In this document: positions 1-64,000 of the stretch, one piece after another
Layout: the number at the start of each line of letters is the position of its first letter
Numbering within the stretch: position 1 is the stretch's first letter
Origin: a virus
Lineage: Duplodnaviria > Caudoviricetes
DNA: 64,000 nt
Reading direction: 5' to 3' (one strand)
Virus record (IMG/VR): IMGVR_UViG_3300042139_000023
Translations under genes and position numbers: made by a program
The notes under the pieces: generated by a model
Told to the model about the DNA's origin: nothing
Databases searched by the model: none
What the model saw: the letters and a program-made list of their open reading frames with translations, nothing else

Positions 1-1
1 G

Positions 2-310
2 GTGTCGCCGGACTCGCGTGGTCGGGTCAACCTGAACCGGGTGATTCAGGACAAGCAGTACGCGGTGACGGTCAGCGAGGACGGCGTGATCACGCTGACG
101 CCCTCGGTCGTGATCAGTGAGCGCGAGCTGCTGGACCTGACCGCCGTGCGGCCGGTGCTCTCGCCGGAGGAGGCGTTCGGCCAGCGCGGCGCCGTCGAGG
201 CGGCGCAGGCCGTGCAGGACAACCGCAAGGCCCGCAGTGCGGGTGACTGGGGGCGCCGGATCTCCACCTCGGCGGACCTGAGTGCGCTCATCTGGGGGGA
301 CGCGGCATGA
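2..310 (+). CDS. AbrB/MazE-like antitoxin (5' partial)
   Basis: PDSRGRVNL...Y.V....DG.I.LTP swapped-hairpin-like motif; ATGA overlap with downstream toxin-like ORF; probably starts before the window. Confidence 0.55.
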   Translation: MSPDSRGRVNLNRVIQDKQYAVTVSEDGVITLTPSVVISERELLDLTAVRPVLSPEEAFGQRGAVEAAQAVQDNRKARSAGDWGRRISTSADLSALIWGDAA

Positions 311-612
311 AGTTCACGCTGGAGATCACCCCGGCCGCCGAGAAGGGGATCAAGAAGATCCGCAAGTCCGGCGACCGGGGGAAGTTGAAGCAGGTCCAGT
401 CCGCGCTGGAGAAGCTGGCCGACAATCCGGCCCACCCCGGCCTGAACACACATCGCATGAAGCCGGAGCCCCGCTTCAGCAACCGCGACGACCTGTGGAT
501 CTCGTACATCCGCATCGGCCCCGGTGGCGAGCGCATTCTGTGGGCCTACGGCGATCAGGGCGACGAGGTCAAGGTCATCGAGGTCGAGTACATCGGCCGC
601 CACATCGACTGA
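307..612 (+). CDS. RelE/ParE-like toxin
   Basis: 101 aa, basic; FTLEITPAAEKGIKK...LEKLADNPAHPGL..H...RILW pattern resembles RelE-fold proteins. Confidence 0.6.
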   Translation: MKFTLEITPAAEKGIKKIRKSGDRGKLKQVQSALEKLADNPAHPGLNTHRMKPEPRFSNRDDLWISYIRIGPGGERILWAYGDQGDEVKVIEVEYIGRHID

Positions 613-719
613 CCGGACGCTGTGCAAGTTCTGTGAAGGGCCTCACACTTTGCAAGTTTTCCTCACTGATTCCGTCTGAAGAACGACGTACCTGATGACG
701 GAACAAGAGAGGAGAAGTC

Positions 720-1058
720 ATGAGGTCCCTGAAGTCCCAGGTTCTGGGCTTTCTGAACTCGGGCGGCTACCGGTCGGCCAAGAGTGCGCAGGATGTGGTG
801 CTGGTGAGGAGCCGGTCCTACCGGTGGTCCAGCGGAGAGATCGACCGGAACCGGATCATGCTCGGGAGTTTTTCGGGCTTCGAGATCGAAGAGATTCCCG
901 AAGGTGTCCTGGTCCGGTTCGCCGGTCCGGGGCGTGAGGAAACCCGATCGCTCGACGGATACGCACGAGTGCTCGGCAATTGCGGTTTCCAGGTCGAACG
1001 AGGTCCGGATCCGCAGCATGCAGGACGTGAGGTCATCAGGGTGTTCTCGAAGCCCTGA
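720..1058 (+). CDS. hypothetical protein
   Basis: ATG after GAGGAG RBS; 112 aa. Confidence 0.65.
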   Translation: MRSLKSQVLGFLNSGGYRSAKSAQDVVLVRSRSYRWSSGEIDRNRIMLGSFSGFEIEEIPEGVLVRFAGPGREETRSLDGYARVLGNCGFQVERGPDPQHAGREVIRVFSKP

Positions 1059-1103
1059 ATCCTCAACTTCCCTGTGGTAGAGTAGTTTTCAGGAGAGAGG
1101 GAG

Positions 1104-1156
1104 AAGCCCCGGGGGCGCCCGCGCTCCGGCTAAGAACAACGGCACCCCGGGGCTTT
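1104..1156. terminator. GC-rich inverted repeat (possible terminator/RNA hairpin)
   Basis: AAGCCCCGGGG...CCCCGGGGCTT arms in intergenic DNA. Confidence 0.4.
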
Positions 1157-1192
1157 CAGCCCACCTCACATCGGAATCGGACGGAGAAGAGC

Positions 1193-1924
1193 TTGACCAC
1201 GCTCAGCATCGACAACATGCCCGAGGTCGTTCACGAGCCGTACGCCTTCCTGCTGGACAAGACGGGCGTCGAGCCCATCGTCGAGCGCAACGGCTACGGC
1301 AAGATCCTGCTCACCCACCTGGGTGAGCGGACGAAGATGACGATCAAGTTCCGCCTCGACGGCCGGAAGTGGCGCTGGGAGAAGTCCCACCTCTTCATCG
1401 ACGGCGAGCAGCAGCCGCTGGCCAGCGGCTGGGAGATGTACGTCGCCATCTTCAAGGACCCCGACAACGGCCGCCGCGACTTCGTTCCGGAGGGCGCTCG
1501 CAAGGCGCAGATCCCGGAGTCGAAGGAGGTCGACGAGCAGTACCTGCCGAAGGCCGTCGCCGACGAGCTGATCAGCCTGCGGAAGATGGTCCGCAAGGCG
1601 GAGACCACGGCCACGGCGACGATCGTCTCCAGTGCGAACCAGTACCTGATCACGCTGGTCGACGGCGAGACGGGCCAGAGCTTCATCTTCACCTTCGGGT
1701 TCGAGAGCGGCGCCTGGCAGGTCGTCGACATGCTGCTGGTCAACGCCAAGGGCTACGACGTCACCCGGTACGTCGGCGAGCACCAGATCGAGCAGTTCCT
1801 GCACGAGATCATGGGCATCGCGGGCCGCGCCTCCCAGGTCACCTACAACCCGGGCGGCTCCGCCCAGCAGGCGGCGACCACGAACTCGGTCAACGTTCGC
1901 AAGTCCACCGTCTTCCGGATCTGA
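1193..1924 (+). CDS. hypothetical protein
   Basis: 243 aa, strong GC3 codon bias, GGAGAAG RBS, TTG start. Confidence 0.8.
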   Translation: MTTLSIDNMPEVVHEPYAFLLDKTGVEPIVERNGYGKILLTHLGERTKMTIKFRLDGRKWRWEKSHLFIDGEQQPLASGWEMYVAIFKDPDNGRRDFVPEGARKAQIPESKEVDEQYLPKAVADELISLRKMVRKAETTATATIVSSANQYLITLVDGETGQSFIFTFGFESGAWQVVDMLLVNAKGYDVTRYVGEHQIEQFLHEIMGIAGRASQVTYNPGGSAQQAATTNSVNVRKSTVFRI

Positions 1925-1932
1925 GGAGAGCA

Positions 1933-2142
1933 GTGCGCCGCACGGACGAGCCGGACCGGGGCGACATCGCCCGCGCCTACCTGGCCAACGCACGCGAGTG
2001 CGCCGACCTGGTGAACACGGTCGAGATGCCCCGGATCGGGCAGAGCGACGCGGAGAGGGTCCGCGACATCGCCATCATGAACGCCCTGCTGGCCATCGCG
2101 GTGATGCAGGTTCCGGACGAGCCCGGCATGCGGCTCGCCTGA
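1933..2142 (+). CDS. hypothetical protein
   Basis: GTG at 1933 after GAGGAG; 3' part of ORF 1369..2142. Confidence 0.6.
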   Translation: MRRTDEPDRGDIARAYLANARECADLVNTVEMPRIGQSDAERVRDIAIMNALLAIAVMQVPDEPGMRLA

Positions 2143-2159
2143 CGGAGGGGAAGAAGATC

Positions 2160-2423
2160 GTGGCGAAGAACGCCGCACTGGGTGACAACCGGTCCGAGCC
2201 GACGGAGCTGACCCGGGCCGTGGGCCTGCGGGTCCGCGCCTTGCGCGAGAAGGCCGGGATGACGCAGATCGAGCTGGCCGACGCGGTCGGATACCGCGAC
2301 AGTTCCTCGATCACGTTCATCGAGCAGGGCCGCAACAACATGAAGCCCGACGTGATGGTGCTGGTGTGCACCGCGCTGGGCACGTCGCCGAACGACCTGT
2401 TCGGCTGGGAGGAGAAGAAGTGA
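2160..2423 (+). CDS. XRE-family HTH regulator
   Basis: VGLRVRALREKAGMTQIELADAVG...SSITFIEQG...LGTSPNDLF; GTG at 2160. Confidence 0.9.
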   Translation: MAKNAALGDNRSEPTELTRAVGLRVRALREKAGMTQIELADAVGYRDSSSITFIEQGRNNMKPDVMVLVCTALGTSPNDLFGWEEKK

Positions 2424-2872
2424 AGCGAGACGAGGACGCCCCGCGCCCGAAGACGGGCATCAGCCTGCTGGTCATCCGGCAGTTCGAGGGTCGGCTGCAT
2501 GTGCTGCTCGGCCAGCGGCGCGGATCCCACGGTGAGGGCGAGTGGGGGACGCCGGGCGGCCACCAGGAGTTCGGTGAGACCTTCGAGGAGGGCGGCCTGA
2601 GCGAGCTGGAGGAGGAGTGCGGTGACGAGATCAACGTCACCCGCCCCCGGTTCCTCTGCGTCACGAACCTGCGCGAGTACCTGGACGAGGGCAAGCACTA
2701 CACCGACATCGGCATGGTGTCGCACTGGGTCTCCGGCGACCCGAAGCTGATGGAGCCGGAGAAGTGCCTGGGCTGGACCTGGCACCCGATCGACCGTCTG
2801 CCGACGCCGCTGTTCGCGCCGGTCGAGAACCTGGTCATCGCGTACCACACCGGCCAGCCGTACTTCGGCTGA
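2420..2872 (+). CDS. Nudix hydrolase
   Basis: Nudix box PGGHQEFGETFEEGGLSELEEECG; C-terminal MEPEKCLGWTW typical of NUDT15/MutT-like proteins; GTGA overlap. Confidence 0.9.
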   Translation: MKRDEDAPRPKTGISLLVIRQFEGRLHVLLGQRRGSHGEGEWGTPGGHQEFGETFEEGGLSELEEECGDEINVTRPRFLCVTNLREYLDEGKHYTDIGMVSHWVSGDPKLMEPEKCLGWTWHPIDRLPTPLFAPVENLVIAYHTGQPYFG

Positions 2873-3201
2873 TGACCGACGACGTTCTCGCCCGGGTCCG
2901 TGCCGCACGGACCCGGGCCTGGGAGACGGGCATCGAGCTGGACCGTGTCTGGCGGATCGCCCAGGTCGATCCCAGCTTCGCGAAGAAGCTGGAGGATCAG
3001 GACGCCGTGGTGGAGCAGGCGATGGACGAACTTCGTGACGCGCTCACCCTGGGCGGCGTGGCGCCCCGGCCGACGCGGGACGAAGCCGTTGTCGACCTCA
3101 TGAAGTGGGGTGTCGACGAGGGGCTGATGAGTACGAGTCAGTACGACGCGTGGCTGGCCAACCCTTTGGAGCCGCAGGGCGGCGACCCGTACCGGCAGTG
3201 A
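2872..3201 (+). CDS. hypothetical protein
   Basis: TGATG overlap with Nudix stop. Confidence 0.7.
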   Translation: MTDDVLARVRAARTRAWETGIELDRVWRIAQVDPSFAKKLEDQDAVVEQAMDELRDALTLGGVAPRPTRDEAVVDLMKWGVDEGLMSTSQYDAWLANPLEPQGGDPYRQ

Positions 3202-3206
3202 ACAAC

Positions 3207-3239
3207 CACAGCGCCCCGCCGGGAAGGCGGGGCGCTGTG
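3207..3239 (+). terminator. intrinsic terminator-like hairpin
   Basis: 14-bp stem CACAGCGCCCCGCC/GGCGGGGCGCTGTG, 5-nt loop, just after operon end. Confidence 0.75.
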
Positions 3240-3369
3240 CTGTGTGCTGACTTGCTTTACAGAATCCAGGATCTGATTCCAACTCGCTTTCCGTTTTGGC
3301 TTAGGCCATCAACTCCACTGTGATAGCTTTAAGTTGCATCTGAAATGCAAATTCGGTGAGGAGTGGAAA

Positions 3370-3771
3370 ATGCACAGTGATGTGCAGAAGGTGGTCACGG
3401 CTGCTCTGGACCAGGGGGTGAGTGCGTACCTGGACGCCTGCAAGGCGTACGAAGCGGTAACGCAGAACCCCAGCGACGAGAACAGCCGAGTGGACGCCGA
3501 GGCCCGCGAGCGCAAGGCGGGCAACAACGAGATGCTGGGCGCCCTGCTCGACGCCGCCGGATACGACGTCCGCATGGTGGGTCCCGCCCTCGATGAGGCG
3601 ACGGGCGAGAGCCTGGGGAAGACCTTCATCGCCTGGCCGAAGACCGAACGCGAGGTCATCAAGCACGGCTACGCGACCGGCCGCATCGACCGCGAGCACA
3701 TGCTGTCCTGGTTCGAGCGCCACCAGGAGAGCGGCTGGCTGCGCTACGACAAGCAGGAGGTCCCGGCATGA
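3370..3771 (+). CDS. hypothetical protein
   Basis: ATG at 3370 after GAGGAG; coding bias. Confidence 0.75.
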   Translation: MHSDVQKVVTAALDQGVSAYLDACKAYEAVTQNPSDENSRVDAEARERKAGNNEMLGALLDAAGYDVRMVGPALDEATGESLGKTFIAWPKTEREVIKHGYATGRIDREHMLSWFERHQESGWLRYDKQEVPA

Positions 3772-4100
3772 GCGACGCCGAGAAGCGGATGATCCACGGC
3801 GCGATGCGCAGCGCCAACGAGTTCGGCGCGATGGTCCGGCACTACACCAACCTGGTGGAGGCGGCCAAGAAGGGTGCTTCCCCCTCGCAGGAGGTGGCCG
3901 ACGGCCTGGAGCGGGACCTGGATGCCGCCCGGCGCGACTTCGCGGTGGCCCGCACGGTACTGGGCCAGGTTCTCGGCTCCGCCGGAGTCGACGTCTTCGG
4001 TCCGGTCGAGGGCGACGAGGAGTTCTTCGAGATCAAGGCCAGTAAGGTCGAGGCCGAACTGGAGAAGTGGCGTACGGAACAGCAGGGAGTGAGCGCCTGA
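3768..4100 (+). CDS. hypothetical protein
   Basis: ATGA overlap; helical/coiled-coil character. Confidence 0.75.
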   Translation: MSDAEKRMIHGAMRSANEFGAMVRHYTNLVEAAKKGASPSQEVADGLERDLDAARRDFAVARTVLGQVLGSAGVDVFGPVEGDEEFFEIKASKVEAELEKWRTEQQGVSA

Positions 4101-4462
4101 TGGCGACGTTCGAGCAGGCGCTGGACAAGGCATTCGAGATCGCCTGGAACCACAGTGTGGCGGTCGAAGGTGCTCGCGCCAACCCGGACGTATCAGATCC
4201 GCAGGTGCACGATGCGATGGTGCTCTCGGCAGAAGCGTCCTTCATCGGCGCTGTCGACACCCTGGGCTCCCTGCTGCACCTGTCGGGACGCCTGCCGTCG
4301 TTCGAGCTGTCCACGGACGAAGGCGATCAGTGGATGAAGGACTCCACGCAGGCGCTCGCCCAGATGATGGAGTGGGCCCACGAAAACGGCCGCATCACCG
4401 AGGCGGAATACGCCGGATACCGAGCGGTGTACGGGCTCGGCGCCCGAGAGATCCCGCAGTAA
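4100..4462 (+). CDS. hypothetical protein
   Basis: TGATG overlap. Confidence 0.7.
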   Translation: MATFEQALDKAFEIAWNHSVAVEGARANPDVSDPQVHDAMVLSAEASFIGAVDTLGSLLHLSGRLPSFELSTDEGDQWMKDSTQALAQMMEWAHENGRITEAEYAGYRAVYGLGAREIPQ

Positions 4463-4488
4463 CCCAACGGAATCAGGAGAAGAGCGAC

Positions 4489-4941
4489 ATGAGCAGCGAC
4501 ACGTTCACCGATGCCGTCGAGCTGGCCTACGCCGAGTGCTGGCGCCAGGGCGAGCACCTGGAGGACATCCTGAACGGCAAGGTCAAGTACGGAGACGGCT
4601 CCGAGGGGGATCAGGATTCGGCGTACACCAACTACTGGCGCGAGAGCCTGGGTGCCACGAAGGTGCTCGGCGCACTCCTCGTCGCCCAGGGGGAGGTCGG
4701 CACCCGGACGTTCCCGGTCAACCTCGACGAGGCGCTTCCGGACTCCCAGCAGGTCTGGATCCGTCTCATGCAGTGGGGCATCCGCAAGGGCCTGACGACG
4801 CAGGCCAAGCTGGACCAGGCGATCGAAGATGCGCCGCAGCTCAAGGACGCTCTGCGCTACCTCGGCCAGAACCGCAGGCCGAGCGAGGCCGACCTGAAGG
4901 CGCTCGCCGAGTTCCAGATGAAGCAGACCCAGCAGGTCTGA
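4489..4941 (+). CDS. hypothetical protein
   Basis: ATG at 4489 after AGGAG; coding bias. Confidence 0.75.
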   Translation: MSSDTFTDAVELAYAECWRQGEHLEDILNGKVKYGDGSEGDQDSAYTNYWRESLGATKVLGALLVAQGEVGTRTFPVNLDEALPDSQQVWIRLMQWGIRKGLTTQAKLDQAIEDAPQLKDALRYLGQNRRPSEADLKALAEFQMKQTQQV

Positions 4942-4952
4942 ACCTTCTCGCG

Positions 4953-4987
4953 GAAGACCCCCGGAGGAACCGGCTCCGGGGGTCTTC
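4953..4987 (+). terminator. intrinsic terminator-like hairpin
   Basis: 14-bp stem GAAGACCCCCGGAG/CTCCGGGGGTCTTC. Confidence 0.75.
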
Positions 4988-5084
4988 TCGCGTCGTGCGA
5001 CATTCGGCATATGCCAGAGTGAAGCCCTGGCCATAGGCCATCAACATCGTTGTGGTAGACTCGTGTTCACGGAAGGGAGAAAAA

Positions 5085-5309
5085 GTGGACAAGCTGAGTG
5101 AAGGGCGACAGGTGAAAGCTGTGGCCCTGGAGGCGGCCTCACGCGTCGTCGCCGAGAACATGAAGTTCTTCGCCCGCACCAACAGCTACGCCAGCAGCGA
5201 CCGCGAGGGCGAGTACAACGCCACCCTGGCGGCTCGGGCGACCATCGACATGGCCCGGCAGTTCGAGGCGTACCTGAATGAGCCGGAGGACACGGTGGTG
5301 ACGCGATGA
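5085..5309 (+). CDS. hypothetical protein
   Basis: GTG after GGGAG; 74 aa. Confidence 0.7.
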
Positions 5310-5662
5310 AGTTTGTCCACGCCCGCAGCGAATCGGTCGTGCGCCGGTACGTGAACATCATCGACGGCCCGAAGATCCCGCACCCCGACAGTTCCGTCTC
5401 CGGCAAGAAGATCCTCCTGACCAAGGTTGAGATCCACTACGTCCTGATCTCCGGAGAGTGGAGGGTCGCAGGCGCGGCCTCCCCGAGCATCTACGCGGAG
5501 GGGTGGATCCTGAAGGGCGACGGCTCCCGTTCCCAGCGCCAGTGGAAGGGGCAGATCATGACGGCCCCGGCCCGGACCGAGAACGGCTGGCTGAAGAAGC
5601 TCATCGACGGCTCCCGGCCGACCGGATCGCCCGAGCTGCCCTTCGACGTGACGGAGGTCTGA
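5306..5662 (+). CDS. hypothetical protein
   Basis: ATGA overlap. Confidence 0.75.
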
Positions 5663-5664
5663 CC

Positions 5665-6015
5665 GTGAACTACACCGTGGCCCAGCGGGTCAAGGGGATC
5701 CTGGTCAGCAGTGGCCACAACGACAAGAAGCGGGCTGCTCCGGACATGCCGACGGCGGACGAGATGGCTGCCGCCCGGCGGGCCTACGACGAAATGGGCC
5801 GGACCGGCGTCCTGAAGGTGAGGATCGGTTCCGGTGACTACTTCACCTCGGATCCCGACGGCGACGGCGCCCTCGTCAGGTACCACGGCTCGGTGTACCG
5901 CGAGGAGGAACGGCTTCGGCTGTACCGGCTCGCGGTGGAGAACTGCTCCTTCCGGGTGGCCGAGGAGGGCGACCCGGAGCGTCAAGGGCGCCGCCTGCTG
6001 AAGGTGGTGCGCTGA
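5665..6015 (+). CDS. hypothetical protein
   Basis: GTG 2 nt after previous stop, GGAGG RBS. Confidence 0.7.
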   Translation: MNYTVAQRVKGILVSSGHNDKKRAAPDMPTADEMAAARRAYDEMGRTGVLKVRIGSGDYFTSDPDGDGALVRYHGSVYREEERLRLYRLAVENCSFRVAEEGDPERQGRRLLKVVR

Positions 6016-6017
6016 CC

Positions 6018-6203
6018 GTGGATGCCCTGACGTGGGTGAACACGGCCCTGCTCGGCATCATCGTTGTTCTTGGCTGGCTCAAGCTGGCCAACGGCGATGA
6101 ATCGGAGGGCTGCTGCGCGGTGATCCTCCTGTGCCTGTTTCTCGGAATGAGCGTTCTCGGTGTTGCGATATGGGGGCTCGGCTCCCTGATTGGATGGTGG
6201 TGA
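6018..6203 (+). CDS. small membrane protein
   Basis: two hydrophobic stretches in 61 aa. Confidence 0.6.
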   Translation: MDALTWVNTALLGIIVVLGWLKLANGDESEGCCAVILLCLFLGMSVLGVAIWGLGSLIGWW

Positions 6204-6715
6204 CGGTGTACGAAAAGCCCGAACCGGTGGCGTACATCGTCCTCGGTTCCTACGTCCACCCCGAATGTTCGAACATTCCGATCCGCAACCGGCAGCCGGT
6301 CTACGCCAACGAGCTTCCGGCGATCGTGTTCTGCCGTGGCTGTGAGGATCAGATCCTTCCGGCGCCCTGCGTATTCTGCGAGATCATCGCGAAGCGTGAG
6401 CCGGTCGAGTGGATCCTTCAGCCCGACACCTGGCACGACGCGGTCGCCTTCGTCCCGCTGAACCCAATCACGGAAGGGCACTGCCTGATCGCCCCGAAGC
6501 GGCACGTGAAGGACTTCGCGGCAGACCCCGAGACGTTCGCCGACACGGCCCGGCGCGCAGCCGAGCTGATGCGGTGGACCGACCGGCCGATGAACCTGCT
6601 GTCGACGCGGGGCAAGGAGGCGGGGCAGGAGATCATGCACCTGCACCTGCACCTCATCCCCCGCGAGGCTGACGACGGGATACGGCTGCTGACCAGGAAG
6701 AAGGCAAAGCAGTGA
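6194..6715 (+). CDS. HIT-family nucleotide hydrolase
   Basis: CVFCEII, GHCLIAPKRH and GQEIMHLHLHLIPR (HxHxH triad). Confidence 0.9.
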   Translation: MVVTVYEKPEPVAYIVLGSYVHPECSNIPIRNRQPVYANELPAIVFCRGCEDQILPAPCVFCEIIAKREPVEWILQPDTWHDAVAFVPLNPITEGHCLIAPKRHVKDFAADPETFADTARRAAELMRWTDRPMNLLSTRGKEAGQEIMHLHLHLIPREADDGIRLLTRKKAKQ

Positions 6716-7035
6716 AGAACAGGCAGGACGAGGTGGCCTACCGGATCCGCGCCGAGCTGGTCTGCTGCCATGTGTACGACGACGTCCAGAAGGAGGCGGC
6801 ACGCCTGGAGAAGCAGGGCGTGCCGGGCCACCATCAGGCCGCCATCGGTCGCGCCGTGATCCGAGGGGACTGGCACGACCTCTGCTACTGGGCAGAGGCC
6901 GCCGCGCAGATCGCTGAAGGCCGGTGTCCCGGTCGCGAGACCGACCCGAACATCTGCCGCTGCCCCTGCGAGGGGTGCAAGCACAACTGCTCGGCCCACA
7001 TCGAAGGAGAAGACAGTGACCTCTCGGGAGGTTGA
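6712..7035 (+). CDS. hypothetical Cys-rich protein
   Basis: GTGA overlap; CRCPCEGCKHNCSAH. Confidence 0.7.
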   Translation: MKNRQDEVAYRIRAELVCCHVYDDVQKEAARLEKQGVPGHHQAAIGRAVIRGDWHDLCYWAEAAAQIAEGRCPGRETDPNICRCPCEGCKHNCSAHIEGEDSDLSGG

Positions 7036-7402
7036 GAAGATTTCGACCGGACGGTTCCCTGCGCCGCATGTTGCGTGGATCGTGAACCAGCTTCCGCGCG
7101 AACTCCACGGCATGTTCGGATTCCGAGGGGAGGAGGTCCCCGAAAAGTACGACGAGGAGATCGAGTACGTCTACAAGATCGCCTATCCCGACGGGTCCGC
7201 CTATCTGAAGTCCCTCCTGGTGGAGTACATCTCGGGCCGGGGTATTCCCACTGGCTTCATCATCGACGACGAGATCGATCTGGACGGCGTCAGGATGATC
7301 GTGAAGAACCACCTCCAGCGGGATGTGCAGTCCGGCGGAGAGGGTTCCGCGTACGTCTACCACCGGGTCACCGTCGACCTTCCGGAGGATGTCGATGGCT
7401 GA
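7016..7402 (+). CDS. hypothetical protein
   Basis: GTG after GGAG; overlaps neighbours. Confidence 0.6.
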   Translation: MTSREVEKISTGRFPAPHVAWIVNQLPRELHGMFGFRGEEVPEKYDEEIEYVYKIAYPDGSAYLKSLLVEYISGRGIPTGFIIDDEIDLDGVRMIVKNHLQRDVQSGGEGSAYVYHRVTVDLPEDVDG

Positions 7403-7931
7403 TCTCAGTCGGTACGAAGTGATCGAGGGCAGCGTCATCGTCTGCAATGACTGCCGCAACGGCGTGCACCGCGAGGTGGTGCACGCCTTCAAGGGCGCGT
7501 CGTTCTCCGTGGAGGAGATGCACACCGAGATCACGATGCACGAGTGGAATCGGCACGAGCCGGAGTTCGCCGACAACGCGGACAGCAACGGCCTCGCGGC
7601 GAAGCGGGCCTCCGAGGCTCTGGCCGAGCACGTCGAGAAGGTCGAGGACGATCTTCGCACGGACCGCTACTACGCCTGCTACCCGCCCGCCACGGCCTAC
7701 CGCGACGGCATGGTCAACGGCATGGGCGGGGCGACCGGCGACATGGCCTCTCTGCTGGGGCCCGACGCGGTGCGCGCCATCGTCGGTGCCCTTACCGAGA
7801 TCGCGGCGATGGACAAGAACTACGTCGAGCTGATCTCCGACCACAACCGCAAGACGTGCGAGGACCACACCTGCTCGATCTTCGGGCACCTGGTGGATCT
7901 CGCCCGAGCTGTCGACGCGCAGCTCACCTGA
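7395..7931 (+). CDS. hypothetical protein (CxxC motifs)
   Basis: ATG after GGAGG; CNDC and CEDHTC. Confidence 0.7.
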   Translation: MADLSRYEVIEGSVIVCNDCRNGVHREVVHAFKGASFSVEEMHTEITMHEWNRHEPEFADNADSNGLAAKRASEALAEHVEKVEDDLRTDRYYACYPPATAYRDGMVNGMGGATGDMASLLGPDAVRAIVGALTEIAAMDKNYVELISDHNRKTCEDHTCSIFGHLVDLARAVDAQLT

Positions 7932-7976
7932 AGGACCGGGCCGTCACCCCACAGGGCGGCCGGAAAGGAGAGGGTC

Positions 7977-8591
7977 ATGAGGTTCGCCAGAGACCTGGAG
8001 GACATCGCGAAGGAAGGACCCCAGTGGCAGGACAGGCCGGATCGCGAACGCGTCGGGCCGGACCGCTGGGGCAAGAGCCACTGGGCTCTGCTCGGGTACG
8101 TGGACGAGCGCGTGGTGAACTGGCACGGACTGCTGAACTGGGATCACATCCAGGTTTCCAGGAAGCACTGGCCGATGCTGTACGCGGCCCGCAAGACGGC
8201 TCAGGTGGGATTCGGCCCGTCGAAGGACGGCGCCGAATACGGACTGCGTCTGAAGCCTTCCACCCACGATGACCGTGCGGTGATCCTCGCCGACCACTGC
8301 GAGGTCGACGCCCTGATGGATCTGGTCGACGCGGGCCTGGTGACCGTGGACATGCCGAAGGTCAGCCAGACCGGCCAGTCCTACCTGCGTCCCGATGGTC
8401 ACGCGCTCAGCGATCCGAGCCCGCGTGATCTGCTGACCGGCCATGTCGAGTGGCTGCTGATGCCGTGGGCGAAGTTCGGTCTGACCGAACGCGGCTGGCA
8501 GGTAGCCGCAGCACTGCGACGCCACAAGGGCGCGGGCGGCGTGTTCGCCAGGTTCGAGATGCCAGAGATGACGGAAGGTGCAGACGCGTGA
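7977..8591 (+). CDS. hypothetical protein
   Basis: 204 aa, GGAGAGGG RBS. Confidence 0.75.
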   Translation: MRFARDLEDIAKEGPQWQDRPDRERVGPDRWGKSHWALLGYVDERVVNWHGLLNWDHIQVSRKHWPMLYAARKTAQVGFGPSKDGAEYGLRLKPSTHDDRAVILADHCEVDALMDLVDAGLVTVDMPKVSQTGQSYLRPDGHALSDPSPRDLLTGHVEWLLMPWAKFGLTERGWQVAAALRRHKGAGGVFARFEMPEMTEGADA

Positions 8592-8824
8592 AGATCCCGC
8601 CCCTTTTCGAGGTGGTGCAGCAGGCGATCCTGGGATTCCTCTCGGCCGCCGTGGTGAGCGGAGTCTGGTGGCTGGTCACCGGATCCCTCCCGGACGGCAT
8701 GGAGTTGTGGGCCGGTTCGTTCACCGTGATGTGGGCCGGATCGGTCTTCCTGCGGATGCAGAAGGCGCGCGAGGTGCGCGCCCTGCGTGAAATGTACGAT
8801 CGCCCGGCCAGCGACGAGAAGTGA
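8588..8824 (+). CDS. small membrane protein
   Basis: GTGA overlap; two TM-like segments. Confidence 0.65.
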   Translation: MKIPPLFEVVQQAILGFLSAAVVSGVWWLVTGSLPDGMELWAGSFTVMWAGSVFLRMQKAREVRALREMYDRPASDEK

Positions 8825-8879
8825 CTGGGGGCCGCCCGCCGGGCGGCCCCTTCCGGAAAGAGAGAAGACCGACGTGAGG

Positions 8880-9329
8880 ATGAACGTGCAGAGCACGAAC
8901 AACACGCACGCGATGAACGCGCTGCGCGTGTACGACGACGGCCGCAGTGCGGCGATCGTCCTGATGGCTTCCGATGACACGGAGATCGAGGATGCGCTGG
9001 GCCGCGTCTTCGAGATCCACGAGGCGCCCCTGTCGGACCTGGAGGCGGGTGTTCCGTGGGGTGCCGACGACGTCGGTGACTGCGAGATCCGTCCCGGCGG
9101 TGTGATGCTGACCGTGGAGGGGACCGGTGGCAGCTTCATGGGCCTGCGCTTCGAGGCGGCATGGAGCACGACGTCCCCGGGTTGGCGCCGGGCGGCCCGC
9201 GACAACGGCTGCGCCTGGCTGGCCCTGCCGGGCCGCTCGACGTACGACCACATCGCCAGGGCGGTCGCTTCGGGCTCCCTGGTGCAGCTCCCGGCCATGC
9301 CGGTGCTGAAGCTGGAGGTGACCCGGTGA
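8880..9329 (+). CDS. hypothetical protein
   Basis: coding bias; start uncertain. Confidence 0.7.
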   Translation: MNVQSTNNTHAMNALRVYDDGRSAAIVLMASDDTEIEDALGRVFEIHEAPLSDLEAGVPWGADDVGDCEIRPGGVMLTVEGTGGSFMGLRFEAAWSTTSPGWRRAARDNGCAWLALPGRSTYDHIARAVASGSLVQLPAMPVLKLEVTR

Positions 9330-9520
9330 GTCGCATCGATAACACGGTGACGACTGTCCTGCTCTGCGGCTGCCGCATCAAGCTGAGGATCAAGCCGTTG
9401 CGGCCCAGCGCCCGGTTCGGCTGCCGCTCCAACCAGGGGCACTCCTACAACCAGCTCTGGGCGTCGTACGAGGACAACGGCCGCACCTTCGAGAACCCCC
9501 TGGTCCCCGCCTCAGTGTGA
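9326..9520 (+). CDS. small Cys-containing hypothetical protein
   Basis: GTGA overlap; LCGC...GC...H. Confidence 0.6.
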   Translation: MSRIDNTVTTVLLCGCRIKLRIKPLRPSARFGCRSNQGHSYNQLWASYEDNGRTFENPLVPASV

Positions 9521-9632
9521 CGATCGCCACGGCCGCAGTGACCAATCCTGGACCCTGCGGCCGTGGCACTGCTGCGAAGATTTCACCAGTGACCGACACC
9601 AGAGAGCGGTTCACCGGAAGGAGAAGGAAGAC

Positions 9633-9902
9633 ATGAGAGTTCCCGTGACGGCCATCGCCAACGGTGAGTTCAGTAATCCCGAGGAAGGCACCACGGCCAC
9701 GGTCGACCGTCTGGTGATGGCTGCCTCGTACTGGAAGGTCAGCGACTCGGCCCTGCGGTCCCTGGTCCACCTCACGGCTCTGGCCTGCGCCTCCGACAAG
9801 GTCGTCTCGATGACCCTGCTGACGGCCGACCTCGACGAGCTGGTCCGGCGTGGCCTCATCCGGTGCGGCGCCGACCGCCCCGACACGGTGGTGCTGATCT
9901 GA
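9633..9902 (+). CDS. hypothetical protein
   Basis: AAGGAG RBS; 89 aa. Confidence 0.7.
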   Translation: MRVPVTAIANGEFSNPEEGTTATVDRLVMAASYWKVSDSALRSLVHLTALACASDKVVSMTLLTADLDELVRRGLIRCGADRPDTVVLI

Positions 9903-10159
9903 TGGCCCTCCAGCGCATCAGCAAAATCGTGAAGACGCCTGAGAACGAAGTGGTCTACGCGATCGGAGACGGAGAGGCGGGCACCGGTTTCCGGATGATC
10001 TGCTCCGGCTGCCCCGGCAAGGACGTCGAGTACAACAGCGCGGCGGCGGCCATCCTCGGCGTCTCGTACCATGCCGAACTGGACCCGGACGAGCGCTTCG
10101 TTCCCACCACGAAGAACCCGCGCCCCAAGCCCCGCGAGATTCCGGAGGATGAGCTGTGA
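9902..10159 (+). CDS. hypothetical protein
   Basis: TGATG overlap; CSGC. Confidence 0.7.
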   Translation: MALQRISKIVKTPENEVVYAIGDGEAGTGFRMICSGCPGKDVEYNSAAAAILGVSYHAELDPDERFVPTTKNPRPKPREIPEDEL

Positions 10160-10905
10160 CCGATGACACCGATTTCGACGGGTGTCACCGGGAGTGCCGG
10201 ACCAAGGGCAAGCACTCCCGGGTGTGGGGCGGCTGCGAGTTCGGCATCCGGCCCGAGCCCACGGTGAGCATGTCGAAGGTCTACACGGCGGGCGACGGCT
10301 ATCCCTCGATCGGGTACGACTCGTACACCGTGGACCAGCTCACCGAGCTGATCGAGCCCGCCCTGAAGGGCATCACCGTGCGCCTCGGCCCGAACTCGTC
10401 GGCCGCCGTCCAGCGCGGCGAGTCGTTCCGCCTCTCCGGCGGCGAGATGTGGGCCATCGCCCGGCAGGCGGCGCACGCGATCGTCCACCGCAACGACCCG
10501 GACCGGCCGCCCCTGGAGACTCCGTTCGTCACGCGAGTCATGGAGATCTTCTCCCTGTCGCACGCCGACAGCTACGGGGATCTGTTCTGGCGGGTGGACG
10601 ACGGCGAGCTGAAGCTGTACGCCAACGTCTCGGACGTCTTCTTCTGGGGCGGCAGCGACGTCGAGGAGATCACCCGTGAGACGCTGCCCGAGCTGGAGAA
10701 GGCGTACGCCGACCTGAAGGCCGTGGAGGCGGAGGAGTTCACGGCTGAGCTGTACGCGGCCCGGCTCCGGAAGATGCGCCCCCAGGGTGCGTACTACCCG
10801 ACGGATGCGCACGAATCCTGGCGACGCGTCTACGCCCTGTTCGACGCCTGCGGGCCAGAGCGGAGCGTCGACGTGGGCAATCCGAAGAAGCCGCCGGTCC
10901 ACTGA
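10156..10905 (+). CDS. hypothetical protein
   Basis: 249 aa, GTGA overlap, strong GC3 bias. Confidence 0.8.
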   Translation: MTDDTDFDGCHRECRTKGKHSRVWGGCEFGIRPEPTVSMSKVYTAGDGYPSIGYDSYTVDQLTELIEPALKGITVRLGPNSSAAVQRGESFRLSGGEMWAIARQAAHAIVHRNDPDRPPLETPFVTRVMEIFSLSHADSYGDLFWRVDDGELKLYANVSDVFFWGGSDVEEITRETLPELEKAYADLKAVEAEEFTAELYAARLRKMRPQGAYYPTDAHESWRRVYALFDACGPERSVDVGNPKKPPVH

Positions 10906-10960
10906 CCGGCACAGCCGCCCGGCCTGAGCCGGGCGGCTCGACCCCGCGAAAGGGAAGACC

Positions 10961-11680
10961 GTGGGCATCCGCCTGAACAAGAAGCTCGGCTGGGCTCTGA
11001 CCGGCCTGGAGCGCGATGAGCACGGACGCCTCACCGATCCGCGCGTCAGTCTCGACGGCGTCAATCGCTACGTGGAGGACTTCGCCCCGCTGTACCTGGG
11101 GTACCTGGAGGCGCTGCGCGACGCGGAGCCCGAGAACTCCGACGCCTGGTTCGACCTGATGATGTCGATCGAGATGGTGAAGGCGGCCCGTGACCAGGAT
11201 GGCGTTCTGAACTGGCCGGTCACCTGCCGGTCGGACGCCGGATACCGCGACCTGCTGCTCATCCAGCCGGTGGGATATCAGGGCTGGAGCCGGTACGGCG
11301 ACCCGCTCGACCAGCAGGAGGAGGCGATGCTGTACCCCGGCATGGAGCCTCGCGTGGTGCCCATGCCGTACGGCATCTACCCCTTCGAGGGGCTGTACAT
11401 GGACAGCCGCACCGGCCAGAAGCTGGACTCCACGGCCAAGCGGATCGTCGACCGGCTGCTGGAGGTGGCCGAGAAGGACGACGACAAGCGTGAGGACCGG
11501 CTGAAGGCGGCCGACCACCTGGCCAAGTCGATGGGGTTCGAGAACGCGGGGCACGCCAAGGAGCACATTGCACCCATCGTGCCGCCCGACGTCCGCTACG
11601 TGATCTCGTGGCTGAACCTGCTCAACGGGCCCGACGCCTGGCTTCAGCTCCGGCCGGTGCTCTACGTCTACTGGTCCTGA
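10961..11680 (+). CDS. hypothetical protein
   Basis: 239 aa, AAGGGAAG RBS; stop abuts the convergent gene stop. Confidence 0.8.
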   Translation: MGIRLNKKLGWALTGLERDEHGRLTDPRVSLDGVNRYVEDFAPLYLGYLEALRDAEPENSDAWFDLMMSIEMVKAARDQDGVLNWPVTCRSDAGYRDLLLIQPVGYQGWSRYGDPLDQQEEAMLYPGMEPRVVPMPYGIYPFEGLYMDSRTGQKLDSTAKRIVDRLLEVAEKDDDKREDRLKAADHLAKSMGFENAGHAKEHIAPIVPPDVRYVISWLNLLNGPDAWLQLRPVLYVYWS

Positions 11681-12529
11681 TCAGAACGCGGTGACCCGCT
11701 TCACCGGCCCCGGGTTCCGGTCCAGATCGACCGGCCGGAACCGGGCGCCGGGCAGAGTGCAGCGCGCCTTCAGCTCGTCCCCCGACATCGCCAGAATGGC
11801 GTCAGCCTGTTCCTCGGCCGGACCGGTGAGCGCCATGTCCCCGTAGCTCAGCCCCTCGAACCCGGCGTGGTACGCCCGGGGTGCGAACGGGAAGGCGACG
11901 TGCAGCCCCTGCTGGGCCATGTCGTTGGCCATCACCCCGTCGTACAGCGGGCCCGTACGCAGCATGTTCTCCTCGCCGAACTCGGCCGTCACGGCGGCGC
12001 CCATCTCGGGGAAGTAGTTCGGCCGCAGGCGCTTCAGGATCTTGCCGATGCGCTCCGGCCGGTAGCTGGAGCCCCAGACCTGGAAGGCCCCCGAGAGGTA
12101 GACGGCGTCAGGCCGGTTCGGCACCCGCACATCGTCGGCGAGGAAGATGTTCTCGCAGGCGCTCACCGAGTAGGCGCCCGGCGCCAGCTTGTGGGTGTCC
12201 CGGTGGAACCCGAAGTACCCCACGCCGATCAGGATGTCCTCCTCCAGGACGTGCACCAGATCGTCCGGGCCCACCCAGTCCAGCGCCTCCTGCATCGCGG
12301 TGAAGACGTTGTAGCTGCCGCTCGGGTAGTCGATGTCGCGCACCTTCAGGACCGCCCGGCCCGGATGTGCGTACTCGAACTCCTTGGCTACGGCCAGAGT
12401 CTCCTCGTCGTGGCCGCAGTCCACGGAGAGCATGACGCGCACCCCGCCGTCCATGGCGCGGGCCAGGCGCCGCAGACATGCCGCAGCGAATCCGGCCCGG
12501 CGCCACAGGGGAACGATCACATAGTCCAC
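11681..12529 (-). CDS. putative GT-A fold glycosyltransferase
   Basis: YVIVPLWRR..., VMLSVDCG, VHVLEEDILI (DxD-like EED); TAGTG overlap with upstream epimerase. Confidence 0.65.
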   Translation of the reverse strand: MDYVIVPLWRRAGFAAACLRRLARAMDGGVRVMLSVDCGHDEETLAVAKEFEYAHPGRAVLKVRDIDYPSGSYNVFTAMQEALDWVGPDDLVHVLEEDILIGVGYFGFHRDTHKLAPGAYSVSACENIFLADDVRVPNRPDAVYLSGAFQVWGSSYRPERIGKILKRLRPNYFPEMGAAVTAEFGEENMLRTGPLYDGVMANDMAQQGLHVAFPFAPRAYHAGFEGLSYGDMALTGPAEEQADAILAMSGDELKARCTLPGARFRPVDLDRNPGPVKRVTAF

Positions 12530-13479
12530 TACTGGGTCGCCTTCCAGAAGGGCAGCCAGTTCTCGGCGTACCACTCGACGGTGCGCCGGATGCCCTCCTC
12601 CAGGGAGACGAAGTCCCGGGCGTCGATCCCCAGAGGCTCCAGCGTGCTTGTGTCGGATCGTACGACAGCACCCGGAACCTCGCCCGGCCTCATCGGAAGA
12701 TGCGTGATCTCGACCGGATCCCGGCCGCTCGACTCGGCGGCGAACCGGGCCACCAGCCGGGCCACGTCGTTGACGGTGCAGGACTCCACCGGACCGACCT
12801 CGGCGGGCTTGTCCAGCGGACCGTGGGCCATCGTGTGCTCCATGGCCGTGACGAAGGAGGAGGCCACGTCGCCCACGTAGACGCAGTCACTGACCTGCTG
12901 GCCGTCTCCGTAGACCTCGATCGCCGTGCTGGTCAGGGCCCGGCAGGTGAAAGCAGGCAGGATCTTGCGGACCTTCGAGGGCCCGTACGGCGCCGCGACG
13001 GACTGCCCCGGCCCGTACGCGTTGACCGGCCGCACCACCGAGACGAGGCCACCCCGGTAGGCGTTGTACATGCGGCCGTAGTCCTCGACGCAGGTCTTCG
13101 AGATCGTGTAGCTGCCGGTCGCGTGATCCCTCATCCAGGCGTTGCCCACGCCCGCGTACACCACCGGAAGGTGGTACTGCACGGCTGCCTCGAAGACGTT
13201 CAGGCCGCCCAGGATGTTCGTCGCGGCCGACGGCCGGGGATTCTGGATCGTCTCCTGCGTGCCGAGCACGGCTGCCAGGTGAATGATCCCGTCCACGTGG
13301 GCGGCCAGTTCTGTGACCGCCGTGGGGCTCTCGATGTCTCCGAGGAAGAAGGACTCTCCGTCGGCCATCGGCGTGCGCGGGTACCGGTCGAACACGGCCA
13401 CTTCGTGGCCGCGCCGCAGCAGCTCCCGGCGCACCCAGCCGCCGATGAAGCCCTGCCCGCCGCTCAGTCCGATCTTCAT
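12529..13479 (-). CDS. NAD-dependent epimerase/dehydratase (extended SDR)
   Basis: GGQGFIG Rossmann motif, IIHLAAV, YTISK (YxxxK), RPVNAYGPGQ, DCVYVGDVA, RPGEV. Confidence 0.92.
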   Translation of the reverse strand: MKIGLSGGQGFIGGWVRRELLRRGHEVAVFDRYPRTPMADGESFFLGDIESPTAVTELAAHVDGIIHLAAVLGTQETIQNPRPSAATNILGGLNVFEAAVQYHLPVVYAGVGNAWMRDHATGSYTISKTCVEDYGRMYNAYRGGLVSVVRPVNAYGPGQSVAAPYGPSKVRKILPAFTCRALTSTAIEVYGDGQQVSDCVYVGDVASSFVTAMEHTMAHGPLDKPAEVGPVESCTVNDVARLVARFAAESSGRDPVEITHLPMRPGEVPGAVVRSDTSTLEPLGIDARDFVSLEEGIRRTVEWYAENWLPFWKATQ

Positions 13480-13967
13480 CCGCATCCCCTTTGCACGGCA
13501 TCACGCCCATACTTTCTGGTGGCTGCACCCCGGGCCTCGCCTGAATCGTGAGCCCCGTGGCACTTCTTGCACAGCTCCGACCAGTCGTTCAGGTCGCGAC
13601 GATACTCGTGACTTTTGTTCGACCACTCGGTTGGAGCATCCGAAGTTCCGCAGTTTTCACAGACTCCGGTTTTCTGCTTGTGCTTTGCTACCCAGCGATG
13701 GAGTTCTTTGTAACTTACGTCCTCACCTTTCCAGGACACGTTGCCTTCGCCGGTTTCTTGCGGTCGGCCCGGCTTGAACCAGCCGGGATTCTCGTTTTTG
13801 ATCTCGTACTTGAGGCCGGTGGGGCGGACTCGGTAGCGGTACATGCAGTCGCGTGAGCAGTAGCGCCCGCGCCCCTGCTCGATTCGCCTCTTCGGAGTCT
13901 CGAACTCCTCTCCGCACGGACAGGTCACCTTCACGTACTCGACGGCTCGTTCGCCAGGCTTGGGCAT
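13476..13967 (-). CDS. HNH endonuclease with N-terminal zinc-ribbon
   Basis: CPCG...YCSRDC; SWKGEDVSYKELHRWV...CENC...EWSNKSH.Y.RDLNDW.ELCKKCHGAHD; lower GC than neighbours. Confidence 0.75.
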   Translation of the reverse strand: MPKPGERAVEYVKVTCPCGEEFETPKRRIEQGRGRYCSRDCMYRYRVRPTGLKYEIKNENPGWFKPGRPQETGEGNVSWKGEDVSYKELHRWVAKHKQKTGVCENCGTSDAPTEWSNKSHEYRRDLNDWSELCKKCHGAHDSGEARGAATRKYGRDAVQRGCG

Positions 13968-14195
13968 GGTGTCACCTCGGTTTCATGGGTCGTTACGAGT
14001 AGCTTCCCATGAAACCGTTCCTTGCCATGCATGCCTCCCTGACCGCCGTTGATCGGCAGTCTGCCACAAGGCCACGTCTCCACAGAGCAAAACCGCAGGT
14101 CAGATCGCGTTGTCAGTGGTAGCTAGTAGAGTGGGAACCACGCAAGAACAAGCCACGAGAACGAGAACAAAACGCACAGGATCAAGGAGAAGAAC

Positions 14196-15296
14196 GTGAC
14201 CACCGACATTCTCAAGAAGCACAAGGTCAACCACGTCGCCCTGGTGATCGACAAGTCGGGTTCGATGGGCAAGCACGAGTCGACCGTCATCCGTGTGGTC
14301 GACGAGTTCGTGAAGGGCCTCAAGGAGGAGTCCGACGCGCTCGGGCACGAGACCCGCATCTCGCTCTACGCCTTCAACCACATCGTGGAGTGCCTGGTCT
14401 GGGACATGGACGTCAAGGCGCTTCCGTCCATGCGTGGCCTGTACTACCCGGACGGCGCCACCTCCCTGATCGAGGCGTCGGTGCTGTCGCTGAACGACCT
14501 CAAGACGGAGGTCTCGGAGAAGTACGGGGAGCACTCCTTCCTCCAGGTCGTGTGGACCGACGGCGAGGAGAACGCCTCGGGCTACACCAAGTGGGGCAAC
14601 ATGCACACCCAGTACGGCCAGGTCGTCAACCGCCGTCAGCTCGACGAACAGCTCGGTCTGATCCGTTCCGCGATGGGCAGCCTGCCCGACCACTGGACCT
14701 CCGCGATCCTCGTGCCCAACTCGCTGGCCAAGCGGACCGCCCAGTCCTACGGCTTCGCGGCGGGCAACATCGCCGTCTGGGACGCCGACACCACGAAGGG
14801 CGTCGAGGAGGCCATCGGCACCGTCAAGGCGGCGGCCACCAGCTTCCTGCGGGGCCGCGAGGCGGGCGTTCGCGGCACGAAGAGCCTCTTCGCGGTCGGC
14901 CAGGACATCGACATCAACACGGTGAAGGCCGTGCTGAAGCCGCTCAGCCGGGGCTCCTACGAGATCTACGACGTGGAGGCGGCCGAGGACGGCATGGAGA
15001 TCCGCGACTTCGTCGAGAAGCACACCGAGAAGTCCTACCGCCCGCGCTCCGCGTACTACGAGCTGGGCGTTCGCGTCTCGGTCCAGTCCAACAAGGACGT
15101 CCTGGTCTACGACAAGAAGACCCGGAAGGTCTACGGCGGCGAGGACGCCCGCGAGCTGCTGTTCGGCCCCGACGGGCGCACGAACGGCACCCTCTCGGTG
15201 AAGGCCGGGTTCAACCCGGACCTGAAGGTCTTCGTGATGTCGGGCAGCTACAACCGGAAGCTGAAGAAGAACACGAAGCTCCTCGTCAAGCTGTGA
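14196..15296 (+). CDS. vWA-domain protein
   Basis: VALVIDKSGSM (MIDAS DxSxS), GATSL, VVWTDGEEN. Confidence 0.85.
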   Translation: MTTDILKKHKVNHVALVIDKSGSMGKHESTVIRVVDEFVKGLKEESDALGHETRISLYAFNHIVECLVWDMDVKALPSMRGLYYPDGATSLIEASVLSLNDLKTEVSEKYGEHSFLQVVWTDGEENASGYTKWGNMHTQYGQVVNRRQLDEQLGLIRSAMGSLPDHWTSAILVPNSLAKRTAQSYGFAAGNIAVWDADTTKGVEEAIGTVKAAATSFLRGREAGVRGTKSLFAVGQDIDINTVKAVLKPLSRGSYEIYDVEAAEDGMEIRDFVEKHTEKSYRPRSAYYELGVRVSVQSNKDVLVYDKKTRKVYGGEDARELLFGPDGRTNGTLSVKAGFNPDLKVFVMSGSYNRKLKKNTKLLVKL

Positions 15297-15380
15297 GCCG
15301 GGCCGGTACAGTTCCGGCATGACTCGTGACGCGACTTTCCCACTTCAGCCCCAAGGCGGGGCTGGTGGGGAAGGAACGCG

Positions 15381-15539
15381 ATGGCGCACAGTCCGCATCG
15401 CCAGTGGAAGGGGTGCCGCCTCTGCGCTCCCCACAAGGACAAGCGCAACGGCCGTCCGGTCCGCGATCCGTGGCGCGAGGTCCGCAAGACGGGCCTGAAG
15501 CGCCGCTACGGCCGCCGCTGGACGCCCGAAGAGAGCTGA
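15381..15539 (+). CDS. small basic Cys/His protein (52 aa)
   Basis: AAGGA RBS; MAHSPHRQWKGCRLCAPHKDKRNG...; not in supplied ORF track. Confidence 0.55.
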   Translation: MAHSPHRQWKGCRLCAPHKDKRNGRPVRDPWREVRKTGLKRRYGRRWTPEES

Positions 15540-15543
15540 CCCG

Positions 15544-15576
15544 ACACCCCGCCCATCCGCAAGATGGGCGGGGTGT
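15544..15576 (+). terminator. intrinsic terminator-like hairpin
   Basis: 14-bp stem ACACCCCGCCCATC/GATGGGCGGGGTGT. Confidence 0.75.
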
Positions 15577-15644
15577 TCTGCATTCCGTGATCCCATCCGG
15601 CCTGACCTCCGTCTACGCTGCTCTCAGCATCCGAGGAGGCCCGA

Positions 15645-18600
15645 ATGGCTCTGCCCACCCAGCGCACGGTCACCGGAACGTACGTGAATCCCGTGACGGG
15701 CAAGCCGTACGACGGCACAAACGGGCGCAACCAGTACGTGGTTTTCGAGCCGTATCCGTCCGTGTGGACCGACCAGGACGGAAATCAGATTCTCCTGGGA
15801 AGCGGCCGGGTGAATCTCTCCGAGAATGGCAGCTTCCAGAAAGACCTCGTCTGCACCGACGACCCCGGAGTTCTTCCGAGTGGGCGCCTGTGGAAAATCC
15901 ACCAGCACGTCGGAGACTCCATCTCCACCGGCTACATCGCCGTGCCGGAAGGAAGCGGGTCGCTGGACATCAGCGATCTCCTCTCGATCGAAGAGGGCGG
16001 GGTCGTCTTCGTCCCCTCCCCCGGACCTCCTGGCCCGGCCGGACCGACCGGACCGACGGGCCCCGCTGGTCCTGCTGGAGCAGAGGGCGCGGCGGGGCCA
16101 GCGGGCGCCGAAGGGGAGTCTGCGTACGACGTAGCGGTGGACAACGGGTTCGTCGGCACGGAATCCCAGTGGCTGGCCTCTCTGGTGGGACCCGAAGGCG
16201 CCGAAGGGCCGACCGGTCCCCAGCCTCCCCTCGGAGATGCCGGAGACGGCCCGACGGTCGCCCTGAAGTCGGACGATCCGACCACCACGAACTCGCGCAC
16301 CCCGACCGGCCCGGCAGGTGGTGACCTGGGCGGCACCTATCCGAACCCGGAAGTCCTGAAGCTGGCCGGAATCGAGATCACCGGCACGCCGAATCCGGGT
16401 GATGCCCTTGTGGCCACCAATGCCGACAGTGCTACCTGGGCGACGGCCGGTGAGTCGCTGCCCTGGGTTTTCGACGTGACCGACTCCGCCTACGGCGCAG
16501 TGGGCGATGCGACGATCGTGAGCGACGGCGCGATGACCTCCGGGTCCGCCATCCTCACCAGTTCCACGGCGAACTGGCCCACCGACATCACGGGCAAGAA
16601 GATCGCCGTGAAGAACGCCGGTCCGACAGGCATCACCACCCTCATCACCACCGTCGCCAGCCGCCAGAGCGCCACCCAGATCACCCTCTCCGACGCGAAC
16701 GCCTCGGGCATTTCGATCACCAACGCGACGGTCACTTACGGCACCGACGACACGGCTGCCATCCAGGCCGCCGTAGATGCGGCCGAGGCGTATCTGGTCA
16801 CCCACTCCTACGCGCAGGTGTACTTCCCGCCCCGGGCCTATCTGGTGGCAGGCGCCCTGAACACCAGCAAGAGCGGCAACGGGCAGATCGTGTTCGGCGT
16901 CTACGCGACGACCGGCGTGAAGAAGACGCTGGAGTTCCGGGGCGAGGGCAACGGCGCTGCGGCGGTCCGGCACTGGGAGCAGACAGTCCCCCAGTACGCC
17001 AACTCCTGCCTGATCAGCCTTGGGGTCTTCTCGTCGACCGCCGCGCAGATCTCCAACCTCAACGCCAACGGCAACCCGGGCGTCATCAGCGGCCCCAACG
17101 AAGGCACCTCGAACGGCCTGGCGTACGGCGCCTCGGCCCGCTACAGCAACGTGATGGCCGTGCTGACCAACCTGGCCATTCTTACGACCCACTCGGCGTA
17201 CGGCCTCGGCTACGGGGCGGCCAACCTCTGGGGCTGCGCCAACGCCTACATCGACAACTTCGGCTACGGCACGGCAGGCACCGTCGCCAGCCCGAGCACC
17301 GACTACACCTCGCCCGGAGTTTTCGCCACGGGCCTCGTGGTCGGCCTGCTGCTTCCGGCGCCCGGCAACAACGACCACACCATCGCCCGGAACATCTCCT
17401 GCGGAGGCGGCTACACCTACGCTCTCTTCTTCACCGAGCATGCGGTGATCGAACGCCTGATGATTCTGTACTGCTGGGCCGCCCTGGTCGCGGTCGGTTC
17501 CTACGCGGGCAGCGTCGGATCCGTCCATGGCATGAAGGTCGTCTCGGCCTCGATCGAGGCGTGCACGAACGAGCTGTACATCTACGGCGGCGGCTCCAGC
17601 GGAATCGGTCCGATCGTCGACATCGATCAGCTCTCCACCGAGAACGGCACGCCGACCGTTCACGGCACGAGCACAGCCGCCATGAATGCGGCCCTGGGCA
17701 AGGTGCGGCTGACCGGCCTCTTCAACGAGGCGGGCGTCAACGTGACGAGCCCGACCGGAATCGAGCTGATCAACGGCCAGGTTCCGATCGCGATCAAGCG
17801 GAAGACCGCCACGTTCACGTGTTCGCCGATCGACCGGATCCTGATCTGCGACACCACCAGCGGAAGTTTCACCGGCACCCTCCCGAGCGCCGCGTTCTGC
17901 CCCGTCGAGTACACCTTCAAGAACGTCGGCAGCAATACGCTCACCGTGGCCACGACGAGCAGCCAGAACATCTACTCCATCAGCAGCACCGGGGCGACCA
18001 CCGCCACGGTCCGGCCTGGACAGACCCTCCGCGTCAGGGCCCTGTACAACGGAAGCACGTGGGGCTGGCACTCGGATACTCCGATCGCCCACGCCTCCAC
18101 GCACGCGCTCGGCGGATCGGACGCGCTCACCCCGGCGGCGATCGGCGCCGAACCCTCCCGCATCGCTGCGCACGGGCTGGCCGCCTGGTGCTACGACCCG
18201 GCGCTGGCGGTCAACTCGACGGAGATGTCCAACGGCGTCCTCTACCTGGTCCGGGTCGACCTCTACGCCAACGTCAACGCGACGAAGATCTACTGGTGGG
18301 TCGGCAACAACGGGTCCGGACCGGTTTCCGGCCAGAACCTGGTGGGCCTCTACTCCTCCACCGGAGTACTTCTGGCCTCGACGAACGTGGACTCCTCCAT
18401 CTCGTCGGCCGGTCTGAAGACCACCACCATCACGAGCCAGTCCCTGACGGCCGGATCGTTCTACTGGATCGGCCTCCTCTTCAACGCGTCGGTCCCTCCG
18501 ACCCTGACTCGTGGCTCCGGGTGGACTGGCGTGGAGAGCGCGGCCAACGTCGGCCTCACCGCCGCGACACTGCGTTTCGCCAAGAACGGATCCGGCCGGA

Positions 18601-18680
18601 CCGCACTTCCCTCTCCCCTTGTTCCAGAGATCAACACGGGCACAGACTTCGCGGGTCCCTGGGCTGCCGTAGGGGCGTGA
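15645..18680 (+). CDS. tail fibre/tailspike-like protein with collagen repeats and beta-helix module
   Basis: GxY collagen tract; SAYDVAVDNGFVGTESQWLASL motif; YGAVGD...TDDTAAIQAAVDAA pectate-lyase-3-like motif; G/S/T/A-rich. Confidence 0.75.
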   Translation: MALPTQRTVTGTYVNPVTGKPYDGTNGRNQYVVFEPYPSVWTDQDGNQILLGSGRVNLSENGSFQKDLVCTDDPGVLPSGRLWKIHQHVGDSISTGYIAVPEGSGSLDISDLLSIEEGGVVFVPSPGPPGPAGPTGPTGPAGPAGAEGAAGPAGAEGESAYDVAVDNGFVGTESQWLASLVGPEGAEGPTGPQPPLGDAGDGPTVALKSDDPTTTNSRTPTGPAGGDLGGTYPNPEVLKLAGIEITGTPNPGDALVATNADSATWATAGESLPWVFDVTDSAYGAVGDATIVSDGAMTSGSAILTSSTANWPTDITGKKIAVKNAGPTGITTLITTVASRQSATQITLSDANASGISITNATVTYGTDDTAAIQAAVDAAEAYLVTHSYAQVYFPPRAYLVAGALNTSKSGNGQIVFGVYATTGVKKTLEFRGEGNGAAAVRHWEQTVPQYANSCLISLGVFSSTAAQISNLNANGNPGVISGPNEGTSNGLAYGASARYSNVMAVLTNLAILTTHSAYGLGYGAANLWGCANAYIDNFGYGTAGTVASPSTDYTSPGVFATGLVVGLLLPAPGNNDHTIARNISCGGGYTYALFFTEHAVIERLMILYCWAALVAVGSYAGSVGSVHGMKVVSASIEACTNELYIYGGGSSGIGPIVDIDQLSTENGTPTVHGTSTAAMNAALGKVRLTGLFNEAGVNVTSPTGIELINGQVPIAIKRKTATFTCSPIDRILICDTTSGSFTGTLPSAAFCPVEYTFKNVGSNTLTVATTSSQNIYSISSTGATTATVRPGQTLRVRALYNGSTWGWHSDTPIAHASTHALGGSDALTPAAIGAEPSRIAAHGLAAWCYDPALAVNSTEMSNGVLYLVRVDLYANVNATKIYWWVGNNGSGPVSGQNLVGLYSSTGVLLASTNVDSSISSAGLKTTTITSQSLTAGSFYWIGLLFNASVPPTLTRGSGWTGVESAANVGLTAATLRFAKNGSGRTALPSPLVPEINTGTDFAGPWAAVGA
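16019..16116 (+). repeat. collagen-like Gly-X-Y coding repeat
   Basis: PGPPGPAGPTGPTGPAGPAGAEGAAGPAGAEG. Confidence 0.85.
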
Positions 18681-18746
18681 TCCAATCACTTCGGCGCTCG
18701 TCGTGATTCCTGATTACTCTGCTCCCAGACGAGAGAAAGGCTGACC

Positions 18747-21700
18747 ATGGCGCTGCCGACCGAACGTACCGTCACCGGCACTTACGTCAATCCGGTCAAT
18801 GGTGAGCCGTATGACGGAAGCGATGGATCCAACTACGTGATTTTCGAACCTGTTCCGTCTCGATGGACGGATCAGGAAGGGAATCAGATTCTCCTCGGCG
18901 GCGGAAAGGTCACGCTCGACGAGAACGGTCACTTCTCGGAAACTCTCGTCTGCACCGATGCGGCCGGAGTGCTCCCGGCCGACGGCCGCATGTGGCGCCT
19001 GCGGCAGTTCGTGGGCGGCGACTGGGAAGAAGGCGTCTTCGCCCTTCCCGAGGGGACCGGCGCTCTCGACATCACCGACATCCTCTCGGTCGACGTCTGC
19101 GGAGTCGATTACGTACCCGTGCCCGGCCCGCCCGGCAGTCCTGGCACGCCCGGTACGCCTGGAGCCCCGGGCGCCGACGGGCAGGACGGTGAGTCCGCCT
19201 ACCAGGTCGCGGTCGACAACGGCTTCGTGGGGACCGAGGAGGAGTGGCTGGCCTCCCTGGTGGGGCCTGCTGGTCCCTCCGGCGTGGACGGCGGCCTCGA
19301 CACCGGCATCACCTCCGGCGGCGACATCTCGGTGAACCCGGACAATCCCCTGGCCATCGACATCAATCCCCTCAGTGGCCGGATCGTCGACTACCTCACC
19401 GACCCGCTGACGATCACGCCCGTCGAGAGCACGAGTGTCATCACGGTCGAGCTGGACAGCGTCGCCCAGACCAGGGACATCACCTGGTTCGTGATGGACG
19501 CCGACCTGAACGTCTACCAGCAGGAGAACCGGCCCACGCCCGAGGACCGGCGGACCTTCATCGTCCTGGGCATGGCCGCGCAGGACAACGGATCGATCTT
19601 CCTCGCGCAGTCCATCCCCACCATCTCGGGCAACCCGGTCAACCAGCTCTATGACCTGATGGACGCGATCGGCGCCTTCGGCATCTCGGGCAACGACGTC
19701 AGCCCCAACGGCGCGAACCTGATGCTCAACGTGGGTTCCGGTCAGGTCTTCTCCCGGGGCTGGAACCACTTCGACGGCGGCAGCGAGACCAACAACCCGC
19801 ACATCACCGACACCGTCGGCGCGACCCCGGCCTCCTGGACGAACGTCCTGCGTGACTCCGACCTGGAACATGTGCTGTCGTCGACCGTCGTGGACGTCGG
19901 CAACTACGACAACAACGGCTCCCTGGTCCCCGTGCCCAACGGCGAGTACGTGGTCCACCAGCTCTGGATGTTCCCCACCAACGAGGGCGCTGAGGTCCAC
20001 GTTCTCCAGTACGGCCAGCAGACGTACGCCTCGCTCGATGACGCGGTCTCCTCGGCGGGCAAGGAAGCCTTCGCGACCAACCCGGCGCTCCCCGGCAACG
20101 CGATCAATCTCGGGTTCCTGGCGACCTCCGGCTCGGCCACCGACCTCTCCAACTCGACCCAGGCCCTGTTCATCAAGGCGGGCAAGTTCGGCTCGGGCCC
20201 CGGCGGTGGCGCCGCTGTCGACTTGAGCGGGTACGCCCAGCTCTCCGGCGCCGAGTTCACCGGCACCGTCTCCTCGCTGCGCGCGGCCGATGATGACATT
20301 GCCCAGTCGTCCCGGACCCTGGTCAACACCAACGACCTGTGGCGCCGCCTCACCGACGGCGAGATGCAGTGGGGATCGGGCTCCGGCCCGATGGACACGT
20401 TCCTGAAGCGCCTGGGTGTGGGCCTGCTGGCGCTTATCAACAGCGACCTTCTGATCGGCCAGGAGGACGCGAAGAGCTACCGGCTCCGGCAGTCCGGCGC
20501 ATCCCTGGATCTCGACGCTTCGGGTGCCGATCTCTTCATGTCGGTCTTCGAGCTGGTCAACTTCCTCGGAGAGCAGTACACGTACCTCCGCCTGGAATCC
20601 GGCGAGTTCACTGCGCACGCCAGCGGAAAGTGGCTGTTCGGAAGCGGCCCGGACGACACATCCGTCCACACCATCGACGGCCTGAACAACCTGCTCGGCT
20701 TCTTCGGCGTGACCCCGGTCGGCAAGCAGACGGTCTCCGGCGAGCGGACGACCGGCGGAGCCCTCCAGAGCCTGCTGGACGGCCTGGAAGCGCTCGGCCT
20801 CATCACTGACTCCTCGACGGCCGGAGAGGCTGTCGTAGAGACCGTGAACGGCGAATCCGGGCCTGACGTGACCCTCTCCGCCGCCGACGTCGGAGCGGTC
20901 GACGTGACCGAGAAGGGTGTCGCCAGCGGTGTGGCCACGCTCGGCCTCGACGGAAAGGTTCCCTCGGGGCAGCTCCCGACCGCACCGGTCACTTCGGTCA
21001 ACACCGAGACCGGCGCCGTGGTACTCGACGCCGCCGACGTGGGGGCGATCGACAGCGACGAGAAGGGCGCCAACAACGGCGTCGCCACCCTCGACAACAC
21101 GGGCAAGGTCCCGAGCGCCCAGCTCCCGGCCGCCCCTGTCACCTCCGTGAACGGCGAGACCGGAGCGGTGAGCCTGAGCGCGGCCGACGTCGGGGCGCTC
21201 GACCAGGCCACGGCCGACGGCCTCTACATGGCGCAGGATTCCCTGTGGATCAACGGCATGGACCACGGCGTCGTCGGTGACGGCACCACGGATGACGCGC
21301 CCGCCATCAACGCGATCCTCGCCAGCTCCCCGGCAGGCAGCGTCATCGCCCTGCCGCCGCTCACGTTCGCCACCGATGAGCCGATCGTCGTACCGCCCGG
21401 CAAGACACTGATGACCCTGCGCTCCGACCTGATGACGGTCACCGACCTGTACGAGCCGAACGCCCAGATCAAGCCGCTGGCCACCTTCACGGGCGCCGCC
21501 GCAATCCGGTTCCTGGACGCGACCGACGGCGGCTACGCGGACATCTCCGGCGAGCAGCGGGTCCTGAACGTCACCCTCGACGGATCGAACGTGGCGGCCG
21601 GAGTCGACGGGATTCAGGCCAAGGGCAACGTGCAGAACGTGGCTCTGCGCGACGTCACGATCCGGCGCTTCCCGAACTCCGGCATCTACTGCGGCCTCCA

Positions 21701-24700
21701 GGGCGGCATCGCCCCGTACTCCTGGCGCATGCACCGGGTGATGCTCGACAACAACCACGCGCACGGCTTCTTCGGTGAGCGCATGGTCGACCTCACGGCC
21801 GTCGACTGCCAGGCGATCGGCAACTGGTCCAACGGCTGGATGCTCCAGAACGCGGCGAACTCCCAGATGGTCGGCTGCCGGGCCGAATGGAACGGCAACC
21901 ACGGGTTCTACCTGAGCGGCAACTGGGGCAACGGCGCCGGATCCGGCGGCATGCTGATGTCGGGCTGCTCGACCGACCGCAACGGCTTCAACGGTGTCTA
22001 CGTGGACGCCACGGGCACCCCGCCGATCGTCATCTCCAACCTCATGACCCGACGCGACGGCCGCAACGGCGGTACCGGTGGAGGCGGGTATGCGGGCGTG
22101 GCCACGAACGGCGCCACAACGCCGCTCATCATCGGCGACTGGACGAACTTCCCCGGCGTGGACGATGGGGGCGCCTCGACGAACTCGCCCCAGTACGGCG
22201 GCTCCTTCACCGACACCGCGTTCGTGCAGATCGACAACGCCTACCTGCACGCTGCGACCGGCGGCATCTTCGACGCGGGCGACAACGGAGAAGTCCGGCT
22301 GGGCTCGAACATCACCTACGCGATCGGAACCACCAGCGCTTTCACCCGGGGTCGCGTCCCGTCCGGAGAGATCACGGTGGCCGCCGCCGACTCCGCCTCG
22401 GCCGACGAGGCGGACTTCATCTGCACCGGCACCGACGACCACCTGGTGATCCAGACGGCCATCGACCTGGTCGACGGGGCGCCCGGCAAGGGCCGCGTAC
22501 GCCTGCTCGACGGCACCTTCAACCTGGGGGCCACGATCAACTGGCCCAGCGGGGTCGGCCTGGGTCTCGTCGGCTCCGGCTGGGGGACCGTGCTGAAGCT
22601 GGCCGCCGGGGTCGACGACAATGCCATCACTTTCTCCGGCGACGAAACGCGCTCGACGTTCTCCGACTTCACCATCGACGGCAATCACACGAACCAGACC
22701 ACGGGCCCGTCTGGCGGCATCTGGGCAATGGGTGCCGTGGAGTGCGTCTTCCAGCGTCTGCACTTCACCGCCTGCAAGAGCATGGCCCTGGTGTTCTCCG
22801 GGCAGAACAACACGGCCTTCGGCCACAACAACGTCGTCACGCACTGCCTCTTCGACAACGCGAACACCTCCACCCTGGAGGGTGGTGCGATCTACCTGAC
22901 GTCGAGCGATGAGAACTTCATCGTGGCCTGCGATTTCCAGTTCCTCGGCGGATCCGGTGCCGCGATGGGAATGATCCACGATACGGCCGGAACGCAAACC
23001 ATCCTGGGCTGCAACTTCGTCAACGGCGGCAACAGCCGTCCGGCCATCCGTGTGCAGGACGCGTCCGCCACGAAGGTCATCGGATGCAACTTCGACGGGG
23101 TGGCCGGTGACGCCATCTTCCTCGCGGCCCAGAACTGCGTGGTTGAGGGCAACACCATCTTCGGCATCGGTGCTGTCGGAACGGCTGGTTCCTACAGCGG
23201 CATCCACCTGGAGTTCGCCGCCACCGGCAACCTGATCTCCGGCAACTCCCTCACCTCCCACACGACGAACGGCGCCGCTCGCTCCCTGATCCGCGAGGAA
23301 TCCGTCGGTGACTCGGGCAACAACCTGATCATCGGCAACATGCTCATCACCAAAGGCACGCTGGCCGTGGCCGCGCTCGACATCAACGCCCCCGGCACGA
23401 TGGCGCGCGACAACATGGGCGGCGGAGTGAAGGGTGACGTGGCGCCCGCTCTGCGCACCAACGCCGGGGCCATCTCCGACGCCACGTTCGCCCCGCTCGT
23501 GCCGAGTGATGGCATGCAGGGTGTCGACACCACGAACAGCCGGGTCTACACCCGTATCGGTGGCACCTGGAAGTACACCCCGGCCGCCAGCCGGGCGCTC
23601 GCTGGGGCCATGTACGTGGCCGCCTCGGACTCCTCGGCCGCCGACAAGGCGATGGCTGACTATGTCTGCGACGGCACCGCCGACGAGGTGCAGATCCAGG
23701 CGGCGATCGACGCGGTGCAGGCGACGGGTGGCGGTGTGGTGCTGCTCTCCCCGGGCACCTTCAACGTCGCGGCCACCATCGAGATCAACGGCACGATCGA
23801 CGAGGACAACGCGAAGACGGTGACCCTGCGCGGCTGTGGCCAGCAGGCGACCTACCTGAACGCCGCCTCGAATGTCGTCGCGATCACCATCTCGGACTGG
23901 GCTCAGGTTCACCTCGACTCGTTCTGCATCTTCATCGCCGGATCCGGAATCGGAATCAAGTCGATCGGCGTAAACGACGTCGGCAACAACAACACGATCT
24001 CGTTCTGGCACTCCAGCTTCCGGAACCTTCGCATCAACGGCGCCTTCAACGCCTCGTACACCACGTGGGGTATGGAGCTGGGAATGCCGTGGCGGTCCAC
24101 CTTCGAGAACATCGAAGTCGAAGGCTGCCGGAATGGCATCAAAATCATCAACAACTCCAGCGTGCAGAACGCGGGAGACTGTGTCTTCTCGCGCCTCTTC
24201 GTGGAGATCGTCGGAACGGGTGGATACGCCCTCTACTTCGACTCTCAGGCCAACAACATGAACCAGAACATCTGGCACATGTTCGAGGCCGGGGCCAACT
24301 CCACCGGCTGCACGGGCATCTACGTCGGAGGAGCCGCCCCGACGGCCAGCCAGCGGTTCTACGGCCTGAACCTGGAGCAGTTCCAGACCGGCATCAACGT
24401 GGCCAACGGTGAGAGCAACGAGTTCTACTGCAACTACGTGACCGGCGACAGCGGGCAGGCCGGAAACAAGATGTTCGTCTGCGCCTCGAATTCGTACAAC
24501 AACCTCTTCCAGGCGAAGTGGGTCAATGTCGAATCGAGCGGCACGCTTCAGATCATCGAAGACCTGAACACGACGTCTGCGGCTCCGAACATTTTCGAGC
24601 GCATCCGCATCGAGAACAACACGGGCGGCACGGTCACCTACACGAAGTCCTCGTCCACGGTTTTCCGGGACATCACGACCTTCAATACGGGTAACGCGAT

Positions 24701-25268
24701 GCCCGCAGGTCTGCTCCAGTATCCGCTGAGCACGGTCAACAATCCGACCTTCACCCCGGCCGATCACAACCTGATCACGTGGACGCAGGATCCGGCCACG
24801 GTCGCCGACGCTTTCCCCCTGAACACGGGCGTCGTGTACCTGTCCAAGGTGAAGATTGTGAACCGGTCGACCGTGGTCTCGAACGTCCTGTACGGCGTGA
24901 CCACGGCGGGAACGTCTCTGACCAGCGGCCAGAACTTCGTGGGCCTGTACAACTCCTCCGGAACCCGGCTCGCCGTCAGTGCCGATCAGACCACGAACTT
25001 CGGCTCGCAGGGCCTGAAGACGGCCGCCCTCACGGCCCCGCAGACGCTCGCCGTTGGGGACTACTATGTGGCCTTCCTCTCCGTCGGCACCGGCACGCAG
25101 CCGTCGGTGGCGGCTTCGGGCGGCGTCTCCAGCGCCATCAACGCGGGGCTGACCACCGCCACCTCCCGGTTCCTCACCTCCGGCACCGGGCAGACCGCAC
25201 TCCCGTCGAGCATCACCCTCAGCTCGGGTTCACAGAACACCGGCTCCCGCTGGGCCGCTCTCTCGTAG
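18747..25268 (+). CDS. giant tailspike/tail-fibre-like protein (2173 aa) with several beta-helix modules
   Basis: N-terminus paralogous to 15645..18680; collagen tract; VTSVNGETGAV repeats; three GD/TDD..IQ.AID beta-helix entry motifs; shared C-terminal domain. Confidence 0.78.
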   Translation: MALPTERTVTGTYVNPVNGEPYDGSDGSNYVIFEPVPSRWTDQEGNQILLGGGKVTLDENGHFSETLVCTDAAGVLPADGRMWRLRQFVGGDWEEGVFALPEGTGALDITDILSVDVCGVDYVPVPGPPGSPGTPGTPGAPGADGQDGESAYQVAVDNGFVGTEEEWLASLVGPAGPSGVDGGLDTGITSGGDISVNPDNPLAIDINPLSGRIVDYLTDPLTITPVESTSVITVELDSVAQTRDITWFVMDADLNVYQQENRPTPEDRRTFIVLGMAAQDNGSIFLAQSIPTISGNPVNQLYDLMDAIGAFGISGNDVSPNGANLMLNVGSGQVFSRGWNHFDGGSETNNPHITDTVGATPASWTNVLRDSDLEHVLSSTVVDVGNYDNNGSLVPVPNGEYVVHQLWMFPTNEGAEVHVLQYGQQTYASLDDAVSSAGKEAFATNPALPGNAINLGFLATSGSATDLSNSTQALFIKAGKFGSGPGGGAAVDLSGYAQLSGAEFTGTVSSLRAADDDIAQSSRTLVNTNDLWRRLTDGEMQWGSGSGPMDTFLKRLGVGLLALINSDLLIGQEDAKSYRLRQSGASLDLDASGADLFMSVFELVNFLGEQYTYLRLESGEFTAHASGKWLFGSGPDDTSVHTIDGLNNLLGFFGVTPVGKQTVSGERTTGGALQSLLDGLEALGLITDSSTAGEAVVETVNGESGPDVTLSAADVGAVDVTEKGVASGVATLGLDGKVPSGQLPTAPVTSVNTETGAVVLDAADVGAIDSDEKGANNGVATLDNTGKVPSAQLPAAPVTSVNGETGAVSLSAADVGALDQATADGLYMAQDSLWINGMDHGVVGDGTTDDAPAINAILASSPAGSVIALPPLTFATDEPIVVPPGKTLMTLRSDLMTVTDLYEPNAQIKPLATFTGAAAIRFLDATDGGYADISGEQRVLNVTLDGSNVAAGVDGIQAKGNVQNVALRDVTIRRFPNSGIYCGLQGGIAPYSWRMHRVMLDNNHAHGFFGERMVDLTAVDCQAIGNWSNGWMLQNAANSQMVGCRAEWNGNHGFYLSGNWGNGAGSGGMLMSGCSTDRNGFNGVYVDATGTPPIVISNLMTRRDGRNGGTGGGGYAGVATNGATTPLIIGDWTNFPGVDDGGASTNSPQYGGSFTDTAFVQIDNAYLHAATGGIFDAGDNGEVRLGSNITYAIGTTSAFTRGRVPSGEITVAAADSASADEADFICTGTDDHLVIQTAIDLVDGAPGKGRVRLLDGTFNLGATINWPSGVGLGLVGSGWGTVLKLAAGVDDNAITFSGDETRSTFSDFTIDGNHTNQTTGPSGGIWAMGAVECVFQRLHFTACKSMALVFSGQNNTAFGHNNVVTHCLFDNANTSTLEGGAIYLTSSDENFIVACDFQFLGGSGAAMGMIHDTAGTQTILGCNFVNGGNSRPAIRVQDASATKVIGCNFDGVAGDAIFLAAQNCVVEGNTIFGIGAVGTAGSYSGIHLEFAATGNLISGNSLTSHTTNGAARSLIREESVGDSGNNLIIGNMLITKGTLAVAALDINAPGTMARDNMGGGVKGDVAPALRTNAGAISDATFAPLVPSDGMQGVDTTNSRVYTRIGGTWKYTPAASRALAGAMYVAASDSSAADKAMADYVCDGTADEVQIQAAIDAVQATGGGVVLLSPGTFNVAATIEINGTIDEDNAKTVTLRGCGQQATYLNAASNVVAITISDWAQVHLDSFCIFIAGSGIGIKSIGVNDVGNNNTISFWHSSFRNLRINGAFNASYTTWGMELGMPWRSTFENIEVEGCRNGIKIINNSSVQNAGDCVFSRLFVEIVGTGGYALYFDSQANNMNQNIWHMFEAGANSTGCTGIYVGGAAPTASQRFYGLNLEQFQTGINVANGESNEFYCNYVTGDSGQAGNKMFVCASNSYNNLFQAKWVNVESSGTLQIIEDLNTTSAAPNIFERIRIENNTGGTVTYTKSSSTVFRDITTFNTGNAMPAGLLQYPLSTVNNPTFTPADHNLITWTQDPATVADAFPLNTGVVYLSKVKIVNRSTVVSNVLYGVTTAGTSLTSGQNFVGLYNSSGTRLAVSADQTTNFGSQGLKTAALTAPQTLAVGDYYVAFLSVGTGTQPSVAASGGVSSAINAGLTTATSRFLTSGTGQTALPSSITLSSGSQNTGSRWAALS
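20835..21200 (+). repeat. internal tail-fibre peptide repeats
   Basis: 3x V(E/T)(T/S)VN(G/T)E(S/T)G..V.L.AADVGA interleaved with 2x KG...GVATL...GKVPS.QLP. Confidence 0.85.
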
Positions 25269-25311
25269 AACGGCACGCACTGGGTAAACGTCCTGGAGAA
25301 GGGAGGCAGAC

Positions 25312-25392
25312 ATGACACTCGGAGGACTGATCTATCTCCTCGTCGCGATCCTGCTGATCCTGCTGATCCTGGCCGTCGTCGGGGTGATCTGA
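25312..25392 (+). CDS. 26-aa hydrophobic peptide
   Basis: GGGAGG RBS; MTLGGLIYLLVAILLILLILAVVGVI. Confidence 0.6.
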   Translation: MTLGGLIYLLVAILLILLILAVVGVI

Positions 25393-25397
25393 CGAAA

Positions 25398-25438
25398 CAG
25401 GGCCCACCCGGGATACCGACGCTCCCAGGTGGGCCCTG
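25398..25438. terminator. hairpin between convergent genes
   Basis: CAGGGCCCACC/GGTGGGCCCTG 11-bp arms. Confidence 0.6.
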
Positions 25439-25454
25439 CTCGGGGGACATCCTC

Positions 25455-25805
25455 TCAGAATCCCCCGCCGCTGTCGCAGCCCGACGAGCCCGAGTCGTAC
25501 GAGCTGGAGGAGTGCGAGGACCCCGAGTCGTAGCTGCTGTGGCTGCTGCTGTGCGAGCTGCCCGAGTCGTACGAGTGGTGGGAGCCGCCGCCCGAGGAGT
25601 GCGAGGTGGATGAGGTGCCGCAGTCGTCGGACCGGGTGCTCGCCGGAGGGGTGTAGAACGTGGCGTACGAAACGGGGTCCGGCTCCGGGCGGTAGGTCGT
25701 CGCAGGCCGAGGGGCCGGGGTCGACGGGGTGCGCTTCGCGGTGGGGGCGGGGGCCGAGGCCGCCTTCTTTTCCGGCCGCTTCTTGAACGGGTTCTTGAAG
25801 TCCAT
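25455..25805 (-). CDS. low-complexity Ser/His-rich hypothetical protein
   Basis: C-terminal SSHSS.YDSGSS repeats; ATG start. Confidence 0.65.
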   Translation of the reverse strand: MDFKNPFKKRPEKKAASAPAPTAKRTPSTPAPRPATTYRPEPDPVSYATFYTPPASTRSDDCGTSSTSHSSGGGSHHSYDSGSSHSSSHSSYDSGSSHSSSSYDSGSSGCDSGGGF

Positions 25806-25955
25806 GCTGGCATCTTTCCCAACCCGGAAACGACTGTCACCACTCTTGAGGAAGTCCAGAGCTTTCCGGTTTTCCGGTGATCAGACGGAGGCTTCCTCTA
25901 CCGTGTACAGCAGACGGCCGACCTCTTCCCCCCGTGGAGGCGGCCGTCTGCCTTC

Positions 25956-26423
25956 TTACTCGGCCTTGCGCCAGAGCTTCGTGTAGCGCCTGAGCTTGCG
26001 CCGGGCGCTGCTCCACCCCATCGGCCCCTGCGGTTCATCCATCGCCAGGTAGAGCCGTGGCGCCGCCTTTGACGCACCTTCTTCCGTGACGTCCTTCAGC
26101 AGACCCTCGGCCAGCAGGCAGTCCAGTGCCTCCCTGGCCCGCGTCCTGGACGTGGGCTTCTTGTTGATTCCCGGCAGCAGCCAGCAGACCTCGTCGAGAG
26201 TCAGTGGCGGTATGCCGGGCCCGTTCTCGAACTGCATCGAGCGCAGGACACACCACAGCCGGAACGCCGTCGGGTTCACCCGGTCGCAGAGCATCACCCA
26301 GTCGGGCACCTGCGTGAACGACAGCCGCTTCCCCGCCTCCGGCAGGTCCAGGAACGGCGCCAGCACGTCAGGGCGCTGCCTCTGCTTCGCCTTCCGCTGG
26401 GATCCGAGCGCTGCTCTCCTCAT
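25956..26423 (-). CDS. winged-HTH protein resembling replication-initiator N-terminal domains
   Basis: FTQVPDWVM...VNPTAFRLWCVL...TLDEVCWLL...RAREALDCLLAEGLL. Confidence 0.55.
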   Translation of the reverse strand: MRRAALGSQRKAKQRQRPDVLAPFLDLPEAGKRLSFTQVPDWVMLCDRVNPTAFRLWCVLRSMQFENGPGIPPLTLDEVCWLLPGINKKPTSRTRAREALDCLLAEGLLKDVTEEGASKAAPRLYLAMDEPQGPMGWSSARRKLRRYTKLWRKAE

Positions 26424-26544
26424 CTCACCTCCTCGTCTACGCAGGTCAAGTGTACCTTCATTGCCCGGACTTGACGGCCTGGGCCACTTCTGGAAGAGTA
26501 TGACTCACCGCCGGACAGGGCGGTCTCGGAAAGGGGACTGAAGC

Positions 26545-26811
26545 GTGAGCAACGGCCGAAACAACAACAAGAAGCGCTCCAAGCTGAGCGGATTCGACAA
26601 GGCGGCGCAGGCTCTCACCACGGGACTCTCCCCCGAGGCCGCCCAGAACTTCACCTCCATGGTGAAGGACGTGGCGACGGAGTACAGCTACAACGACTCC
26701 ACCATGATCCGGCGCTTGAGGAGCCGTCTCAACCAGGCGGCCCGGTCGAAGAACTCCTGGGCCCACGAGGTGCTGGAGAAGCTGAAGCAGGCCGAGGGGG
26801 TGACGGCCTGA
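26545..26811 (+). CDS. hypothetical protein
   Basis: GTG after AAGGGG; 88 aa. Confidence 0.65.
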   Translation: MSNGRNNNKKRSKLSGFDKAAQALTTGLSPEAAQNFTSMVKDVATEYSYNDSTMIRRLRSRLNQAARSKNSWAHEVLEKLKQAEGVTA

Positions 26812-27012
26812 CATGAACCCCAACCCGTGCCCCCAGTGCGGAGCCAAGAACGGATCTGGCTGCGGCCATGGCCTCGGCGGAAACCAGGGCTGATCGCACA
26901 CGGGGCACACCACATGGACTCGGATGCGCGCGACGCTCCGAGTCCATGTGCGTCAGGGGTTCTTTTCAGGTCGAATCCACTAGGGAAACGTGACAGGAAA
27001 ACGGAGAGGAAC

Positions 27013-27132
27013 GTGAAGAAGCTGAAGAGCTGGATCCTGCTCTCGGTTGCCGGAGTGCTCGCCGTACTGGTCGGCAACCGCCTGGAGGAGGCCGTGGTCC
27101 TCGACCACGACAACATGGGCGGCTCCCGGTGA
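27013..27132 (+). CDS. small membrane peptide
   Basis: GAGAGGA RBS; one hydrophobic segment; GTGA overlap with next gene. Confidence 0.5.
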   Translation: MKKLKSWILLSVAGVLAVLVGNRLEEAVVLDHDNMGGSR

Positions 27133-27530
27133 CCCCTGGGTTCGAGGTGGTCGACGTCGAGGTCTCCATCGGGGTTCCTTCGGACGCTGACCTGCTCGGC
27201 GTCTACCTGCATCACCCGAACGTGGACGGCCGGGTCGAGGCGGAGACGAAGGGGCACGCGGCCGGAGCGGAGTACACGACCTACCCGATCGGGCCCATGC
27301 CGCCGGTCCTGGAGCGCGCCTACGTCGAGATCAAGGGCGTGAACATGTACATCGCGCTCGGGTCGTTGTACGTGATCGCCCCTCTGCTGACCAAGCGCGA
27401 GGAGGTCGCGCACCTGAAGCACGCCGTCGTCTACTTCGCGACCGAGCCGTTCCGCGAGATGACGCCGGAGGAGAAGGTCTGGCTGGCGGCGCGGATGCCG
27501 CTGGTCATTTCCGAGGAGAAGGAGAACTGA
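27129..27530 (+). CDS. hypothetical protein
   Basis: coding bias. Confidence 0.7.
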   Translation: MTPGFEVVDVEVSIGVPSDADLLGVYLHHPNVDGRVEAETKGHAAGAEYTTYPIGPMPPVLERAYVEIKGVNMYIALGSLYVIAPLLTKREEVAHLKHAVVYFATEPFREMTPEEKVWLAARMPLVISEEKEN

Positions 27531-27739
27531 TGTCGAGCCGTGACCAGCGTCTCGCCGCAACGAAGTACGCGGGCAAGAAGTCCGCTTCGCAGGAGGCCCG
27601 AGAGAAGACCTCCCGCAAGGCCCCGGCGGTCGCCGAGGACCCCATGGAGGGCATGCGCCGCGCCCTGGCGCAGCCGCGTACCCAGGAGTCCGTCGACCGC
27701 GCTCGCGCGCACCAGCGCAACCTTCCGCCGCTCGGCTGA
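27530..27739 (+). CDS. small basic hypothetical protein
   Basis: TGATG overlap, AAGGAG RBS. Confidence 0.7.
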   Translation: MSSRDQRLAATKYAGKKSASQEAREKTSRKAPAVAEDPMEGMRRALAQPRTQESVDRARAHQRNLPPLG

Positions 27740-27952
27740 GTCGAGTACGCGGAACCTCGAAGGGGGCCCGGTTCCTACCGGGTCCCCTTCGTCGTGGCCG
27801 GATTGTTTCCCTCGTTGGTGCAAACATGAACAGTCCTCCGTCGTACCCTTGTTCTCCCCAGCAACGGACACTCTCTGGCCAACCGCACCCTTTTAGCCAA
27901 CTTGAATCTCAAAGGGTGCTACGATAGGTACAGTTGAGGAAAGGAGCCCAAC

Positions 27953-28312
27953 GTGGCAAACGTCGAGCAGAAGCCCGGCAACCTGAACAAGATGCTCCTC
28001 GCGGAGGCGCTGGCCGATCGGATGGGTCTGGCGCGATCCGTCGCCCAGGAGGCTGTCGAAAACGTCTTCGACATCTGCGCCCGTACCGTGGCCCAGGGTT
28101 TCACCGTTTCCATCACGAACTTCGGCAGCTTCGCGCTGGTGGAGAAGAAGGAGCGGATGGCCCGGAACCCGCACAACGGCGAGCGCGTGCGCGTCGCCGC
28201 CCGCAAGGCCGTCAAGGTCAGCGTTTCGCCTCGCTGGAACGACTTCGCCAACTCGGCACACCCGGAGAACACCACGATCCGGAAGCAGGCGAAGGGCCCG
28301 TCTCAGCAGTAG
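27953..28312 (+). CDS. hup: HU/IHF-family DNA-binding protein
   Basis: LNKMLLAEALA...AVENVFD...VSITNFGSF...ERMARNPHNGERV.V.ARKAVKV. Confidence 0.9.
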   Translation: MANVEQKPGNLNKMLLAEALADRMGLARSVAQEAVENVFDICARTVAQGFTVSITNFGSFALVEKKERMARNPHNGERVRVAARKAVKVSVSPRWNDFANSAHPENTTIRKQAKGPSQQ

Positions 28313-28409
28313 TGGCTCAGGCCAAATCGTGATACGCTGTTACCGACGAACAGCGAGCACGCACAGTAAAGTTCGCAGAACGAAGCAGGACATCGGAGAG
28401 GAATAGAAC

Positions 28410-28904
28410 GTGTCTCTGACCACCGCAGTGCGGTCCATCTTCCGCAACGCATCCAAGGACTTCCCCGGCGCCAGCGAAGCCGACATCGCCGTCTACGCGA
28501 AGCTCGTCTTCGAGGCCGCCGCGACCAACCTGAAGAGCACCTACAAGGACGCCGAGGCCATCGCCTCCGCGAACGCCGAGCTGGCCGAGGCCGCCGAGCG
28601 CGGCGAGTCGTGGGCCGTGAACCTGCGCGACTCCGTCCTGGTGAACGTCGTCAAGCCGATCGTCGACAAGGCCACCGAGAAGGGCGTGGACCCCGTCCCG
28701 GCCCTCGTGCTCCAGGCCGACGTCACCGAGGAGCAGGCCCGCGAGTACGTCGCCGCCCTGGAGAACCGCTCCACCGACGCGGACTCCGCCGTCGACACCG
28801 ACGAGGACGAGGGCGGCGAGTCGTCCGACTCGGACGACTCGGACGAGGGCGACTCCACCGCCTCCGTCAGCTACGGCTACGGCAACCCCGTCGCCTCGGC
28901 CTGA
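28410..28904 (+). CDS. hypothetical protein with acidic C-terminal tail
   Basis: GAGGA RBS; D/E/S-rich C-terminus. Confidence 0.8.
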   Translation: MSLTTAVRSIFRNASKDFPGASEADIAVYAKLVFEAAATNLKSTYKDAEAIASANAELAEAAERGESWAVNLRDSVLVNVVKPIVDKATEKGVDPVPALVLQADVTEEQAREYVAALENRSTDADSAVDTDEDEGGESSDSDDSDEGDSTASVSYGYGNPVASA

Positions 28905-28987
28905 CCGAGCAGCACACCCCGAGAAGGCCGGACCTGGCGATCGACCAGGTCCGGCCTTCGCCGTTGAAGGAGAGGAAGAAGGAAACG

Positions 28988-29305
28988 ATGGGTCTCTACT
29001 ACGCCGTTCCCGTGCGGCGCGAGAGCAGGACGCTGACGTACAACCCGCTCGACGGTCACTGCGCTCTGGCCATCACGCCGATGGACGCCGTGATCCAGCT
29101 CGGCATGCCCAAGGCGGGCACGATGATCGCCGTGTGGCCGCTCACCCGGAAGGTCACCCTGGAGGAGGCCGGGCAGGCGTGCTCGCTCATGGCGCCGCTC
29201 AGGATCTTCATCATCGTCGACCAGGAGGAGGGCGTGATGTTCCCGCTCGGCCTGGACCCGGCGCTCGACGCGGTCATGGAGGTGCCCCATGCTGGTCGCG
29301 ACTGA
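28988..29305 (+). CDS. hypothetical protein
   Basis: ATG after AAGGA; overlaps ATPase start. Confidence 0.7.
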   Translation: MGLYYAVPVRRESRTLTYNPLDGHCALAITPMDAVIQLGMPKAGTMIAVWPLTRKVTLEEAGQACSLMAPLRIFIIVDQEEGVMFPLGLDPALDAVMEVPHAGRD

Positions 29306-30590
29306 GGAGGAACTGCGCCTCCTGGACCTCCTCACGCCCGAGTACTGGGACCCCCAGGCCAAGGCGCGGGGTCTGCGCGGCGTGAATCTGGACTCCGCCA
29401 AGCTGACCGAGTCCGGGGTCGTCGCCGTCCTCAAGCTCGACGGACGCGACATGATCAAGGAGCTGCGGGCTAAGCACCAGGCCATACGCGCCATGCTTGA
29501 CGTGCTCGACGAGCACCTGAGCGACCTCTCCCCCGGCGGCCGGTCCTCGAAGGTGCTGTTCGCGGTGCGCACCCGGTACATCACCGACGAGCTGGACATG
29601 TTCTGGCACCCCGACATCACCACGCTCGGCCTCGACACCGTCACGGGCGAAGAGGTCGACGTTCCGCGCAACGAGCGCCTGCTGGTCGGCGGCGCCTCGG
29701 GATCCGGCAAGAGCTGGTCCACGCGTGCCCTGATGGCCCGCGCCGTCGTCCACCCCGACGAGGAGCTGGGCGGATTCATCGACGGGAAGGGGGAAGAGGC
29801 CACGGTCTGGCGCGGCATCTGCACCTGTGCCGTGACCCACGAAGAGATCATCGAGATGATCGAGCGCGAGCACGCCCGGATGGAGGACCGGGCCGCCCAG
29901 ATGGCCAAGCTCGGGATCTCGAAGTGGGACCTGAAGCTCGGCCCGCGCAGGCTCATCCCGATCGACGAGGGCTACTCCGTCCTCCAGGCTGTGATCGACG
30001 AGGACAAGAGGCGCGGCAAGGCGCCGAAGGGTGACGAGGAGTACGCCTTCCTCGAAGGCCCCGACAAGTCCGTGATGCAGAAGCTCACCGAGCTGTCCAG
30101 CCAGGGCCGCTCGCGCGAGATCATCATCATGTGGATGACCCAGAACCCGCTCCGCTCGGGCGACGACCGGGGCATCACCTCGGGCATCCGCACGAACTTC
30201 GACTTCTCGCTCTGCCTTCGCGTCAACACCCCGCAGAACACCGACACGGTGCTCGGTCCCGGGGCGGGCGTGGAGCCGCACTTCCTCCCGCGCGGCCCGC
30301 GCTTCCGAGGGCACGGCTACCTGAACGTGCACGGCCCCAACCTCGTGCGCACCTGGACCGTCACGGACGAGATGGTGGCCCTCCTGGCGCACCCGGACCA
30401 CGGCCGTGGCAAGTACCCCCGCGATGTCGCTCTGCGGGCGCTGCGCGGCCAGCCGCAGGCCGTCTGGACCCCCGCTCTCCTCGCGACCCACACGGGCTGC
30501 GGCGTGACGCAGGCCAGCCGTTTCCTCCGGTCGTTCACCCGTGAGGGTCTGATCGTCGCGGACGGGGAGAACTTCCGGTTGGCGGTCTGA
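29289..30590 (+). CDS. FtsK/SpoIIIE-family (TraB-like) ATPase with C-terminal HTH
   Basis: Walker A GASGSGKS, IDGKG.E, Walker B IPIDEG, SQGRSREIIIMWMTQNP; C-terminal TPALLATHTGCGVTQASRFL. Confidence 0.8.
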   Translation: MLVATEEELRLLDLLTPEYWDPQAKARGLRGVNLDSAKLTESGVVAVLKLDGRDMIKELRAKHQAIRAMLDVLDEHLSDLSPGGRSSKVLFAVRTRYITDELDMFWHPDITTLGLDTVTGEEVDVPRNERLLVGGASGSGKSWSTRALMARAVVHPDEELGGFIDGKGEEATVWRGICTCAVTHEEIIEMIEREHARMEDRAAQMAKLGISKWDLKLGPRRLIPIDEGYSVLQAVIDEDKRRGKAPKGDEEYAFLEGPDKSVMQKLTELSSQGRSREIIIMWMTQNPLRSGDDRGITSGIRTNFDFSLCLRVNTPQNTDTVLGPGAGVEPHFLPRGPRFRGHGYLNVHGPNLVRTWTVTDEMVALLAHPDHGRGKYPRDVALRALRGQPQAVWTPALLATHTGCGVTQASRFLRSFTREGLIVADGENFRLAV

Positions 30591-30600
30591 CCTGGATCGG

Positions 30601-30630
30601 TTGACCTAGGCCAGCAACACCCGGTAGAGT
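30601..30630 (+). promoter_or_regulatory. sigma70/HrdB-type promoter for tRNA cluster
   Basis: TTGACC-N18-TAGAGT; GACCTAGGCC operator-like palindrome overlaps the -35. Confidence 0.75.
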
Positions 30631-30741
30631 TTCACTTAGTTCGGGAATCCGACACCCGAGCGAAACGCTCCGAACCGGTTACGGCCCGGCTCGGCGCACC
30701 GATCCACCGGAGGCGGTCCGACACGCTTCCGGATGGATCAC

Positions 30742-30815
30742 TGGCGGGTAGCTCAGTTGGTCAGAGCATCGGACTGATAATCCGAAGGTCGAGAGTTCAA
30801 GTCTCTCCCCGCCAA
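30742..30815 (+). tRNA. tRNA-Ile(GAU), CCA not encoded
   Basis: acceptor TGGCGGG/CCCGCCA, D arm GCTC/GAGC, anticodon arm TCGGA-CTGATAA-TCCGA, T arm GAGAG-TTCAAGT-CTCTC. Confidence 0.93.
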
Positions 30816-30843
30816 CTGGACCTGAATTACAGGTCCGCATTAC

Positions 30844-30939
30844 CCCCGCTCTCGGCTGTAGAAAGCTGGTGGCGGGGTGACGTACCACTGAGGATTCCGT
30901 TGGGGAGGCACCCCGGGTGGCACCCGGGCCACGGAGTCC
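30844..30939 (+). ncRNA. candidate structured RNA between tRNA genes
   Basis: CCCCGC/GCGGGG stem (30844-30877) and 9-bp GGATTCCGT/ACGGAGTCC stem enclosing GGGG-AGGCA-CCCC / CCCGGG-TGGCA-CCCGGG; no credible ORF. Confidence 0.35.
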
Positions 30940-30968
30940 GCTGCTCGGCGATTGGCAGGTCGCCGAGC

Positions 30969-31052
30969 GCCCACGTTGTGTAGCGGTCTAGCACATCGCC
31001 CCACTGGTAATTCCAGCGGGCGGAGGCGCCGGTTCAAATCCGGTCGTGGGCT
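30969..31052 (+). ncRNA. tRNA-like RNA (Glu/Asp-like body) with 18-nt hairpin-containing anticodon loop
   Basis: acceptor GCCCACG/CGTGGGC; D arm GTGT/GCAC; stem TCGCC/GGCGG; T arm GCCGG-TTCAAAT-CCGGT; loop contains CTGG/CCAG hairpin. Confidence 0.8.
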
Positions 31053-31136
31053 CTCCGGTTGGAGTGGAAGATGAATCGGACGATTCCGTGTAGAACTCCT
31101 GAAAGCGGAATCTGGGCTGGACTATTGGGTCTGGCG

Positions 31137-31254
31137 GTGCATGTGCCTGAGCGGCCTAAAGGTGCCTGCTGAAGCTCTCCCAGGAGTGGGGGCAGGCGAC
31201 CTGACGGAACTGGGATTTCCGGAGGGTCCACGGGTTCGAATCCCGTCGTGCACA
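31137..31254 (+). ncRNA. class-II tRNA-like RNA with 24-nt anticodon loop and oversized variable arm
   Basis: acceptor GTGCATG/CGTGCAC+A; D region CCTGAGCGGCCTAAAGG; stem GCCTG/CAGGC; variable arm GACC..CGGAA/TTCCG..GGTC; T arm ACGGG-TTCGAAT-CCCGT. Confidence 0.8.
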
Positions 31255-31264
31255 CGTGAACGGA

Positions 31265-31402
31265 ATGGAGAAGGAAAAGGAGAAGCCGGTCGGGCCGGTC
31301 GTTCTCCAGGAGGACGGAATCACGTTCCTCTCCGTCAAGGAGCTGGACGACTACCGCGAGCAGAAGATCCTGCTCGCCTGGCAGGAAGGTGCATATGTCT
31401 GA
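31265..31402 (+). CDS. small hypothetical protein (45 aa)
   Basis: ATG GAG AAG... open to TGA at 31402; overlaps next start. Confidence 0.45.
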   Translation: MEKEKEKPVGPVVLQEDGITFLSVKELDDYREQKILLAWQEGAYV

Positions 31403-31583
31403 CGCTGACGCCCTGGATGCCGCATCCGATGCGGTGAACTCCGGGCCCGCAGCAACGCAGTCGCACTCCATCGGCAACTACGGATCCAGCGAGCTGACTC
31501 GCACGGAGGTTCCGGACAAGCCGCAGGCCAAGATGAGCGGTGTTCCGCCGGAGCAGTGGGCCCGCCCCGTTCAGAAGCGCTGA
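31395..31583 (+). CDS. small hypothetical protein
   Basis: ATG after AGGAAGG. Confidence 0.55.
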   Translation: MSDADALDAASDAVNSGPAATQSHSIGNYGSSELTRTEVPDKPQAKMSGVPPEQWARPVQKR

Positions 31584-31601
31584 CCCTCGGAAAGGGAGAA
31601 C

Positions 31602-32351
31602 GTGACGTACACCATCGAGAAGATCCGCGAGATCGCCCCGGGCCTGGAGAAGCCCTTCCAGAAGGCGAGCTTCGCGGCGAACCAGCATGGCCTGGACGGC
31701 GAGCGGGCGGCCGTCTACCTCGTGCTCGACCGCTCCGGGTCGATGGACTGGCCGGGGCGCGGCTACTACAGCGGCGGCGCCGTCCAGTACTTCGCCGAGC
31801 GCATCCTGGGCATGGCTCCGCTCTTCGAGGACGACGGCCGGGTGCCGGTCGTGTTCTTCGACCACGAGCTGAAGGGCATGGACGAGCTGTCCCTGGAGGA
31901 CTACCAGGGCAAGATCGCCAAGGCGCACTCCAAGCTCGGCCACATGGGCGGTACGGACTACGCCGTCGCCATGGACGCCGTGGTGCAGCACTACCAGTCC
32001 ACCGGCAAGTCGGTTCCCGCCCTGGTCATCTTCCAGACCGACGGCTCGCCCAGGGACAAGAAGGCCGCCGCCCGGCGCATCTGCCAGTACGCGAACCTGC
32101 CGATCTTCTGGCAGTTCGTCGGCTTCGGCGAGGACCGCGAGTACGACTACGACGACGAGGAGGGCCTGGGCTTCCTCCAGCGCCTCGACGACATCCCGGT
32201 CCCGCAGTACCGGCCCATCGACAACTCGGACTTCTTCGCCGTCGGCCAGGACCCGACCGCGATGCGTGACGCCGAGCTGTACCGGCGCCTGATGAACGAG
32301 TTCCCGGGCTGGCTGGCCAAGGCCCGCCAGATGGGCATCGTCCGCGTCTGA
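31602..32351 (+). CDS. vWA-domain protein (TerF C-terminal vWA-like)
   Basis: VYLVLDRSGSM, GGTDYAVAM, VIFQTDG, LPIFWQFVGFG, FLQRLDD, DNSDFF. Confidence 0.85.
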   Translation: MTYTIEKIREIAPGLEKPFQKASFAANQHGLDGERAAVYLVLDRSGSMDWPGRGYYSGGAVQYFAERILGMAPLFEDDGRVPVVFFDHELKGMDELSLEDYQGKIAKAHSKLGHMGGTDYAVAMDAVVQHYQSTGKSVPALVIFQTDGSPRDKKAAARRICQYANLPIFWQFVGFGEDREYDYDDEEGLGFLQRLDDIPVPQYRPIDNSDFFAVGQDPTAMRDAELYRRLMNEFPGWLAKARQMGIVRV

Positions 32352-32360
32352 GGAGGACTC

Positions 32361-32558
32361 ATGGCCAAGCCCGCGTACGCCCGCGAGGCGGCACAGGTGA
32401 AGACGGCCCACCCGGATCTCGACGACGCCACGGCCCGGCGAGTCGCGGAGACCTACGTACAGGTCTCCCGTGACAGCGGTACGCCGCTTCCGGAGCTGCT
32501 GGCCGAGTCGGTGCGAGCCGAGAACAGCTCGGCCGCAGGCAACCAGACCGGCGCCTGA
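32361..32558 (+). CDS. small hypothetical protein
   Basis: GAGGAGG RBS. Confidence 0.65.
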   Translation: MAKPAYAREAAQVKTAHPDLDDATARRVAETYVQVSRDSGTPLPELLAESVRAENSSAAGNQTGA

Positions 32559-32619
32559 CCGCAACATCCCTTGAGGGGGCCCCGACGGGCCCCCTCTGTC
32601 GTACAGGAGATAAGTCGAC

Positions 32620-33108
32620 ATGTCGATGGCAGTTCTGTTCTACGGCTACAGCCTGGGCGTTCCCGACGACGGCGACTGGGCCATCAAGAACACGGACGAG
32701 TTCGAGCCGGACTGGCTCACCGAGTACGAGGCGGCCCTGGAGAAGGATGACGACGGCGAGGGCTACGAGTTCTACATGCGCCGCGCCCTCCTGCTGGCCT
32801 CCGGCGTCCCCGACGACCTGATCACCAGGGGCAACGCCGAGGCCACGCTGAAGGAACAGGGCCTGGAGGTCATCACCTTCGGGCACTCCAACACGCAGTT
32901 CTACGGTCTGGCACTCGCGGGCTCCGTGTACGAGGCGGACGACTGGTCGCCGAAGTGCATTGACCCGAACTTCGAGTGGAACCCGAACATCCGCATCCCG
33001 GGCGTCGACTTCCCCGACGACGGCTACCTGCACAACGGCCTGCGCGCCCTGTCGATGGAGCCCGTCCAGGAGCGGGCCTCCTGGATCATCGCCCCTCGGG
33101 AGTACTAA
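32620..33108 (+). CDS. hypothetical acidic protein
   Basis: AGGAG RBS; coding bias. Confidence 0.75.
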   Translation: MSMAVLFYGYSLGVPDDGDWAIKNTDEFEPDWLTEYEAALEKDDDGEGYEFYMRRALLLASGVPDDLITRGNAEATLKEQGLEVITFGHSNTQFYGLALAGSVYEADDWSPKCIDPNFEWNPNIRIPGVDFPDDGYLHNGLRALSMEPVQERASWIIAPREY

Positions 33109-33113
33109 AAGAC

Positions 33114-33143
33114 TTGCGATCCCCTCGCAGGATCCCGTAATGT
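33114..33143 (+). promoter_or_regulatory. sigma70-type promoter for the Y-RNA-like array
   Basis: TTGCGA-N18-TAATGT; expected +1 falls at about 33150-33151, the first base of RNA unit 1. Confidence 0.75.
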
Positions 33144-33150
33144 TTTATCT

Positions 33151-33228
33151 GCACCCCGGAGCGTTCGTGCGAACGGTTACTTCATCCTGCGAAGAGAACA
33201 CCGGGCGCCATCTTGTTGGCCGGGGCGC
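33151..33228 (+). ncRNA. Y-RNA-like unit 1 (short, no full tRNA domain)
   Basis: terminal stem GCACCCCGG/CCGGGGCGC; shared motifs CCGGAGCG, AACGGTTACTTC, ACCGGG, GTTGGCCGG. Confidence 0.65.
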
Positions 33229-33230
33229 GT

Positions 33231-33394
33231 AACAGAAGATCCAGAAGGGTTACCGGAGCGTTTTGAGAAACGGTTACTTCTTCTGGAAAAAGAAACTGAG
33301 GGCGGGTTCGAATCCCGTCGTTGCCGACGCTTGGCATAACTGGCAAACACCGGGTCTCGCCTAGTTGGCCGGTGGCTCCTCTGGATCTTCTGTT
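33231..33394 (+). ncRNA. Y-RNA-like unit 2 with permuted tRNA-like domain
   Basis: 15-bp outer stem AACAGAAGATCCAGA/TCTGGATCTTCTGTT; same four motifs; anticodon-like arm TTCTT-CTGGAAA-AAGAA, then T arm GCGGG-TTCGAAT-CCCGT, then D-loop-like TAACTGGCAAAC. Confidence 0.7.
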
Positions 33395-33399
33395 TCTCG

Positions 33400-33580
33400 G
33401 TGTGTGGGTGAGGTGCCCGGAGCGTCTTGGCAACGGTTACTTCACAGTGGAACCAAATGTTTCAGGTTCGAGTCCTGATCCGCGAGCTTGCTCGTGGATA
33501 GCTCAATTGGCAGAGCGTTGGTCGAGGAAGGTTCGAAAGAACCACCGGGGCCTATCTGTTGGCCGGGCACCCCACACATA
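33400..33580 (+). ncRNA. Y-RNA-like unit 3 (YrlA-type circularly permuted tRNA domain)
   Basis: outer stems GTGTGTGG/CCACACAT and GGTGCCCGG/CCGGGCACC; ACCAA-ATGTT-[TCAGG TTCGAGT CCTGA]-[TCCGCGAGC TT GCTCGTGGA]-TA-[GCTC AATTGGCA GAGC]-G-TTGGT. Confidence 0.8.
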
Positions 33581-33592
33581 CATCGAGACGCG

Positions 33593-33625
33593 CCCCCTGC
33601 TCCCATCCCGGGACAGGGGGTTTTT
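33593..33625 (+). terminator. intrinsic terminator between RNA array and TROVE gene
   Basis: CCCCCTG-C-TCCC/GGGA-CAGGGGG followed by TTTTT. Confidence 0.8.
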
Positions 33626-33651
33626 GCGTTTCAAGGAAAGGGAGAAGGGTC

Positions 33652-35343
33652 ATGGCAACGTTCAACAAGCCGGGCGCGAAGGCGCGCGTCACGTCCCAGG
33701 TGAAGACGACCGGCACGACCAAGACGTTCGAAGGCGCGAGCGGTTTCACGCGCAGCCCGCTGTCGGACCTCTACCTGCTCTCGGTGTCCAACCTCGTCGG
33801 CAAGGACGCGTTCTACGAGCGCGCCAGCGACCGCAACGAGCGCTACGTGGACCTCCTGCACGGCACCGCCCTGCTGGAGCAGGAGCACGTCACGGCCATG
33901 CTGCCGTGGCTGCGCACCGACGGCTACATGCGCACCACGTCGCTCCTCGCGGCGGCCGAGGTCGCCAAGACGCTCTGCGACGAGCACCGGTACAAGGGCG
34001 TCGAGGACATGGTCGACGGGGTGCTCCAGCGTGCCGACGAGCCGGGCGAGTTCATCGCCTACTGGTTCTCGATCGCGGGCAAGGCGTGGCCGAAGCGCTA
34101 CCTGCCGGTCAAGAAGGGCCTGAAGCGGGCCGTCGCACGCCTGTACACCGAGTACTCGTACAGCAAGTACGACTCGCCGCGCCGGGCCTACCGGTTCGCC
34201 GACGTGATCGACATCGTCCACCCGGCGCCGACCGCCCAGTGGCAGTCGGACCTGTTCCGGCTGATCCTCGACCGGCGCCACGGGCACAGCGGCGCGATCA
34301 CGCCGACCCTGTCGATGACGCGCAACCAGCGCGAGTGGCGCCAGGCGGCTGCGGGTGTCCCGCGCAAGGCGTCGGCCGAGTACATCTACGGGTCGGGCCT
34401 GATCGCCCCGCAGGTGCTCAAGGACGCGGGCCTCACGTGGGAGGACGTGCTGTCGGAGCTGGGCGGCAAGGTCGACAAGAAGCTGCTGTGGGAGGCGATG
34501 ATCCCGACCATGGCGCCGGGCGCGCTGATCAAGAACCTGCGCAACTTCGACGAGGCCGGTGTCTCCGACGCCTCGGCCGACGCGGTGGCGAAGGTGCTCT
34601 CGGACAGCGAGCGCGTGCGGAAGGCCCGGCTCTTCCCGTACCGCTTCCTGTCGGCGTACCGCGCCCTGTCGTCGCTGCGCTGGGGCCACACCCTGGAGCG
34701 CGGCCTGGCGGGTTCGCTGGAGCTGGTTCCGACCCTGCGGGGGAAGACCCTGATCCTCGTGGACCGCAGCCCGTCCATGTTCCCGGGCATGTGGGGTTCC
34801 ACCCCGCACAAGGGGGACATCTCGCTGGCCGACCAGGCGGCGCTCTTCGGGGCGGCGCTGGCCGTGAAGGCGCAGGACGCCAAGCTCGTCGAGTTCGGTG
34901 GCGACCAGGCGCTCGGCGGCTGGAACAGCCGGGGTGGCGGCGCCGGTTCGCGCACGGTCAACGTGCCGCGCGGGGCGAGCGTCCTGAAGATCGTCGAGAG
35001 CTTCGGCCCGTCGATCAACGGGACCGACATCCCGCGCGCCGTGAAGGACAACTTCACGAGCGAGTTCAACCGCGTCGTGATCGTCACGGACGAGCAGTCG
35101 CGGCCGGGCTGGCTCCCGTCGAACATGGGCGGGCGCACCTACGGCATGCCGGAGACGCGGATCGACGACCTGATCCCGAAGACCGTTCCGGTCTACCTGT
35201 GGAACATGGCGGGCTACGCGGGCTCCATCCTGGAGACCGGTGGCACCAACCGTCACTGCTTCGGTGGCCTCTCGGACGCGAGCTTCGGCCTGATCCAGCT
35301 TCTGGAGCAGGGCAAGAACGCGCCGTGGCCGTGGATGAAGTGA
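33652..35343 (+). CDS. rsr: Ro60/TROVE-domain RNA-binding protein with C-terminal vWA domain
   Basis: N-terminal T.TFEG..GF...P..DLYLL..SNLVGKDAFYE; YMRT..., RADEP, YSKYD, ALIKNLRNF, RLFPYRFLSAY, LILVDRSPSM (MIDAS), VIVTDEQ, LWNMAGY; ATG at 33652 after AAGGGAGAAGG. Confidence 0.9.
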   Translation: MATFNKPGAKARVTSQVKTTGTTKTFEGASGFTRSPLSDLYLLSVSNLVGKDAFYERASDRNERYVDLLHGTALLEQEHVTAMLPWLRTDGYMRTTSLLAAAEVAKTLCDEHRYKGVEDMVDGVLQRADEPGEFIAYWFSIAGKAWPKRYLPVKKGLKRAVARLYTEYSYSKYDSPRRAYRFADVIDIVHPAPTAQWQSDLFRLILDRRHGHSGAITPTLSMTRNQREWRQAAAGVPRKASAEYIYGSGLIAPQVLKDAGLTWEDVLSELGGKVDKKLLWEAMIPTMAPGALIKNLRNFDEAGVSDASADAVAKVLSDSERVRKARLFPYRFLSAYRALSSLRWGHTLERGLAGSLELVPTLRGKTLILVDRSPSMFPGMWGSTPHKGDISLADQAALFGAALAVKAQDAKLVEFGGDQALGGWNSRGGGAGSRTVNVPRGASVLKIVESFGPSINGTDIPRAVKDNFTSEFNRVVIVTDEQSRPGWLPSNMGGRTYGMPETRIDDLIPKTVPVYLWNMAGYAGSILETGGTNRHCFGGLSDASFGLIQLLEQGKNAPWPWMK

Positions 35344-35355
35344 CGTAGGGCACAG

Positions 35356-35380
35356 GACCCCCTCCTCGCCGGAGGGGGTC
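35356..35380 (+). terminator. terminator-like hairpin
   Basis: 10-bp GACCCCCTCC/GGAGGGGGTC followed by TTCGTGTTT. Confidence 0.75.
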
Positions 35381-35446
35381 TTCGTGTTTCCATGCCCCTC
35401 AACTTTCGCTAGGATTGGATAAGTTGAGGAAAGGTAGGAGAGACGG

Positions 35447-35845
35447 ATGGCAAATTCATTCGAGACCGGCGGGGAAGTCCTGACGGTCGGCAGCAAGGTC
35501 GTCGTGTTCGACGGCAACAGCCAGCGCGAGCTGGCCATCACCAGCATCGGAACCAAGCGGGTCTTCATCGAGTCGGCGTACGGCTTCAGGCCGGTCCCCT
35601 TCAGCAAGGAGGACCGCACGTCCCAGCAGGGGGCCTACCACCAGTACTTCAAGACGCTGACCGAAGTGGCCCTGGAGCAGGAGCGGGCGGTCGCGAAGTC
35701 CCGCCTGCGCGACCTGGGGATCGAGGCCAGGATTTCCGGCCACGGCAAGGACGGCCTGGACCCCTACTCCGTGGACACGCTGCGCGAGATCGCCGGGATC
35801 CTGGAGGCTGCGAAGCTCAAGTTCGAGCAATCCCAACAAGGTTGA
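35447..35845 (+). CDS. hypothetical protein
   Basis: AGGAG RBS; 132 aa. Confidence 0.75.
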   Translation: MANSFETGGEVLTVGSKVVVFDGNSQRELAITSIGTKRVFIESAYGFRPVPFSKEDRTSQQGAYHQYFKTLTEVALEQERAVAKSRLRDLGIEARISGHGKDGLDPYSVDTLREIAGILEAAKLKFEQSQQG

Positions 35846-35898
35846 GGCATTTCGACCCGGGGCTGTGCTAAGCTGGCCTAGGCCGAAAGGGGAAGTAC

Positions 35899-36207
35899 GT
35901 GCAGACCTTCTACGACAGCACCTACGTGGCGAAGCACCTCGGCGTCAGCAAGTCGACCGTCATCAACTGGGTCGACCGGCCGACGGCGGCCTTCCCCATG
36001 CCTGCCGCATCGGTCCGCTACGGCGACCGGCCCCGTCAGGAGAACCCCTCCTGGACCGGCGACCAGCTCCCGCTTCTGCGCGAGTGGCTGGCACACCGGC
36101 TGGACCTGAGCGACCCGGCGGCGCACTGGGCCCTCATCGACAACGGAGGGCAGCCGCCCGGGGGTCACCAGGATCAGGGCGCCCTCTTCGACTCCGAAGG
36201 AACGTGA
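35899..36207 (+). CDS. HTH (excisionase/AlpA-like) protein
   Basis: STYVAKHLGVSKSTVINW..R...FP.P; perfect GGCCTAGGCC at 35875-35884 just upstream. Confidence 0.65.
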   Translation: MQTFYDSTYVAKHLGVSKSTVINWVDRPTAAFPMPAASVRYGDRPRQENPSWTGDQLPLLREWLAHRLDLSDPAAHWALIDNGGQPPGGHQDQGALFDSEGT

Positions 36208-36353
36208 TGTCCTACCTGGCCAGAATGCTTGTCGTGATGGTTCCGGCGCTCCTGATCAACGAGGAGGTCAACTTCTTCGCGGCGATGACGTGGGTCTTCG
36301 CCTGCTGGATGATCCGCCTCAGCATGTCCGAGAGGATCTGGATCCGCCGATGA
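36207..36353 (+). CDS. small membrane protein
   Basis: TGATG overlap; hydrophobic. Confidence 0.55.
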   Translation: MSYLARMLVVMVPALLINEEVNFFAAMTWVFACWMIRLSMSERIWIRR

Positions 36354-36556
36354 AGCCGCACGAACTGCGCTACGTCTTCGTGGCGATGGTCCTGTCGGTC
36401 GGTGTCGCGTTCGGCATCGCCATCCCTCTGGGAGAGCCCATCGGGCCCTGGGGGTTCACCGCCTACCTGATCACGTTCTACGTGGTCTACCAGAACAGCG
36501 AATGGCTGAACCGGGCGATCGAGAAGATCGCCAACGGAAGGGAGCAGAAGAAGTGA
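36350..36556 (+). CDS. small membrane protein
   Basis: ATGA overlap; two TM-like segments. Confidence 0.6.
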   Translation: MKPHELRYVFVAMVLSVGVAFGIAIPLGEPIGPWGFTAYLITFYVVYQNSEWLNRAIEKIANGREQKK

Positions 36557-36807
36557 AGCCGATCAAGGACGTGGACGACCACCTCGTGGCCCACGACGTC
36601 GCTTCGATCACGGTTGCCGGAGTGCTCGGCGCCGCAGCCGTGGCGGTCACCGGATCGCCCGAGGCGGGTATCGCGGCGGCCGGTGTCATCGCCACCACGG
36701 GCATCGGCGGCATGAAGGTCGGGCCCGTGCGCCGCACCGTCAACCGCGCCGCTCTGGCGGTCGCGGAGATCGGCCCCCTCAAGAAGGTCCCGGGGCGCAA
36801 GTCGTGA
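36553..36807 (+). CDS. small membrane protein
   Basis: GTGA overlap; Ala/Gly-rich hydrophobic core. Confidence 0.6.
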   Translation: MKPIKDVDDHLVAHDVASITVAGVLGAAAVAVTGSPEAGIAAAGVIATTGIGGMKVGPVRRTVNRAALAVAEIGPLKKVPGRKS

Positions 36808-37301
36808 AGGCCGAGGTGCGCACCTTCCCGGTCGAGTGGCTGGAGCGTCACCACATCGCCGTCGAGGGCATGAGCAAGCTCGTCGTGCACCGTGAGTTCG
36901 TCGAGCACCAGGAGTACGGCTCCCTGTGGTCCGTCGTCTTCATGGACGAGGGCCGCTACTGGAAGGCGTCCTACCTGGAGCCGAACACCTCTGCGGTCCA
37001 CGTCGACACCTGGGGCAACGACTTGGACATCCCGGCGGTCGAGGTCCGGCCGGTGCCGAAGTTCGTCACCGAGTGGGTCGCCACCACGTCCAGCCGGGGC
37101 GGCACGTGCAAGGCCGCCCTGACCGAGACATTCAGCGACAAGGTGCTCGGACCCTGTGGTCTCGCCGCGCCGTTCCTGCTGGCCGTCACCAAGGGCAACA
37201 AGGTCGAGAGCCTGGAGCGCTGCGTAGCACATGCGCATCAGATGATGTCCTCGCCCGAGACGTTCCCCCTGATCGAGGAGGTGCGGCGCAGGTGGCACTG
37301 A
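36804..37301 (+). CDS. hypothetical protein
   Basis: GTGA overlap; coding bias. Confidence 0.7.
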   Translation: MKAEVRTFPVEWLERHHIAVEGMSKLVVHREFVEHQEYGSLWSVVFMDEGRYWKASYLEPNTSAVHVDTWGNDLDIPAVEVRPVPKFVTEWVATTSSRGGTCKAALTETFSDKVLGPCGLAAPFLLAVTKGNKVESLERCVAHAHQMMSSPETFPLIEEVRRRWH

Positions 37302-37519
37302 CCCTCATCGGCGACCACGTGTTCCGGGGTGAACGTCACTGCCTCTTCCCGAACTGCGGCCAGCCCGAGGCGGCGCACCGCGAGTCGGCTGACGCCCGGC
37401 TCCCGCAGGTGCCTCACTGGTTCATCGGCATCCGCCTGTGCACCTGCTGCGGCATCGGATTCAACCACCCGTCCCACTGCTTCTCGCCTGCCTGGGCGAG
37501 GGCGGTCCTGAGCCGGTAG
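37292..37519 (+). CDS. small Cys/His-rich hypothetical protein
   Basis: HC..PNCG...H; CTCCG...HPSHC. Confidence 0.55.
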   Translation: MALTLIGDHVFRGERHCLFPNCGQPEAAHRESADARLPQVPHWFIGIRLCTCCGIGFNHPSHCFSPAWARAVLSR

Positions 37520-37535
37520 CCCCCGAGGAGGGGCC

Positions 37536-37745
37536 ATGAATCTCCACATCGACCTGGCGGTACTTCTCGCGATCGTCCTGTTCTTCCGGCTCCGTCCCTC
37601 AGAGGAGCCGCGCAGCTCGGGCAGTGTGCAAGTCACGGCAGTTCTGGTGCTGGTTTTCGGACTCCTCATCGCAGGGACGAACACGGGACAGATCGCTCTC
37701 GACGCGGTCAAGGGCACCGTAGGGATGCTGGGCCAGATCGGCTAG
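37536..37745 (+). CDS. small membrane protein
   Basis: GAGGAGG RBS; two hydrophobic helices. Confidence 0.65.
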   Translation: MNLHIDLAVLLAIVLFFRLRPSEEPRSSGSVQVTAVLVLVFGLLIAGTNTGQIALDAVKGTVGMLGQIG

Positions 37746-37779
37746 AAATAGGCTGGGCGCTCAGCGAGAAAGGAACGCC

Positions 37780-37953
37780 ATGGCCGACACGGAAAGCGAC
37801 CCGGAGCGCATCAGGGTCATACGAGAACTCCTGGCTGAAGCCGAGGGTGAAAGCTCCCACACGATGGAGGACGCGGTCGCCCGGCAAGGAGCCGTGACGT
37901 TCCTGAGCTGGAAGCTGCGCGATGCGGAAAGGATGCAGGCCCATGGAGGGTGA
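37780..37953 (+). CDS. small hypothetical protein
   Basis: AAAGGA RBS; 57 aa; not in ORF track. Confidence 0.5.
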   Translation: MADTESDPERIRVIRELLAEAEGESSHTMEDAVARQGAVTFLSWKLRDAERMQAHGG

Positions 37954-38188
37954 GAATCTGCCGGAAGTCCGGCTGGAATGCCTGGACGAGGAGGCGGCGG
38001 AGAAGGTCATGGAGCACGTTCGTGGAGTGCCCGAGGCCAGGCGAGGAAACAACCACGCCCGCCGCGAAGGGGCGACCATCGTCATCACGTACACCAACAA
38101 GATGTGGCCCTACGACCTGGCCGACATGGCGGGCGAGCTGAGGCTGGCCGGAGATGCGGAGTCGGCGGCGGTGTTCGCATGCCTCTGA
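37943..38188 (+). CDS. hypothetical protein
   Basis: overlaps neighbours in operon fashion. Confidence 0.6.
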   Translation: MEGENLPEVRLECLDEEAAEKVMEHVRGVPEARRGNNHARREGATIVITYTNKMWPYDLADMAGELRLAGDAESAAVFACL

Positions 38189-38508
38189 ACGAACCCTCCG
38201 ACCTGGGTGGCGGCCGTGGCCTGTACATGTACGGCGGCAGCGAGGTGAAGATGCGGGACGGGGGACGCCTGCGCGTGCAGGACTCCTCGGCTGCCGAGAG
38301 TCCGCACCTCCGGCTGTACTTCGAGAAGGGTGAGCATGGAAGCCCGGAGCCGCACCTGAACCTGGAAGCCGTCATCGAGCTGCGCGACCGCCTGAACCAG
38401 GCGATCCGCGCCATCAGGGAAGACTGGGGCGACGCCGTCGTGCGCGCCGCCTACAGGGAGGTCGCCCGTAACCGGGCGGCAGAGCGAGAAGGAGAAGAGA
38501 CGTGCTGA
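38179..38508 (+). CDS. hypothetical protein
   Basis: 3' part of ORF 37978..38508. Confidence 0.65.
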   Translation: MPLNEPSDLGGGRGLYMYGGSEVKMRDGGRLRVQDSSAAESPHLRLYFEKGEHGSPEPHLNLEAVIELRDRLNQAIRAIREDWGDAVVRAAYREVARNRAAEREGEETC

Positions 38509-38786
38509 AGCACGAGGAGGACGCCCGGAAGGTGCACCCGAAGGCTGAGGACTTCCGGCCCGTCATGGCCGGTCTTCCGCTGGCCAAGCGGGTCGTCGGC
38601 TGGACTTTCTCCGTCCCCCGCGACCCCGGGCAGGACTACAGCCACGACGGCTACTCGTGGGTGGACCTCAGCGGCGACGTGCCGAACGACACCTACAACA
38701 CCGAGCATGTGGCCGCGAGCGTCATGAAGGCGCACCTGCGGCAGAAGAACCAGGTGCCCGTGAACGAACTGGAGAAGCGCGCGTGA
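38502..38786 (+). CDS. hypothetical protein
   Basis: AAGGAG RBS. Confidence 0.65.
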   Translation: MLKHEEDARKVHPKAEDFRPVMAGLPLAKRVVGWTFSVPRDPGQDYSHDGYSWVDLSGDVPNDTYNTEHVAASVMKAHLRQKNQVPVNELEKRA

Positions 38787-40429
38787 AGACCCTGCGTCCC
38801 TACCAGGAGGAGACGCGGCGCATCCTGGCCGGAGGTGGCATCAACGCCTCCGGCCTCGGTGCCGGTAAGACCGTCACCAGCGTTGAGGCGGTGCGTCTGC
38901 TCAAGCTCGGCCGCATGCCCCGCGTCCTCGTGGTGGCCCCGATCAACACCCTTGGTCAGTGGCAGCGGACCTTCGAGGAGCAGTTCCCGTCGCTTGCGGA
39001 GAAGGGCCTTACCCGGCTCCTCGGGACGCACCGCAAGGACACCGAGAACTGGACCGCACTGACCTCCCGAGCGAAGCCGCCCGGCGTCTTCATCATCGGA
39101 TGGAACGCCATGCACGGCGGTATACCCGAGGACATCCGGCGCCGGGCGTCCAACGGCCGCAACGCTCTGGCCAAGGAGCCCAAGGCGACCAAGGCGGCTG
39201 CCCTGAAGGCGATGAAGGAGGGCACCGTCCCGCCGTGGACCCGGACCGGAACCTGGGATCTGGTCATCCTCGACGAGTCCCACCGGATGGTGAACCGGCA
39301 CGGCGTCCCCCGTTACGTCCTGAAGTGCATCAAGGCGGACCGCTGGCTCCTCCTGTCGGCCACGCCTGGCGGCAACAAGCCGGAGGGCCTGTGGACCCCG
39401 CTGAACCTGATCTGGCCCGACCGGTATCCGGCGTTCCACGACTGGGCCCGCGCGCACTTCCACATGGACGACAAGAGCTACTACAAGGCGGGCAAGAAGG
39501 TCGAGGTCGAGACCATCGGGGACGAGCTGGTTCCCGGCGGCGTCTGGCGCGACATCCCGGCCGTGGTCCGGTATCGCACGGAAGAGGTCGTTGACCAGCT
39601 TCCGCCGGTCATCGAGCGGGAGATCCTGGTACCGCTCGGCGCTGAGCAGCTTGAGCAGTACCGCGACTTCGAGGGGCAGTCCCTGGCATGGCTGGCTGAT
39701 CAGCCAGTCGCCGCACCGCTACCGGTGGAACAGCGCACCCGACTGCGACAGGCCGCCCTGGGGACGCTTCGGGCCGACGAGGTGACCAGCAGGAAGAAGA
39801 GCTGGGTCACCCCACAGAAGCACTTCGAGCTGCGTATGGACGCCAGGGTGTACGACCTGAAGGTGTTGGAGGAGAAGACCGACGAGGACACCGGCCAGAC
39901 GAAGGTCCACGTCTCCTACGCGATCGACAAGCTGGAGATCTCCTACGAGGAGAACGCCCCGCAGCCGAAGCTGACGGCACTGATCGACCTGCTCGCCGAC
40001 CTTCCTCCAGAGGAGCCCCTTCTGGTGTGGACACACTCCGCACGCTGGGCCCGGATGGCAGAGAAGGCGCTCGGCTCGCAGGCCGTGGCCTGGACGATGA
40101 AGACCACGTCGGCCAAGCGGAAGCAGATCGAGACGGGGTTCGGCACCGAGTGGCGGGTGCTGATCGCTCAGCTCCAGTCCCTCTCGGAGGGCGTGGACTG
40201 GCTGAAGGATGTCTGCCGGTGTGAGGCGATCATCTCCTACACCGAGGACAACGTGATGAACGAGCAGGCGGAGGGGCGCCTGCACCGGCCTGGCCAGACG
40301 TCACCGGTTCAGCGCTGGAGATTCACGAGCGTCGGCACGATCGACGACGAGGTATACCTGAACAACCTGGAGAAGAGGTCCCGGATGGGATCGCTCTACC
40401 GGGACGACTCGGAAAGAGAGAAGGCGTAA
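38783..40429 (+). CDS. SNF2-like superfamily-2 helicase
   Basis: GLGAGKT, VLVVAP, VILDESH, LLSATP, SEGVD, QAEGRLHRPGQ; GTGA overlap. Confidence 0.9.
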   Translation: MKTLRPYQEETRRILAGGGINASGLGAGKTVTSVEAVRLLKLGRMPRVLVVAPINTLGQWQRTFEEQFPSLAEKGLTRLLGTHRKDTENWTALTSRAKPPGVFIIGWNAMHGGIPEDIRRRASNGRNALAKEPKATKAAALKAMKEGTVPPWTRTGTWDLVILDESHRMVNRHGVPRYVLKCIKADRWLLLSATPGGNKPEGLWTPLNLIWPDRYPAFHDWARAHFHMDDKSYYKAGKKVEVETIGDELVPGGVWRDIPAVVRYRTEEVVDQLPPVIEREILVPLGAEQLEQYRDFEGQSLAWLADQPVAAPLPVEQRTRLRQAALGTLRADEVTSRKKSWVTPQKHFELRMDARVYDLKVLEEKTDEDTGQTKVHVSYAIDKLEISYEENAPQPKLTALIDLLADLPPEEPLLVWTHSARWARMAEKALGSQAVAWTMKTTSAKRKQIETGFGTEWRVLIAQLQSLSEGVDWLKDVCRCEAIISYTEDNVMNEQAEGRLHRPGQTSPVQRWRFTSVGTIDDEVYLNNLEKRSRMGSLYRDDSEREKA

Positions 40430-40971
40430 TGCGAACCTGGGAAGCCGACGTCATCGCGGCCAAGGCGCACAAGGATCAGTTCGACAAGAACGGGGTGCCG
40501 TACATCGAGCACGCGCGGGCGGTCTCCGCTGGCCTCGCGTCGTTCTCGGAACCCGTCCGGGTTGCCGGGCTGCTGCACGACGTCGTCGAGGACACCGACG
40601 AGACCCTGGAGTCCCTGCGGGCGGCGGGCGTCACCGAGATCTCCCTGGAGATCATCGACGCGGTCACGAAGGTGCCGGGATCGACGAAGCGTGAGCAGAT
40701 CGAACGGGTCATCCAGGGCGGCTACGCGGCCATGCTGGTGAAGACGAGCGACAACGCCCACAACTCCCTGCCCGATCGCCTCAAGCACCTGGACGGGCCC
40801 ACCAGGGACCGCCTGGAGCGCAAGTACAAGGAGGCCCGGCGGATGATGTGGCCGCACCTGCGCCCCGCCGACATCTACGAGATCCTGCGGATCGTGAACC
40901 CCTCCCTCACCCCCGAGCTGAGCGAGCACGAGGCGGGCCGGAACAAGGGGGTGCGATGGACGGACGAGTGA
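40429..40971 (+). CDS. HD-domain (p)ppGpp hydrolase-like protein (small alarmone hydrolase)
   Basis: AHKDQFDKNGVPYIEH...GLLHDVVEDT...VKTSDNAHN. Confidence 0.75.
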   Translation: MRTWEADVIAAKAHKDQFDKNGVPYIEHARAVSAGLASFSEPVRVAGLLHDVVEDTDETLESLRAAGVTEISLEIIDAVTKVPGSTKREQIERVIQGGYAAMLVKTSDNAHNSLPDRLKHLDGPTRDRLERKYKEARRMMWPHLRPADIYEILRIVNPSLTPELSEHEAGRNKGVRWTDE

Positions 40972-41264
40972 AGCGGCCCGACCTGGACAATCACAAGATC
41001 GCGCTGGCGTGGCTCGAAGGTCTGTCACACCTCGATCTGTCGATCAAGTTCGACTGCTCTCCGCAGACCATCAGCACGCGCCTGGCGAAGGCCCGCAAGG
41101 AGTTCCCGGACCTGCCCTGGGGTGAACGGCAGATCATTCCGGGAAGTACGGCATCCGGCGGTTCCGGCGTGAAGGGCTACCTGCGCATGAACGACGGCAG
41201 GCCGGGCGAGTCGGCCCTTCCTCGGGGATCGATCGTGAACGGCGGCGCCCTGCGCAGGCGGTGA
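40956..41264 (+). CDS. HTH-like hypothetical protein
   Basis: HLDLSIKFDCSPQTISTRL. Confidence 0.6.
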   Translation: MDGRVKRPDLDNHKIALAWLEGLSHLDLSIKFDCSPQTISTRLAKARKEFPDLPWGERQIIPGSTASGGSGVKGYLRMNDGRPGESALPRGSIVNGGALRRR

Positions 41265-41269
41265 ATTCA

Positions 41270-41302
41270 GAAGGGCCCGGCCTCCCCCAGGCCGGGCCCT
41301 TC
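41270..41302. terminator. bidirectional terminator-like hairpin
   Basis: 14-bp GAAGGGCCCGGCCT/AGGCCGGGCCCTTC between convergent genes. Confidence 0.8.
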
Positions 41303-41303
41303 G

Positions 41304-41678
41304 TCAGGTTCCGTTGCGGTTGTACTCGACGATCCTCTCCGGCGGCGCCGGGGGCTCGATGCCATGCGAGCGCATCTGCCCGGTCAGCTCCGAGACGTAC
41401 CAGGAGAACGCCCGGACCAGAGAAGTGAGGCTGTCGATGCGGTTCTCGTGCCGCTCCAGCTTCCTCTCCAGTCCGTCACGGATCTCCCGGAAGGTCGCCA
41501 GATCCTGCTGTCGCTGGGCCGGTTCCGCGTTCGCCACAGCAGTCGCCCGCTGGGCTTCGGCGGTCATCTTGGCAGCCGCCTTGGTGGCGCGGGCGGCAAA
41601 AAGGCCAGAACCGAGGAGCGCAAGTGCCCCCAGAACGGCCCCGACGACGGGCAGGACAGCCCCCCAGTCTTCGCTCAT
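41304..41678 (-). CDS. lysis-cassette membrane/coiled-coil protein
   Basis: N-terminal TM then coiled coil; ATGA overlap. Confidence 0.7.
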   Translation of the reverse strand: MSEDWGAVLPVVGAVLGALALLGSGLFAARATKAAAKMTAEAQRATAVANAEPAQRQQDLATFREIRDGLERKLERHENRIDSLTSLVRAFSWYVSELTGQMRSHGIEPPAPPERIVEYNRNGT

Positions 41679-42109
41679 CTTCGCTCCTTCTGGAGGGTCT
41701 GGCGGGGCACTGAGTACTCAGGTACTGACGCGGCCCACAGGATGATGCCGACGTGGCTTATCGCGTACCACGCGGCGAGGGCGAACCCCCTGGGATAGTC
41801 GCCGGAGACCGCACTCCAGAGGAACGTGGAACCCCACACCAGGGGAGGGATCAGCGCGGTGAAGAACCCGAGCCAATCCCTCCCGATGCGGAGCCAGGCG
41901 CACCCGAAGGTGATGGATCCGCAGATGATCCAGACCGACGACCAGCACTGAACGCCGCCATGCCTGTTGAGGAGTCCCAGACCCACCGGGCTCGGGCCCG
42001 GATCGAGTGCGTACCCCAGGCCGAAGCAGACCTTGCCCAGGCCCAGGAGTACGAGTGCGGTACCACGGCGACCCAGCCTCTTGTACAGCCGCCGGATCGC
42101 CGTGGCCAT
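41675..42109 (-). CDS. lysis-cassette membrane protein
   Basis: four hydrophobic segments; downstream of holin-like gene. Confidence 0.7.
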   Translation of the reverse strand: MATAIRRLYKRLGRRGTALVLLGLGKVCFGLGYALDPGPSPVGLGLLNRHGGVQCWSSVWIICGSITFGCAWLRIGRDWLGFFTALIPPLVWGSTFLWSAVSGDYPRGFALAAWYAISHVGIILWAASVPEYSVPRQTLQKERR

Positions 42110-42486
42110 CAGGCCGCCCGGCTGAAGGCGGTGGGCGCCTTCTGCTCGATCGGTACGGAGACGACGGGCGCCGTGACCCTCTCACGCAGCCACAGCGCGA
42201 CCGCACTCTCGACGATCAGCATCCACAGGGCCTGCTGTTCGGCGCTCATCTCCAGCCCGAAGGCGAGGAACAGGGCCAGCGCACCCTGCGCCAGGTTGAT
42301 CACGGCCGCACCGACGGCGCCCGTCTTCAGGACGACCGCCTCGACGAGCGCGACCACCAGGCTGAGGAAAGCCATGATGGCGCCCTGCATCTCGTCGGAG
42401 ACGTCCAGGCCGTACGCCGACGCCAGCTTCAGCGCGACGGCGATGAAGGCCAGGATGTACACCGGCTCTCTGCCGAAGATCTTCAT
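42109..42486 (-). CDS. holin-like membrane protein
   Basis: MKIFGREPV... with multiple TM segments, directly after endolysin. Confidence 0.65.
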   Translation of the reverse strand: MKIFGREPVYILAFIAVALKLASAYGLDVSDEMQGAIMAFLSLVVALVEAVVLKTGAVGAAVINLAQGALALFLAFGLEMSAEQQALWMLIVESAVALWLRERVTAPVVSVPIEQKAPTAFSRAA

Positions 42487-42503
42487 TGGGCCACCTTTCG
42501 TGG

Positions 42504-43604
42504 TCACGCGACGACGGTGAAACCGTGCTTCTCGCCGAGCCTAGTGAGACTGTCGTTCCCGGGTATGCCATCTGCTGCACCACCCGGAGCCGTACTGGCA
42601 CCCGGGTACAGCTTGAGCTGCCACTTGCGGTACGCCTCGACGGTCGTCGTGCCGAAGTGTCCGTCGAGGTAGGTCTTCGCCAGGAGCCCTTCGTCCACCA
42701 GAGCGGCTTCGACCGTCTTCGTTCCGGCGTACGTGACCGGCTGACCCGACGCCTTCGGGTCGGACTTGGCCGCCGCGACGAGCTGCGACAGGTCGACCTT
42801 CGGCTTCTGCGGCTTCGGCAGGCCGGATCCCTTGGGGACCGTCAGCTCCTGCCCAGGGAAGATCTCGTTCTTGTTCTTGATCTTGTCCTTGTTGGCCGCG
42901 TACAGGGCGTCGACCGTCACGCCCAGGGCCTTCGCGATACCGCTCAGCGTGTCGCCCGGCTTCACGGTGTACGTGGTGCCGGTGGACGGCGGCGGGGTCG
43001 GCTTGTCGGGCCCTGCACCCAGGCGCGAGCGCACGCGCGCACGCATGGAGTCCATGGTGAAGCCCAGCGGGTCCACCTTCCCGGGCTGCCACTCCTTGTG
43101 GCCGATGACCGAGAGCGGGCCCCAGTCGTGGTACCGGCAGATGGCCGCTGCGACCCGTTCGATGGCTTCGAGCTGAGCTGCGGGCCAGGGGTCCTTGCCG
43201 TTGCCCAGGTTCTCGCACTCGAAGCCGTAGAAGGCCCTGTTGCCGTCCACGGTGGCCTCGTTGTCGGCGGGCGCCGAGCGCTCGTCGATGACCGCCTGGA
43301 GTACGTCCGGGTCGCCGAGGCCAGCATGGTTGGCACGGCCGTAGCCAACCAAGTAGACCTTGCCGCTCTTGGCGATCATGCCGTGGCAGAGCGGACCGGG
43401 CAGGCCGGAGTAGCCGTTGTTCACGATGTTGACGGTGTTCTGGGTGCCACTGGTGACGGTGTGATGGATCATCACGCCATGCACGGCACCCCACGGTCCC
43501 TTGCTGTTGCGGTTGTGGGTCTCCCAGTTGCCGACTTCGACAACCTCGACGCCTTCCGCCTTCAGAGCGGCCAGAAATCTGGCTGCGCTCATCGGTGTAG
43601 ACAC
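42504..43604 (-). CDS. endolysin: N-acetylmuramoyl-L-alanine amidase + LysM + peptidoglycan-binding domain
   Basis: VMIHHT, GRANHAG, GFECEN, IGHKEW..K.DP; LysM YTVKPGDTLSGIAKALGVTVDAL..AN; DGHFGTTT..A...WQ. Confidence 0.9.
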   Translation of the reverse strand: MSTPMSAARFLAALKAEGVEVVEVGNWETHNRNSKGPWGAVHGVMIHHTVTSGTQNTVNIVNNGYSGLPGPLCHGMIAKSGKVYLVGYGRANHAGLGDPDVLQAVIDERSAPADNEATVDGNRAFYGFECENLGNGKDPWPAAQLEAIERVAAAICRYHDWGPLSVIGHKEWQPGKVDPLGFTMDSMRARVRSRLGAGPDKPTPPPSTGTTYTVKPGDTLSGIAKALGVTVDALYAANKDKIKNKNEIFPGQELTVPKGSGLPKPQKPKVDLSQLVAAAKSDPKASGQPVTYAGTKTVEAALVDEGLLAKTYLDGHFGTTTVEAYRKWQLKLYPGASTAPGGAADGIPGNDSLTRLGEKHGFTVVA

Positions 43605-43712
43605 GGGTTCCTCCCTCCGTGTGATGGTCATAGCTTCGCACGAATCTACGAAGAAGCGACTCGACAACTTCCCGCTTTCCTGCAATACTGTTTCTAGGAA
43701 AGGGGATTGACC

Positions 43713-44375
43713 GTGAACAAGAAGACCGTAGTGATCGCATCTGGGGCCGCTGGCATCATCCTGGCCGTCTCCGCGTGTGGTACCGACACCTACGACTACG
43801 AGGTTTCCGGCCTCGTGCAGGGGCAGCAGGTCGACTACGACTGCCCCAACGAGCTGTCCATGGACGCCGTCGCGTTCGTGACCGGCAAGGGCGGCGGCGG
43901 AGGCAGGAGCAGCAGCAAGAAGTCCTCCAGCGACAGCAGCAGCTCGGACTCCTCGGACTCCAGCGACAGCAGCAGCACCACCACGAACCGGCAGCAGAAC
44001 CGCTCCTCCGGCACGACGGCTTCGAAGGCGCCCTCCAAGGCTGCCTCGACCCCGGCCTCGAAGGCCCCGTCGACCAGCTCCGGAACGAACCAGCGCAGCT
44101 CCAGCCCGAGCGCCGCGCCGCCCGTCAAGAACAAGGGCGTCAAGCTGAAGAAGAAGCCCGAGAAGCCGCAGAAGCTCAAGGGCAAGAAGCTCCCCAAGGT
44201 GAAGTACAAGTTCAAGCCGAAGGGCTGCGAGACGGAGTACGAGATCTTCGTCCTCGCCGACGACGGCTACCTGTACGAGCAGGACGTCCGCAAGGCCGAC
44301 TACGACAACTGCGTGAAGGCCAAGATCCCGGCCGGGAAGAAGAACAAGCTCTTCCCGCTCTGCACCAAGGGCTGA
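43713..44375 (+). CDS. putative lipoprotein with Ser-rich and Lys-rich linker
   Basis: KK + hydrophobic + LAVSAC lipobox; SSSDSS tract; KKPEKPQKLK tract. Confidence 0.7.
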   Translation: MNKKTVVIASGAAGIILAVSACGTDTYDYEVSGLVQGQQVDYDCPNELSMDAVAFVTGKGGGGGRSSSKKSSSDSSSSDSSDSSDSSSTTTNRQQNRSSGTTASKAPSKAASTPASKAPSTSSGTNQRSSSPSAAPPVKNKGVKLKKKPEKPQKLKGKKLPKVKYKFKPKGCETEYEIFVLADDGYLYEQDVRKADYDNCVKAKIPAGKKNKLFPLCTKG

Positions 44376-44463
44376 TGTCGTACGCGATCGAGTGGGTGGC
44401 CACCCTGGCTGGTTCCGGGGTGGCCGCTCGCGCGTTCCTGTTCCTGAAGGAGAGGGGAAGGCG

Positions 44464-44877
44464 TTGAGCTACACCGGATCGGTGAGCGGGGTGTTCACCA
44501 TCGACCCGCCGCTCCCGTGGTCACAGATCAAGAACAGCCGGTTCTACCTGGACAACAAGCCCGACTCCCGGGACGACCCGAGCGTGGTTCTCGCGGTCGA
44601 GCGTTCCGAAGAGGAGACCGACACCGGCATCTCCACCGTCTTCACGTCGAGCGCGGCCATTCCGTGGCGCGAGTCCTTCGACTGTCGCGACCTGGAGAAG
44701 GACGTGAAGAAGCTGGTCGCCGAGATGACGGAGATCGACAGAACCGTTCAGGGCGTGATGGTGGTCGACGGCGAGTGGGCCGGTGACATCTGGCGCGTCG
44801 TCGCCGACGAGGACGGGGTGCGCAGGGAGAACGCCCGCTTCGTGTGGCCCGACGGAACCGAAGTCCAGTTCAAGTGA
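44464..44877 (+). CDS. hypothetical protein
   Basis: TTG after GGAGAGGGG. Confidence 0.7.
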   Translation: MSYTGSVSGVFTIDPPLPWSQIKNSRFYLDNKPDSRDDPSVVLAVERSEEETDTGISTVFTSSAAIPWRESFDCRDLEKDVKKLVAEMTEIDRTVQGVMVVDGEWAGDIWRVVADEDGVRRENARFVWPDGTEVQFK

Positions 44878-44935
44878 GACCGCCTGGAGGGGCACGGCAT
44901 CACGCCGTGCCCCTCTTTGGCGTGAAGGGAGACCG

Positions 44936-45220
44936 ATGAGGAACGACATGAGAACGATGCTCCGGACCGAGGTGTCGGAGTCCGTCAGGGCCCTTCTGGA
45001 GAAGCGGCGAAAAGACGTACTCGCCATGCTCGCTTCCTGTGGAGTGGACCCGATGGACATTCCGAGATGGCCGGAGATCTGGCGCGACGAGGAAGGGATC
45101 CACATCGACCGGTACATGCGGACCGAAGACGGCAGACTTCGCCGAGACGACTTCGGGTTCATGGTCGAGGAGTCCGTCATCCAGCCGACGGTGATCCCCG
45201 ACTGGATCGCGTACGGCTGA
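44936..45220 (+). CDS. hypothetical protein
   Basis: AAGGGAG RBS. Confidence 0.6.
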   Translation: MRNDMRTMLRTEVSESVRALLEKRRKDVLAMLASCGVDPMDIPRWPEIWRDEEGIHIDRYMRTEDGRLRRDDFGFMVEESVIQPTVIPDWIAYG

Positions 45221-45266
45221 ACGGAGGCCCGTCGGGAGACCGGCGGGCCTTTCGTGTGCCATCAGC

Positions 45267-45379
45267 CTACCGTTCGGTAACTTTCCTTCGCCTCGAACCC
45301 GAAGAGAAGCTACCGAGAAGTAACAAGAATCGGGTCGGAAGACACCCGAATCCCGGAAGAAAAGCTACCGAAGGGTAAC
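45267..45379 (+). repeat. three direct repeats CTACCG-N4-GTAAC in a lower-GC non-coding region
   Basis: copies at 45267, 45310 and 45365; copies 2 and 3 extend to GAAGA.AAGCTACCGA. Confidence 0.7.
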
Positions 45380-45612
45380 TGACAGAACGGGTGAATCGGA
45401 TGATTCGGGCTGTCCGTATCGACCACTTATGTCCTGCTGTAGCGTGTCGGAGATCCATAAAAAGTGGTCCGGTATGCCTGATTCGCAGGAGTTCATGGTG
45501 ATTCGAGGAAGGCCAGAATCGCAACGAATCTGGACAAGGTGCCCCAGGAGGTGGCCTACCCGGGCGGTAGGCCATCGGGTAGGATCGGCCTAGGCCGTTC
45601 GAAAGGAGGCAC

Positions 45613-46080
45613 ATGGACGCCCAATCGCAGCTAGAGGCAAGCAAGTTGGTCCTCAACTTGCCGTACTTCGAGCTGATCATCACCGGCTCCAGGGACTGGG
45701 CGGACCGCAGAGCGGTCCATCTGCCGCTGACCCGCCTGCTGAAACGCCACGGCCGCCTGCTCATCCGCAACGGAAAGAACAGGCGAGGCGCCGACAGGAT
45801 CGTCAGCGACTGGTCCTCCCACTTCATCGACGTGCTGGTCCTGGAGAAGCCGTACCTGCCCGACTGGGACAGCCACGGCAACTACGCGGGCAACCTCCGC
45901 AACCAGGACATGGTCGATGCCGGGGCCCAGGCCGTCATGGCGTGGGCCAACCCCTGCCGGAAGAACGGCCGCTGGTGCCCGCCGGGCGAACACCCCTCGC
46001 ACGGCACGGCCGACTGTGTCGAACGCGCCAGGAAGGCGAACATCCCCGTCTACTTCAGCCCCGAAGGGATGAGCTGGTAG
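45613..46080 (+). CDS. SLOG/DUF2493 (YspA-like) protein
   Basis: LIITGSRDW...LLIRNG...GADRI...W...G..AG.LRNQDMVD...GTADCV.RA. Confidence 0.8.
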   Translation: MDAQSQLEASKLVLNLPYFELIITGSRDWADRRAVHLPLTRLLKRHGRLLIRNGKNRRGADRIVSDWSSHFIDVLVLEKPYLPDWDSHGNYAGNLRNQDMVDAGAQAVMAWANPCRKNGRWCPPGEHPSHGTADCVERARKANIPVYFSPEGMSW

Positions 46081-46140
46081 TTCGGCTCGAATTCCAGCGC
46101 GAACATCCGGAAGAACCTCGGAATCCAAGGAGATCGCACC

Positions 46141-46578
46141 ATGCAGAAGCTCACCACCGTCGCCCTGTCCACCGCGCTCGCGGGAGGGATGATGCTGACC
46201 GTGGCGCCCAGCGCCGATGCGGCCACCTCGATACGGGTGAAGGCCCTGAGTACCGCCGCCGCTCAGAAGGGGGACCCCTACAAGAGCGGCGCCGCTGGTC
46301 CGAACTACTTCGACTGCTCGGGCCTGACGTACTACTCGTTCAAGAAGAACGGCAGGACGCTCCCCCGCACGGCCCAGGCCCAGTACAACAAGTCCACGAA
46401 GATCCCCGCGAGCAAGCGGACCAAGGGTGACCTGGTCTTCTTCGGCGGCGCGAACTCGATCTACCACGTCGGCATCTACGCGGGCAGCGGCTACATCTGG
46501 CACTCCCCGAAGCCCGGCAAGAAGGTCGAGAAGGTCAAGCTGTGGACCTCTTCGGTCCGGTACGGGCGGTTCGTCTGA
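46141..46578 (+). CDS. secreted NlpC/P60 cell-wall peptidase
   Basis: signal peptide ending A-D-A; QKGDPY..G..GP..FDCSGL, LPRTA..Q, GDLVFF, HVGIYAG..IWHSP. Confidence 0.92.
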   Translation: MQKLTTVALSTALAGGMMLTVAPSADAATSIRVKALSTAAAQKGDPYKSGAAGPNYFDCSGLTYYSFKKNGRTLPRTAQAQYNKSTKIPASKRTKGDLVFFGGANSIYHVGIYAGSGYIWHSPKPGKKVEKVKLWTSSVRYGRFV

Positions 46579-46796
46579 TGGCTGCCTTCCTGGTCACGGT
46601 GCGACTCGCCAAGAACCCCGAGCACAACCCGCGCGAGAAGAAGACCGGCCCGTGTCCGGTCAACGGAAAGCCCTGCACGGACGTGACGGGCGAGCACCAC
46701 ACCTTCCTGGTCGAGCTGGACGACGTGGACGATGCGGAGGCGGCACGCGAGATCTACACGGGCCTCTACCGGGTGACCCGCATCGAGACCGTATGA
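46578..46796 (+). CDS. hypothetical protein
   Basis: TGATG overlap. Confidence 0.7.
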   Translation: MAAFLVTVRLAKNPEHNPREKKTGPCPVNGKPCTDVTGEHHTFLVELDDVDDAEAAREIYTGLYRVTRIETV

Positions 46797-46859
46797 CCGT
46801 GGGGATTCGCCTTGGATTCCAGGGCGAATCCCCGTAAGAACCCTCGGAATGGAGAGAAC

Positions 46860-47189
46860 GTGAGCTGGACCGGAGGAACGGAGATCTTCGAATCGGTCTC
46901 CGAGGCGATCGAGCAGCGCGAGGAGGGCGAGATCTCCGGCAAGGAGCTGGTCGGCGCCCTCATCGAGGCGCTGAAGAAGCGGGGCTGGGACCCCACGGAC
47001 TATGGCGTCGGCGGCCTCGCCGAGGACTCCATCATCCGTGAGGCCATGGCCGAGCACGGCAACGTGGAGAAGTGCGACGGCGAGCACCCCGTGCAGCCGT
47101 GGCAGTGCGAGGAAAGCAAGGGCCACTACCCGGCCACGAAGCACGAGGACTACCAGGGAAACACCTGGTCGGAAGAGGAGGAAGCGTGA
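46860..47189 (+). CDS. hypothetical protein
   Basis: GGAGAG RBS. Confidence 0.7.
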   Translation: MSWTGGTEIFESVSEAIEQREEGEISGKELVGALIEALKKRGWDPTDYGVGGLAEDSIIREAMAEHGNVEKCDGEHPVQPWQCEESKGHYPATKHEDYQGNTWSEEEEA

Positions 47190-47455
47190 GCGAGATCCGC
47201 GCCCTGAACAGCCTGGGCGACATCGACAGGAGCGCCCGGCTCGCCGTGGAGAAGAGCATGACCCCGGGGTGCCACATCGTCATCGGCGGCTTCGGCCCGG
47301 TGAAGACGGGCTTCGGCGAGCGCATGACGGTACCGCTGGGGGACGCCCAGCTCGACGAGGACCCCGGCATCTTCGCCGAGCTGACCTACGAGCAGGCGCT
47401 GGACCTGAATGCGAAGCTGGCGGCGAAGCTGAACGAGCTGGCTTCCGAGCGCTGA
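47186..47455 (+). CDS. hypothetical protein
   Basis: GTGA overlap. Confidence 0.7.
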   Translation: MSEIRALNSLGDIDRSARLAVEKSMTPGCHIVIGGFGPVKTGFGERMTVPLGDAQLDEDPGIFAELTYEQALDLNAKLAAKLNELASER

Positions 47456-47478
47456 GCAGCAGGAACGAGGAGAACGCG

Positions 47479-47688
47479 ATGAGCATGTACGAGAAGATGC
47501 TCTGTACCGGCCCTTCGGGGTGCGGGCACCCCCGGCACGAGCACACCGGAACGCACGTGAAGGGCTCCCGGACGGCGTGCCGTCACAAGCTGGCGCAGGG
47601 CCGAGGGGTCTGCGCCTGCACCGAATTCAAGGAGGTTCGGGCTAATTCGTCCGTTTCGAAGCGGACTCCGGAAGCCGCTCGTGGCTGA
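47479..47688 (+). CDS. small Cys/His-rich protein
   Basis: GAGGAG RBS; C...CGH...H...AC...C.CTEF. Confidence 0.6.
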   Translation: MSMYEKMLCTGPSGCGHPRHEHTGTHVKGSRTACRHKLAQGRGVCACTEFKEVRANSSVSKRTPEAARG

Positions 47689-47926
47689 GCGGCCGACCCC
47701 GCAGGAGGTCGAGACGAGCCGCCTGGCCAAGCTCCTGCTGGATCTGCACCGCTGCGAGCACGGCCGTCTGGAGGGGGACCCCTGTCTCTCGTGCGGCGGT
47801 CCGTCGGCGGGCAACCGCCTCATCCCACCAGGCACGCACATCGGGTACACCAGGTATGGGGACCGCATCGTGGTCCCCTCCTGGGAGGAGCACAACGACC
47901 CCAGAAAGTGGGTCCAAGGCCGCTGA
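47681..47926 (+). CDS. small hypothetical protein
   Basis: RCEHGR..GDPCLSC. Confidence 0.6.
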   Translation: MAERPTPQEVETSRLAKLLLDLHRCEHGRLEGDPCLSCGGPSAGNRLIPPGTHIGYTRYGDRIVVPSWEEHNDPRKWVQGR

Positions 47927-48005
47927 AAAGTGGCCTGCAAGAACCAGCGAAAACGGCCCGCCGGAACGGCTCCGGCGGGCCACTCGGAGAGGAGATGAGG
48001 AGGTC

Positions 48006-49454
48006 ATGGCGATCCGCGTGAAGGTCCCGCAGGCAGCGGGAATCAGGCAGTCGATGGAGGTCCAGAACGGCTCCAAGGGCCTGGGCAGGATGTTCCGCAG
48101 GGGGCTGCACGGAAGCAAGAACTGGGTGCTGGAGCTGGACGAGAACGGCGAGCACCGCTCGGTGTGGGCCAAGGGTGGCCGGGCGTTCATCGTGCTCATC
48201 CCGGTCTGGGTGGTCCTGAGTGCGGCGACCGGCGGCCCGGAGCGGGGCGGCCACTCGACGAGCGTTCCGCAGGCGCTCGGCGCGGCTCTCCTTCTCACGG
48301 TGATCGGGCTGGCGGTGTTCTCCGCGCGTGAGCGGAAGCTGGGCCGCGAAGAGCCGTGGGTCACCGAGGGAGGCGACTCCAAGGGGATCACGGAAAGTGA
48401 GGATGGCGAGAACAAGACGCTCGTCGACCCCGCGCCGGAGAACTCCACGCAGATCCTCGAAAACCCGCAGGTCGAAGAGTCGGGTTCCGACGATGGGGCC
48501 GAACAGGAGATGGACGATTCGGAAGATTCGGTCGAAACCGAGCGATTCGAACAGCCGGATTTGCAGGAGCCGGTGCAGCAGGCCATTCCGTCCGAGGCGG
48601 AAACCCGCGTCATGACTGCGCCGGAGGCACCCACGACGGTGTTGCCGCAGGTCGTGCAGCAGGCCACTTCTGATGTCGCAGACCAGGACAAGTCGGGCCA
48701 GTCGTTCGAGGACATCGCCTCGGTGGCGAACGACTTTCGGACCGAAGCCTCGCAGCAGGCCAGTCAGGAACCGGCATATTCCCTGGTCAAGGACTCTGCG
48801 CCCGACATGCAGGAGCCCGTGCAGCAGGCCACTCCCCAGTGGACGAAGCTGGACGTTTCCGGCGTCACCGAGGGTGATAACGGACTCATCCCTGACGAGC
48901 CCACCACGCCCTTGCGGACCACCGTGCAGACGGCCTTGCACCAGAACCCCGATGCAAGCGAATCCGTGCAGGTCAGCCTGGAGAAGGAGCCCGTGCAGCA
49001 ACCCTTGCAGGGGGAGTTGCAGGTCCAGTTCGCCCAGGCTGGGCCCTACCCGGCCGGGGAAGAGCCGGAGCACGAGGACTGGTGGGTGGTGGCACCCGAC
49101 ATCGAGCCCGCAGCGGAGGCGGAGGAAGTCGCCCTGGAGCCCGTTCAGGAAGATGTCGCGCCCGAGCCCGTCCCCGTCTTCGCGGAGGCCGCAGAAGCGG
49201 AGCAGGAGGCGTCTCAGGTTCCGGTCGGCCGTCACCCGATGGTCGTGCTCACCTACCTCGCCTCCCAGGCCCCGAAGTCCGGCTTCACGCCCGAGGAGAA
49301 GGAGGCGGCTCGCACGGCTGTCATCACGTGGCTGCACGGGGAGATCCAGCAGGGACACCTGAACCGCGCCGAAGGCGCTCGTGTTCTCGGCGTGGACGCC
49401 TCCACGGTCGGTCGCTGGCTGAGCGACCTGAACGACGACCCCTGGGCCGGGTGA
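48006..49454 (+). CDS. membrane-anchored acidic protein with C-terminal HTH
   Basis: two N-terminal TM segments; long E/P/Q-rich linker with EPVQQA repeats; LNRAEGARVLGVDASTVGRWL. Confidence 0.7.
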   Translation: MAIRVKVPQAAGIRQSMEVQNGSKGLGRMFRRGLHGSKNWVLELDENGEHRSVWAKGGRAFIVLIPVWVVLSAATGGPERGGHSTSVPQALGAALLLTVIGLAVFSARERKLGREEPWVTEGGDSKGITESEDGENKTLVDPAPENSTQILENPQVEESGSDDGAEQEMDDSEDSVETERFEQPDLQEPVQQAIPSEAETRVMTAPEAPTTVLPQVVQQATSDVADQDKSGQSFEDIASVANDFRTEASQQASQEPAYSLVKDSAPDMQEPVQQATPQWTKLDVSGVTEGDNGLIPDEPTTPLRTTVQTALHQNPDASESVQVSLEKEPVQQPLQGELQVQFAQAGPYPAGEEPEHEDWWVVAPDIEPAAEAEEVALEPVQEDVAPEPVPVFAEAAEAEQEASQVPVGRHPMVVLTYLASQAPKSGFTPEEKEAARTAVITWLHGEIQQGHLNRAEGARVLGVDASTVGRWLSDLNDDPWAG

Positions 49455-49557
49455 CCAGGCCACACGAAATGGCCTACTCGAAGGGCCGCCAGACGATGTT
49501 CTGGCGGCCCTTCGCCGTACGCTGATGCCCGACACGGATCACTGGAAAGGTGATGGC

Positions 49558-49989
49558 ATGAGCGAGAACGCCTACGACCGCAGCGCGCTGGGCCACGAGG
49601 CAGGAAAGCTGCTGGACGCCCTCCTGAAGCATGTGAACGAGATCGGGCGGGCCCAGGTGGCAACATCCGCCCTCCTGAAGGACAGCGGACTGACCCAGGG
49701 TGCCCTGGTGCGCGCCAGGGCGGAACTCACCCGGAACGGGCTGCTGCGAACGGAGCCGGGCTTCTCCTCTACCGGGCTGCGCGGGGCGAACGTCTACGTG
49801 CTGAACATGACCGCGATCGAGCCCCCTTCCAAGGAGATTCTGGAAGACGAAACCGGACGAATCGAGGCAGACGATCCCGATGGTGCTGGTCACCAGGTTT
49901 CCGGAGAGGTTCCTGCCCCTTCCGGGCGGCATCGCAGCGAGCGGAAGGGCTTCCTTCGTGGCCTCTTCCGTGGGTCTCGTTCTTCCTGA
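49558..49989 (+). CDS. winged-HTH protein
   Basis: ATSALLKDSGLTQGALVRARAELTRNGLL...NVYVLN. Confidence 0.65.
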   Translation: MSENAYDRSALGHEAGKLLDALLKHVNEIGRAQVATSALLKDSGLTQGALVRARAELTRNGLLRTEPGFSSTGLRGANVYVLNMTAIEPPSKEILEDETGRIEADDPDGAGHQVSGEVPAPSGRHRSERKGFLRGLFRGSRSS

Positions 49990-50157
49990 AGCACGGAAGG
50001 ACTGCCGCCCTGTCGGAAGAAGCCGAAGAAGAGGTGGTTGTTCTCCACTCGAATCGGACGAATGAGGACACGACGGGGCGGCAGTTCGTGGCACGCTTCT
50101 CGAATCGCAGTGAATTCGGACAGAACGGACGACTTCCAGGATCCTGCCCTGGTTCGC

Positions 50158-50187
50158 TTGACACGGCCTAGGCCACGCTGGCACAGT
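50158..50187 (+). promoter_or_regulatory. promoter with operator-like palindrome in spacer
   Basis: TTGACA-N18-CACAGT; perfect GGCCTAGGCC at 50165-50174. Confidence 0.7.
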
Positions 50188-50252
50188 CATGCGTAACGCC
50201 CCCAAGCGAGGTTTCAGAAACCGGGGGTTTTCGGAAAGGGAGAAACCCAGAC

Positions 50253-51413
50253 ATGGACAAGACGGAAAACAACGAGAAGGTCGCGAAGGTCGACATCGAC
50301 GAGGACGGTCCGAAGCGTTTCTCCGTTCTGGTTCTGATGGCGAGCATCCTCTCGATCGGCTCCCTCGCCTGGAGTACCTGGTCCTTCATCGACCTGTACA
50401 AGGTCGACGCGCTCACCATCGACAAGCTGGGCGGGCTCAGCCTGATCTCCCTCTCGGCCGCCGCAACGATGGACGTCGTCTGGAGCGCGACGATGGTGGC
50501 CCAGTACCAGGGCCAGAAGCTGATGGGGAAGCTGCCGAAGGTCAAGAAGTCCTTCGACTTCCTCCCGCTCATCGGGTGGATCGAGGCCCTGTTCGTCGCC
50601 GGACTGCTCGGCTACCACGGAACGACGATCGGCGGCGGCGCCGCAGGGTTCGCGGCGGTCCTCCCGGTCTTCACGAAGCTCACGTGGACGATGGCCCTGA
50701 ACGGCCTGAAGGACCCGAGCGAACTGACCGACGAGGAGAAGGCCGAGATGGCGGCCGAGAAGCGGAAGTCGAAGCTCACCCGGGCCAAGGCCGACGCAAC
50801 CCAGGAGCAGCATGCGGCCGACATGATCCTGAAGAACCGCGAGCACGAGGCGGCCCTGGCCGAGCAGCGGCGCCTGGCGGCCATCGAGCACGAGAAGGTC
50901 CAGGCCGAGATCGAGCGCAAGAAGCTGGAGCAGCAGGCCCAGTTCGAGCTGGAGAAGGCCCGGCTGGAGGGTGAGGCCGAGACCAAGCTGATGCGTCAGC
51001 AGCTCAACGCGCGGCTCCAGATCGAGACCCTGCGCAGCCAGCAGGGCATCAGCCTGGAGCGCATGGACGCCGAGCAGGAGCTGCGCCTGCGGGCCCCGCT
51101 GGACCTCGGCTTCAACGTCATCCAGGGGCAGGTCTCCCGGCCGCAGCTCGCGAAGAGCAACGTCTCGTTCGAGGAGGAGGACGACGCGGAGGGCATCAGC
51201 CTGGACGGCCTGAACCTGACCGACGCCGAGCGCCGGAAGGTGAACCTGGCGGCCCGCTACTACGCCGCCGACGCGGCCGAGGGCGGCATCACCAAGGCCG
51301 CCTTCGCGAAGGCCAACCAGACGGGCGCCCCCCGGGTGACCGAGGCGACCACCGCCTTCCCGCTGGAGTGGTTCGTCGAGAACGGTCTCGCGAGCTGGAT
51401 GAACCAGGGCTGA
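50253..51413 (+). CDS. multi-TM coiled-coil protein (SpdB-like/DUF2637-like spread protein)
   Basis: four N-terminal TM segments, long E/Q/K/R coiled coil; architecture matches Streptomyces plasmid Spd proteins, family not confirmed. Confidence 0.55.
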   Translation: MDKTENNEKVAKVDIDEDGPKRFSVLVLMASILSIGSLAWSTWSFIDLYKVDALTIDKLGGLSLISLSAAATMDVVWSATMVAQYQGQKLMGKLPKVKKSFDFLPLIGWIEALFVAGLLGYHGTTIGGGAAGFAAVLPVFTKLTWTMALNGLKDPSELTDEEKAEMAAEKRKSKLTRAKADATQEQHAADMILKNREHEAALAEQRRLAAIEHEKVQAEIERKKLEQQAQFELEKARLEGEAETKLMRQQLNARLQIETLRSQQGISLERMDAEQELRLRAPLDLGFNVIQGQVSRPQLAKSNVSFEEEDDAEGISLDGLNLTDAERRKVNLAARYYAADAAEGGITKAAFAKANQTGAPRVTEATTAFPLEWFVENGLASWMNQG

Positions 51414-51430
51414 CAAGCCCGCACGACAGA

Positions 51431-51456
51431 GAAGCCCCCGCCCCGGCGGGGGCTTC
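51431..51456 (+). terminator. terminator-like hairpin
   Basis: GAAGCCCCCGCC/GGCGGGGGCTTC followed by T-rich run. Confidence 0.75.
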
Positions 51457-51512
51457 CTGTTTTCCCCAACTTGCCTGTATTCTGGTTATGTTGAAGTGGA
51501 GAGGAGAATGAC

Positions 51513-51827
51513 ATGGCGTGGCGAATCGAGGCATCCGGAGGAACCGGATCCGCCAATTACGTTGTGATCCAGCCGATGATGGACGACGACCCGGAGAGCG
51601 AAGTCCGGCACGCGCTCATCACCATCTCGCCGAAGGGCGGTCGCGAGCACCCGACGATTCCGATGCTTCCGCCGGGCGCCCTGTACCGGGATCGGCTCGG
51701 TATGGCGTATCGCATTCAGGAGGCAACCATCGTCGAGACAGGAACCGACGACGGTGAACACTCCATGTGGCGCTACGAGTACCTGGTCGCCTACAGCGCG
51801 ACCCTTCCGCTCCGGCCCGTCTCATGA
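51513..51827 (+). CDS. hypothetical protein
   Basis: GAGGAG RBS. Confidence 0.7.
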   Translation: MAWRIEASGGTGSANYVVIQPMMDDDPESEVRHALITISPKGGREHPTIPMLPPGALYRDRLGMAYRIQEATIVETGTDDGEHSMWRYEYLVAYSATLPLRPVS

Positions 51828-52033
51828 TGGAGAAGGTCGTCACCTGGGCCATCGCGAAGGCGGTCGAAGATGTTGACGACAGCGTGACCACGGCTGCCCT
51901 GATGGGCGCCGCACTGGATACCGCCACCTTCTCGGCGATCGGCGTACCGGCGACCGGGGCTGTGATCGCAGGGGCCGCCACGGGCGTGGGCCTGAACGTG
52001 GTACGCAAGCTGAGGAAGGGAGAAGGGGAATGA
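51824..52033 (+). CDS. small membrane protein
   Basis: ATGA overlap. Confidence 0.6.
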   Translation: MMEKVVTWAIAKAVEDVDDSVTTAALMGAALDTATFSAIGVPATGAVIAGAATGVGLNVVRKLRKGEGE

Positions 52034-52689
52034 CCGACTGGTGGAACACGTCCGCGCCGCGACAGGAGGGCGAGCCGGTTCGCGCTGAACCCGCTATCGG
52101 GTGGGACCCGGAACCCATGCCGTCGATGCCCGCCTCTCCGCCCGAGCCTCCGGCCCAGCAGGAGGAGCCGGAAGCGCAGAAGCCGGATCGCCGCAAGAGC
52201 CTTCTCCTCGGTGCGGCCGGTGCTGCCGCCGTGGGGGTCCTGGTTTTCACCGTCATGCCGCACGACGGCTCGACTCCGGCCGACGTTCCCGGTGTGTCCG
52301 CATCATCGTCCGTCGGGGACTTCCCCCCTGCGGCCGGTGGCGGGCCCTCGGAAGGTGCACAGGACCGCGCTGAAGAATCCCGGGCACCCGCCCCGCAGAA
52401 GCCGAAGGTGGTCACCCTCTCTGCCACACCCAGTGGCTCCGGCAGCGTCGGCGCGATCGTGAAGCTGACGGTCGTGAACAACACCGACGAGGCCGTGGTC
52501 GTCATGTCGTCGATGGTGAAGGGTGACGGCCGCCCGGCGGTCATCGGAGAGGGCACGCTGGCGCCCGGCTCCCGGCGCGTAGAGCCCGGAGAGACGGCGA
52601 CCGGAACCGTGGAGTTCGCCACGAAGAAGGCGCCCGCCCAGGTGGCTCTCGTCGACCTCAGCGGGAACGTGGTGGCGGCCAGTGGCTGA
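52030..52689 (+). CDS. membrane-anchored protein with C-terminal beta-sandwich-like domain
   Basis: Pro-rich, single TM, VKLTVVNNT...LAPG...TGTVEF (DUF4352-like pattern). Confidence 0.65.
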   Translation: MTDWWNTSAPRQEGEPVRAEPAIGWDPEPMPSMPASPPEPPAQQEEPEAQKPDRRKSLLLGAAGAAAVGVLVFTVMPHDGSTPADVPGVSASSSVGDFPPAAGGGPSEGAQDRAEESRAPAPQKPKVVTLSATPSGSGSVGAIVKLTVVNNTDEAVVVMSSMVKGDGRPAVIGEGTLAPGSRRVEPGETATGTVEFATKKAPAQVALVDLSGNVVAASG

Positions 52690-53401
52690 ACCCCTGCTGC
52701 ACCGCCTTCCGTCGACCGGGAAGTACGACAAGAAGTACCAGGTGCACGGTCACGACCACCTGATCGTCGAGGCGTACTACTCCGACGCCGAAGACAGCAA
52801 GCCGGAGTTCGGGTGCTGGTGGGTGATCGACGCCCGCTTCACCGCCCTCGACCGGTACCGTCGGCAGATCGTCTTCTCCTCCACGTACCTCTCCGACATC
52901 CGGAGCTGGCTGAAGGCTGGAGGGGCGAGCCTGTGGGACCCCGAGAAGAGGAAGGCCGACAAGGACTGGAAGCCGATTCCCGAAGGGTGGTCCCCCGACG
53001 ACAGCCGACTGGAGGCGAAGCGTCGTACACCCTTCAGGCCGTTCGGCGAGAAGGGGTCACGGGCACACAGGTCGGCGCGCAGGCCCGAGGAGCCGGAGCC
53101 CAGCGACTACCCGCTCTACCCAAGGGGCCTGACGGGCAAGAAGTACGCCGTCGTCCCCGGGTGGGTCACCTCCGTCAACGACGGTCAGCGGCACTGGATC
53201 GGATTCGGTGCACTCACCTGGCTGTACGGGGTTAATCCGGCCGAGTGCATCAAGGTCGACGACGAGACCGAACGTGGCTGGAACGACGACCTGCGGGCAC
53301 ATCTGATCTGGCTGTATCCGCAACGCAGGCACGAGGACTACGAATCGATGAAGGAGGAGCTGGCCAGGGGCGAGGACGCCTTCAAGCTGATCGAGCCCTG
53401 A
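52682..53401 (+). CDS. hypothetical protein
   Basis: 239 aa, coding bias. Confidence 0.7.
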   Translation: MAEPLLHRLPSTGKYDKKYQVHGHDHLIVEAYYSDAEDSKPEFGCWWVIDARFTALDRYRRQIVFSSTYLSDIRSWLKAGGASLWDPEKRKADKDWKPIPEGWSPDDSRLEAKRRTPFRPFGEKGSRAHRSARRPEEPEPSDYPLYPRGLTGKKYAVVPGWVTSVNDGQRHWIGFGALTWLYGVNPAECIKVDDETERGWNDDLRAHLIWLYPQRRHEDYESMKEELARGEDAFKLIEP

Positions 53402-53410
53402 GCATGCGAA

Positions 53411-53440
53411 AGCCCCCGTCGCACCGTTGCGACGGGGGCT
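53411..53440. terminator. bidirectional terminator-like hairpin
   Basis: 13-bp AGCCCCCGTCGCA/TGCGACGGGGGCT between convergent genes. Confidence 0.8.
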
Positions 53441-53461
53441 CTGCACATCCGCATGGGGTCC

Positions 53462-54196
53462 TCACAGGGGCACGTGGAACGAGACCGGCCTGTTGCCCTC
53501 GCAGACCTTCACGGCGACCTCGACGACCTTGCCGTTGGCCAGGAGGACCCGACGCGCCGTCTGCGTGACGATCGCGTACGCGCCCTTCAGTTCCAGCAGC
53601 TCCCGCTCCCGGTCCGTCGCCAGACGCGACGTGATGACGGGGATCAGGTCCTTCTGCCGGGAGCCCATGCGTTCGGCCGCCAGCTCCCGCGAACCGCGCG
53701 GGGTGGACTCGGCCATCGCCAGCTCGGGCGTCACGGCCGTCACCTCGGGCGGGTAGTACGAGTGTCCGGTGGCGACCGGCTTGCCGTCGATCTTGTTCAG
53801 GCGCTCCCGGTACACGACCCCCTCGCCGGGCTCGACGCCCAGCGCGGAAGCGATGCTGGCCGGGCACGGCACCGTCTCCACCCGCAGGATCTCCGAGGTC
53901 TCTCGGGCGCCCAGCGCCTTGCCGCTCGCCGCGTAGTTCCCGACGCGGTCCTGGACCGTCGCCGTGCGTCCCGAGATGTCCGCCACGACCGGCGGCCGGT
54001 TGCCGCTGGACGGCTCCAGGACCCCTTCCGCCGTCAGCAGCTCCACGACCTTGTCGATGGTGACGCGCGACGTCTTGTGGGTCTTGGCGAGCCTGCGGCG
54101 CGACTCCAGCGGGGTACCCGGCGCCAGATCACCAGAGGTGATCCTGGATCGGTAATGTGCCGCAATGGCACGGTACTTGGGAATCTGCTCGCTCAC
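53462..54196 (-). CDS. GntR-family (HutC/UTRA) repressor, KorSA-like
   Basis: PKYRAIAAHYRSRITSG.L.PG..L.S.R.LA..H..SR.TI..V...L..EG; C-terminal UTRA-like region; GTG after GAGGAG. Confidence 0.9.
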   Translation of the reverse strand: MSEQIPKYRAIAAHYRSRITSGDLAPGTPLESRRRLAKTHKTSRVTIDKVVELLTAEGVLEPSSGNRPPVVADISGRTATVQDRVGNYAASGKALGARETSEILRVETVPCPASIASALGVEPGEGVVYRERLNKIDGKPVATGHSYYPPEVTAVTPELAMAESTPRGSRELAAERMGSRQKDLIPVITSRLATDRERELLELKGAYAIVTQTARRVLLANGKVVEVAVKVCEGNRPVSFHVPL

Positions 54197-54219
54197 TTTT
54201 TCTCCTCGCGTTCGCTTGT

Positions 54220-54229
54220 GGCCTAGGCC
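54220..54229. promoter_or_regulatory. operator-like palindrome GGCCTAGGCC in divergent promoter region
   Basis: perfect copy 24 bp upstream of the gntR start. Confidence 0.65.
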
Positions 54230-54283
54230 GTATTGTGTCATGCTGGACTCCACAACGCCAGCAGGGACCGAAGAGAGGGCGAC

Positions 54284-54448
54284 ATGGAAGGTAACGGGGA
54301 GGTTCAGGAGCCGGTTGTGCCGCAACCTCAGCACGTGCCGGAGGCTTCTCTGGGGCAGCTTTCTGACTTCGCTGCCAACCAGGATATCGCCCGATTGGAG
54401 GCAACCGTAGAGGCCAACATCGGACTAGCTTCCGACGGAAAGCCGTAA
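54284..54448 (+). CDS. small hypothetical protein
   Basis: GAGAGGG RBS. Confidence 0.55.
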   Translation: MEGNGEVQEPVVPQPQHVPEASLGQLSDFAANQDIARLEATVEANIGLASDGKP

Positions 54449-54463
54449 CGCGGAAGGAGAAAC

Positions 54464-55426
54464 GTGGCGACGAAGGCAGCCATTCCGCCGAAGCCGAAGA
54501 CGGCCCCCACCGTGCACCTCAAGGGCCAGAAGCGGAAGCCGCCACGGACCCTGAAGGGCGACCTCAAGGCACTGAAGGGGAAGCTCGGTTCGGCCACCAC
54601 TCGGTGGACCGAGAGTCAGGGCAAGGCGGAAGAGAAGAAGGAGAAGGTACGCCAGGAGGCCGAGAAGATCCTGGCCCCCGTCAAGGAAAAGGCCGCAGAG
54701 GAGAAGAAGCTCGCGGCCGAAGTGATGAAGCCCGTTCAGGCGGCTGCCGCCGCCATCAAGAACGGGTTGGATCCGGCCAACGGAAAGACCCGGCCGTACG
54801 TCACTTCGTTCATGATCTCCTCGGTGATGTCGTGGGCTGTCGGACCGCAGATTCTGACCGCTCTGTACGAGCGAATCCGCTTCGGCACCTCGACCACCGG
54901 ATGGGGAATCCTGAACGGCCCTGGCAGGTGGTTCAGGGACACGATCGGCATGGCGTACGAGTCGGACCGGCTCGGCAGCCTGATCTGGGCAGCGATCATG
55001 GGGCTCACCCCCATGATCCTGATGTTCACCCGGAACCAGGTCGCCGGATACCTGGCCCAGAGCACGTACCGGGGGCGGATGGTCGCCTTCAGCATCAAGT
55101 GGCTGACCCGTTCGGCCTGGCTGGTTCCGGTCCTGTTCTTCGTGGGGGTCTCGTACCCCGACGAGGTGACGGCGATCTTCGGTTCGCCGTGGACCTTCCA
55201 GATGTGGCAGTTCTGGGTCGCCGGTCTGTTCTGCATGGCGTTCTACGCGACCATGTGGGTCTTCGACCGGATCGAACGGCTCAACCGCGAGCGGTCGGCC
55301 ATGTCGGAGGAGGAGCGCGAGAAGTCCCAGAGCATGGGGCCGGGCATCTTCCACGCCGTACTCATGATCCCGCTGGCGTCGATCGTCACGGGGATCCTGC
55401 TCTACGCACCGGGCGCCGCCTGGTGA
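54464..55426 (+). CDS. multi-pass membrane protein (putative transfer/spread function)
   Basis: basic N-terminus, about five TM segments; AAGGAG RBS. Confidence 0.7.
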   Translation: MATKAAIPPKPKTAPTVHLKGQKRKPPRTLKGDLKALKGKLGSATTRWTESQGKAEEKKEKVRQEAEKILAPVKEKAAEEKKLAAEVMKPVQAAAAAIKNGLDPANGKTRPYVTSFMISSVMSWAVGPQILTALYERIRFGTSTTGWGILNGPGRWFRDTIGMAYESDRLGSLIWAAIMGLTPMILMFTRNQVAGYLAQSTYRGRMVAFSIKWLTRSAWLVPVLFFVGVSYPDEVTAIFGSPWTFQMWQFWVAGLFCMAFYATMWVFDRIERLNRERSAMSEEEREKSQSMGPGIFHAVLMIPLASIVTGILLYAPGAAW

Positions 55427-55651
55427 TGCACAAGGGCCTCCGCTGCCGTGTGGCAGCCCAGCTACCGCTGGAAGCCGGTTCGCATCCGGCCGGAGGTACG
55501 AAGCGGACGAACGAGCCGCTTGGAAAGGGGACGAGTCGTGTTCCAGAAGGACGACGACCTCGACGGGCTGCCGGTACTGAAGCCCGCCGGTCCCGGCCGG
55601 TGAGTCTGTGGGGCCGCTGGAGGGCGGCCCCACAGGGAAGGTGAGGGAAAA

Positions 55652-56230
55652 GTGATTCTGGCACTCACGCAGCAGCAGCAGATCGAGGTTCCGGAGAATT
55701 CGTGGATCGGTCACACCACGATGGCAGGCTTCGGAATCATCCTGCTGGTGCTCTCGTTCCTCTGCATCAAGGGGAACAAGAAGGGTCAGCAGATGTTCCT
55801 CTGGGGCGGGCTGACCAAGGCGCTGATGACCAAGGCCGTGCAGCAGCCGACCAGCCGCATGATGACGAAGGTCCACGGAGGTCCGAGCGAAGGGTTCGAC
55901 TGGCGGTCCGCAATGACATTCCTCGTGGGAATGTGGGCCATGACGTCGATCGTCAGCTCGACCGGTGGGTTCGTCGTCGACCTGGTCGACTGGTTCCAGG
56001 GTCTGGTCATGGCGCTGGCCGACTGGCCGGTCCTGTCCGACATCGGAGCCGGAGGCATCTGCCTCTTCCTCGGGTTCCTCGCGATGCGGAACAAGGATGA
56101 CGACAAGCAGGATCTGATGTACGGCGCCATCTGCGGGTTCTTCTTCCCGCTCGGCGGCGGCACCTGGGCCGAGATCACACTCCAGATCGGCAACTGGATC
56201 CCGCAGCTCATGCAGAGCCCGTTCCACTGA
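55652..56230 (+). CDS. multi-pass membrane protein
   Basis: four or more TM segments. Confidence 0.75.
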   Translation: MILALTQQQQIEVPENSWIGHTTMAGFGIILLVLSFLCIKGNKKGQQMFLWGGLTKALMTKAVQQPTSRMMTKVHGGPSEGFDWRSAMTFLVGMWAMTSIVSSTGGFVVDLVDWFQGLVMALADWPVLSDIGAGGICLFLGFLAMRNKDDDKQDLMYGAICGFFFPLGGGTWAEITLQIGNWIPQLMQSPFH

Positions 56231-56243
56231 GGTGGGCGGTTCC

Positions 56244-56274
56244 AACGGCCGGGCCCTTCGCGGGTCCGGCCGTT
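56244..56274 (+). terminator. terminator-like hairpin
   Basis: AACGGCCGGGCCC/GGGTCCGGCCGTT followed by CGGCTTTT. Confidence 0.7.
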
Positions 56275-56303
56275 CGGCTTTTCAACTCCAGTACAGGTTC
56301 ACC

Positions 56304-56333
56304 TTGTTGGCTGGCCTAGGTCAATGTTAGAGT
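56304..56333 (+). promoter_or_regulatory. promoter with operator-like palindrome in spacer
   Basis: TTGTTG-N18-TAGAGT; GGCCTAGGTC at 56313-56322. Confidence 0.55.
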
Positions 56334-56358
56334 GGAGCCCGGAGAAGGGAGGAACGTG

Positions 56359-56994
56359 ATGCGCAGGGCAGGCGGAGTATTCGTCGGCGTGTTTCTGGCA
56401 GTTGGGGCAGTTCAGGCCGTCACCGGTTTCATTCCGGCGGTCCCGTCTGCCGCGTCCGTCGCGGCGCCTCCGAAGCAGGAGGCCACCGGGGACTACAAGT
56501 TCACGGGCACCTCTGCCCCGATCCGGCCCGGCTCGGTCCCGAAGAAGCGCTGGGAAGAGCTGATCAACAAGTGGGGCAACAAGTGCAAGACGTTGACCCC
56601 CGCCCTCCTGGCGGCCCAGCTCGATCAGGAGAGCATGGGATTCAAGCCTGAAGTCATCGACGGACGACTGGACTCCCCGGCCTCCGCCAAGGGCATGGCC
56701 CAGTTCATCGACGGCACGTGGGCCACCGAGGGGATCGACGCAAACGGGGACGGCAAGCGCAACAAGTACGACCCCGAGGACGCCATCCCCTCGGCCGCGA
56801 CGCTGGACTGCAAGCTCGCGAACGGCCTGAAGGACATACCTGGCCCCACCTGGAAGAACATGCTCGCCGGATACAACGCGGGCGGCTTCCGGGTGAAGCA
56901 GTACAACGGCGTCCCGCCGTGCTCGTTCGCCAGGTGCGAGACCTACAACTACGTGAAGTTCATCGAGCGGAAGACGAGGAAGTACGAGCAGTGA
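56359..56994 (+). CDS. secreted lytic transglycosylase (SLT-like)
   Basis: signal peptide; LLAAQLDQES.GF, SPASAKGMAQF..GTW, LAGYNAG...V, ETYNYV. Confidence 0.9.
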   Translation: MRRAGGVFVGVFLAVGAVQAVTGFIPAVPSAASVAAPPKQEATGDYKFTGTSAPIRPGSVPKKRWEELINKWGNKCKTLTPALLAAQLDQESMGFKPEVIDGRLDSPASAKGMAQFIDGTWATEGIDANGDGKRNKYDPEDAIPSAATLDCKLANGLKDIPGPTWKNMLAGYNAGGFRVKQYNGVPPCSFARCETYNYVKFIERKTRKYEQ

Positions 56995-57590
56995 ACCGGA
57001 CTCAGCGAGCGGCCCTGGCGGTCGCCTCCGTGGCGCTGCTCGTGCCCGTCACGTCATCCTGTGCCGCGCTCAACGCGGCGCCCATCTCGAACGCCACGGC
57101 GAACCCCAACCCGGAGATCGAGAAGATCAACTGGTACTCGCCCGAGCAGCGCGCCAAGGAGGCGAAGCGACAGGAGCGGGACACCAAGGTCTCCAGTTCC
57201 CGGTCGGGCGACGCGGCGGCCGTGGCCATCGCGTACGCCCGCACGAAGATCGGAGTTCCCTACCTCTGGGGCGGCACCGGCACCAGCGCCCAGGGCGGTC
57301 GCTTCGACTGCTCCGGCCTGACGCAGGCCGCGTACGCCAAGGCGGGGATCAGGATCCCTCGGGTCGCGAACGACCAGTACAACACGACCAGCAATCATCC
57401 ATCCTGGGATGAACTGGAGCCGGGTGACCTGGTCTTCTTCGGCCAGAAGGGGAATTCGCGCTCGATTCATCACGTCGGCATCTACATCGGTGGCGGCAAG
57501 ATGCTGCACGCGCCACGGACCGGAACGAAGATCCGCGTCAACGACGTGCACTACATGAACGACTACTTCGGAGCGACGAGGGTGGCCTGA
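56991..57590 (+). CDS. NlpC/P60 cell-wall peptidase, probable lipoprotein
   Basis: VTSSC lipobox-like; IGVPYLWGG, FDCSGL, IPRVANDQ, PGDLVFF, HVGIYIG, MLHAP. Confidence 0.92.
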   Translation: MNRTQRAALAVASVALLVPVTSSCAALNAAPISNATANPNPEIEKINWYSPEQRAKEAKRQERDTKVSSSRSGDAAAVAIAYARTKIGVPYLWGGTGTSAQGGRFDCSGLTQAAYAKAGIRIPRVANDQYNTTSNHPSWDELEPGDLVFFGQKGNSRSIHHVGIYIGGGKMLHAPRTGTKIRVNDVHYMNDYFGATRVA

Positions 57591-57886
57591 TGGCTGAACA
57601 CACGGTGCGCGTATGGCGCAGGACAAGGCCCCTCACGGGTGACCCGACCCGGGTCATCGGCCTGGAGCGGGACGAGATCACCCTTGAGGCGCCGAGCTTG
57701 AAGTCGGCCCTGGAGCAGGTGGTCGACGCCGAGTACAAGGAGGGCGGCAAGCAGCTCCGGGTGTACGCCCAGATCGAGCGGCCCGAAGGAGGTCACCTCG
57801 GGATCGGCGATTACACCCTCTGCGAGCTGGCTTTCGCGGAAGACGAGAAGCGCCGGGCGGAGCAGTCCGGCGACATCGAGAAGTAA
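57590..57886 (+). CDS. hypothetical protein
   Basis: TGATG overlap. Confidence 0.7.
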   Translation: MAEHTVRVWRRTRPLTGDPTRVIGLERDEITLEAPSLKSALEQVVDAEYKEGGKQLRVYAQIERPEGGHLGIGDYTLCELAFAEDEKRRAEQSGDIEK

Positions 57887-57903
57887 CGGAAACGGAGAAA
57901 CAC

Positions 57904-58374
57904 GTGGAATCCAGTCTCGGAACGCCGGACGACATGCTGCGCCAGTCGATGAAGCAGCTCGGCATCGACCGTGAGACGGCCATCTCCCTGGCCGTGAAAG
58001 GCTTCGAGGCGGCCCTGCGGGTCGAGGGCGAGGTGACCGAGGAGAAGGTGGACCGCAAGCTGGCCGAACTCTTCGTCGCCGAGAGCCGCAACCGGTCCCC
58101 CTGGTTCGTGACGCTGATGCAGGCGCACTACCGCAAGAACCTCCCCGCCTGGGAGAAGCTGCACGACGACGCGGTGGAGCGCGGCCAGGACCCGGCGACG
58201 AAGATGTCCATCACCGAGAGCGTGATCATGGAGATGGCGCAGGAACGCGTCGAGCTGGTGAAGCTCGCCAAGCAGGGCAAGTCGATCGAGGAGATCACTG
58301 AGGCGGCCTTCGCCTTCGACGACGCGCGGCCCGACGGCGAGCTGTACCTGCTCCTCGCGCGACAGATGGGCTGA
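57904..58374 (+). CDS. hypothetical protein
   Basis: GGAG RBS; helical. Confidence 0.75.
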   Translation: MESSLGTPDDMLRQSMKQLGIDRETAISLAVKGFEAALRVEGEVTEEKVDRKLAELFVAESRNRSPWFVTLMQAHYRKNLPAWEKLHDDAVERGQDPATKMSITESVIMEMAQERVELVKLAKQGKSIEEITEAAFAFDDARPDGELYLLLARQMG

Positions 58375-58443
58375 CGGAGAACCCCGGACGGGCGGCCGAT
58401 GTGAACGGCCGCCCGTCGTCACATCTCGGAAGGGAAGAAGGGC

Positions 58444-58773
58444 ATGACGAAGAACGCCAAGCGAGCGGGCGTCATCACGATCGAGGTCGAGCTGCTGAAG
58501 CCGCTCAGCCGGATGCGGAAGGTGGCTCTGGAGCTGGCCTGGGAGGACATGCTGGACCTCCCGCTGTCGACCGACAAGCTCCAGATCGACCGCATGGAGA
58601 TCAACCTGACGCTCGGCCCGGCCGACGACGGAACGATCCTCGACGCGCCGAACTCGCTTCAGGACTTCACCTGGCAGGGCACCTACGACAGCGGCGAGTG
58701 GGTGGCCGCCGAGACCTTCATCGCCAACGCCCGGCACGACCGTCGAGTGCTGAACGTCAAGGCGATCCGGTGA
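58444..58773 (+). CDS. hypothetical protein
   Basis: AAGGG RBS. Confidence 0.75.
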   Translation: MTKNAKRAGVITIEVELLKPLSRMRKVALELAWEDMLDLPLSTDKLQIDRMEINLTLGPADDGTILDAPNSLQDFTWQGTYDSGEWVAAETFIANARHDRRVLNVKAIR

Positions 58774-59483
58774 AGGGGTCGGTGCACGCGGCGATCGGAG
58801 CCTCGGCACCGGCAGGGCTCGTGCTCACTCAGCACGTCAGCATCCTTCAGGGTGTGGTGATGGCGGCGGTCTCGGCGGGTTTCTCCCTGATGCCCGACCT
58901 GGACCACCCCAACGCCTGCGCCACGAAGGCCCTGGGCAAGCCCGTCCACAGGGTCGTCCACACCCTGTGCAAGGCGGTCGTGAAGGGCACGGCACTGGGC
59001 CGCGATCGAAGCTACCTGACCTTCCGGAAGGCCCGTGGCCAGGACCCCTACCACCGGACCCTGACGCATACCTTGCTCGTCTCGGTGGCGATGGGTGCCC
59101 TGGCGTACATCCTGGCGATGGCTTCGCCCATCGCCTGCGGGGCCGTGGCCGCGCTCGGGGTCTTCACGCTCTGGCCGTTGTACCGGAAGACCATCGGCCT
59201 GGTCGTCCTCGGTGCCGCCGTTGCGGCCGTCGGGTCAGTGATCTACCTGGATCCCTGGTTGATGGCACTGGCCGTGACCGGCGGATACGCAAGTCACGTG
59301 GTGGCCGACGGCTGCACGACGGCCGGGGTTCCGGCGTTCTGGCCGCTGACCATCCAGGGCAAGCGCTGGTGGAACATCCGGCTCCTTGGAGGATCCGTCT
59401 CTTCGGGGTCGGCCGCAGAGAAGGGACCGGCGATCGGGGTGGCAATGGCCTCCAACGCACTTCTGGTCCTGCTCAGCATGTAG
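58770..59483 (+). CDS. membrane-bound metal-dependent hydrolase (YdjM/DUF457-like)
   Basis: H..IG, MPDLDHP, HRTLTH, GYASHVVADGCT..GVP.FWP; multiple TM segments. Confidence 0.85.
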   Translation: MKGSVHAAIGASAPAGLVLTQHVSILQGVVMAAVSAGFSLMPDLDHPNACATKALGKPVHRVVHTLCKAVVKGTALGRDRSYLTFRKARGQDPYHRTLTHTLLVSVAMGALAYILAMASPIACGAVAALGVFTLWPLYRKTIGLVVLGAAVAAVGSVIYLDPWLMALAVTGGYASHVVADGCTTAGVPAFWPLTIQGKRWWNIRLLGGSVSSGSAAEKGPAIGVAMASNALLVLLSM

Positions 59484-59583
59484 GGAAGCCCGGCCTCTGG
59501 CCGGGCTTTTCTGCTCTTGGCGAATGACCCACATCTGGCGCACAATTGAAGACGGAAGTGGAGGGAAAGGTGATGCGATTCCG

Positions 59584-60018
59584 GTGACGTACGAGAAGGA
59601 CGAGGTCTACGGCACGACGACGCGCCGGACTCTGGCGTACACGCGCGCCCAGGACGAGCTGCTCACGGCAGACTTCCGGCCCCGCGCGGTGCCTGCGCCT
59701 GTTCAGCCCCAGGAGCGCATGGCCCCGCTGCCGCCCGAGGAGACCAGCCCGTACGGACCGGAGGCGATCGTCCGGGCCCGCGAGATGGACTACGAGCTGA
59801 CGACACGCATCCAGCAGGAGTCGCCGTACGTGGCGCAGGAGGTGGTCGAGCACAAGATCCACGACTACCGGCTGTACGTCGGCATGTGGATCGTGGCCGG
59901 TCTGAGCGCCGTGACGGCCTTCCTCACGTTCGACCTCGTCCACCTGGCCATAGCCGGTGTCGCGGTCGTCTTCGCTCTGATGTCCTCCCCCGGTCAGCAG
60001 TACCGGGATGCGGATTGA
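59584..60018 (+). CDS. membrane protein with C-terminal TM pair
   Basis: start uncertain (59524 or 59584). Confidence 0.65.
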   Translation: MTYEKDEVYGTTTRRTLAYTRAQDELLTADFRPRAVPAPVQPQERMAPLPPEETSPYGPEAIVRAREMDYELTTRIQQESPYVAQEVVEHKIHDYRLYVGMWIVAGLSAVTAFLTFDLVHLAIAGVAVVFALMSSPGQQYRDAD

Positions 60019-60071
60019 CGCATCCAGCATGGCTGCCATAGACTGAACTTACCCGAACGGAAGGGAAGTTC

Positions 60072-60293
60072 ATGGGAGTCCTCAAGCGCGTCAAGCGCCT
60101 CCTGATGCAGGGCGGCGGCGTGGCTGTCGTCGAGAACACCGGCCCGGCGACAGCCACCGATGGCGGCTCTGCGATCACCGGCTACAGCGGTCCGCCGCCG
60201 AAGCGCGGTCAGACCGTCGTCGTGAAGAACACCGGCCCCGCGACCGCATCTGGTCCCGGCAGCCGGGCCGTCTCCGGAATCGACTACACCTGA
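60072..60293 (+). CDS. small protein with duplicated V(V/E).NTGPATA.G.GS repeat
   Basis: two internal repeats. Confidence 0.7.
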   Translation: MGVLKRVKRLLMQGGGVAVVENTGPATATDGGSAITGYSGPPPKRGQTVVVKNTGPATASGPGSRAVSGIDYT

Positions 60294-60496
60294 TGGCCGG
60301 GCGGAAGAAGTCCGAGCAGGGGCCGGAAAAACGCGAAGAGCGCACCGTCGTGCGTTGGACGAAGAGCGAGAAGAAGCGACTCGCTACGGCCAAGCAGAGC
60401 ATGGGTGTTCCGTACGACGTCGATGTGGTGCGGATTCTGACCCTACGGGGTCTCGATTCCCTGCTGGGCAAGGAGCCGGAAAACGTGGCAGAGTGA
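60293..60496 (+). CDS. small DNA-binding (RHH-like) protein
   Basis: RTVVRWTKSEKKRL...DVVRILTLRGL. Confidence 0.55.
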   Translation: MAGRKKSEQGPEKREERTVVRWTKSEKKRLATAKQSMGVPYDVDVVRILTLRGLDSLLGKEPENVAE

Positions 60497-60501
60497 TCGC
60501 C

Positions 60502-60687
60502 ATGACGAACAGCATCTCCCCGGATCCCCTGGTCGACATCACCGAGGCCGCCGCGCGCATGGGTGTGAAGGAACGCCGGGCCCGCCGCATTCTCGCTCAG
60601 AACCTGATCCAGCCGGTCCGGACCGCCCAGGGGATTCGCTACCGGCTGGACGACGTCCGCGACGTGAAGCGGATGTACCAGCAGTGA
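60502..60687 (+). CDS. small HTH (MerR/excisionase-like) protein
   Basis: DITEAAARMGVKERRARRI...RYRLDDV. Confidence 0.7.
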   Translation: MTNSISPDPLVDITEAAARMGVKERRARRILAQNLIQPVRTAQGIRYRLDDVRDVKRMYQQ

Positions 60688-60809
60688 AGACGTTTCTCAG
60701 GCAGGCCGTGAAGGAGCTGACGTTCGCCGTCGTGGCGATGGCTGTCTTTTCGGTGCTGTTCATCCTGGGCCATCTTGCGATTTACCAGGAGTGGCCCCGC
60801 TGGAAGTAG
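60684..60809 (+). CDS. small membrane peptide (41 aa)
   Basis: GTGA overlap; one TM; not in ORF track. Confidence 0.5.
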   Translation: MKTFLRQAVKELTFAVVAMAVFSVLFILGHLAIYQEWPRWK

Positions 60810-60831
60810 CGGGGCCTGGAATGGAGAAGAA

Positions 60832-61377
60832 GTGAACGATCAGGAGATCCGCGCTGCCGCCGCCCAGGCTGCGGCCACGCTCATGGCTCCGATGCAGCCC
60901 ATGCCCGCCGACTTCGTCGCCGTGGCCGAGGTCGTCGAGGCGTTCATCCGGGACGGCAAGGAGGCGGCCTTCGCTCTCACGGTCCCCCTGGACGCCCCGA
61001 CCCAGCTCCCGGCCCCCGAACCCGAGCCGCCCGCCCAGGCGAGTCAGGCTCCGGTCGAGGACGTCCGTCCGATCCAGGACGCGGCGCCCCCGGAGGATCC
61101 CACCCCTGCGCCCCAGCCCGAGCCGGAGGCCCAGGTGATCCAGATGGTGGGTCGCGTCGCCTCCCCGAAGCAGCAGGAGGCCCGGAGCATCATCGAGCGC
61201 AAGAAGAAGGAGCGCGTCGATTCGATCGTGGCCGAGGCTTCTGTCGCCAAGGTCAAGGCCCACAAGCAGCGCCTTCTCGACGACGCCGAGGGGGCTGGGT
61301 TGTCTGACTACCCCGTCGTGATCAAGGGTTCGACGATGACCCTGGGAACGTATCTCGGTTCCCTGCTTGGAAGTTGA
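60832..61377 (+). CDS. hypothetical protein with Pro-rich linker
   Basis: GGAGAAG RBS. Confidence 0.7.
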   Translation: MNDQEIRAAAAQAAATLMAPMQPMPADFVAVAEVVEAFIRDGKEAAFALTVPLDAPTQLPAPEPEPPAQASQAPVEDVRPIQDAAPPEDPTPAPQPEPEAQVIQMVGRVASPKQQEARSIIERKKKERVDSIVAEASVAKVKAHKQRLLDDAEGAGLSDYPVVIKGSTMTLGTYLGSLLGS

Positions 61378-61396
61378 CCTCTTCTGGTGATAGAAT
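61367..61396 (+). promoter_or_regulatory. candidate promoter
   Basis: TTGGAA-N18-TAGAAT. Confidence 0.5.
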
Positions 61397-61454
61397 CGCA
61401 GAAGAAGGGAAAACGCCGGTATCTTTGAGTGACCAGTTCACGAGGAGGTACCGA

Positions 61455-61745
61455 ATGCTCAGCACAGGCGCGACCATCAGCCGGACCGTCGAGAATCTGC
61501 TGGCCATCATGGTCAGCGAGGACCGAGATCGACTGGCTGGAAGCACGGTCCGCAAGGTGTACTCGGAGAAACTGAAGGCGCTGGCAACGCACCTCGGAGT
61601 CTCCGAAGCGTACCTGCCGAGGAAGATCCAGGCAGGCACGTGGGATGCGAAGGAACTCGATCAACTCGCCGAGTTCTTCGAGATGTGGCCCGGCGATTTC
61701 GTTCCGGGCCCAGAAGATGAGAAAACGGAAACGGAGAAGGCGTGA
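61455..61745 (+). CDS. XRE-like HTH protein
   Basis: GAGGAGG RBS; LKALATHLGVSEAYL.RK...W...ELDQLAEFF. Confidence 0.7.
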   Translation: MLSTGATISRTVENLLAIMVSEDRDRLAGSTVRKVYSEKLKALATHLGVSEAYLPRKIQAGTWDAKELDQLAEFFEMWPGDFVPGPEDEKTETEKA

Positions 61746-63256
61746 AGTTCACGGACGAACAGCAGGCCGCGATCGACCTCGCCCTGAAGGGTGAGAACTT
61801 CTCCCTCGTGGCCCCGGCCGGTTCGGGCAAGAGCGCCACGGCGCTCGGCATCGCCATCGCGATGAAGTCCACGCTGGTCAGCCAGGGCCTCAAGGGCCTC
61901 TACTTGGTCTACAACACGCAGGCACGCAAGGAAGCGGAGGCGAAGTTCAAGCGGGCGGGCATCACCTGGTTCGACGTCCGCACCACGAGCCAGCTCGCCT
62001 GGCGCGCGTACGCCAACACGCACAAGGAGCGCATGGCGATCGACGCTCCGGCGGTCCCCGCCAAGGAGGTCGCGAAGGCGCTGGACCTGACCCCGAAGGA
62101 CTTCGGCGACAAGCTGATCCTCGACGGGTTCACCCAGGCCCGTCTGGCTTCCGACGCGATCGAGCGGTTCTGCAACTCGAACCACGTCCAGCTCACCGAG
62201 AAGGACGTCTACATTCCGGTCGCCGGGCCGGGCGAGGCCGCCATCAAGGCGGCGCAGTCCTTCATCGCGAAGCTCGCATGGGCGCTGTGGAAGCAGTCGA
62301 TCATGCCGAACTCCCGCCTCCGCTTCACGATGAACCACGCGTTCAAGCTGGTCGCCGAGAGCGGCAAGGACTACGGCTACGGAGTCGTCCTGATCGACGA
62401 GGCGCAGGACAGCAACGACGCCACGATGAAGTTCCTGCTCAACCAGAAGAACGCGCAGGGCATCCTCATCGGCGACCCGGCGCAGTCCCTGTACGCCTGG
62501 CGCGGCGCCTCCGACCAGATCATGCGGTACGACGCCCCGCGCCTGTACCTCACCCAGTCGTTCCGCTTCGGCGACGGTGTCGCCGAGGAGGCGATGAAGC
62601 ACCTGCCCCACACGGAGACCGGCGTCACGATCAAGGGCCTTTCCTCCATCGCCGACATGGTCACCGAGGATGACATGGAGGACCCGAACGTCGTCCTCAC
62701 CCGGACCAACGCGGGCGCCATGACCTACGCGATCAGCTACCTGAAGGCGGGCAAGCGGGTCGCGATGGTCAAGGGCACCAAGCAGATCCTGGACATCGCC
62801 TACGCGGCCCGCGACCTGATGGCGGGCAAGAAGGCGCGAAGCCTGGAACTGAGTGCCTTCGACAACTGGGCCGAGCTGGTCGAGTACACGAAGGAACCCG
62901 GCGGCGGTCACCTCAAGGCGATCGTGAAGCTGATCAACGTGTACGGCATCAGCGACCTGATCGCCGCGTGCAACCGCATGGCCCGGTACAACGAGCCGCA
63001 CGACGTGGCGGTCACCACGTGCCACTCGATCAAGGGCCTGGAGTGGAAGAAGGTCCAGATCGGCGACGACTTCTTCGAGCCGGAGCCGTTCGAGAACCCG
63101 CTCACCCAGGAGATGGAGCCGGGTGTCATCGACCGGCACGAAGCGATGATCCACTACGTGGCGGTCACCCGGGCCCAGGAGCACCTGGACCGTGGCGGCC
63201 TGAAGTGGATCGACAACTACCCGGCGCCGGTCGGCGGCCATGCCCTCCGGAAGTGA
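61742..63256 (+). CDS. UvrD/Rep-like superfamily-1 helicase
   Basis: FTDEQQ, APAGSGKS, VLIDEAQD, IGDPAQSLYAWRGA, LTQSFRF, TCHSIKGLEW, YVAVTRA. Confidence 0.92.
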   Translation: MKFTDEQQAAIDLALKGENFSLVAPAGSGKSATALGIAIAMKSTLVSQGLKGLYLVYNTQARKEAEAKFKRAGITWFDVRTTSQLAWRAYANTHKERMAIDAPAVPAKEVAKALDLTPKDFGDKLILDGFTQARLASDAIERFCNSNHVQLTEKDVYIPVAGPGEAAIKAAQSFIAKLAWALWKQSIMPNSRLRFTMNHAFKLVAESGKDYGYGVVLIDEAQDSNDATMKFLLNQKNAQGILIGDPAQSLYAWRGASDQIMRYDAPRLYLTQSFRFGDGVAEEAMKHLPHTETGVTIKGLSSIADMVTEDDMEDPNVVLTRTNAGAMTYAISYLKAGKRVAMVKGTKQILDIAYAARDLMAGKKARSLELSAFDNWAELVEYTKEPGGGHLKAIVKLINVYGISDLIAACNRMARYNEPHDVAVTTCHSIKGLEWKKVQIGDDFFEPEPFENPLTQEMEPGVIDRHEAMIHYVAVTRAQEHLDRGGLKWIDNYPAPVGGHALRK

Positions 63257-63782
63257 CCGCGACTGGCTGAAGGCCGAACTGGCGGGGTCCCTCGAAGGAT
63301 TCCGCCAGTTCGGCTGGAGCGTCGAGACCGGCCACACGAAGAAGACGTTCCAGGAGTTCGCCCACGGGCGGCACAGGAACCCCTTCGGGATGGACGAGTC
63401 TCTGGTCACCGCCCGTTTCACCGACGACGGGCGGCTGGAGCTAAAGAGGTACGCACTCCCGCGCGGCATCACCGAGTGGATCGAGTGTGACGAGGCGGCC
63501 TTCCTGGGCTTCCTCGCCGAGGGCGAGACCGGGCTGGACAAGGGTTCGCACTTCACGCGGCCCACGTACTGCCCGTGCGACAAGAAGCGCCACCGCTCCG
63601 TCCTGCGGGGCGAGGCGTTCGCCCGGCGAGTCGCCCAGGAGGCGGGCAGCGACGGCCTTCAGCGCGCCTACCGGTGCGACTGGAACGCACGTGCCGTGCA
63701 CCTCTCCAGCAAGAAGCGCGGCACGCTCGGCGAGCCGATCCCCGGCGCCTACGTGGTGCTGGCTGAAGGGTGGAACTCGTGA
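63240..63782 (+). CDS. hypothetical protein with C-terminal zinc-finger-like motif
   Basis: YCPCDKKRH...AYRC.W....HLSS. Confidence 0.7.
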   Translation: MPSGSDRDWLKAELAGSLEGFRQFGWSVETGHTKKTFQEFAHGRHRNPFGMDESLVTARFTDDGRLELKRYALPRGITEWIECDEAAFLGFLAEGETGLDKGSHFTRPTYCPCDKKRHRSVLRGEAFARRVAQEAGSDGLQRAYRCDWNARAVHLSSKKRGTLGEPIPGAYVVLAEGWNS

Positions 63783-64000
63783 AGCACGAAACACCGGCCC
63801 TGTGGCGCCCCGTTGAGGGGCGCCTGGTCATCAAGATGCCCTTCGCGAAGACGAATCGGGCCTGGTTCAAGAGCGTGCTCGGCAGCCGGATCCGGCCCGA
63901 CTGGAACGGTGAGACGAAGCGCTGGGAGATCGCCCGGGATCACTTCGGTCCGCTGGTGCAGGCGCTCGCGCAGCGCTACGGCAAGGTCGACGTCTACATG
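63779..64000 (+). CDS. hypothetical protein (3' partial)
   Basis: GTGA overlap; open to window end. Confidence 0.7.
   Translation, partial: MKHETPALWRPVEGRLVIKMPFAKTNRAWFKSVLGSRIRPDWNGETKRWEIARDHFGPLVQALAQRYGKVDVYM

What the first reader, a model, noticed from the sequence alone, without database searches (positions are those of the whole stretch)
30601..35343. Possible integrated tRNA-mimic / Ro60 RNA-surveillance module
Seen: in under 5 kb lie a promoter, tRNA-Ile, extra structured RNA, two tRNAs with inserted anticodon loops, a TerF-like vWA gene, the Y-RNA-like array and Ro60. Known: bacterial rsr-yrl loci are often linked to RtcB RNA repair and respond to tRNA damage, and hosts use anticodon nucleases against phages. 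Inference: the element may deploy decoy or repairable tRNA mimics plus Ro60 to counter tRNA-targeting defence or to remodel host RNA decay (PNPase tethering). No RtcB or RNA ligase is visible in this window.
Basis: inference. Interest (0 to 1): 0.85.

Follow-up and report, generated by a model that had tools for sequence, protein, structure and literature searches.

The report
Phage Ro60, Y RNAs, tRNA mimics
A large lytic Streptomyces phage carries a Ro60 RNA-binding protein with three partner Y RNAs, which is a known kind of particle; just upstream sits a conserved small-RNA operon with one real tRNA and two tRNA look-alikes whose anticodon loops are closed off, and I found no published description of these look-alikes.

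Summary
The window comes from a cluster-BM Streptomyces phage (nearest named relative Frankenweenie).

Unit 2 is a promoter, three Y-RNA modules (33150-33587), a terminator and Ro60 (33652-35343). This is a Ro60/YrlA-type particle, known in actinobacteria and phages since 2014. This scan has also met phage Ro60 with partner RNAs near tRNA genes many times on other DNA.

Unit 1 (30601-31255) is a promoter, structured leader, tRNA-Ile(GAU), and two non-decoding tRNA mimics. TL2 has a tRNA-Glu-like body and TL3 is class II. Their cloverleaves are strongly supported by covariation, but the anticodon loop is replaced by a closed, extended arm.

Both RNA units, Ro60 and a ProQ-C-like gene are kept in all 10 BM-like loci examined. 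The genes between them vary:
- vWA-TerF: 5 of 10
- Rnl-type RNA ligase, inserted between the Y array and Ro60: 4 of 10
- ATP-grasp_Ter: 2 of 10

In Satis, Ro60 and all three Y-RNA handles changed together while the tRNA-mimic operon did not.

RtcB, Thg1 and a CCA-adding enzyme are absent from five complete relatives.

The "integrated anti-defence module" reading is only partly supported. The mimics lack the loop that anticodon nucleases cut. Their function is unknown.

The parts
30601..30630 (+). Promoter P1 (-35 TTGACC, 18-nt spacer, -10 TAGAGT). A palindrome-like site TGACCTAGGCCA at 30602-30613 overlaps the -35.
   Evidence: Invariant in the alignments.
30637..30741 (+). Structured leader RNA of about four hairpins. 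Two loops carry UCCGAC and one carries GGUUAC.
   Evidence: Read from the alignments (stems change in a paired way in Kela, Satis, L134, L135). Not tested with shuffles.
30742..30816 (+). tRNA-Ile(GAU), the only decoding tRNA in the window.
30817..30968 (+). Spacer S1: four conserved hairpins. The last one abuts the 5' end of TL2.
   Evidence: 11 of 47 pairs compensatory.
30969..31052 (+). TL2: non-decoding tRNA mimic with a tRNA-Glu-like body. Its anticodon arm is a 6-bp stem, a small internal loop, an invariant CUGG/CCAG stem and a variable 5-6-nt loop. Discriminator U; no encoded CCA.
   Evidence: The TL2 model's best hits outside the family are tRNA-Glu(UUC) of BRock and a pSt2308 gene annotated tRNA-Glu (56 and 55 bits).
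31053..31136 (+). Spacer S2: conserved hairpins. The last one abuts the 5' end of TL3.
   Evidence: Alignments.
31137..31254 (+). TL3: class-II (long variable arm) non-decoding tRNA mimic. Its anticodon arm is a 7-bp stem, an internal loop (GAA opposite GGR), a covarying 4-5-bp stem and a YCCA loop. Discriminator A; no encoded CCA.
31265..31583 (+). Two small overlapping ORFs (45 aa at 31265-31402; 62 aa at 31395-31583). Both are conserved in BM-like phages and have no family.
31602..32351 (+). vWA-TerF-like protein (249 aa). Accessory: present in 5 of 10 BM-like loci.
32361..32558 (+). 65-aa ORF with no family, followed by a G+C-rich hairpin at about 32572-32597.
32620..33108 (+). 162-aa protein of a phage-restricted family. 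It sits directly upstream of the Y-array promoter in all examined loci except Kela. No known fold.
33114..33143 (+). Promoter P2 of the Y array (-35 TTGCGA, 18-nt spacer, -10 TAATGT; the -10 reads TAGAGT in L135).
   Evidence: Near-invariant block in the alignments. Below the consensus-scan threshold, so the promoter call is an inference.
33150..33229 (+). Y1: short Y RNA (a handle plus hairpins, no tRNA-like domain), YrlB-like.
33237..33388 (+). Y2: Y RNA with the same handle. Its interior is a T-arm-containing domain here and a simple hairpin in L134 and L135.
33396..33587 (+). Y3: YrlA-type Y RNA. It has a long closing stem with a bulged helix, UUAC, and a circularly permuted tRNA-like domain (T arm, closed acceptor-like stem, D arm). 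ARAGORN miscalls it as tRNA-Pro.
33593..33625 (+). Intrinsic terminator (7-bp G+C stem plus U5) ending the Y array, 27 nt before the Ro60 start.
   Evidence: conserved.
33652..35343 (+). Ro60 (Rsr) orthologue, 563 aa: TROVE domain plus a C-terminal vWA with a DxSxS motif.
35447..35845 (+). ProQ-C-terminal-like protein (132 aa). It follows Ro60 in every BM-like locus and was not found in other Ro60 phage lineages.

Best explanation
The region holds two neighbouring non-coding-RNA units of a lytic cluster-BM Streptomyces phage.

Unit 2 (shown by sequence): a promoter drives three Y RNAs (Y1 short, Y2 intermediate, Y3 a full YrlA type with a permuted tRNA-like domain). A terminator ends the array and the Ro60 gene follows, read by read-through. 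Inferred: together they form a phage Ro60-Y RNA particle. By analogy with Deinococcus and Salmonella Rsr and with Thermus phage phiLo Ro60, this particle would engage host PNPase and redirect or damp decay of structured RNA during infection.

Unit 1 (shown by sequence): a strong promoter that overlaps an operator-like palindrome drives a roughly 620-nt precursor. It holds conserved hairpins, tRNA-Ile(GAU) and two tRNA mimics. The mimics keep a 7-bp acceptor stem, D arm, T arm and elbow, but the anticodon loop is replaced by a closed, extended helix. Inferred: host RNase P and 3'-end enzymes release them and host CCA-adding enzyme finishes them. The result is stable tRNA-shaped RNAs that cannot decode. 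Most likely they compete for host factors that recognise the tRNA body or acceptor end without entering translation.

Link between the units: it rests on conserved neighbourhood only. In several relatives an Rnl-type RNA ligase is inserted beside Ro60, which points to tRNA/RNA damage as the shared theme.
For: Ro60 identity:
-.
- About 50% identity to Streptomyces TROVE proteins.

Y array:
- Exactly three handle motifs in 64 kb, all upstream of Ro60 on its strand.
- Y3 covariation: 18 of 61 pairs, 0 of 500 shuffles.
- Partial Rfam YrlA match over the tRNA-like domain.
- The same GG(U/A)GCG..CGGUUAC handle sits upstream of a Streptomyces chromosomal TROVE gene.
- The array is better conserved than neighbouring coding DNA: 97/95/94/86/85% against 87/81/82/75/75%.

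Protein and RNA change together:
- Satis has a 36%-identical Ro60.
- All three of its handles switch from GGAGCG with GUUGGCC to GGUGCG with GUUAACC.

Precedents:
- M. smegmatis YrlA and YrlB are processed from one precursor upstream of rsr, and D. radiodurans Yrn2-tRNA-Asp-Yrn1 is polycistronic (PMC4201824).
- phiLo Ro60 binds two upstream Y-like RNAs and forms ternary complexes with host PNPase (PMC12135203).

tRNA mimics:
- Covariation.
- tRNA-Glu-like body of TL2.
- ARAGORN gives a different 'identity' in each relative (Val, undetermined, Pyl, His, Arg, Ser), and the anticodon arm itself differs: a 3-nt loop in Satis, a 10-bp stem in L140.
- The normal 10-11-gene tRNA array lies 35-40 kb away.

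Neighbourhood.

No + strand terminator with a U-run is predicted between P1 and the end of the Y array.
Against: - No expression, processing, binding or phenotype data exist. A soil metatranscriptome contig identical to 33198-33434 is at depth 2-4 and could be DNA carry-over.
- The Rfam YrlA score is below the family's gathering threshold (33.6 against 69 bits).
- The published GNCGAA motif is clear only in Y1.
- The PNPase link is pure analogy.
- Nothing shows that TL2 or TL3 act in trans or meet Ro60.
- The two units have separate promoters, and in Satis Ro60 and its Y array diverged far more than the tRNA-mimic unit.
- All co-conservation is within one phage family.
Confidence: 0.6

Rival explanations
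1. One reading: one integrated counter-defence module. The tRNA mimics are decoys or repairable substitutes for host tRNAs attacked by anticodon nucleases. Ro60 with its Y RNAs, and where present the RNA ligase, handle the damaged RNAs.
For: - Conserved neighbourhood in all BM-like loci, and a tRNA-like cluster upstream of Ro60 in the distant L139.
- An RNA ligase is inserted between the Y array and Ro60 in 4 loci.
- Thg1, RNA ligase and NADAR lie near Ro60 in L138; RlaP and Macro lie near it in L137.
- A published speculation holds that the YrlA tRNA-like domain could be a competitive inhibitor of an anticodon nuclease (PMC7790460).
Against: - TL2 and TL3 have no anticodon loop and no conserved anticodon, so loop-cutting nucleases have nothing to cut and nothing needs repair.
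- This phage and its four closest complete relatives have no RNA ligase, RtcB, Thg1 or CCA-adding enzyme.
- Ro60 with its Y array is exchanged without the tRNA-mimic unit.
- No host defence system is identified.
Confidence: 0.15
2. TL2 and TL3 are cis-acting processing punctuation only. These tRNA-shaped elements recruit RNase P and RNase Z to cut the long precursor, release the hairpin RNAs, and create the 5' end of the downstream mRNA. They have no function of their own.
For: - Conserved hairpins abut both TL 5' ends.
- The TL3 3' trailer CACGUGAACGG runs straight into the ribosome-binding site and start of the next ORF, and is invariant.
- No terminator follows TL3.
- An earlier scan note on another phage read an anticodon-armless tRNA body as a processing handle.
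Against: - Punctuation needs only an acceptor and T-arm minihelix. Here the D arm, the long variable arm and sequence-specific parts of the extended anticodon arm are also conserved: CUGCUGAA, the YCCA loop, and the invariant CUGG/CCAG stem.
- Two different mimics are kept in every genome.
Confidence: 0.2
3. TL2 or TL3 are charged with an amino acid by a synthetase that ignores the anticodon (TL3 has a class-II shape with A73) and serve a non-ribosomal aminoacyl-tRNA-dependent reaction.
For: - Intact acceptor stems, conserved discriminators, and a long variable arm in TL3.
- That the seryl- and leucyl-tRNA synthetases do not read the anticodon is textbook knowledge and was not tested here.
Against: - No aminoacyl-tRNA-using enzyme was found nearby.
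- TL2 has a tRNA-Glu-like body, and GluRS does read the anticodon (my own knowledge).
- No test was possible.
Confidence: 0.05
4. TL2 and TL3 are decaying tRNA pseudogenes, and the Y-like modules are chance structures.
For: tRNA finders give erratic identities.
Against: - 98-99% of the sequence-by-position pair cells form a standard base pair across 8 diverged sequences, with 16 and 8 compensatory pairs. For TL3 no shuffle reaches any of the five measures. For TL2 0-1 of 500 shuffles reach four of the five measures; the fifth, further pair types, is reached in 326 of 500.
- The Y array is more conserved than neighbouring genes.
Confidence: 0.02

Closest known systems
Actinobacterial Rsr (Ro60) with YrlA/YrlB Y RNAs (M. 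smegmatis; Chen et al. 2014, PMC4201824; Rfam RF02553)
   Same: - Ro60 with TROVE and vWA domains.
- Several Y RNAs directly upstream on the same strand, apparently from one precursor.
- One has a permuted tRNA-like domain (T arm, closed acceptor-like stem of at least 7 bp, D arm) and the others are simpler.
- A UUAC (YUAY) element and near-invariant T and D stems.
- The same handle motif is seen at a Streptomyces chromosomal TROVE locus.
   Different: - Three modules rather than two.
- The Rfam score is below threshold.
- The handle reads GGAGCG with a two-G bulge on the 3' strand instead of GGUGCG(AA).
- The carrier is a lytic phage.
Thermus phage phiLo Ro60 with Yrl1/Yrl2 (PMC12135203; PDB 9KOP, 9L5Y)
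   Same: - A phage Ro60 with tandem Y-like RNAs just upstream.
- It is the only solved structure matched by sequence (E 2e-19).
- It gives a model for engaging host PNPase.
   Different: - About 23% identity.
- No tRNA-mimic operon, RNA ligase or Ter-type neighbours are described for it.
D. radiodurans Yrn2-tRNA-Asp-Yrn1 polycistron, and the Salmonella rsr-yrlBA-rtcBA RNA-repair operon (PMC4201824, PMC7790460)
   Same: - Y RNAs are co-transcribed or co-located with a true tRNA.
- Ro60 is genomically tied to RNA repair. In relatives here the tie is an Rnl-type ligase.
   Different: - No RtcB, RtcA or RtcR here.
- The tRNA lies in a separate upstream unit.
- The ligase is of the ATP-dependent Rnl family and is absent from this phage.
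Phage-encoded tRNAs that escape tRNA-cutting defences through anticodon-loop changes, and the stable tRNA-like RNAs of the T4 tRNA cluster
   Same: Phage-borne tRNA-shaped RNAs, grouped with tRNA genes, that may answer host attacks on tRNA.
   Different: Those escape tRNAs still decode. TL2 and TL3 have no anticodon loop at all, and their anticodon arm differs in form between relatives.

Membership tests
Ro60 / Rsr (TROVE family) | TROVE (HEAT-repeat ring) domain | tested here: met
   - Pfam PF05731, 1.3e-14.
- PHROG 850 over residues 15-561.
- phmmer to phiLo Ro60 over residues 20-484, E 2e-19.
- 48-51% identity to Streptomyces TROVE proteins.
Ro60 / Rsr (TROVE family) | C-terminal vWA domain with a MIDAS DxSxS motif | tested here: met
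   The alignment to 9L5Y shows the DrSpS and tDeq motifs aligned with the structure's vWA domain.
Ro60 / Rsr (TROVE family) | Closed ring structure that binds a Y RNA stem | not tested
   No structure prediction or binding test was run for this protein.
YrlA-type Y RNA (Rfam RF02553; Chen et al. 2014) | Encoded within 4 kb of Ro60 on the same strand | tested here: met
   Y1-Y3 lie 65-500 nt upstream of Ro60 on the + strand.
YrlA-type Y RNA (Rfam RF02553; Chen et al. 2014) | tRNA-like domain in the order V, T arm, closed acceptor-like stem, D arm | tested here: met
   For Y3: Rfam alignment to model positions 23-89. T and D stems are invariant and the acceptor-like stem covaries at 5 of 9 pairs. 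Y1 lacks the domain and Y2 has only a T arm.
YrlA-type Y RNA (Rfam RF02553; Chen et al. 2014) | Reaches the Rfam gathering score (69 bits) | tested here: not met
   33.6 bits in the window. Y RNAs beside Ro60 in other phages and in Streptomyces score 31-47 bits. The model is built mainly on other taxa.
YrlA-type Y RNA (Rfam RF02553; Chen et al. 2014) | 5' motif GNCGAAN0-1G and the YUAY element | tested here: inconclusive
   UUAC is invariant in all modules. CGAA is present only in Y1 (GCGAAC); Y2 and Y3 read AAAC or GCAAC.
YrlA-type Y RNA (Rfam RF02553; Chen et al. 2014) | Long stem formed by the 5' and 3' ends, with a bulged helix | tested here: met
   Y3 helix 1 has 27 pairs, 11 of them compensatory, with a conserved 2-nt bulge.
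Decoding tRNA (as TL2 and TL3 are annotated in relatives) | Cloverleaf with acceptor, D and T arms | tested here: met
Decoding tRNA (as TL2 and TL3 are annotated in relatives) | 5-bp anticodon stem closing a 7-nt loop with U33, and one anticodon shared by orthologues | tested here: not met
   - TL2: an 18-nt arm extension here, a 3-nt loop in Satis, a 10-bp stem in L140.
- TL3: a 7-bp stem, an internal loop, a further stem and a 4-nt loop.
- ARAGORN identities differ in every relative.
rsr-rtcBA type RNA-repair operon | RtcB ligase (with RtcA or RtcR) next to rsr | tested here: not met
   No RtcB in Frankenweenie, Kela or Satis. Some relatives carry instead an Rnl-type ligase, PF09414; this window has none.
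Ter stress-response gene set (TerD, TerF-vWA, ATP-grasp_Ter) | Several Ter components encoded together | tested here: inconclusive
   - The window has only vWA-TerF.
- L134 and L140 add ATP-grasp_Ter.
- L139 has TerD and ATP-grasp_Ter.
- BRock has TerD and GiJojo has vWA-TerF near Ro60.
- No TerB, TerC or TelA was looked for.

The most novel reading that the evidence does not exclude
Anticodon-less tRNA mimics are a dedicated, undescribed class of phage small RNAs. They keep the cloverleaf but have a capped or extended anticodon arm. Examples are TL2 and TL3 here, at least five in L139, and a candidate in Gordonia phage Neville. In this reading they work with the Ro60-Y RNA particle (and, in some relatives, with an Rnl ligase and Ter-type proteins) as non-translating sponges for host toxins or enzymes that recognise the tRNA body or 3' end.
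Probability: 0.2. Interest if true: 0.85.

Novelty: new variant of a known kind. Interest (0 to 1): 0.55.

Why it matters
What Ro60 and Y RNAs do for a phage is still open; the only functional work so far is in vitro, on Thermus phage phiLo.

This phage family offers culturable members (Frankenweenie, Kela, JustBecause, Satis) on tractable Streptomyces hosts. They form a natural series of variants at one locus:
- with or without an RNA ligase;
- with or without Ter-type genes;
- with two very different Ro60 alleles whose Y-RNA handles have changed to match.

That series makes Ro60-Y RNA recognition and the role of the neighbouring genes directly testable.

The anticodon-less tRNA mimics are a separate point of interest. 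They are well conserved, and relatives' GenBank records annotate them inconsistently (tRNA-His, tRNA-OTHER, tRNA-Ser or nothing); a Y RNA in Frankenweenie is annotated tRNA-Pro. I found no description of them in the paper library. If they act in trans, they would add a new type of viral tRNA mimic.

Tried and rejected
- Loose DNA pattern for the TL3 anticodon arm in IMG/VR. It returned 117+ unrelated G+C-rich matches. The scan was wasted and loci L017-L133 are junk.
- Position-by-position identity of TL2 and TL3 to phage tRNAs. Uninformative; replaced by covariance-model searches.
- The 162-aa protein. AlphaFold model pLDDT 77. No PDB match with E below 0.001; only uncharacterised AlphaFold clusters match. 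No function assigned.
- ProQ-C-like family in five other Ro60 phage genomes. None found, but the control genomes were also silent, so this is weak.
- Metatranscriptome runs. Short contigs at depth 2-4 cover parts of the region, including 33198-33434. The contigs cannot show strand or ends and DNA carry-over is possible, so they are not used as expression evidence.
- UCCGACAC loop motif. Not enriched in the window: 5 found, 4.35 expected.
- Archaeal-type bulge-helix-bulge intron or a spliced anticodon loop. By inspection the internal loops are symmetric, not staggered, and Satis shows that removing the insert still leaves no 7-nt loop.
- Kissing interaction in TL3 between the anticodon-arm loop (CCCAG) and the variable-arm loop (CUGGG). 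Four pairs are invariant and one pair covaries in two lineages. Too little to claim.
- Look-alike stretches in earlier scan windows: none.
- No whole genome is held for the window, so genome-wide absences were tested on complete relatives only.

Full report
**Origin of the window**

The region is 89% identical over 96% of its length to Streptomyces phage Frankenweenie. It is 80% identical, in parts, to Kela and JustBecause. Its first 805 bases are 76% identical to Satis, Kradal, Quantum and EhyElimayoE. These are 184-200 kb phages. Frankenweenie, JustBecause and Satis are assigned to cluster BM, and the Frankenweenie authors, finding no integrase or repressor, judge it unlikely to be temperate (PMC10652959). 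No whole genome is held for the window. A 188.7-kb IMG/VR contig (L007, 99% complete) is the closest relative, with Ro60 96% identical. Sixteen soil and rhizosphere metagenome runs hold half or more of the sampled words of this stretch.

**What is in the sequence**

All parts lie on the + strand, downstream of an FtsK-like gene (29289-30590; Pfam hit below threshold, named from relatives' annotation):

1. A near-consensus promoter at 30601-30630.
2. A structured leader.
3. tRNA-Ile(GAU) at 30742-30816.
4. A spacer with four hairpins.
5. TL2 at 30969-31052.
6. A second spacer.
7. TL3 at 31137-31254.
8. With no terminator in between, two small ORFs, a vWA-TerF-like gene (PF10138, 5e-55), a 65-aa ORF and a 162-aa ORF.
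9. A second, fully conserved promoter-like block at 33114-33143.
10. Three Y-RNA modules at 33150-33587.
11. An intrinsic terminator at 33593-33625.
12. Ro60 at 33652-35343.
13. A ProQ-C-terminal-like gene at 35447-35845.

**Ro60 and the Y array**

The protein matches three independent resources:
- Pfam TROVE.
- PHROG 850 over its whole length.
- The solved Thermus phage phiLo Ro60, including the DxSxS motif of the vWA domain.

It is 48-51% identical to TROVE proteins of Streptomyces chromosomes. That is closer than to Ro60 of other actinophage clusters, which are 35-40% identical.

The handle motif GG(A/T)GCG, then 3-16 nt, then CGGTTAC occurs exactly three times in the 64-kb window. It likewise occurs three times in every BM-like locus, always just upstream of Ro60.

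All three modules share one plan:
- a closing stem;
- a CCGG/CCGG helix;
- a two-base bulge on the 3' strand;
- an AGCG:UGUU helix;
- a CGGU:ACCG helix followed by UAC.

The modules differ inside that frame:
- Y3 encloses a circularly permuted tRNA-like domain. The domain matches Rfam YrlA positions 23-89 at 33.6 bits, E 9e-5, below the 69-bit threshold.
- Y2 has only a T arm, and L134 and L135 have a plain hairpin instead.
- Y1 is a short hairpin RNA.

For Y3, 18 of 61 pairs show compensatory change, which no shuffle of 500 reaches. Sliding the partner columns drops pairing from 98% to 35-42%. The T and D stems never vary and the closed acceptor-like stem covaries, as described for YrlA (PMC4201824).

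The array is more conserved than the neighbouring coding DNA.

A Streptomyces anulatus TROVE gene, which lies in a prophage-like region, is preceded by two modules with the same GGUGCG..CGG(U/A)UACUUC handle. These are therefore ordinary members of the actinobacterial Y-RNA family. Tandem Y RNAs from one precursor upstream of rsr, and Y RNAs co-transcribed with a tRNA, are published (PMC4201824). So are phage Ro60 genes with upstream Y-like RNAs (PMC12135203). Earlier follow-ups in this scan also found phage Ro60-like genes with partner RNAs in tRNA arrays on other DNA.

**Protein and RNA change together**

Satis-type phages keep the same locus and the same three-module plan. Their Ro60, however, is only 36% identical, while the flanking FtsK-like, 162-aa and ProQ-like proteins are 88%, 77% and 62% identical. 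In all three Satis modules the handle changes from GGAGCG with GUUGGCC to GGUGCG with GUUAACC. The GGUGCG form also occurs at a distant phage locus, L009, and at the Streptomyces chromosomal locus L136. This fits direct Ro60-handle recognition. It also shows that the unit that is exchanged, or that evolves fast, is Y array plus Ro60. The upstream tRNA-mimic operon stays at about 73% identity.

**The tRNA mimics**

TL2 and TL3 are real, conserved cloverleaves.

| | Sequence-by-position pair cells that pair (8 diverged sequences) | Compensatory pairs | Shuffles of 500 that reach this |
|---|---|---|---|
| TL3 | 98% | 16 of 38 | 0 |
| TL2 | 99% | 8 of 26 | 1 |

Neither can decode.
- TL2's anticodon arm is a 6-bp covarying stem, a small internal loop, an invariant CUGG/CCAG stem and a loop that differs in length and sequence between relatives.
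- In Satis that arm is a 5-bp stem with a 3-nt loop. In L140 it is a 10-bp stem with a 7-nt loop.
- TL3's arm is a 7-bp stem, an internal loop, a covarying 4-5-bp stem and a YCCA loop. TL3 also has a long covarying variable arm.
- ARAGORN and GenBank assign a different identity in almost every genome: Val, undetermined, Pyl, His, Arg, Ser.

A covariance model of TL2 finds, outside the family, tRNA-Glu(UUC) of phage BRock (anticodon per its annotation) and a pSt2308 gene annotated only as tRNA-Glu as its best hits (56 and 55 bits). TL2 is therefore a tRNA-Glu-like body with a disabled anticodon arm. TL3 has no clear parent.

The ordinary tRNA set of BM phages (10-11 genes, none of class II) lies 35-40 kb away. 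Neither mimic encodes CCA.

I found no paper describing such RNAs.

**Co-conservation test**

| Feature | BM-like loci with it (of 10: window, L001, L002, L003, L007, L008, L010, L134, L135, L140) |
|---|---|
| tRNA-Ile/TL2/TL3 operon, Y array, Ro60, ProQ-C-like gene | all 10 |
| 162-aa gene | 9 |
| vWA-TerF | 5 |
| Rnl-type RNA ligase (PF09414), always between the Y terminator and Ro60 | 4 |
| ATP-grasp_Ter, just after Ro60 | 2 |

Sources. JustBecause also has an annotated RNA ligase at this place.

More distant phages:
- L139 (Ro60 54%) has TerD, a cluster containing tRNA-Ile(GAU), tRNA-Ile(UAU) and at least five tRNA-like RNAs with capped or extended anticodon arms, then ATP-grasp_Ter, a YrlA-like RNA and Ro60. 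The L139 RNAs are single-sequence folds.
- L138 (Ro60 52%) has NADAR, Thg1 and an RNA ligase 6-9 kb downstream of Ro60.

In other actinophage lineages Ro60 lies inside or beside normal tRNA arrays (GiJojo, pSt2308, BRock, Atuin, Neville). Sub-threshold YrlA hits lie nearby in several.

RtcB, Thg1, a CCA-adding enzyme and ATP-grasp_Ter are absent from the five nearest complete genomes, and RNA ligase from four of them.

**Reading**

The Ro60-Y RNA particle is a known kind, here with three RNAs. The analogy to PNPase-linked decay is the best available mechanism, but it is inference.

The tRNA-mimic operon is the less ordinary part. Its members are under clear structural selection and cannot decode. 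They sit next to Ro60 throughout this phage family, and similar RNAs appear in at least one distant relative. Because they lack an anticodon loop, they cannot be cleavable or repairable decoys for loop-cutting nucleases. Uncleavable competitors for factors that read the tRNA body or 3' end, or mere processing punctuation, remain open.

The ligase inserted beside Ro60 in some relatives, and the recurrent Ter-type neighbours, are suggestive but untested links.

Noticed in passing
window 30602-30613 and 35874-35885: Promoter P1 of the tRNA/tRNA-mimic operon overlaps TGACCTAGGCCA, one mismatch from the palindrome TGGCCTAGGCCA. That palindrome has 16 matches at up to 2 mismatches in the window against 2.4 expected. 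An earlier follow-up read it as the operator of a phage GntR repressor, so this RNA operon may belong to that regulon.
   Followed up: partly
L001 6794-6884 (Frankenweenie gene 148); L003 6371-6440 (Satis gene 141); L006 3704-3775 (VanLee gene 125): Likely GenBank mis-annotations. Frankenweenie 'tRNA-Pro(tgg)' is the tRNA-like domain of Y3. Satis 'tRNA-His' is the anticodon-less TL2. VanLee 'tRNA-Arg(tct)' lies among YrlA-like hits and gets no Rfam tRNA match.
   Followed up: partly
L139 3400-5350: A more distant phage contig (Ro60 54% identical) carries tRNA-Ile(GAU), tRNA-Ile(UAU) and at least five cloverleaf-like RNAs upstream of ATP-grasp_Ter, a YrlA-like RNA and Ro60. Their anticodon arms end in 3-4-nt loops or long hairpins. 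These are single-sequence folds only.
   Followed up: partly
L015 6722-6791 (Gordonia phage Neville, inside its tRNA array, 1.7 kb after Ro60): An unannotated tRNA-shaped RNA whose anticodon arm is an 8-bp stem with a 4-nt loop. It is another possible anticodon-less mimic in an unrelated Ro60 phage.
   Followed up: no
L004 8390-9277 (GiJojo 'CobT-like'); L014 7163-7762 (BRock 'stress protein'); L139 1237-1914 and 6273-7301; L134 and L140: Ter-system-type proteins (vWA-TerF-like, TerD, ATP-grasp_Ter) recur within a few kb of Ro60 in at least three Streptomyces phage lineages. Another window of this scan was also flagged for a TROVE-TerD pairing. Whether this exceeds what the accessory-gene region would give by chance was not tested.
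   Followed up: partly
L003 8197-9810 compared with window 33652-35343: Two Ro60 alleles only 36% identical occupy the same locus in one phage cluster. In Kela it is the neighbouring FtsK-like gene that is the diverged one (46%). This is local mosaicism around a conserved RNA scaffold.
   Followed up: yes
window 31179-31183 and 31210-31214: The TL3 anticodon-arm loop (CCCAG) and variable-arm loop (CUGGG) are complementary. Four pairs are invariant and the fifth is C-G in five sequences, U-A in two and C-A in one. TL2 uses the same CUGG/CCAG as an invariant stem.
   Followed up: partly
window 32572-32597: A 10-bp G+C hairpin without a U-run follows the 65-aa ORF. It may be a U-less terminator or attenuator between the vWA block and the 162-aa gene. 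If so, the two RNA units would not be co-transcribed.
   Followed up: no
L136 (Streptomyces anulatus chromosome) 1-12800: The chromosomal TROVE gene with its two Y RNAs sits among phage-tail-like (DUF5047), resolvase and DNA-ligase genes. At least some 'host' Ro60 loci of Streptomyces may therefore be prophage or island cargo.
   Followed up: no
L012 2232-2330; L013 1193-1281: Gaps in the main tRNA arrays of Frankenweenie and Satis hold further acceptor-plus-T-arm RNAs without a normal anticodon arm. The Satis one carries the UCCGACAC motif also seen in two leader hairpin loops of the window.
   Followed up: no

What the first reader, a model, noticed from the sequence alone, without database searches (positions are those of the whole stretch)
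31137..31254. Class-II tRNA-like RNA with a doubled anticodon arm and oversized variable arm
Seen: intact acceptor, D and T arms. The anticodon stem GCCTG/CAGGC encloses 24 nt instead of 7. It begins with a loop-like CUGAAGC (GAA at 34-36), followed by a second possible 5-bp stem TCTCC/GGGGG closing CAGGAGT. The variable arm is about 32 nt and can form a two-part stem. The D region resembles tRNA-Tyr/Ser. Inference: this is either a tRNA with a short intron-like insert near position 37/38 (not expected in bacteria; I could not see a bulge-helix-bulge), a ribosome/nuclease decoy, or a conserved pseudo-tRNA. Perfect pairing elsewhere argues against simple decay.
Basis: partly seen in the sequence, partly recalled or inferred. 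Interest (0 to 1): 0.8.

Follow-up and report, generated by a model that had tools for sequence, protein, structure and literature searches.

The report
Sealed-anticodon tRNA mimic in Streptomyces phage
A large Streptomyces phage carries a conserved 118-base RNA gene shaped like a tyrosine/serine-type tRNA whose codon-reading loop is sealed into a long rod, so it almost certainly reads no codons; its job is unknown.

Summary
The element at 31137-31254 (+) is real. The window is a cluster-BM Streptomyces phage. I found 12 distinct homologues: 7 GenBank phages plus IMG/VR and soil or rhizosphere contigs. Covariation backs every helix (97% of cells paired, 22 pairs with double changes, 0/500 shuffles).

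Its "doubled anticodon arm" does not. The arm is a closed rod: 7 bp, an all-purine 3x3 internal loop (GAA/GGR), then 4-5 bp capped by YYCCAG. All four inner pairs show compensatory changes.

I reject the intron reading. ARAGORN -i gives Arg, Ala, Phe, Ser or nothing across homologues. There is no bulge-helix-bulge. Three complete relatives lack a splicing endonuclease and RtcB and already carry tRNA-Phe(GAA).

Best reading: a non-decoding class II tRNA mimic, cut from a polycistronic transcript. It lies in a conserved block: tRNA-Ile, mimic A, pseudoknot spacer, B, orf48, Y RNAs, Ro60. The orf48 GTG start sits 2 nt after B's discriminator. The trans function is inferred, not shown; a decoy for factors that recognise class II tRNAs is my leading guess.

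The scan has noted sealed-anticodon mimics in other phages, but not this family. I found no Rfam family, annotation or paper for it.

The parts
31137..31254 (+). Whole tRNA mimic 'B' (118 nt), from the first acceptor base to discriminator A
   Evidence: Covariance model R1 scores 106-140 bits in 12 distinct homologues. Covariation.
31137..31143 (+). Acceptor stem, 5' strand. It pairs with 31247-31253. A at 31254 is the discriminator. No CCA is encoded.
   Evidence: 7 of 7 pairs are 100% paired, 3 with compensatory changes.
31146..31162 (+). Class II D arm: 3-bp stem, loop with invariant A14, G15 and GG
   Evidence: 2 of 3 pairs compensatory. Same pattern as the actinobacterial tRNA-Tyr D arm.
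31164..31197 (+). Sealed 'anticodon' arm. Outer 7-bp stem 31164-70 with 31191-97. Purine 3x3 internal loop GAA 31171-73 and GGG 31188-90. Inner stem 31174-78 with 31183-87. Cap CCCA 31179-82.
Evidence: MFE fold. Inner stem has 4 of 4 pairs with compensatory changes. TGCTGAA, CCAG and GGNGGCAGG are invariant.
31198..31228 (+). Hypertrophied variable arm: 5 bp, a mismatch, 6 bp, and a 7-8 nt loop starting with invariant CUGG (31210-13)
   Evidence: 8 of 11 pairs compensatory. CUGG is complementary to the invariant CCAG of the sealed arm's cap. A fifth pair (columns 43-78) is CG in 7, UA in 1 and unpaired in 4.
31230..31246 (+). T arm, loop TTCGAAT
   Evidence: 100% paired, 3 of 5 pairs compensatory, loop invariant.
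31256..31402 (+). orf48. Its only in-frame start (GTG) lies 2 nt after B's discriminator.
   Evidence: Nine BM-type homologues share the GTG start and the N-terminus VN(G/E). dN/dS is 0.25-0.56. L004 and L028 instead have a Shine-Dalgarno (SD) site plus ATG.
31054..31136 (+). Conserved structured spacer (pseudoknot-like) ending in a 7-bp hairpin (31116-31135) that abuts B's 5' end
   Evidence: Alignment of 11 homologous regions. Compensatory changes were seen by eye in both stems.
30969..31053 (+). Mimic 'A': a tRNA-shaped gene whose anticodon loop is an 18-nt hairpin here and 3, 6 or 8 nt in relatives
30742..30816 (+). Canonical tRNA-Ile(GAU), the first gene of the RNA block
   Evidence: ARAGORN and Rfam, 77 bits.
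30601..30630 (+). The only sigma-70-like promoter match upstream of the RNA block. No terminator-like site in 30400-31700.
   Evidence: The TAGAGT box is conserved in relatives.
33454..33524 (+). YrlA-type (permuted tRNA-like) Y RNA, one of three upstream of Ro60
   Evidence: Rfam RF02553, 33.6 bits, E 1.6e-4, below gathering score. The repeated ACGGTTACTTC motif is visible.
33559..35343 (+). Ro60-like TROVE protein gene (start approximate)
   Evidence: Pfam TROVE 1.4e-14. phrog_850, RNA-binding protein. Annotated 'Ro-like RNA binding protein' in relatives.

Best explanation
B is a non-decoding RNA derived from a class II (Tyr/Ser-type) tRNA.

SHOWN
- It keeps a complete tRNA top half and elbow.
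- Its anticodon arm is sealed into a covarying rod about 15 layers long. The rod has a conserved purine internal loop and a CCAG cap.
- Its variable arm has grown to about 12 bp, with a CUGG loop.
- It sits in a conserved block: tRNA-Ile, mimic A, spacer, B, orf48, more ORFs, Y RNAs, Ro60.
- Only one promoter-like site lies upstream of the block, and no terminator-like site is present.

INFERRED
1. The block is transcribed as one precursor. Host RNase P and RNase Z (or an equivalent 3' pathway) cut B out, as they do for CCA-less tRNA genes, and CCA is added.
2. The 3' cut after A73 leaves orf48 with a 1-nt leader before GUG. That is in effect a leaderless mRNA, a form that actinobacteria translate well.
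3. The released RNA cannot enter decoding. It acts in trans through its tRNA-like surface (acceptor/T helix, elbow, oversized variable arm) by occupying a protein that recognises class II tRNAs. My leading candidate is a host tRNA-directed immune or toxin enzyme. Known examples recognise exactly these parts. Septu/retron PtuAB cuts the tRNA-Tyr variable arm. MenT3, of the AbiEii family, needs the tRNA-Ser variable arm and top half and barely needs the anticodon stem.
4. The invariant CCAG and CUGG loops may kiss and lock the two long arms together.
For: - Structure and conservation: 12 distinct homologues; 97% of cells paired; 22 pairs with double changes; 0/500 shuffles reach this; slid controls 33-48%.
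- Sealed arm: inner helix 4 of 4 pairs compensatory. The alternative anticodon-like hairpin is refuted.
- Not decoding: ARAGORN and Rfam do not call it in the window. With introns allowed, ARAGORN calls differ between homologues.
- Core tertiary positions are invariant.
- Class II ancestry.
- Synteny with Ro60, the Y RNAs and (in some phages) an Rnl-type RNA ligase.
- One promoter-like site and no terminator-like site.
- orf48 start abuts B and orf48 is under purifying selection.
- The neighbouring mimic A never has a 7-nt loop. Non-decoding therefore looks like a property of this locus.
- Literature on targets: MenT3 requires the long variable loop, the acceptor/T stem and the elbow; shortening the anticodon stem has only a slight effect (PMC11162799). 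[quoted passage not shown]
Against: - There is no direct evidence that B is made or processed.
- No partner protein is identified.
- B is absent from two more distant relatives that keep tRNA-Ile and the Y RNA array; one of them (L145) also keeps orf48. B is therefore accessory.
- L004 and L028 keep SD plus ATG after B, so making a leaderless mRNA cannot be its core role.
- The kissing pairs are invariant, so covariation cannot test them. The fifth pair is broken in 4 of 12 sequences.
- Tyr versus Ser ancestry is unresolved, so the proposed target class is a guess.
- The conserved GAA/GGR internal loop has no explanation in the decoy model.
Confidence: 0.5

Rival explanations
1. Cis-acting punctuation only. 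B (like A) exists mainly as an RNase P/RNase Z processing signal. It frees the structured spacer RNAs and the downstream mRNA from one long transcript. The released RNA has no trans function.
For: - One promoter-like site and no terminator-like site across the block.
- The GTG start of orf48 lies 2 nt after the discriminator in 9 homologues, and orf48 is under purifying selection.
- A's anticodon arm varies freely in length, as expected if only the top half matters.
Against: - B's two long arms carry invariant sequence motifs (TGCTGAA, CCAG, GGNGGCAGG, CUGG), while the stems around them covary freely. A pure processing signal needs none of this.
- L004 and L028 keep B although orf48 has its own SD plus ATG.
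Confidence: 0.2
2. Ro60-associated RNA. B is a further partner or substrate of the phage Ro60 ring. It would be a Y-RNA-like tether with normal (unpermuted) tRNA topology, as modelled for D. radiodurans Yrn1.
For: - Every B-bearing contig long enough to check also has Ro60 2-3 kb downstream, even where Ro60 is only 36-38% identical.
- Bacterial Y RNAs mimic tRNA, and extra Ro-bound RNAs escape bioinformatic detection (PMC4201824).
Against: - B lacks the motif shared by the three Y RNAs of this window (ACGGTTACTTC and its partner strand).
- B has no extended 5'/3' helix for Ro binding.
- L147 has tRNA-Ile and a Y RNA array but no B, and L145 also lacks B.
- No Rfam YrlA signal falls on B.
Confidence: 0.12
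3. Charged but non-ribosomal adaptor. Host SerRS, LeuRS or TyrRS aminoacylates B, since the first two do not read the anticodon. B then delivers or sequesters the amino acid, or the synthetase, outside translation.
For: - Intact acceptor stem, A73 and a long variable arm.
- SerRS and LeuRS ignore the anticodon (established knowledge of tRNA identity; review PMC9976931 listed, not read here).
Against: - A73 is not the G73 seen in the actinobacterial tRNA-Ser genes read.
- Position 2-71 is U-A.
- TyrRS needs the anticodon (from memory).
- Three complete relatives encode no class Ib or IIb synthetase.
- No tRNA-dependent transferase was recognised nearby.
Confidence: 0.08
4. Decoding tRNA with a short intron or unusual anticodon arm: the first reader's option, giving tRNA-Phe(GAA) after removal of 17 nt.
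For: - CUGAAK follows a 5-bp stem in all homologues.
- Some relatives carry an ATP-dependent RNA ligase near Ro60.
Against: - ARAGORN -i gives Arg, Ala, Phe, Ser or nothing across homologues, with introns of 24-44 nt.
- The 'intron' is a covarying helix, and pairs 33-56 and 34-55 extend the stem.
- The internal loop is symmetric, so it is not a bulge-helix-bulge.
- Position 37 would be U in 9 of 12 sequences.
- A class II body with a Phe anticodon is unknown to me (from memory).
- Relatives carry a normal tRNA-Phe(GAA).
- No splicing endonuclease or RtcB in relatives. The ligase is absent from the window.
Confidence: 0.03
5. Decaying tRNA pseudogene with no function.
For: B is not called by the standard tRNA finders in the window.
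Against: Compensatory changes occur in every helix. Core and loop motifs are invariant across 12 diverged homologues whose flanking spacers have diverged.
Confidence: 0.02

Closest known systems
Bacterial class II tRNAs (tRNA-Tyr, tRNA-Ser, tRNA-Leu; Rfam RF00005)
   Same: 7-bp acceptor stem, 3-bp D stem with a class II D loop, canonical T loop, Levitt-pair positions, a long variable arm, and A73 as in tRNA-Tyr and tRNA-Leu. The best cellular hits of the B model are tRNA-Ser, Tyr and Leu.
   Different: No 7-nt anticodon loop, no U33 and no anticodon. The arm is a closed rod about twice the normal length. The variable arm is 32 nt; class II arms are usually about 13-21 nt (from memory).
YrlA / Y RNAs bound by Ro60 (Rsr), Rfam RF02553 (Chen et al. 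2014, PMC4201824)
   Same: A non-coding tRNA mimic encoded next to a Ro60 gene, also in phages. Expected to be handled by tRNA enzymes.
   Different: YrlA is circularly permuted (T arm, closed acceptor hairpin, D arm). Its 5' and 3' ends form the Ro-binding stem. B has normal tRNA topology, free acceptor ends, and none of the stem motif shared by this window's three Y RNAs.
Phage tRNA-Tyr that counters Septu / retron-Eco7 PtuAB (PMC11555353, PMC13096335), and tRNA-Ser as target of MenT3/AbiEii-family toxins (PMC11162799)
   Same: A phage-borne class II tRNA body. In these systems the variable arm and top half are what the host enzyme recognises or cuts. A decoy role is discussed for phage tRNA-Tyr.
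   Different: Those phage RNAs are working tRNAs that also replenish the pool. B cannot decode, so it could only act as a sponge or inhibitor. No link of B to any defence system has been tested.
tmRNA tRNA-like domain, and eukaryotic or viral tRNA-like RNAs (mascRNA from MALAT1, gammaherpesvirus vtRNAs). From memory: phage T4 stable RNAs C and D in its tRNA cluster.
   Same: tRNA-shaped RNAs that lack an anticodon, are processed by RNase P and RNase Z, and do not decode.
   Different: No G3:U70 alanine identity and no mRNA-like domain, so B is not tmRNA. It is unrelated in sequence to the others. B's two elaborated arms with conserved loop motifs have no counterpart in them.

Membership tests
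Canonical decoding tRNA (RF00005) | 7-bp acceptor stem, D arm with GG, T arm with the T-psi-C loop, elbow and Levitt positions | tested here: met
   All are present and invariant or covarying in 12 homologues.
Canonical decoding tRNA (RF00005) | 5-bp anticodon stem closing a 7-nt loop with U33 and an anticodon | tested here: not met
   Covariation supports 7 bp, a 3x3 loop, 4-5 bp and a YYCCAG cap. The alternative 7-nt loop hairpin fails.
Canonical decoding tRNA (RF00005) | Detected by standard tRNA finders at their thresholds | tested here: inconclusive
   Not called in the window by ARAGORN or by Rfam, at gathering score or at E<=10. The Satis homologue reaches 34.5 bits against a cut-off of 29.
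Intron-containing tRNA | Removing the insert gives the same canonical anticodon loop and isotype in all homologues | tested here: not met
   ARAGORN -i gives Arg(gcg), Ala(ggc), Phe(gaa), Ser(gct) or nothing, with introns of 24-44 nt.
Intron-containing tRNA | Bulge-helix-bulge motif (archaeal type) or a self-splicing ribozyme fold | tested here: not met
   The internal loop is a symmetric 3x3, not staggered 3-nt bulges 4 bp apart. A 17-24-nt insert is too short for a group I intron; the smallest I recall are about 200 nt (from memory). No Rfam intron hit.
Intron-containing tRNA | Splicing endonuclease and ligase available | tested here: not met
   PF01974 and PF01139 are absent from Frankenweenie, JustBecause and Satis. 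The Rnl ligase occurs in some relatives only and is absent from the window. The window's own full genome is not held.
YrlA / Y RNA (RF02553) | Permuted order: T arm, closed acceptor hairpin, D arm | tested here: not met
   B has the normal order, with free ends at the acceptor stem.
YrlA / Y RNA (RF02553) | Terminal Ro-binding helix shared with the locus's other Y RNAs | tested here: not met
   The motif ACGGTTACTTC occurs three times in 33160-33450 and is absent from B.
YrlA / Y RNA (RF02553) | Encoded next to Ro60 | tested here: met
   B lies 2.3 kb upstream of Ro60 on the same strand, in every B-bearing contig long enough to show it.
YrlA / Y RNA (RF02553) | Physical binding to Ro60 | not testable with these tools
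   Needs immunoprecipitation or a gel-shift assay.
tRNA-like decoy of tRNA-targeting defence | Binds or is consumed by a host tRNA-directed nuclease or transferase and relieves defence | not testable with these tools
   Only anatomical compatibility with the published recognition rules (PMC11162799, PMC13096335).

The most novel reading that the evidence does not exclude
B is a new class of phage counter-defence RNA: a 'closed-ring' tRNA mimic. The loop of its hypertrophied variable arm (CUGG) kisses the cap of its sealed anticodon arm (CCAG). This would make a rigid, nuclease-resistant body that presents only the acceptor/T helix, elbow and variable-arm surface. That surface would trap class-II-tRNA-directed immune enzymes of Streptomyces, such as Septu/PtuAB-type nucleases or AbiEii/MenT-type nucleotidyltransferases. 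Excision of B would at the same time create the leaderless mRNA of the next gene.
Probability: 0.12. Interest if true: 0.8.

Novelty: new variant of a known kind. Interest (0 to 1): 0.55.

Why it matters
Phage tRNA genes are now understood as weapons against tRNA-targeting immunity. The known cases are working tRNAs. This element, a conserved tRNA body deliberately made unable to decode, would point to a second strategy: mimicry or sponging rather than replacement. It occurs in a host genus (Streptomyces) where phage-defence biology is little explored.

It also shows that annotation pipelines mislabel or miss such genes. JustBecause annotates a 72-nt piece of it as tRNA-Ser, and other records leave it blank.

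The arrangement of a tRNA-like element followed 2 nt later by a GUG start gives a directly testable case of tRNA punctuation producing a leaderless mRNA in an actinophage.

The family is small: one phage cluster plus soil and rhizosphere relatives.

Tried and rejected
- **RNA evidence.** Two true soil metatranscriptome runs gave contigs over 31350-31524 (orf48 and the next ORF), 32422-32652 and the Y RNA region. None covered B. One 151-nt contig at 31104-31253 came from a wastewater library that the tool flags as probably DNA. This is no evidence either way for expression of B.
- **Pattern scans.** One scan of genome contigs and one of metagenome contigs returned mostly chance hits, ordinary tRNAs preceded by TGCTGAA. 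Only 7 metagenome loci were true homologues, and no bacterial genome was.
- **Covariance-model search of 151 actinobacterial genomes.** It found only ordinary class II tRNAs, at 51 bits or less.
- **L016 hit (22 bits).** It proved to be two adjacent permuted Y RNA units, not a homologue.
- **Weak R1 hits in the window (4638-4772 and 4906-5009).** Spurious.
- **Neighbouring proteins for clues.** orf48, orf64, orf65 and orf162 have no Pfam or PHROG family. The orf162 AlphaFold model (pLDDT 78) has no PDB fold match, and the ESM Atlas returns only unnamed viral clusters.
- **Window genome.** The whole genome of the window is not held.
- **K-turn, loop E or sarcin-ricin reading of the GAA/GGR loop.** Considered by eye and dropped. 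The loop is symmetric, and its 3' side varies between GGA, GGG and AGG.
- **Variable arm as the true anticodon arm.** Its 7-nt loop reads CU-GGG-AU. I rejected this because the stem is 12 bp, only 1 nt would remain as the variable region, and the loop is 8 nt in several homologues.
- **Promoter inside B for a primary leaderless orf48 transcript.** No suitable -10 box sits at the right distance (sequence).

Full report
**Where the window comes from.** A 3-kb stretch around the finding matches Streptomyces phage Frankenweenie at 87% identity. It matches JustBecause, Kela, Satis, Quantum, Kradal and EhyElimayoE more distantly. These are 184-200 kb lytic phages; Frankenweenie, JustBecause and Satis are assigned to cluster BM (PMC10652959). 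DNA identical to the window occurs in many soil and rhizosphere metagenomes.

Neither ARAGORN nor the Rfam tRNA model calls it in the window. It is nonetheless conserved in all seven GenBank relatives. Most of those records leave it unannotated; JustBecause labels a 72-nt piece tRNA-Ser. Pattern scans of IMG/VR and of metagenomes, followed by a covariance model built here (R1), brought the set to 12 distinct sequences.

On the model alignment, 97% of cells form standard pairs and 22 pairs carry changes on both sides. None of 500 column shuffles reaches the observed values. Sliding the 3' partners by 1-3 columns drops pairing to 33-48%. Acceptor, D, T and variable-arm helices all contain compensatory pairs. 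The positions that build the tRNA elbow are invariant: U8, A14, G15, the GG of the D loop, the C before the T stem, and the loop TTCGAAT. The cloverleaf core and the 32-nt two-part variable arm are therefore confirmed.

On the alignment, that inner hairpin is only 80% paired. It has no compensatory pair, and one of its pairs is broken in 8 of 12 sequences.

The minimum-energy fold gives a different arm:
- a 7-bp stem, GCCTGCT/GGCAGGC;
- a symmetric 3x3 all-purine internal loop, GAA opposite GGG, GGA or AGG;
- a 4-5-bp stem, GCTCT/GGAGT here and TCCGT/GCGGA, TTCGC/GCGAA or GTCGT/GCGAC in relatives;
- a cap, YYCCAG.

All four inner pairs show compensatory changes. The position of the anticodon loop is thus occupied by a closed rod about twice the normal arm length. 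There is no U33 and no anticodon.

**The intron reading.** With introns allowed, ARAGORN does call the element. Across homologues, however, it returns Arg(gcg), Ala(ggc), Phe(gaa), Ser(gct) or nothing, with introns of 24 to 44 nt and poor stems. The relatives already carry an ordinary tRNA-Phe(GAA) in a separate array of about a dozen normal tRNAs. The symmetric internal loop is not a bulge-helix-bulge. Frankenweenie, JustBecause and Satis have no splicing endonuclease and no RtcB. An Rnl-type RNA ligase sits beside Ro60 in JustBecause-like phages and in L004, but not in the window. I put the intron reading at about 3%.

**Ancestry.** In 151 actinobacterial genomes the model finds only ordinary class II tRNAs, at 51 bits or less. 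The top hits checked (45-51 bits) are tRNA-Ser; tRNA-Tyr and tRNA-Leu score about 37-46 bits. By direct comparison, the D arm (CCYGAGYGGYC(W)AAAGG) and the A73 discriminator match actinobacterial tRNA-Tyr best. The actinobacterial tRNA-Ser genes read have G73. No copy was found in any bacterial genome scanned. As far as searched, the family is confined to these phages.

**Context.** The gene order is conserved in every B-bearing contig long enough to show it. This holds even where Ro60 is only 36-38% identical. The order is:
- FtsK-like ATPase;
- tRNA-Ile(GAU);
- mimic A;
- a structured spacer;
- B;
- orf48;
- small ORFs, with or without a TerF-like vWA protein;
- orf162;
- three Y RNAs;
- in some phages, the RNA ligase;
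- Ro60 (TROVE);
- a ProQ-C-like protein.

Mimic A is also non-decoding. Its anticodon 'loop' is an 18-nt hairpin here, 3 nt in Satis, 6 nt in L004 and 8 nt in L028, and never 7 nt.

Only one promoter-like site is found, upstream of tRNA-Ile, and no terminator-like site occurs across 30400-31700. The RNAs and orf48 are therefore probably one transcript.

Two more distant relatives lack B. L145 has tRNA-Ile, an A-like gene and then orf48 with its own Shine-Dalgarno (SD) site. L147 runs from tRNA-Ile into a Y RNA array. B is thus an accessory addition to a tRNA-Ile/Y RNA/Ro60 core.

**The junction with orf48.** In nine BM-type homologues the only in-frame start of orf48 is a GTG that begins 2 nt after B's discriminator. 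The N-terminus VN(G/E) is conserved, and dN/dS is 0.25-0.56. No room is left for a ribosome-binding site, because the upstream bases are B's acceptor strand. If the gene is expressed, the simplest route is 3' processing of B after A73. That is the normal RNase Z reaction on CCA-less precursors (established knowledge, from memory). It would leave a 1-nt leader before GUG, in effect a leaderless mRNA of the kind common in actinobacteria (from memory). L004 and L028 keep SD plus ATG after B. This coupling is therefore derived, not the reason B exists.

**Conserved motifs and a possible kissing loop.** The helices covary freely, yet four motifs are invariant:
- TGCTGAA, the top of the outer stem plus the 5' side of the internal loop;
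- GGNGGCAGG, the opposite side;
- CCAG, in the cap of the sealed arm;
- CUGG, at the start of the variable-arm loop.

CCAG and CUGG are complementary. A fifth pair is C-G in 7 sequences, U-A in 1 (Satis) and unpaired in 4. In the window and in Frankenweenie-type sequences, six pairs are possible. The two arms are of similar length (about 15 and 12 layers), so a side-by-side arrangement closed by a loop-loop helix is conceivable. Because the core pairs never vary, covariation cannot test this. The motifs could equally be protein-binding sites.

**What it most likely does.** The anatomy shows that the tRNA top half and elbow are under selection, that decoding is excluded, and that both long arms carry specific conserved features. 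From this I infer an RNA that is processed and CCA-tailed like a tRNA and then acts by being recognised as a class II tRNA.

Two published host systems recognise just the parts that B keeps or exaggerates:
- MenT3, a DUF1814/AbiEii-family toxin of an actinobacterium, needs the long variable loop, the acceptor/T stem length and the D/T elbow of tRNA-Ser. Shortening the anticodon stem barely affects it (PMC11162799).
- Septu and retron-Eco7 PtuAB cut the variable arm of tRNA-Tyr. Phage tRNA-Tyr counters them, possibly 'as a decoy or supplement' (PMC13096335; PMC11555353).

A sponge for such an enzyme is my leading mechanism. It fits the neighbourhood, which holds Ro60, Y RNAs and in some phages an RNA ligase, a set linked to RNA damage and repair in bacteria (PMC7790460, abstract seen). 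It remains an inference. No partner is identified, and the GAA/GGR loop is unexplained.

The alternatives I keep open are a purely cis-acting punctuation signal (0.2), a Ro60-bound RNA (0.12) and a charged non-ribosomal adaptor (0.08). Three complete relatives encode no class Ib or IIb synthetase and no CCA-adding enzyme. Any such activity would be the host's.

**Expression.** The one attempt to see the RNA in public data was uninformative. True metatranscriptome contigs cover orf48 and the Y RNA region but not B. The only contig on B comes from a library flagged as probably DNA.

**Novelty.** I found no Rfam family at or near threshold. No public annotation goes beyond the mislabels. None of the papers I searched describes it.

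Earlier notes of this scan describe sealed-anticodon tRNA mimics in other phages, and one tRNA-Leu mimic whose variable arm pairs with its own anticodon loop. None of them is this family. Those are unchecked AI notes, and one of them was later downgraded. I use them only to say that the general phenomenon seems to recur.

I class B as a new variant of a known kind (non-decoding tRNA mimics). Interest is moderate, because the range is narrow and the function untested.

Noticed in passing
window 31054-31136: The spacer between mimic A and B is conserved. By eye it forms an H-type pseudoknot: GGAGT...ACTCC interleaved with GATTCCG...CGGAATC, both with compensatory changes in relatives. A 7-bp hairpin (31116-31135) follows and abuts B's 5' end. 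Some relatives carry an extra hairpin inserted after the invariant GTAGA. It may be a released small RNA in its own right.
   Followed up: partly
window 30969-31053 and homologues (L003:3372-3441, L004:2032-2103): Mimic A is a class I tRNA-shaped gene. Its anticodon loop is an 18-nt CUGG/CCAG hairpin here, 3 nt in Satis (annotated tRNA-His), 6 nt in L004 and 8 nt in L028. It is never a 7-nt loop.
   Followed up: partly
window 30817-30968: The 150-nt spacer between tRNA-Ile and A is packed with conserved hairpins. The last of them directly abuts A's 5' end, mirroring the hairpin in front of B.
   Followed up: no
window 33395-33487: ARAGORN's 93-nt 'tRNA-Pro(tgg)' is also annotated in Frankenweenie. 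It overlaps the YrlA-type permuted Y RNA (Rfam hit 33454-33524) and is probably a misannotation of Y RNA parts.
   Followed up: partly
L115:601-836 (Satis, main tRNA array): A tRNA-shaped gene with good acceptor, D and T arms has about 160 nt inserted at the anticodon position. There is no Rfam group I intron hit, only a partial tmRNA-model hit of 14 bits. ARAGORN does not call it.
   Followed up: partly
L051:3744-3874 (metagenome contig Ga0265298_10001269): An unrelated tRNA-Leu-like gene has a self-complementary insert of about 45 nt in its anticodon loop. The pattern scan picked it up by chance.
   Followed up: no
L002:3794-4546, L004:3656-4411, L015:6094-6843, L030:8520-9269: An ATP-dependent RNA ligase (PF09414, Rnl type) sits between the Y RNAs and Ro60 in JustBecause-like phages and in L004. 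It is absent from the window and from Frankenweenie-like and Satis-like phages.
   Followed up: partly
window 32620-33108: orf162 is an acidic 162-aa protein conserved in most phages with this module (not found in the GenBank JustBecause locus L002). Its AlphaFold model is confident (pLDDT 78), but it has no Pfam or PHROG family and no PDB fold match.
   Followed up: yes
window 35447-35845: A phage ProQ C-terminal-like domain protein (PF24203, 1.7e-16) lies directly downstream of Ro60. It is a second putative RNA-binding protein in the module.
   Followed up: no
L016:4700-5850: A more distant phage (Ro60 35% identical) carries an array of at least five permuted Y RNA units upstream of Ro60. 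They share the motif CCGAAGTG...ACGG(A/T)TACTTC.
   Followed up: no

What the first reader, a model, noticed from the sequence alone, without database searches (positions are those of the whole stretch)
33114..33580. Tandem array of three Y-RNA-like elements, two with circularly permuted tRNA domains, upstream of Ro60/TROVE
Seen: three units (33151-33228, 33231-33394, 33400-33580) each close on a long terminal stem and share four motifs in order: CCGGAGCG, AACGGTTACTTC, ACCGGG, GTTGGCCGG. They carry different internal cargo. Unit 3 has a near-perfect permuted tRNA: 3' anticodon-stem strand, T arm, acceptor stem closed as a hairpin, D arm, 5' anticodon-stem strand. Unit 2 is permuted at a different point and keeps an intact anticodon arm (TTCTT-CUGGAAA-AAGAA, GGA = Ser). 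Unit 1 has only a small hairpin. Known: bacterial Ro60 genes neighbour Y RNAs, and YrlA-type RNAs mimic tRNA with T arm 5' of D arm; some phages carry them. Inference: a modular scaffold-plus-cargo Y-RNA family, with a retained anticodon and a core motif that does not match the classic GGUCCGA/UUGACC Ro-binding helix, may be undescribed.
Basis: partly seen in the sequence, partly recalled or inferred. Interest (0 to 1): 0.92.

Follow-up and report, generated by a model that had tools for sequence, protein, structure and literature searches.

The report
Phage Y-RNA trio beside Ro60 gene
A Streptomyces phage carries three unannotated small-RNA genes in a row just before its Ro60 gene; they are ordinary members of the Y-RNA family that nearly all actinobacterial Ro60 genes have, not a new kind of RNA.

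Summary
Three tandem units (33151-33228, 33231-33394, 33400-33579) share four ordered motifs and each closes on a terminal stem. They lie between a conserved promoter-like block and an intrinsic terminator, just upstream of a TROVE/Ro60 gene.

The claim of novelty does not hold. The same scaffold lies upstream of Ro60, on the same strand, in at least 77 of 80 actinobacterial Ro60 loci, with 1-4 units per locus. Three-unit arrays are common. It also occurs in many phage contigs.

This is the actinobacterial form of the YrlA/YrlB Y RNAs described by Chen et al. 2014. Rfam's YrlA model scores the whole actinobacterial group below its threshold.

- Unit 3 is a classic YrlA tRNA mimic.
- Unit 2 has an anticodon-arm-like hairpin and a T arm but a decayed D arm.
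- Unit 1 carries only the hairpin.

Compensatory changes support the helices. The window's lineage has replaced the usual CGAA Ro-binding motif with CGUU or CGUC. GenBank relatives mis-annotate these RNAs as tRNA-Pro and tRNA-Cys.

Ro60 binding and function are inferred, not shown. This scan has noted Ro60-like genes with "handle" RNA arrays before on other DNA.

Verdict: new members of a known kind, of moderate to low interest.

The parts
33114..33143 (+). Promoter-like block: TTGCGA, 18-nt spacer, TAATGT. A start about 7 nt downstream would coincide with the 5' end of unit 1.
   Evidence: Almost invariant across five phages, including distant Satis. Unique in the window. Fails the strict sigma-70 consensus scan. 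Its role as a promoter is inferred.
33151..33228 (+). Unit 1: short Y RNA (YrlB-like). P1 33151-33159/33220-33228; AGCG 33160-33163; P2a GCG/CGC 33169-33171/33206-33208; P2b CGGU/ACCG 33174-33177/33200-33203; anticodon-arm-like hairpin CUUC-AUCCUGC-GAAG 33180-33194; GUUGG 33215-33219.
   Evidence: Model R1 gives 46.6 bits, E 8e-7.
33231..33394 (+). Unit 2: Y RNA with a partial tRNA mimic. P1 about 26 bp 33231-33256/33369-33394; AGCG 33257-33260; P2a GAGA/UCUC 33265-33268/33355-33358; P2b 33271-33274/33349-33352; closed 5-bp/7-nt-loop hairpin 33278-33294; T arm 33302-33318; helix UUGCC/GGCAA 33321-33325/33342-33346 enclosing a D-loop remnant; no D stem.
   Evidence: Fold z -5.5. RNAalifold on 7 phages: 15 of 53 pairs carry compensatory changes. 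Coordinates.
33400..33579 (+). Unit 3: YrlA-type Y RNA. P1 33400-33420/33563-33579; AGCG 33421-33424; P2a GGC/GCC 33429-33431/33550-33552; P2b 33434-33437/33544-33547; extra GNRA hairpin 33530-33543.
   Evidence: Fold z -3.3. RNAalifold on 7 phages: 15 of 57 pairs compensatory. Aligns with 32 other actinobacterial or phage YrlA-type units, sharing P1, P2a, P2b, T and D.
33452..33522 (+). tRNA-like module of unit 3: anticodon-stem strands ACCAA 33452-33456 / UUGGU 33518-33522; variable loop AUGUU; T arm 33462-33478; 8-bp acceptor-like hairpin closed by CUUG 33479-33498; U8-A9; D arm 33501-33516.
   Evidence: Rfam YrlA hit at 33454-33524: 33.6 bits, E 1.9e-5, model positions 23-89, below the gathering score of 69. 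The anticodon-stem pair A-U changes to G-C in relatives.
33593..33625 (+). Intrinsic terminator (G+C-rich hairpin plus a T run) that ends the RNA array before the Ro60 ribosome-binding site.
   Evidence: Conserved in all five phages. A contig from run X16, whose RNA label is only a guess, stops at 33624.
33652..35343 (+). Ro60 orthologue (TROVE plus vWA), the presumed protein partner of the three RNAs.
   Evidence: Pfam TROVE 1.3e-14. PDB 9KOP/9L5Y, Thermus phage phiLo Ro60, 2e-19. Annotated as 'Ro-like RNA binding protein' in Frankenweenie, 92% identical.

Best explanation
The intergenic region encodes three Y RNAs of the actinobacterial YrlA/YrlB type. They are probably transcribed as one precursor from the conserved block at 33114-33143 to the terminator at 33593-33625, and then cut into RNAs of about 78, 164 and 180 nt.

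Each RNA has the same Ro60-binding half: a terminal stem P1, then an asymmetric internal loop with 5' strand AGCGU[U/C] and 3' strand ..GUUGG, then helix P2a/P2b. Each has a different outer half: a full tRNA mimic (unit 3), an anticodon-arm-like hairpin plus T arm (unit 2), or the hairpin alone (unit 1).

By analogy with Rsr-Y RNA-PNPase complexes and with Thermus phage phiLo Ro60-Yrl, the phage Ro60 would bind the shared half. The variable half would then tether or gate Ro60 towards host RNA enzymes (PNPase or tRNA-binding proteins) during infection.

Shown here: the anatomy, homology to the family, covariation and linkage to Ro60. Inferred: Ro60 binding, processing, the effector and the biological role.
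For: - Linkage: the array lies 73 nt upstream of a TROVE/Ro60 ORF on the same strand.
- Homology: the same scaffold lies upstream of Ro60 in IMG/VR phage contigs and in 80 actinobacterial loci. Model R1 gives 141 hits at E<=0.01, all on the Ro strand, all upstream, 1-4 per locus. No copy exists elsewhere in the window.
- Structure: RNAalifold finds compensatory changes in 7 of 11 pairs (27 short units), 15 of 25 (33 YrlA-type units including unit 3), 15 of 53 (unit 2) and 15 of 57 (unit 3) in the phage clade. P2a also covaries among the three units of this window: GCG/CGC, GAGA/UCUC, GGC/GCC.
- Rfam YrlA is the only family with a meaningful match. It aligns full length to the Satis counterpart of unit 3 at 43 bits.
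- Literature: Y RNAs lie within 4 kb of Ro60 on the same strand in 254 bacteria and 22 phages. M. smegmatis YrlA and YrlB come from one precursor (PMC4201824). Phage phiLo Ro60 binds two upstream Yrls and host PNPase (PMC12135203).
- Weak hint of expression: short contigs cover only parts of the array. X15 and X17 are RNA libraries from separate studies. X15 covers 33198-33434 at 100% identity and bridges the unit boundaries. X17 covers 33384-33596. X16, whose RNA label is only a guess, covers 33436-33624.
Against: - No direct evidence of discrete transcripts or of Ro60 binding.
- The RNA-library contigs may be DNA carry-over, and the runs were selected using this very stretch.
- One contig from a relative (X19, 33016-33195) runs across the putative promoter, so the start site is unproven.
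- The promoter-like block fails a sigma-70 consensus scan.
- The usual CGAA motif, shown to matter for phiLo Ro60 binding, is absent from all three units (AGCGUU/AGCGUC).
- The Rfam YrlA score (33.6 bits) is far below the gathering score (69).
- Unit 1's fold energy is no better than that of shuffles.
- R1 did not report unit 3 in the window search, and it aligned unit 2 only partially.
Confidence: 0.85

Rival explanations
1. An undescribed modular scaffold-plus-cargo RNA family, distinct from known Y RNAs.
For: Nothing reaches an Rfam gathering score here. The CGAA/GGUCCGA word is absent. GenBank relatives do not annotate these RNAs as Y RNAs.
Against: The scaffold is continuous with the consensus upstream of nearly all actinobacterial Ro60 genes. 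Units there overlap Rfam YrlA matches. Its elements correspond to those listed by Chen et al. 2014. Rfam's failure reflects a high gathering score that misses the actinobacterial group: bacterial host loci also score only 38-55 bits.
Confidence: 0.04
2. Genuine, if unusual, tRNA genes, as annotated in relatives (tRNA-Pro in Frankenweenie, tRNA-Cys in JustBecause).
For: ARAGORN calls tRNA-Pro(tgg) at 33395-33487. GenBank records carry those tRNA features. T arms and anticodon-like loops are present.
Against: The Rfam tRNA model has no match at E<=10; the best related hit is tRNA-Sec at 17 bits, E 1.6. The T arm precedes the D arm. The acceptor-like stem is a closed hairpin, so there is no free CCA end. 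The called 'tRNAs' span half a unit and ignore the covarying P1 and P2 helices.
Confidence: 0.02
3. Mainly a cis-acting leader: the structured array plus terminator sets or autoregulates read-through into Ro60, rather than yielding trans-acting RNAs.
For: The terminator lies 27 nt before the Ro60 start, and the consensus scan found no separate promoter for Ro60.
Against: In JustBecause, Kela and L127 an RNA ligase gene sits between the array with its terminator and Ro60. In bacteria the units are discrete and of defined sizes, and M. smegmatis Rsr binds them (PMC4201824). The two roles do not exclude each other.
Confidence: 0.06
4. tRNA decoys or sensors: the anticodon-loop-like hairpins and tRNA mimics soak up or report host anticodon nucleases or tRNA-modifying enzymes, with or without Ro60.
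For: Among family hairpins with a 7-nt loop, U occupies loop position 2 in 34 of 37 and a purine occupies position 6 in 32 of 37. The triplet varies among close relatives. A subclade has an Rnl-type RNA ligase between array and Ro60. The region is rich in tRNA genes.
Against: No nuclease or enzyme partner is identified. The same hairpins occur in bacterial chromosomes, where a phage counter-defence role does not apply. The literature reads the hairpin as a variable arm.
Confidence: 0.1

Closest known systems
Actinobacterial YrlA and YrlB (M. smegmatis, Streptosporangium, Gordonia, mycobacteriophage ET08; Chen et al. 2014, PMC4201824)
   Same: They lie upstream of Ro60 on the same strand, with several RNAs in tandem from one precursor. 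They share a terminal stem with a conserved 5' motif, the YUAY word (UUAC), a stem-loop before the T arm, and T arm - closed acceptor stem - D arm in YrlA. YrlB has only a possible T arm, like unit 2. I found the same scaffold in at least 77 of 80 actinobacterial loci.
   Different: Here the 5' loop strand is AGCGU[U/C] instead of UGCG[A/C]AG. The 3' strand is GUUGG instead of GAUC. P1 is unusually long in unit 2, at about 26 bp. Unit 3 has an 8-bp acceptor-like stem and an extra GNRA hairpin. I could not see the published M. smegmatis sequences, because the figures are not held.
Salmonella Typhimurium YrlA (Rfam RF02553; crystal structure 6CU1, Wang et al. 2018)
   Same: A tRNA-like L-shape module (T, AS, D and an open anticodon stem) sits on a Ro-binding stem. 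Unit 3 matches model positions 23-89.
   Different: The score is 33.6 bits against a gathering score of 69. The Rfam model does not model the outer P1/internal-loop module of the actinobacterial form, and it misaligns the UUAC region.
Thermus phage phiLo Ro60 with Yrl1 and Yrl2 (PMC12135203; PDB 9KOP, 9L5Y)
   Same: A phage-encoded Ro60 with tandem Y-like RNAs directly upstream, each a stem - internal loop - stem. The protein is related at 2e-19.
   Different: The phiLo Yrls carry the CGAA motif needed for binding and are not described as tRNA-like. Here there are three RNAs, two of them tRNA-like, and no CGAA.
Metazoan Y RNAs (GGUCCGA / UUGAC bulged helix)
   Same: A long stem made from the 5' and 3' ends carries the Ro60 site, and the outer part is variable. 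The actinobacterial consensus CCGGUGCGAAGG differs by one base from hY1 UGGUCCGAAGG over the core (hY1 sequence from memory, not tool-checked).
   Different: The window's own motif is further diverged. There is no polymerase III context or La site, and the cargo is tRNA-like.

Membership tests
YrlA-type bacterial/phage Y RNA (Chen et al. 2014) | Encoded within 4 kb of a Ro60 (TROVE) orthologue on the same strand | tested here: met
   The array ends 73 nt before the TROVE ORF, on the + strand.
YrlA-type bacterial/phage Y RNA (Chen et al. 2014) | tRNA-like domain in the order T arm, closed acceptor-like stem-loop, D arm, with conserved T and D loops | tested here: met
   Met for unit 3. Not met for unit 2, which has a T arm only and a decayed D arm, or for unit 1. 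Those two resemble YrlB.
YrlA-type bacterial/phage Y RNA (Chen et al. 2014) | 5' motif GNCGAAN0-1G (the CGAA core) in the Ro-binding stem | tested here: not met
   The units read AGCGUU, AGCGUU and AGCGUC. Relatives read UGCGAAG or UGCGCAG. This is a lineage-specific divergence at a homologous position.
YrlA-type bacterial/phage Y RNA (Chen et al. 2014) | Conserved YUAY word that begins the stem-loop before the T arm | tested here: met
   UUAC is present in all three units and is near-invariant in the family.
YrlA-type bacterial/phage Y RNA (Chen et al. 2014) | Bound by Ro60/Rsr in vivo | not testable with these tools
   Needs RIP or EMSA.
Rfam RF02553 (YrlA) | Score at or above the gathering threshold of 69 bits | tested here: not met
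   33.6 bits. Bacterial host loci with clear YrlA also score only 38-55 bits, so the threshold excludes the whole actinobacterial group.
Actinobacterial Ro60-linked scaffold (model R1, built here) | P1 terminal stem, [U/A]GCG loop strand, P2 CGGU/ACCG and UUACUUC, with covariation | tested here: met
   Unit 1 scores 46.6 bits, E 8e-7. Unit 2 scores 21.5 bits, E 0.05, with a partial alignment. R1 did not report unit 3, but unit 3 aligns with the family in A4 and shares P1, P2a and P2b.
tRNA | Cloverleaf with paired free 5' and 3' acceptor ends, and the D arm 5' of the T arm | tested here: not met
   No Rfam tRNA match. The arm order is reversed and the acceptor is closed. The ARAGORN call is a false positive.

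The most novel reading that the evidence does not exclude
The hairpin that directly follows UUAC in most units of this family, including units 1 and 2 here, may be a true anticodon-arm mimic rather than a 'variable arm'. It has a 5-bp stem and a 7-nt loop with a U33-like and an R37-like base, and is followed by a 5-nt variable loop and the T arm.

The family would then hold two architectures. 'Type A' is a tRNA opened at the D/anticodon junction with an intact anticodon arm. 'Type B' is opened in the anticodon loop, like unit 3. The minimal Y RNAs would be anticodon-arm-only.

In phages this arm, with its fast-changing triplet, could engage host anticodon nucleases or anticodon-loop enzymes.
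Probability: 0.2. Interest if true: 0.6.

Novelty: new member of a known kind. Interest (0 to 1): 0.35.

Why it matters
The value is mostly practical. These RNAs are unannotated, or mis-annotated as tRNA-Pro and tRNA-Cys, in deposited Streptomyces phage genomes. Rfam's YrlA threshold also misses the entire actinobacterial and actinophage branch of the family.

The locus gives a compact and tractable system: isolated phages, a culturable host, and three graded cargo types on one handle. It could be used to ask what phage Ro60/Y RNA particles do during infection. It could also show how Ro60 recognition tolerates loss of the CGAA word.

It does not reveal a new kind of RNA.

Tried and rejected
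- A helix between the GGUUA of motif 2 and motif 4 (UGGCC / UAACC / UGAUC) looked covarying across three variants. It fails in other family members (GUUC, GAAC, AUUC) and competes with the well-supported P1 and P2. Rejected.
- A local hairpin between the CG of motif 1 and the CG of motif 2 forms in this clade but is not conserved in the family. It competes with P2a/P2b, which covary. Treated as an alternative fold only.
- I tried to give the internal loop a regular bulged-helix pairing like the metazoan one. No single register fits the window, Satis and the consensus. Left unresolved.
- The IMG/VR pattern scan was unspecific. Most of the 119 loci were chance hits, and only those near a Ro60 gene were used.
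- No whole genome is held for this window, so copies outside the 64 kb could not be sought.
- The sigma-70 scan found no consensus promoter.
- RNA-library contigs leave the flanking genes uncovered. This is not evidence of absence, and the contigs do not prove transcription.
- Supplementary tables of Chen 2014 and the 2020 Annual Review are not held, so I could not check whether any Streptomyces phage was already listed.
- The JustBecause RNA ligase has no homologue in this window.

Full report
**What the window is.** It is 66% G+C. The region matches Streptomyces phages: Frankenweenie at 95.6% identity, JustBecause and Kela at about 84%, and the Satis group only over the first 127 nt. ORF 33652-35343 is a TROVE/Ro60 protein: Pfam TROVE 1.3e-14 and PDB Thermus phage phiLo Ro60 2e-19. 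Relatives annotate it as 'Ro-like RNA binding protein'.

**The observation.** The 543-nt spacer 33109-33651 holds three units. Each carries, in order, CCGGAGCG, AACGGTTACTTC, ACCGGG and GTTGGCCGG.
- The exact word CGGTTACTTC occurs three times in 64 kb, all here.
- Each unit closes on a terminal stem.
- The array is preceded by a block of about 40 nt that is almost invariant in five phages (TTGCGA-18 nt-TAATGT).
- It is followed by a hairpin plus T-run terminator.

**Known-family scans.**
- At gathering thresholds Rfam finds only a tRNA-Ile elsewhere in the window.
- At relaxed thresholds the only meaningful hit is YrlA on unit 3: 33454-33524, 33.6 bits against a gathering score of 69.
- ARAGORN calls a 93-nt 'tRNA-Pro' across the 5' half of unit 3. 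GenBank records repeat this kind of call: tRNA-Pro in Frankenweenie, and tRNA-Cys on unit 2 of JustBecause.
- These are false tRNAs. The T arm lies 5' of the D arm, the acceptor-like stem is closed, and the tRNA model does not match.

**Relatives.** A pattern scan of IMG/VR, filtered for a nearby Ro60 gene, gave phage contigs with 1-4 units of the same design. A profile of eight phage Ro60 proteins retrieved 80 actinobacterial Ro60 loci, including Streptomyces, Kitasatospora, Micromonospora, Nonomuraea, Nocardia and Rhodococcus.
- A simple regular expression found units in 43 of the 80 loci.
- A covariance model built from 27 short units (R1) found 141 matches at E<=0.01. All are on the Ro60 strand and all upstream of it, with 1-4 per locus and three-unit arrays common.
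- Only three loci lacked a hit.
- R1 finds nothing else in this window.

**Consensus anatomy.** Running from the outside in:
- P1, a terminal stem ending CCGG/UCGG.
- An asymmetric internal loop, with 5' strand UGCG[A/C]AG and 3' strand ..YGAUC.
- P2a, 3-4 covarying base pairs.
- A small mismatch, often AA opposite GG.
- P2b, CGGU/ACCG.
- UUAC.
- A hairpin beginning UUC.
- Optional tRNA-like parts.

RNAalifold finds compensatory changes in 7 of 11 pairs for short units and 15 of 25 for long units. Within the phage clade, units 2 and 3 each have 15 pairs with compensatory changes. P2a also differs compensatorily among the three units of this window (GCG/CGC, GAGA/UCUC, GGC/GCC).

**Relation to the literature.** Chen et al. 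2014 (PMC4201824) describe the following:
- YrlA next to Ro60 in 254 bacteria and 22 phages.
- A 5' GNCGAAN0-1G motif.
- A conserved YUAY word that begins a 'V' stem-loop before the T arm.
- T, AS and D elements.
- In M. smegmatis, YrlA plus a YrlB with a possible T arm, both upstream of rsr and cut from one precursor.

Wang et al. [quoted passage not shown] The phiLo paper shows a phage Ro60 binding two upstream Yrls through a CGAA-bearing internal loop, and host PNPase.

The array here is therefore a member of a described kind. Rfam under-detects the whole branch: clear bacterial YrlA units score only 38-55 bits. The Rfam model also does not cover P1 and the internal loop.

**What is particular here.**
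1. The lineage of the window, Frankenweenie, JustBecause and Kela reads AGCGU[U/C] and GUUGG where the family reads UGCG[A/C]AG and GAUC. Satis is intermediate, with UGCGA[A/C] and GUUAA. The CGAA word is therefore lost.
2. The long units fall into two layouts.
   - In 'type B' the strand after the D arm pairs 5/5 with the strand before the variable loop, and this covaries. Unit 3 is type B: UUGGU/ACCAA, becoming UCGGU/ACCGA in relatives.
   - In 'type A' a closed hairpin UUCNN - 7 nt - NNGRR follows UUAC directly, then about 5 nt, then the T arm. Its inner pairs covary, while the post-D strand does not.
3. Unit 2 is type-A-like. Its hairpin is UUCUU-CUGGAAA-AAGAA, which in Satis reads UUCAC-CUCUGGA-GUGAG, a compensatory change. 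It has lost the D stem. Satis unit 2 still has a short acceptor-like hairpin, UA and a D arm, whereas here a helix UUGCC/GGCAA has taken over the D-loop remnant. That helix is CUGCC/GGCAG in Frankenweenie and CGCC/GGCG in JustBecause.
4. Unit 1 and the other short units carry only the hairpin.

Among family hairpins with 7-nt loops, loop position 2 is U in 34 of 37 and position 6 is a purine in 32 of 37. The loop is therefore anticodon-loop-like, but the triplet is not conserved. In unit 2 it is GGA here and GCA in JustBecause; in unit 1 it is CCU, CAU or CUG. The literature calls this hairpin a variable arm. The secondary structure is the same under either name, and the three-dimensional role is open.

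**Expression.** Contigs from public runs cover parts of the array. X15 and X17 are RNA libraries from separate studies. X15 covers 33198-33434 at 100% identity and bridges units 1 to 3. X17 covers 33384-33596. X16, whose RNA label is only a guess, covers 33436-33624 and ends in the terminator. This is a weak hint. DNA carry-over and selection of the runs by this very stretch cannot be excluded. One contig from a relative (X19) crosses the putative promoter.

**Context.**
- A subclade (JustBecause, Kela, L127) has an Rnl-type RNA ligase (PF09414) between the array and Ro60. It is absent from this window.
- A ProQ C-terminal-like protein follows Ro60.
- A vWA-TerF-like gene and odd tRNA-like genes lie upstream.

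**Earlier notes of this scan.** They report Ro60-like genes with arrays of 'handle' RNAs on many other genomes, mostly for divergent Ro60-like proteins. The present case is the canonical TROVE Ro60 with the canonical actinobacterial scaffold.

**Verdict.** These are new, unannotated members of a known kind, with a diverged Ro-site motif and a useful graded series of cargo types. Binding to Ro60, processing and function are inferred.

Noticed in passing
Frankenweenie OQ921725 (L001:6298-6388); JustBecause MH744418 (L002:1644-1714): Deposited phage genomes annotate halves of these Y RNAs as tRNA-Pro(tgg) and tRNA-Cys. ARAGORN makes the same call in the window at 33395-33487. These are likely systematic false tRNA calls in Ro60-carrying actinophages.
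   Followed up: partly
L002:2038-2790, L004:2038-2790, L127:1729-2478: In the JustBecause/Kela/L127 subclade an ATP-dependent RNA ligase (Pfam RNA_ligase PF09414, 9e-18) sits between the Y-RNA array and Ro60. This echoes the bacterial link between rsr and RNA repair genes. No homologue exists in this window.
   Followed up: partly
window 35447-35845 (+): The ORF right after Ro60 matches the Phage_ProQ_C_like domain (1.7e-16). It may be a second RNA-binding protein in the same gene neighbourhood.
   Followed up: no
window 33114-33150: A block of about 40 nt before unit 1 is almost invariant, even in distant Satis. It contains an inverted repeat TGCGA-N5-TCGCA and a direct repeat GATCCC. It may be a promoter plus operator, but it fails the sigma-70 consensus.
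   Followed up: partly
window 30969-31053 (+) and about 31137-31254 (+): ARAGORN calls an 85-nt tRNA-Val(cac) that Rfam's tRNA model does not report at gathering score, and which Frankenweenie annotates as tRNA-OTHER. Earlier first-reader notes describe it and a neighbour as tRNA-shaped RNAs with altered anticodon arms.
   Followed up: no
window 31602-32351 (+): A vWA-TerF-like protein (PF10138, 5e-55) is encoded between the tRNA genes and the Y-RNA array.
   Followed up: no
L129-L208 (80 actinobacterial Ro60 loci): Rfam YrlA scores clear actinobacterial YrlA units at only 38-55 bits against a gathering score of 69. This whole branch is therefore invisible to standard Rfam annotation. L146 also has a run of about 10 tRNA genes just upstream of its Y RNAs.
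   Followed up: partly
window Ro60 compared with Satis Ro60 (L003) and Streptomyces Ro60 (L129): The window's Ro60 is closer to chromosomal Streptomyces Ro60 (about 51% identity) than to the Ro60 of the syntenic phage Satis (35.5%). The three-unit RNA arrays of the two phages are nevertheless homologous. This suggests gene replacement or fast co-divergence of the protein and the RNA motif.
   Followed up: no
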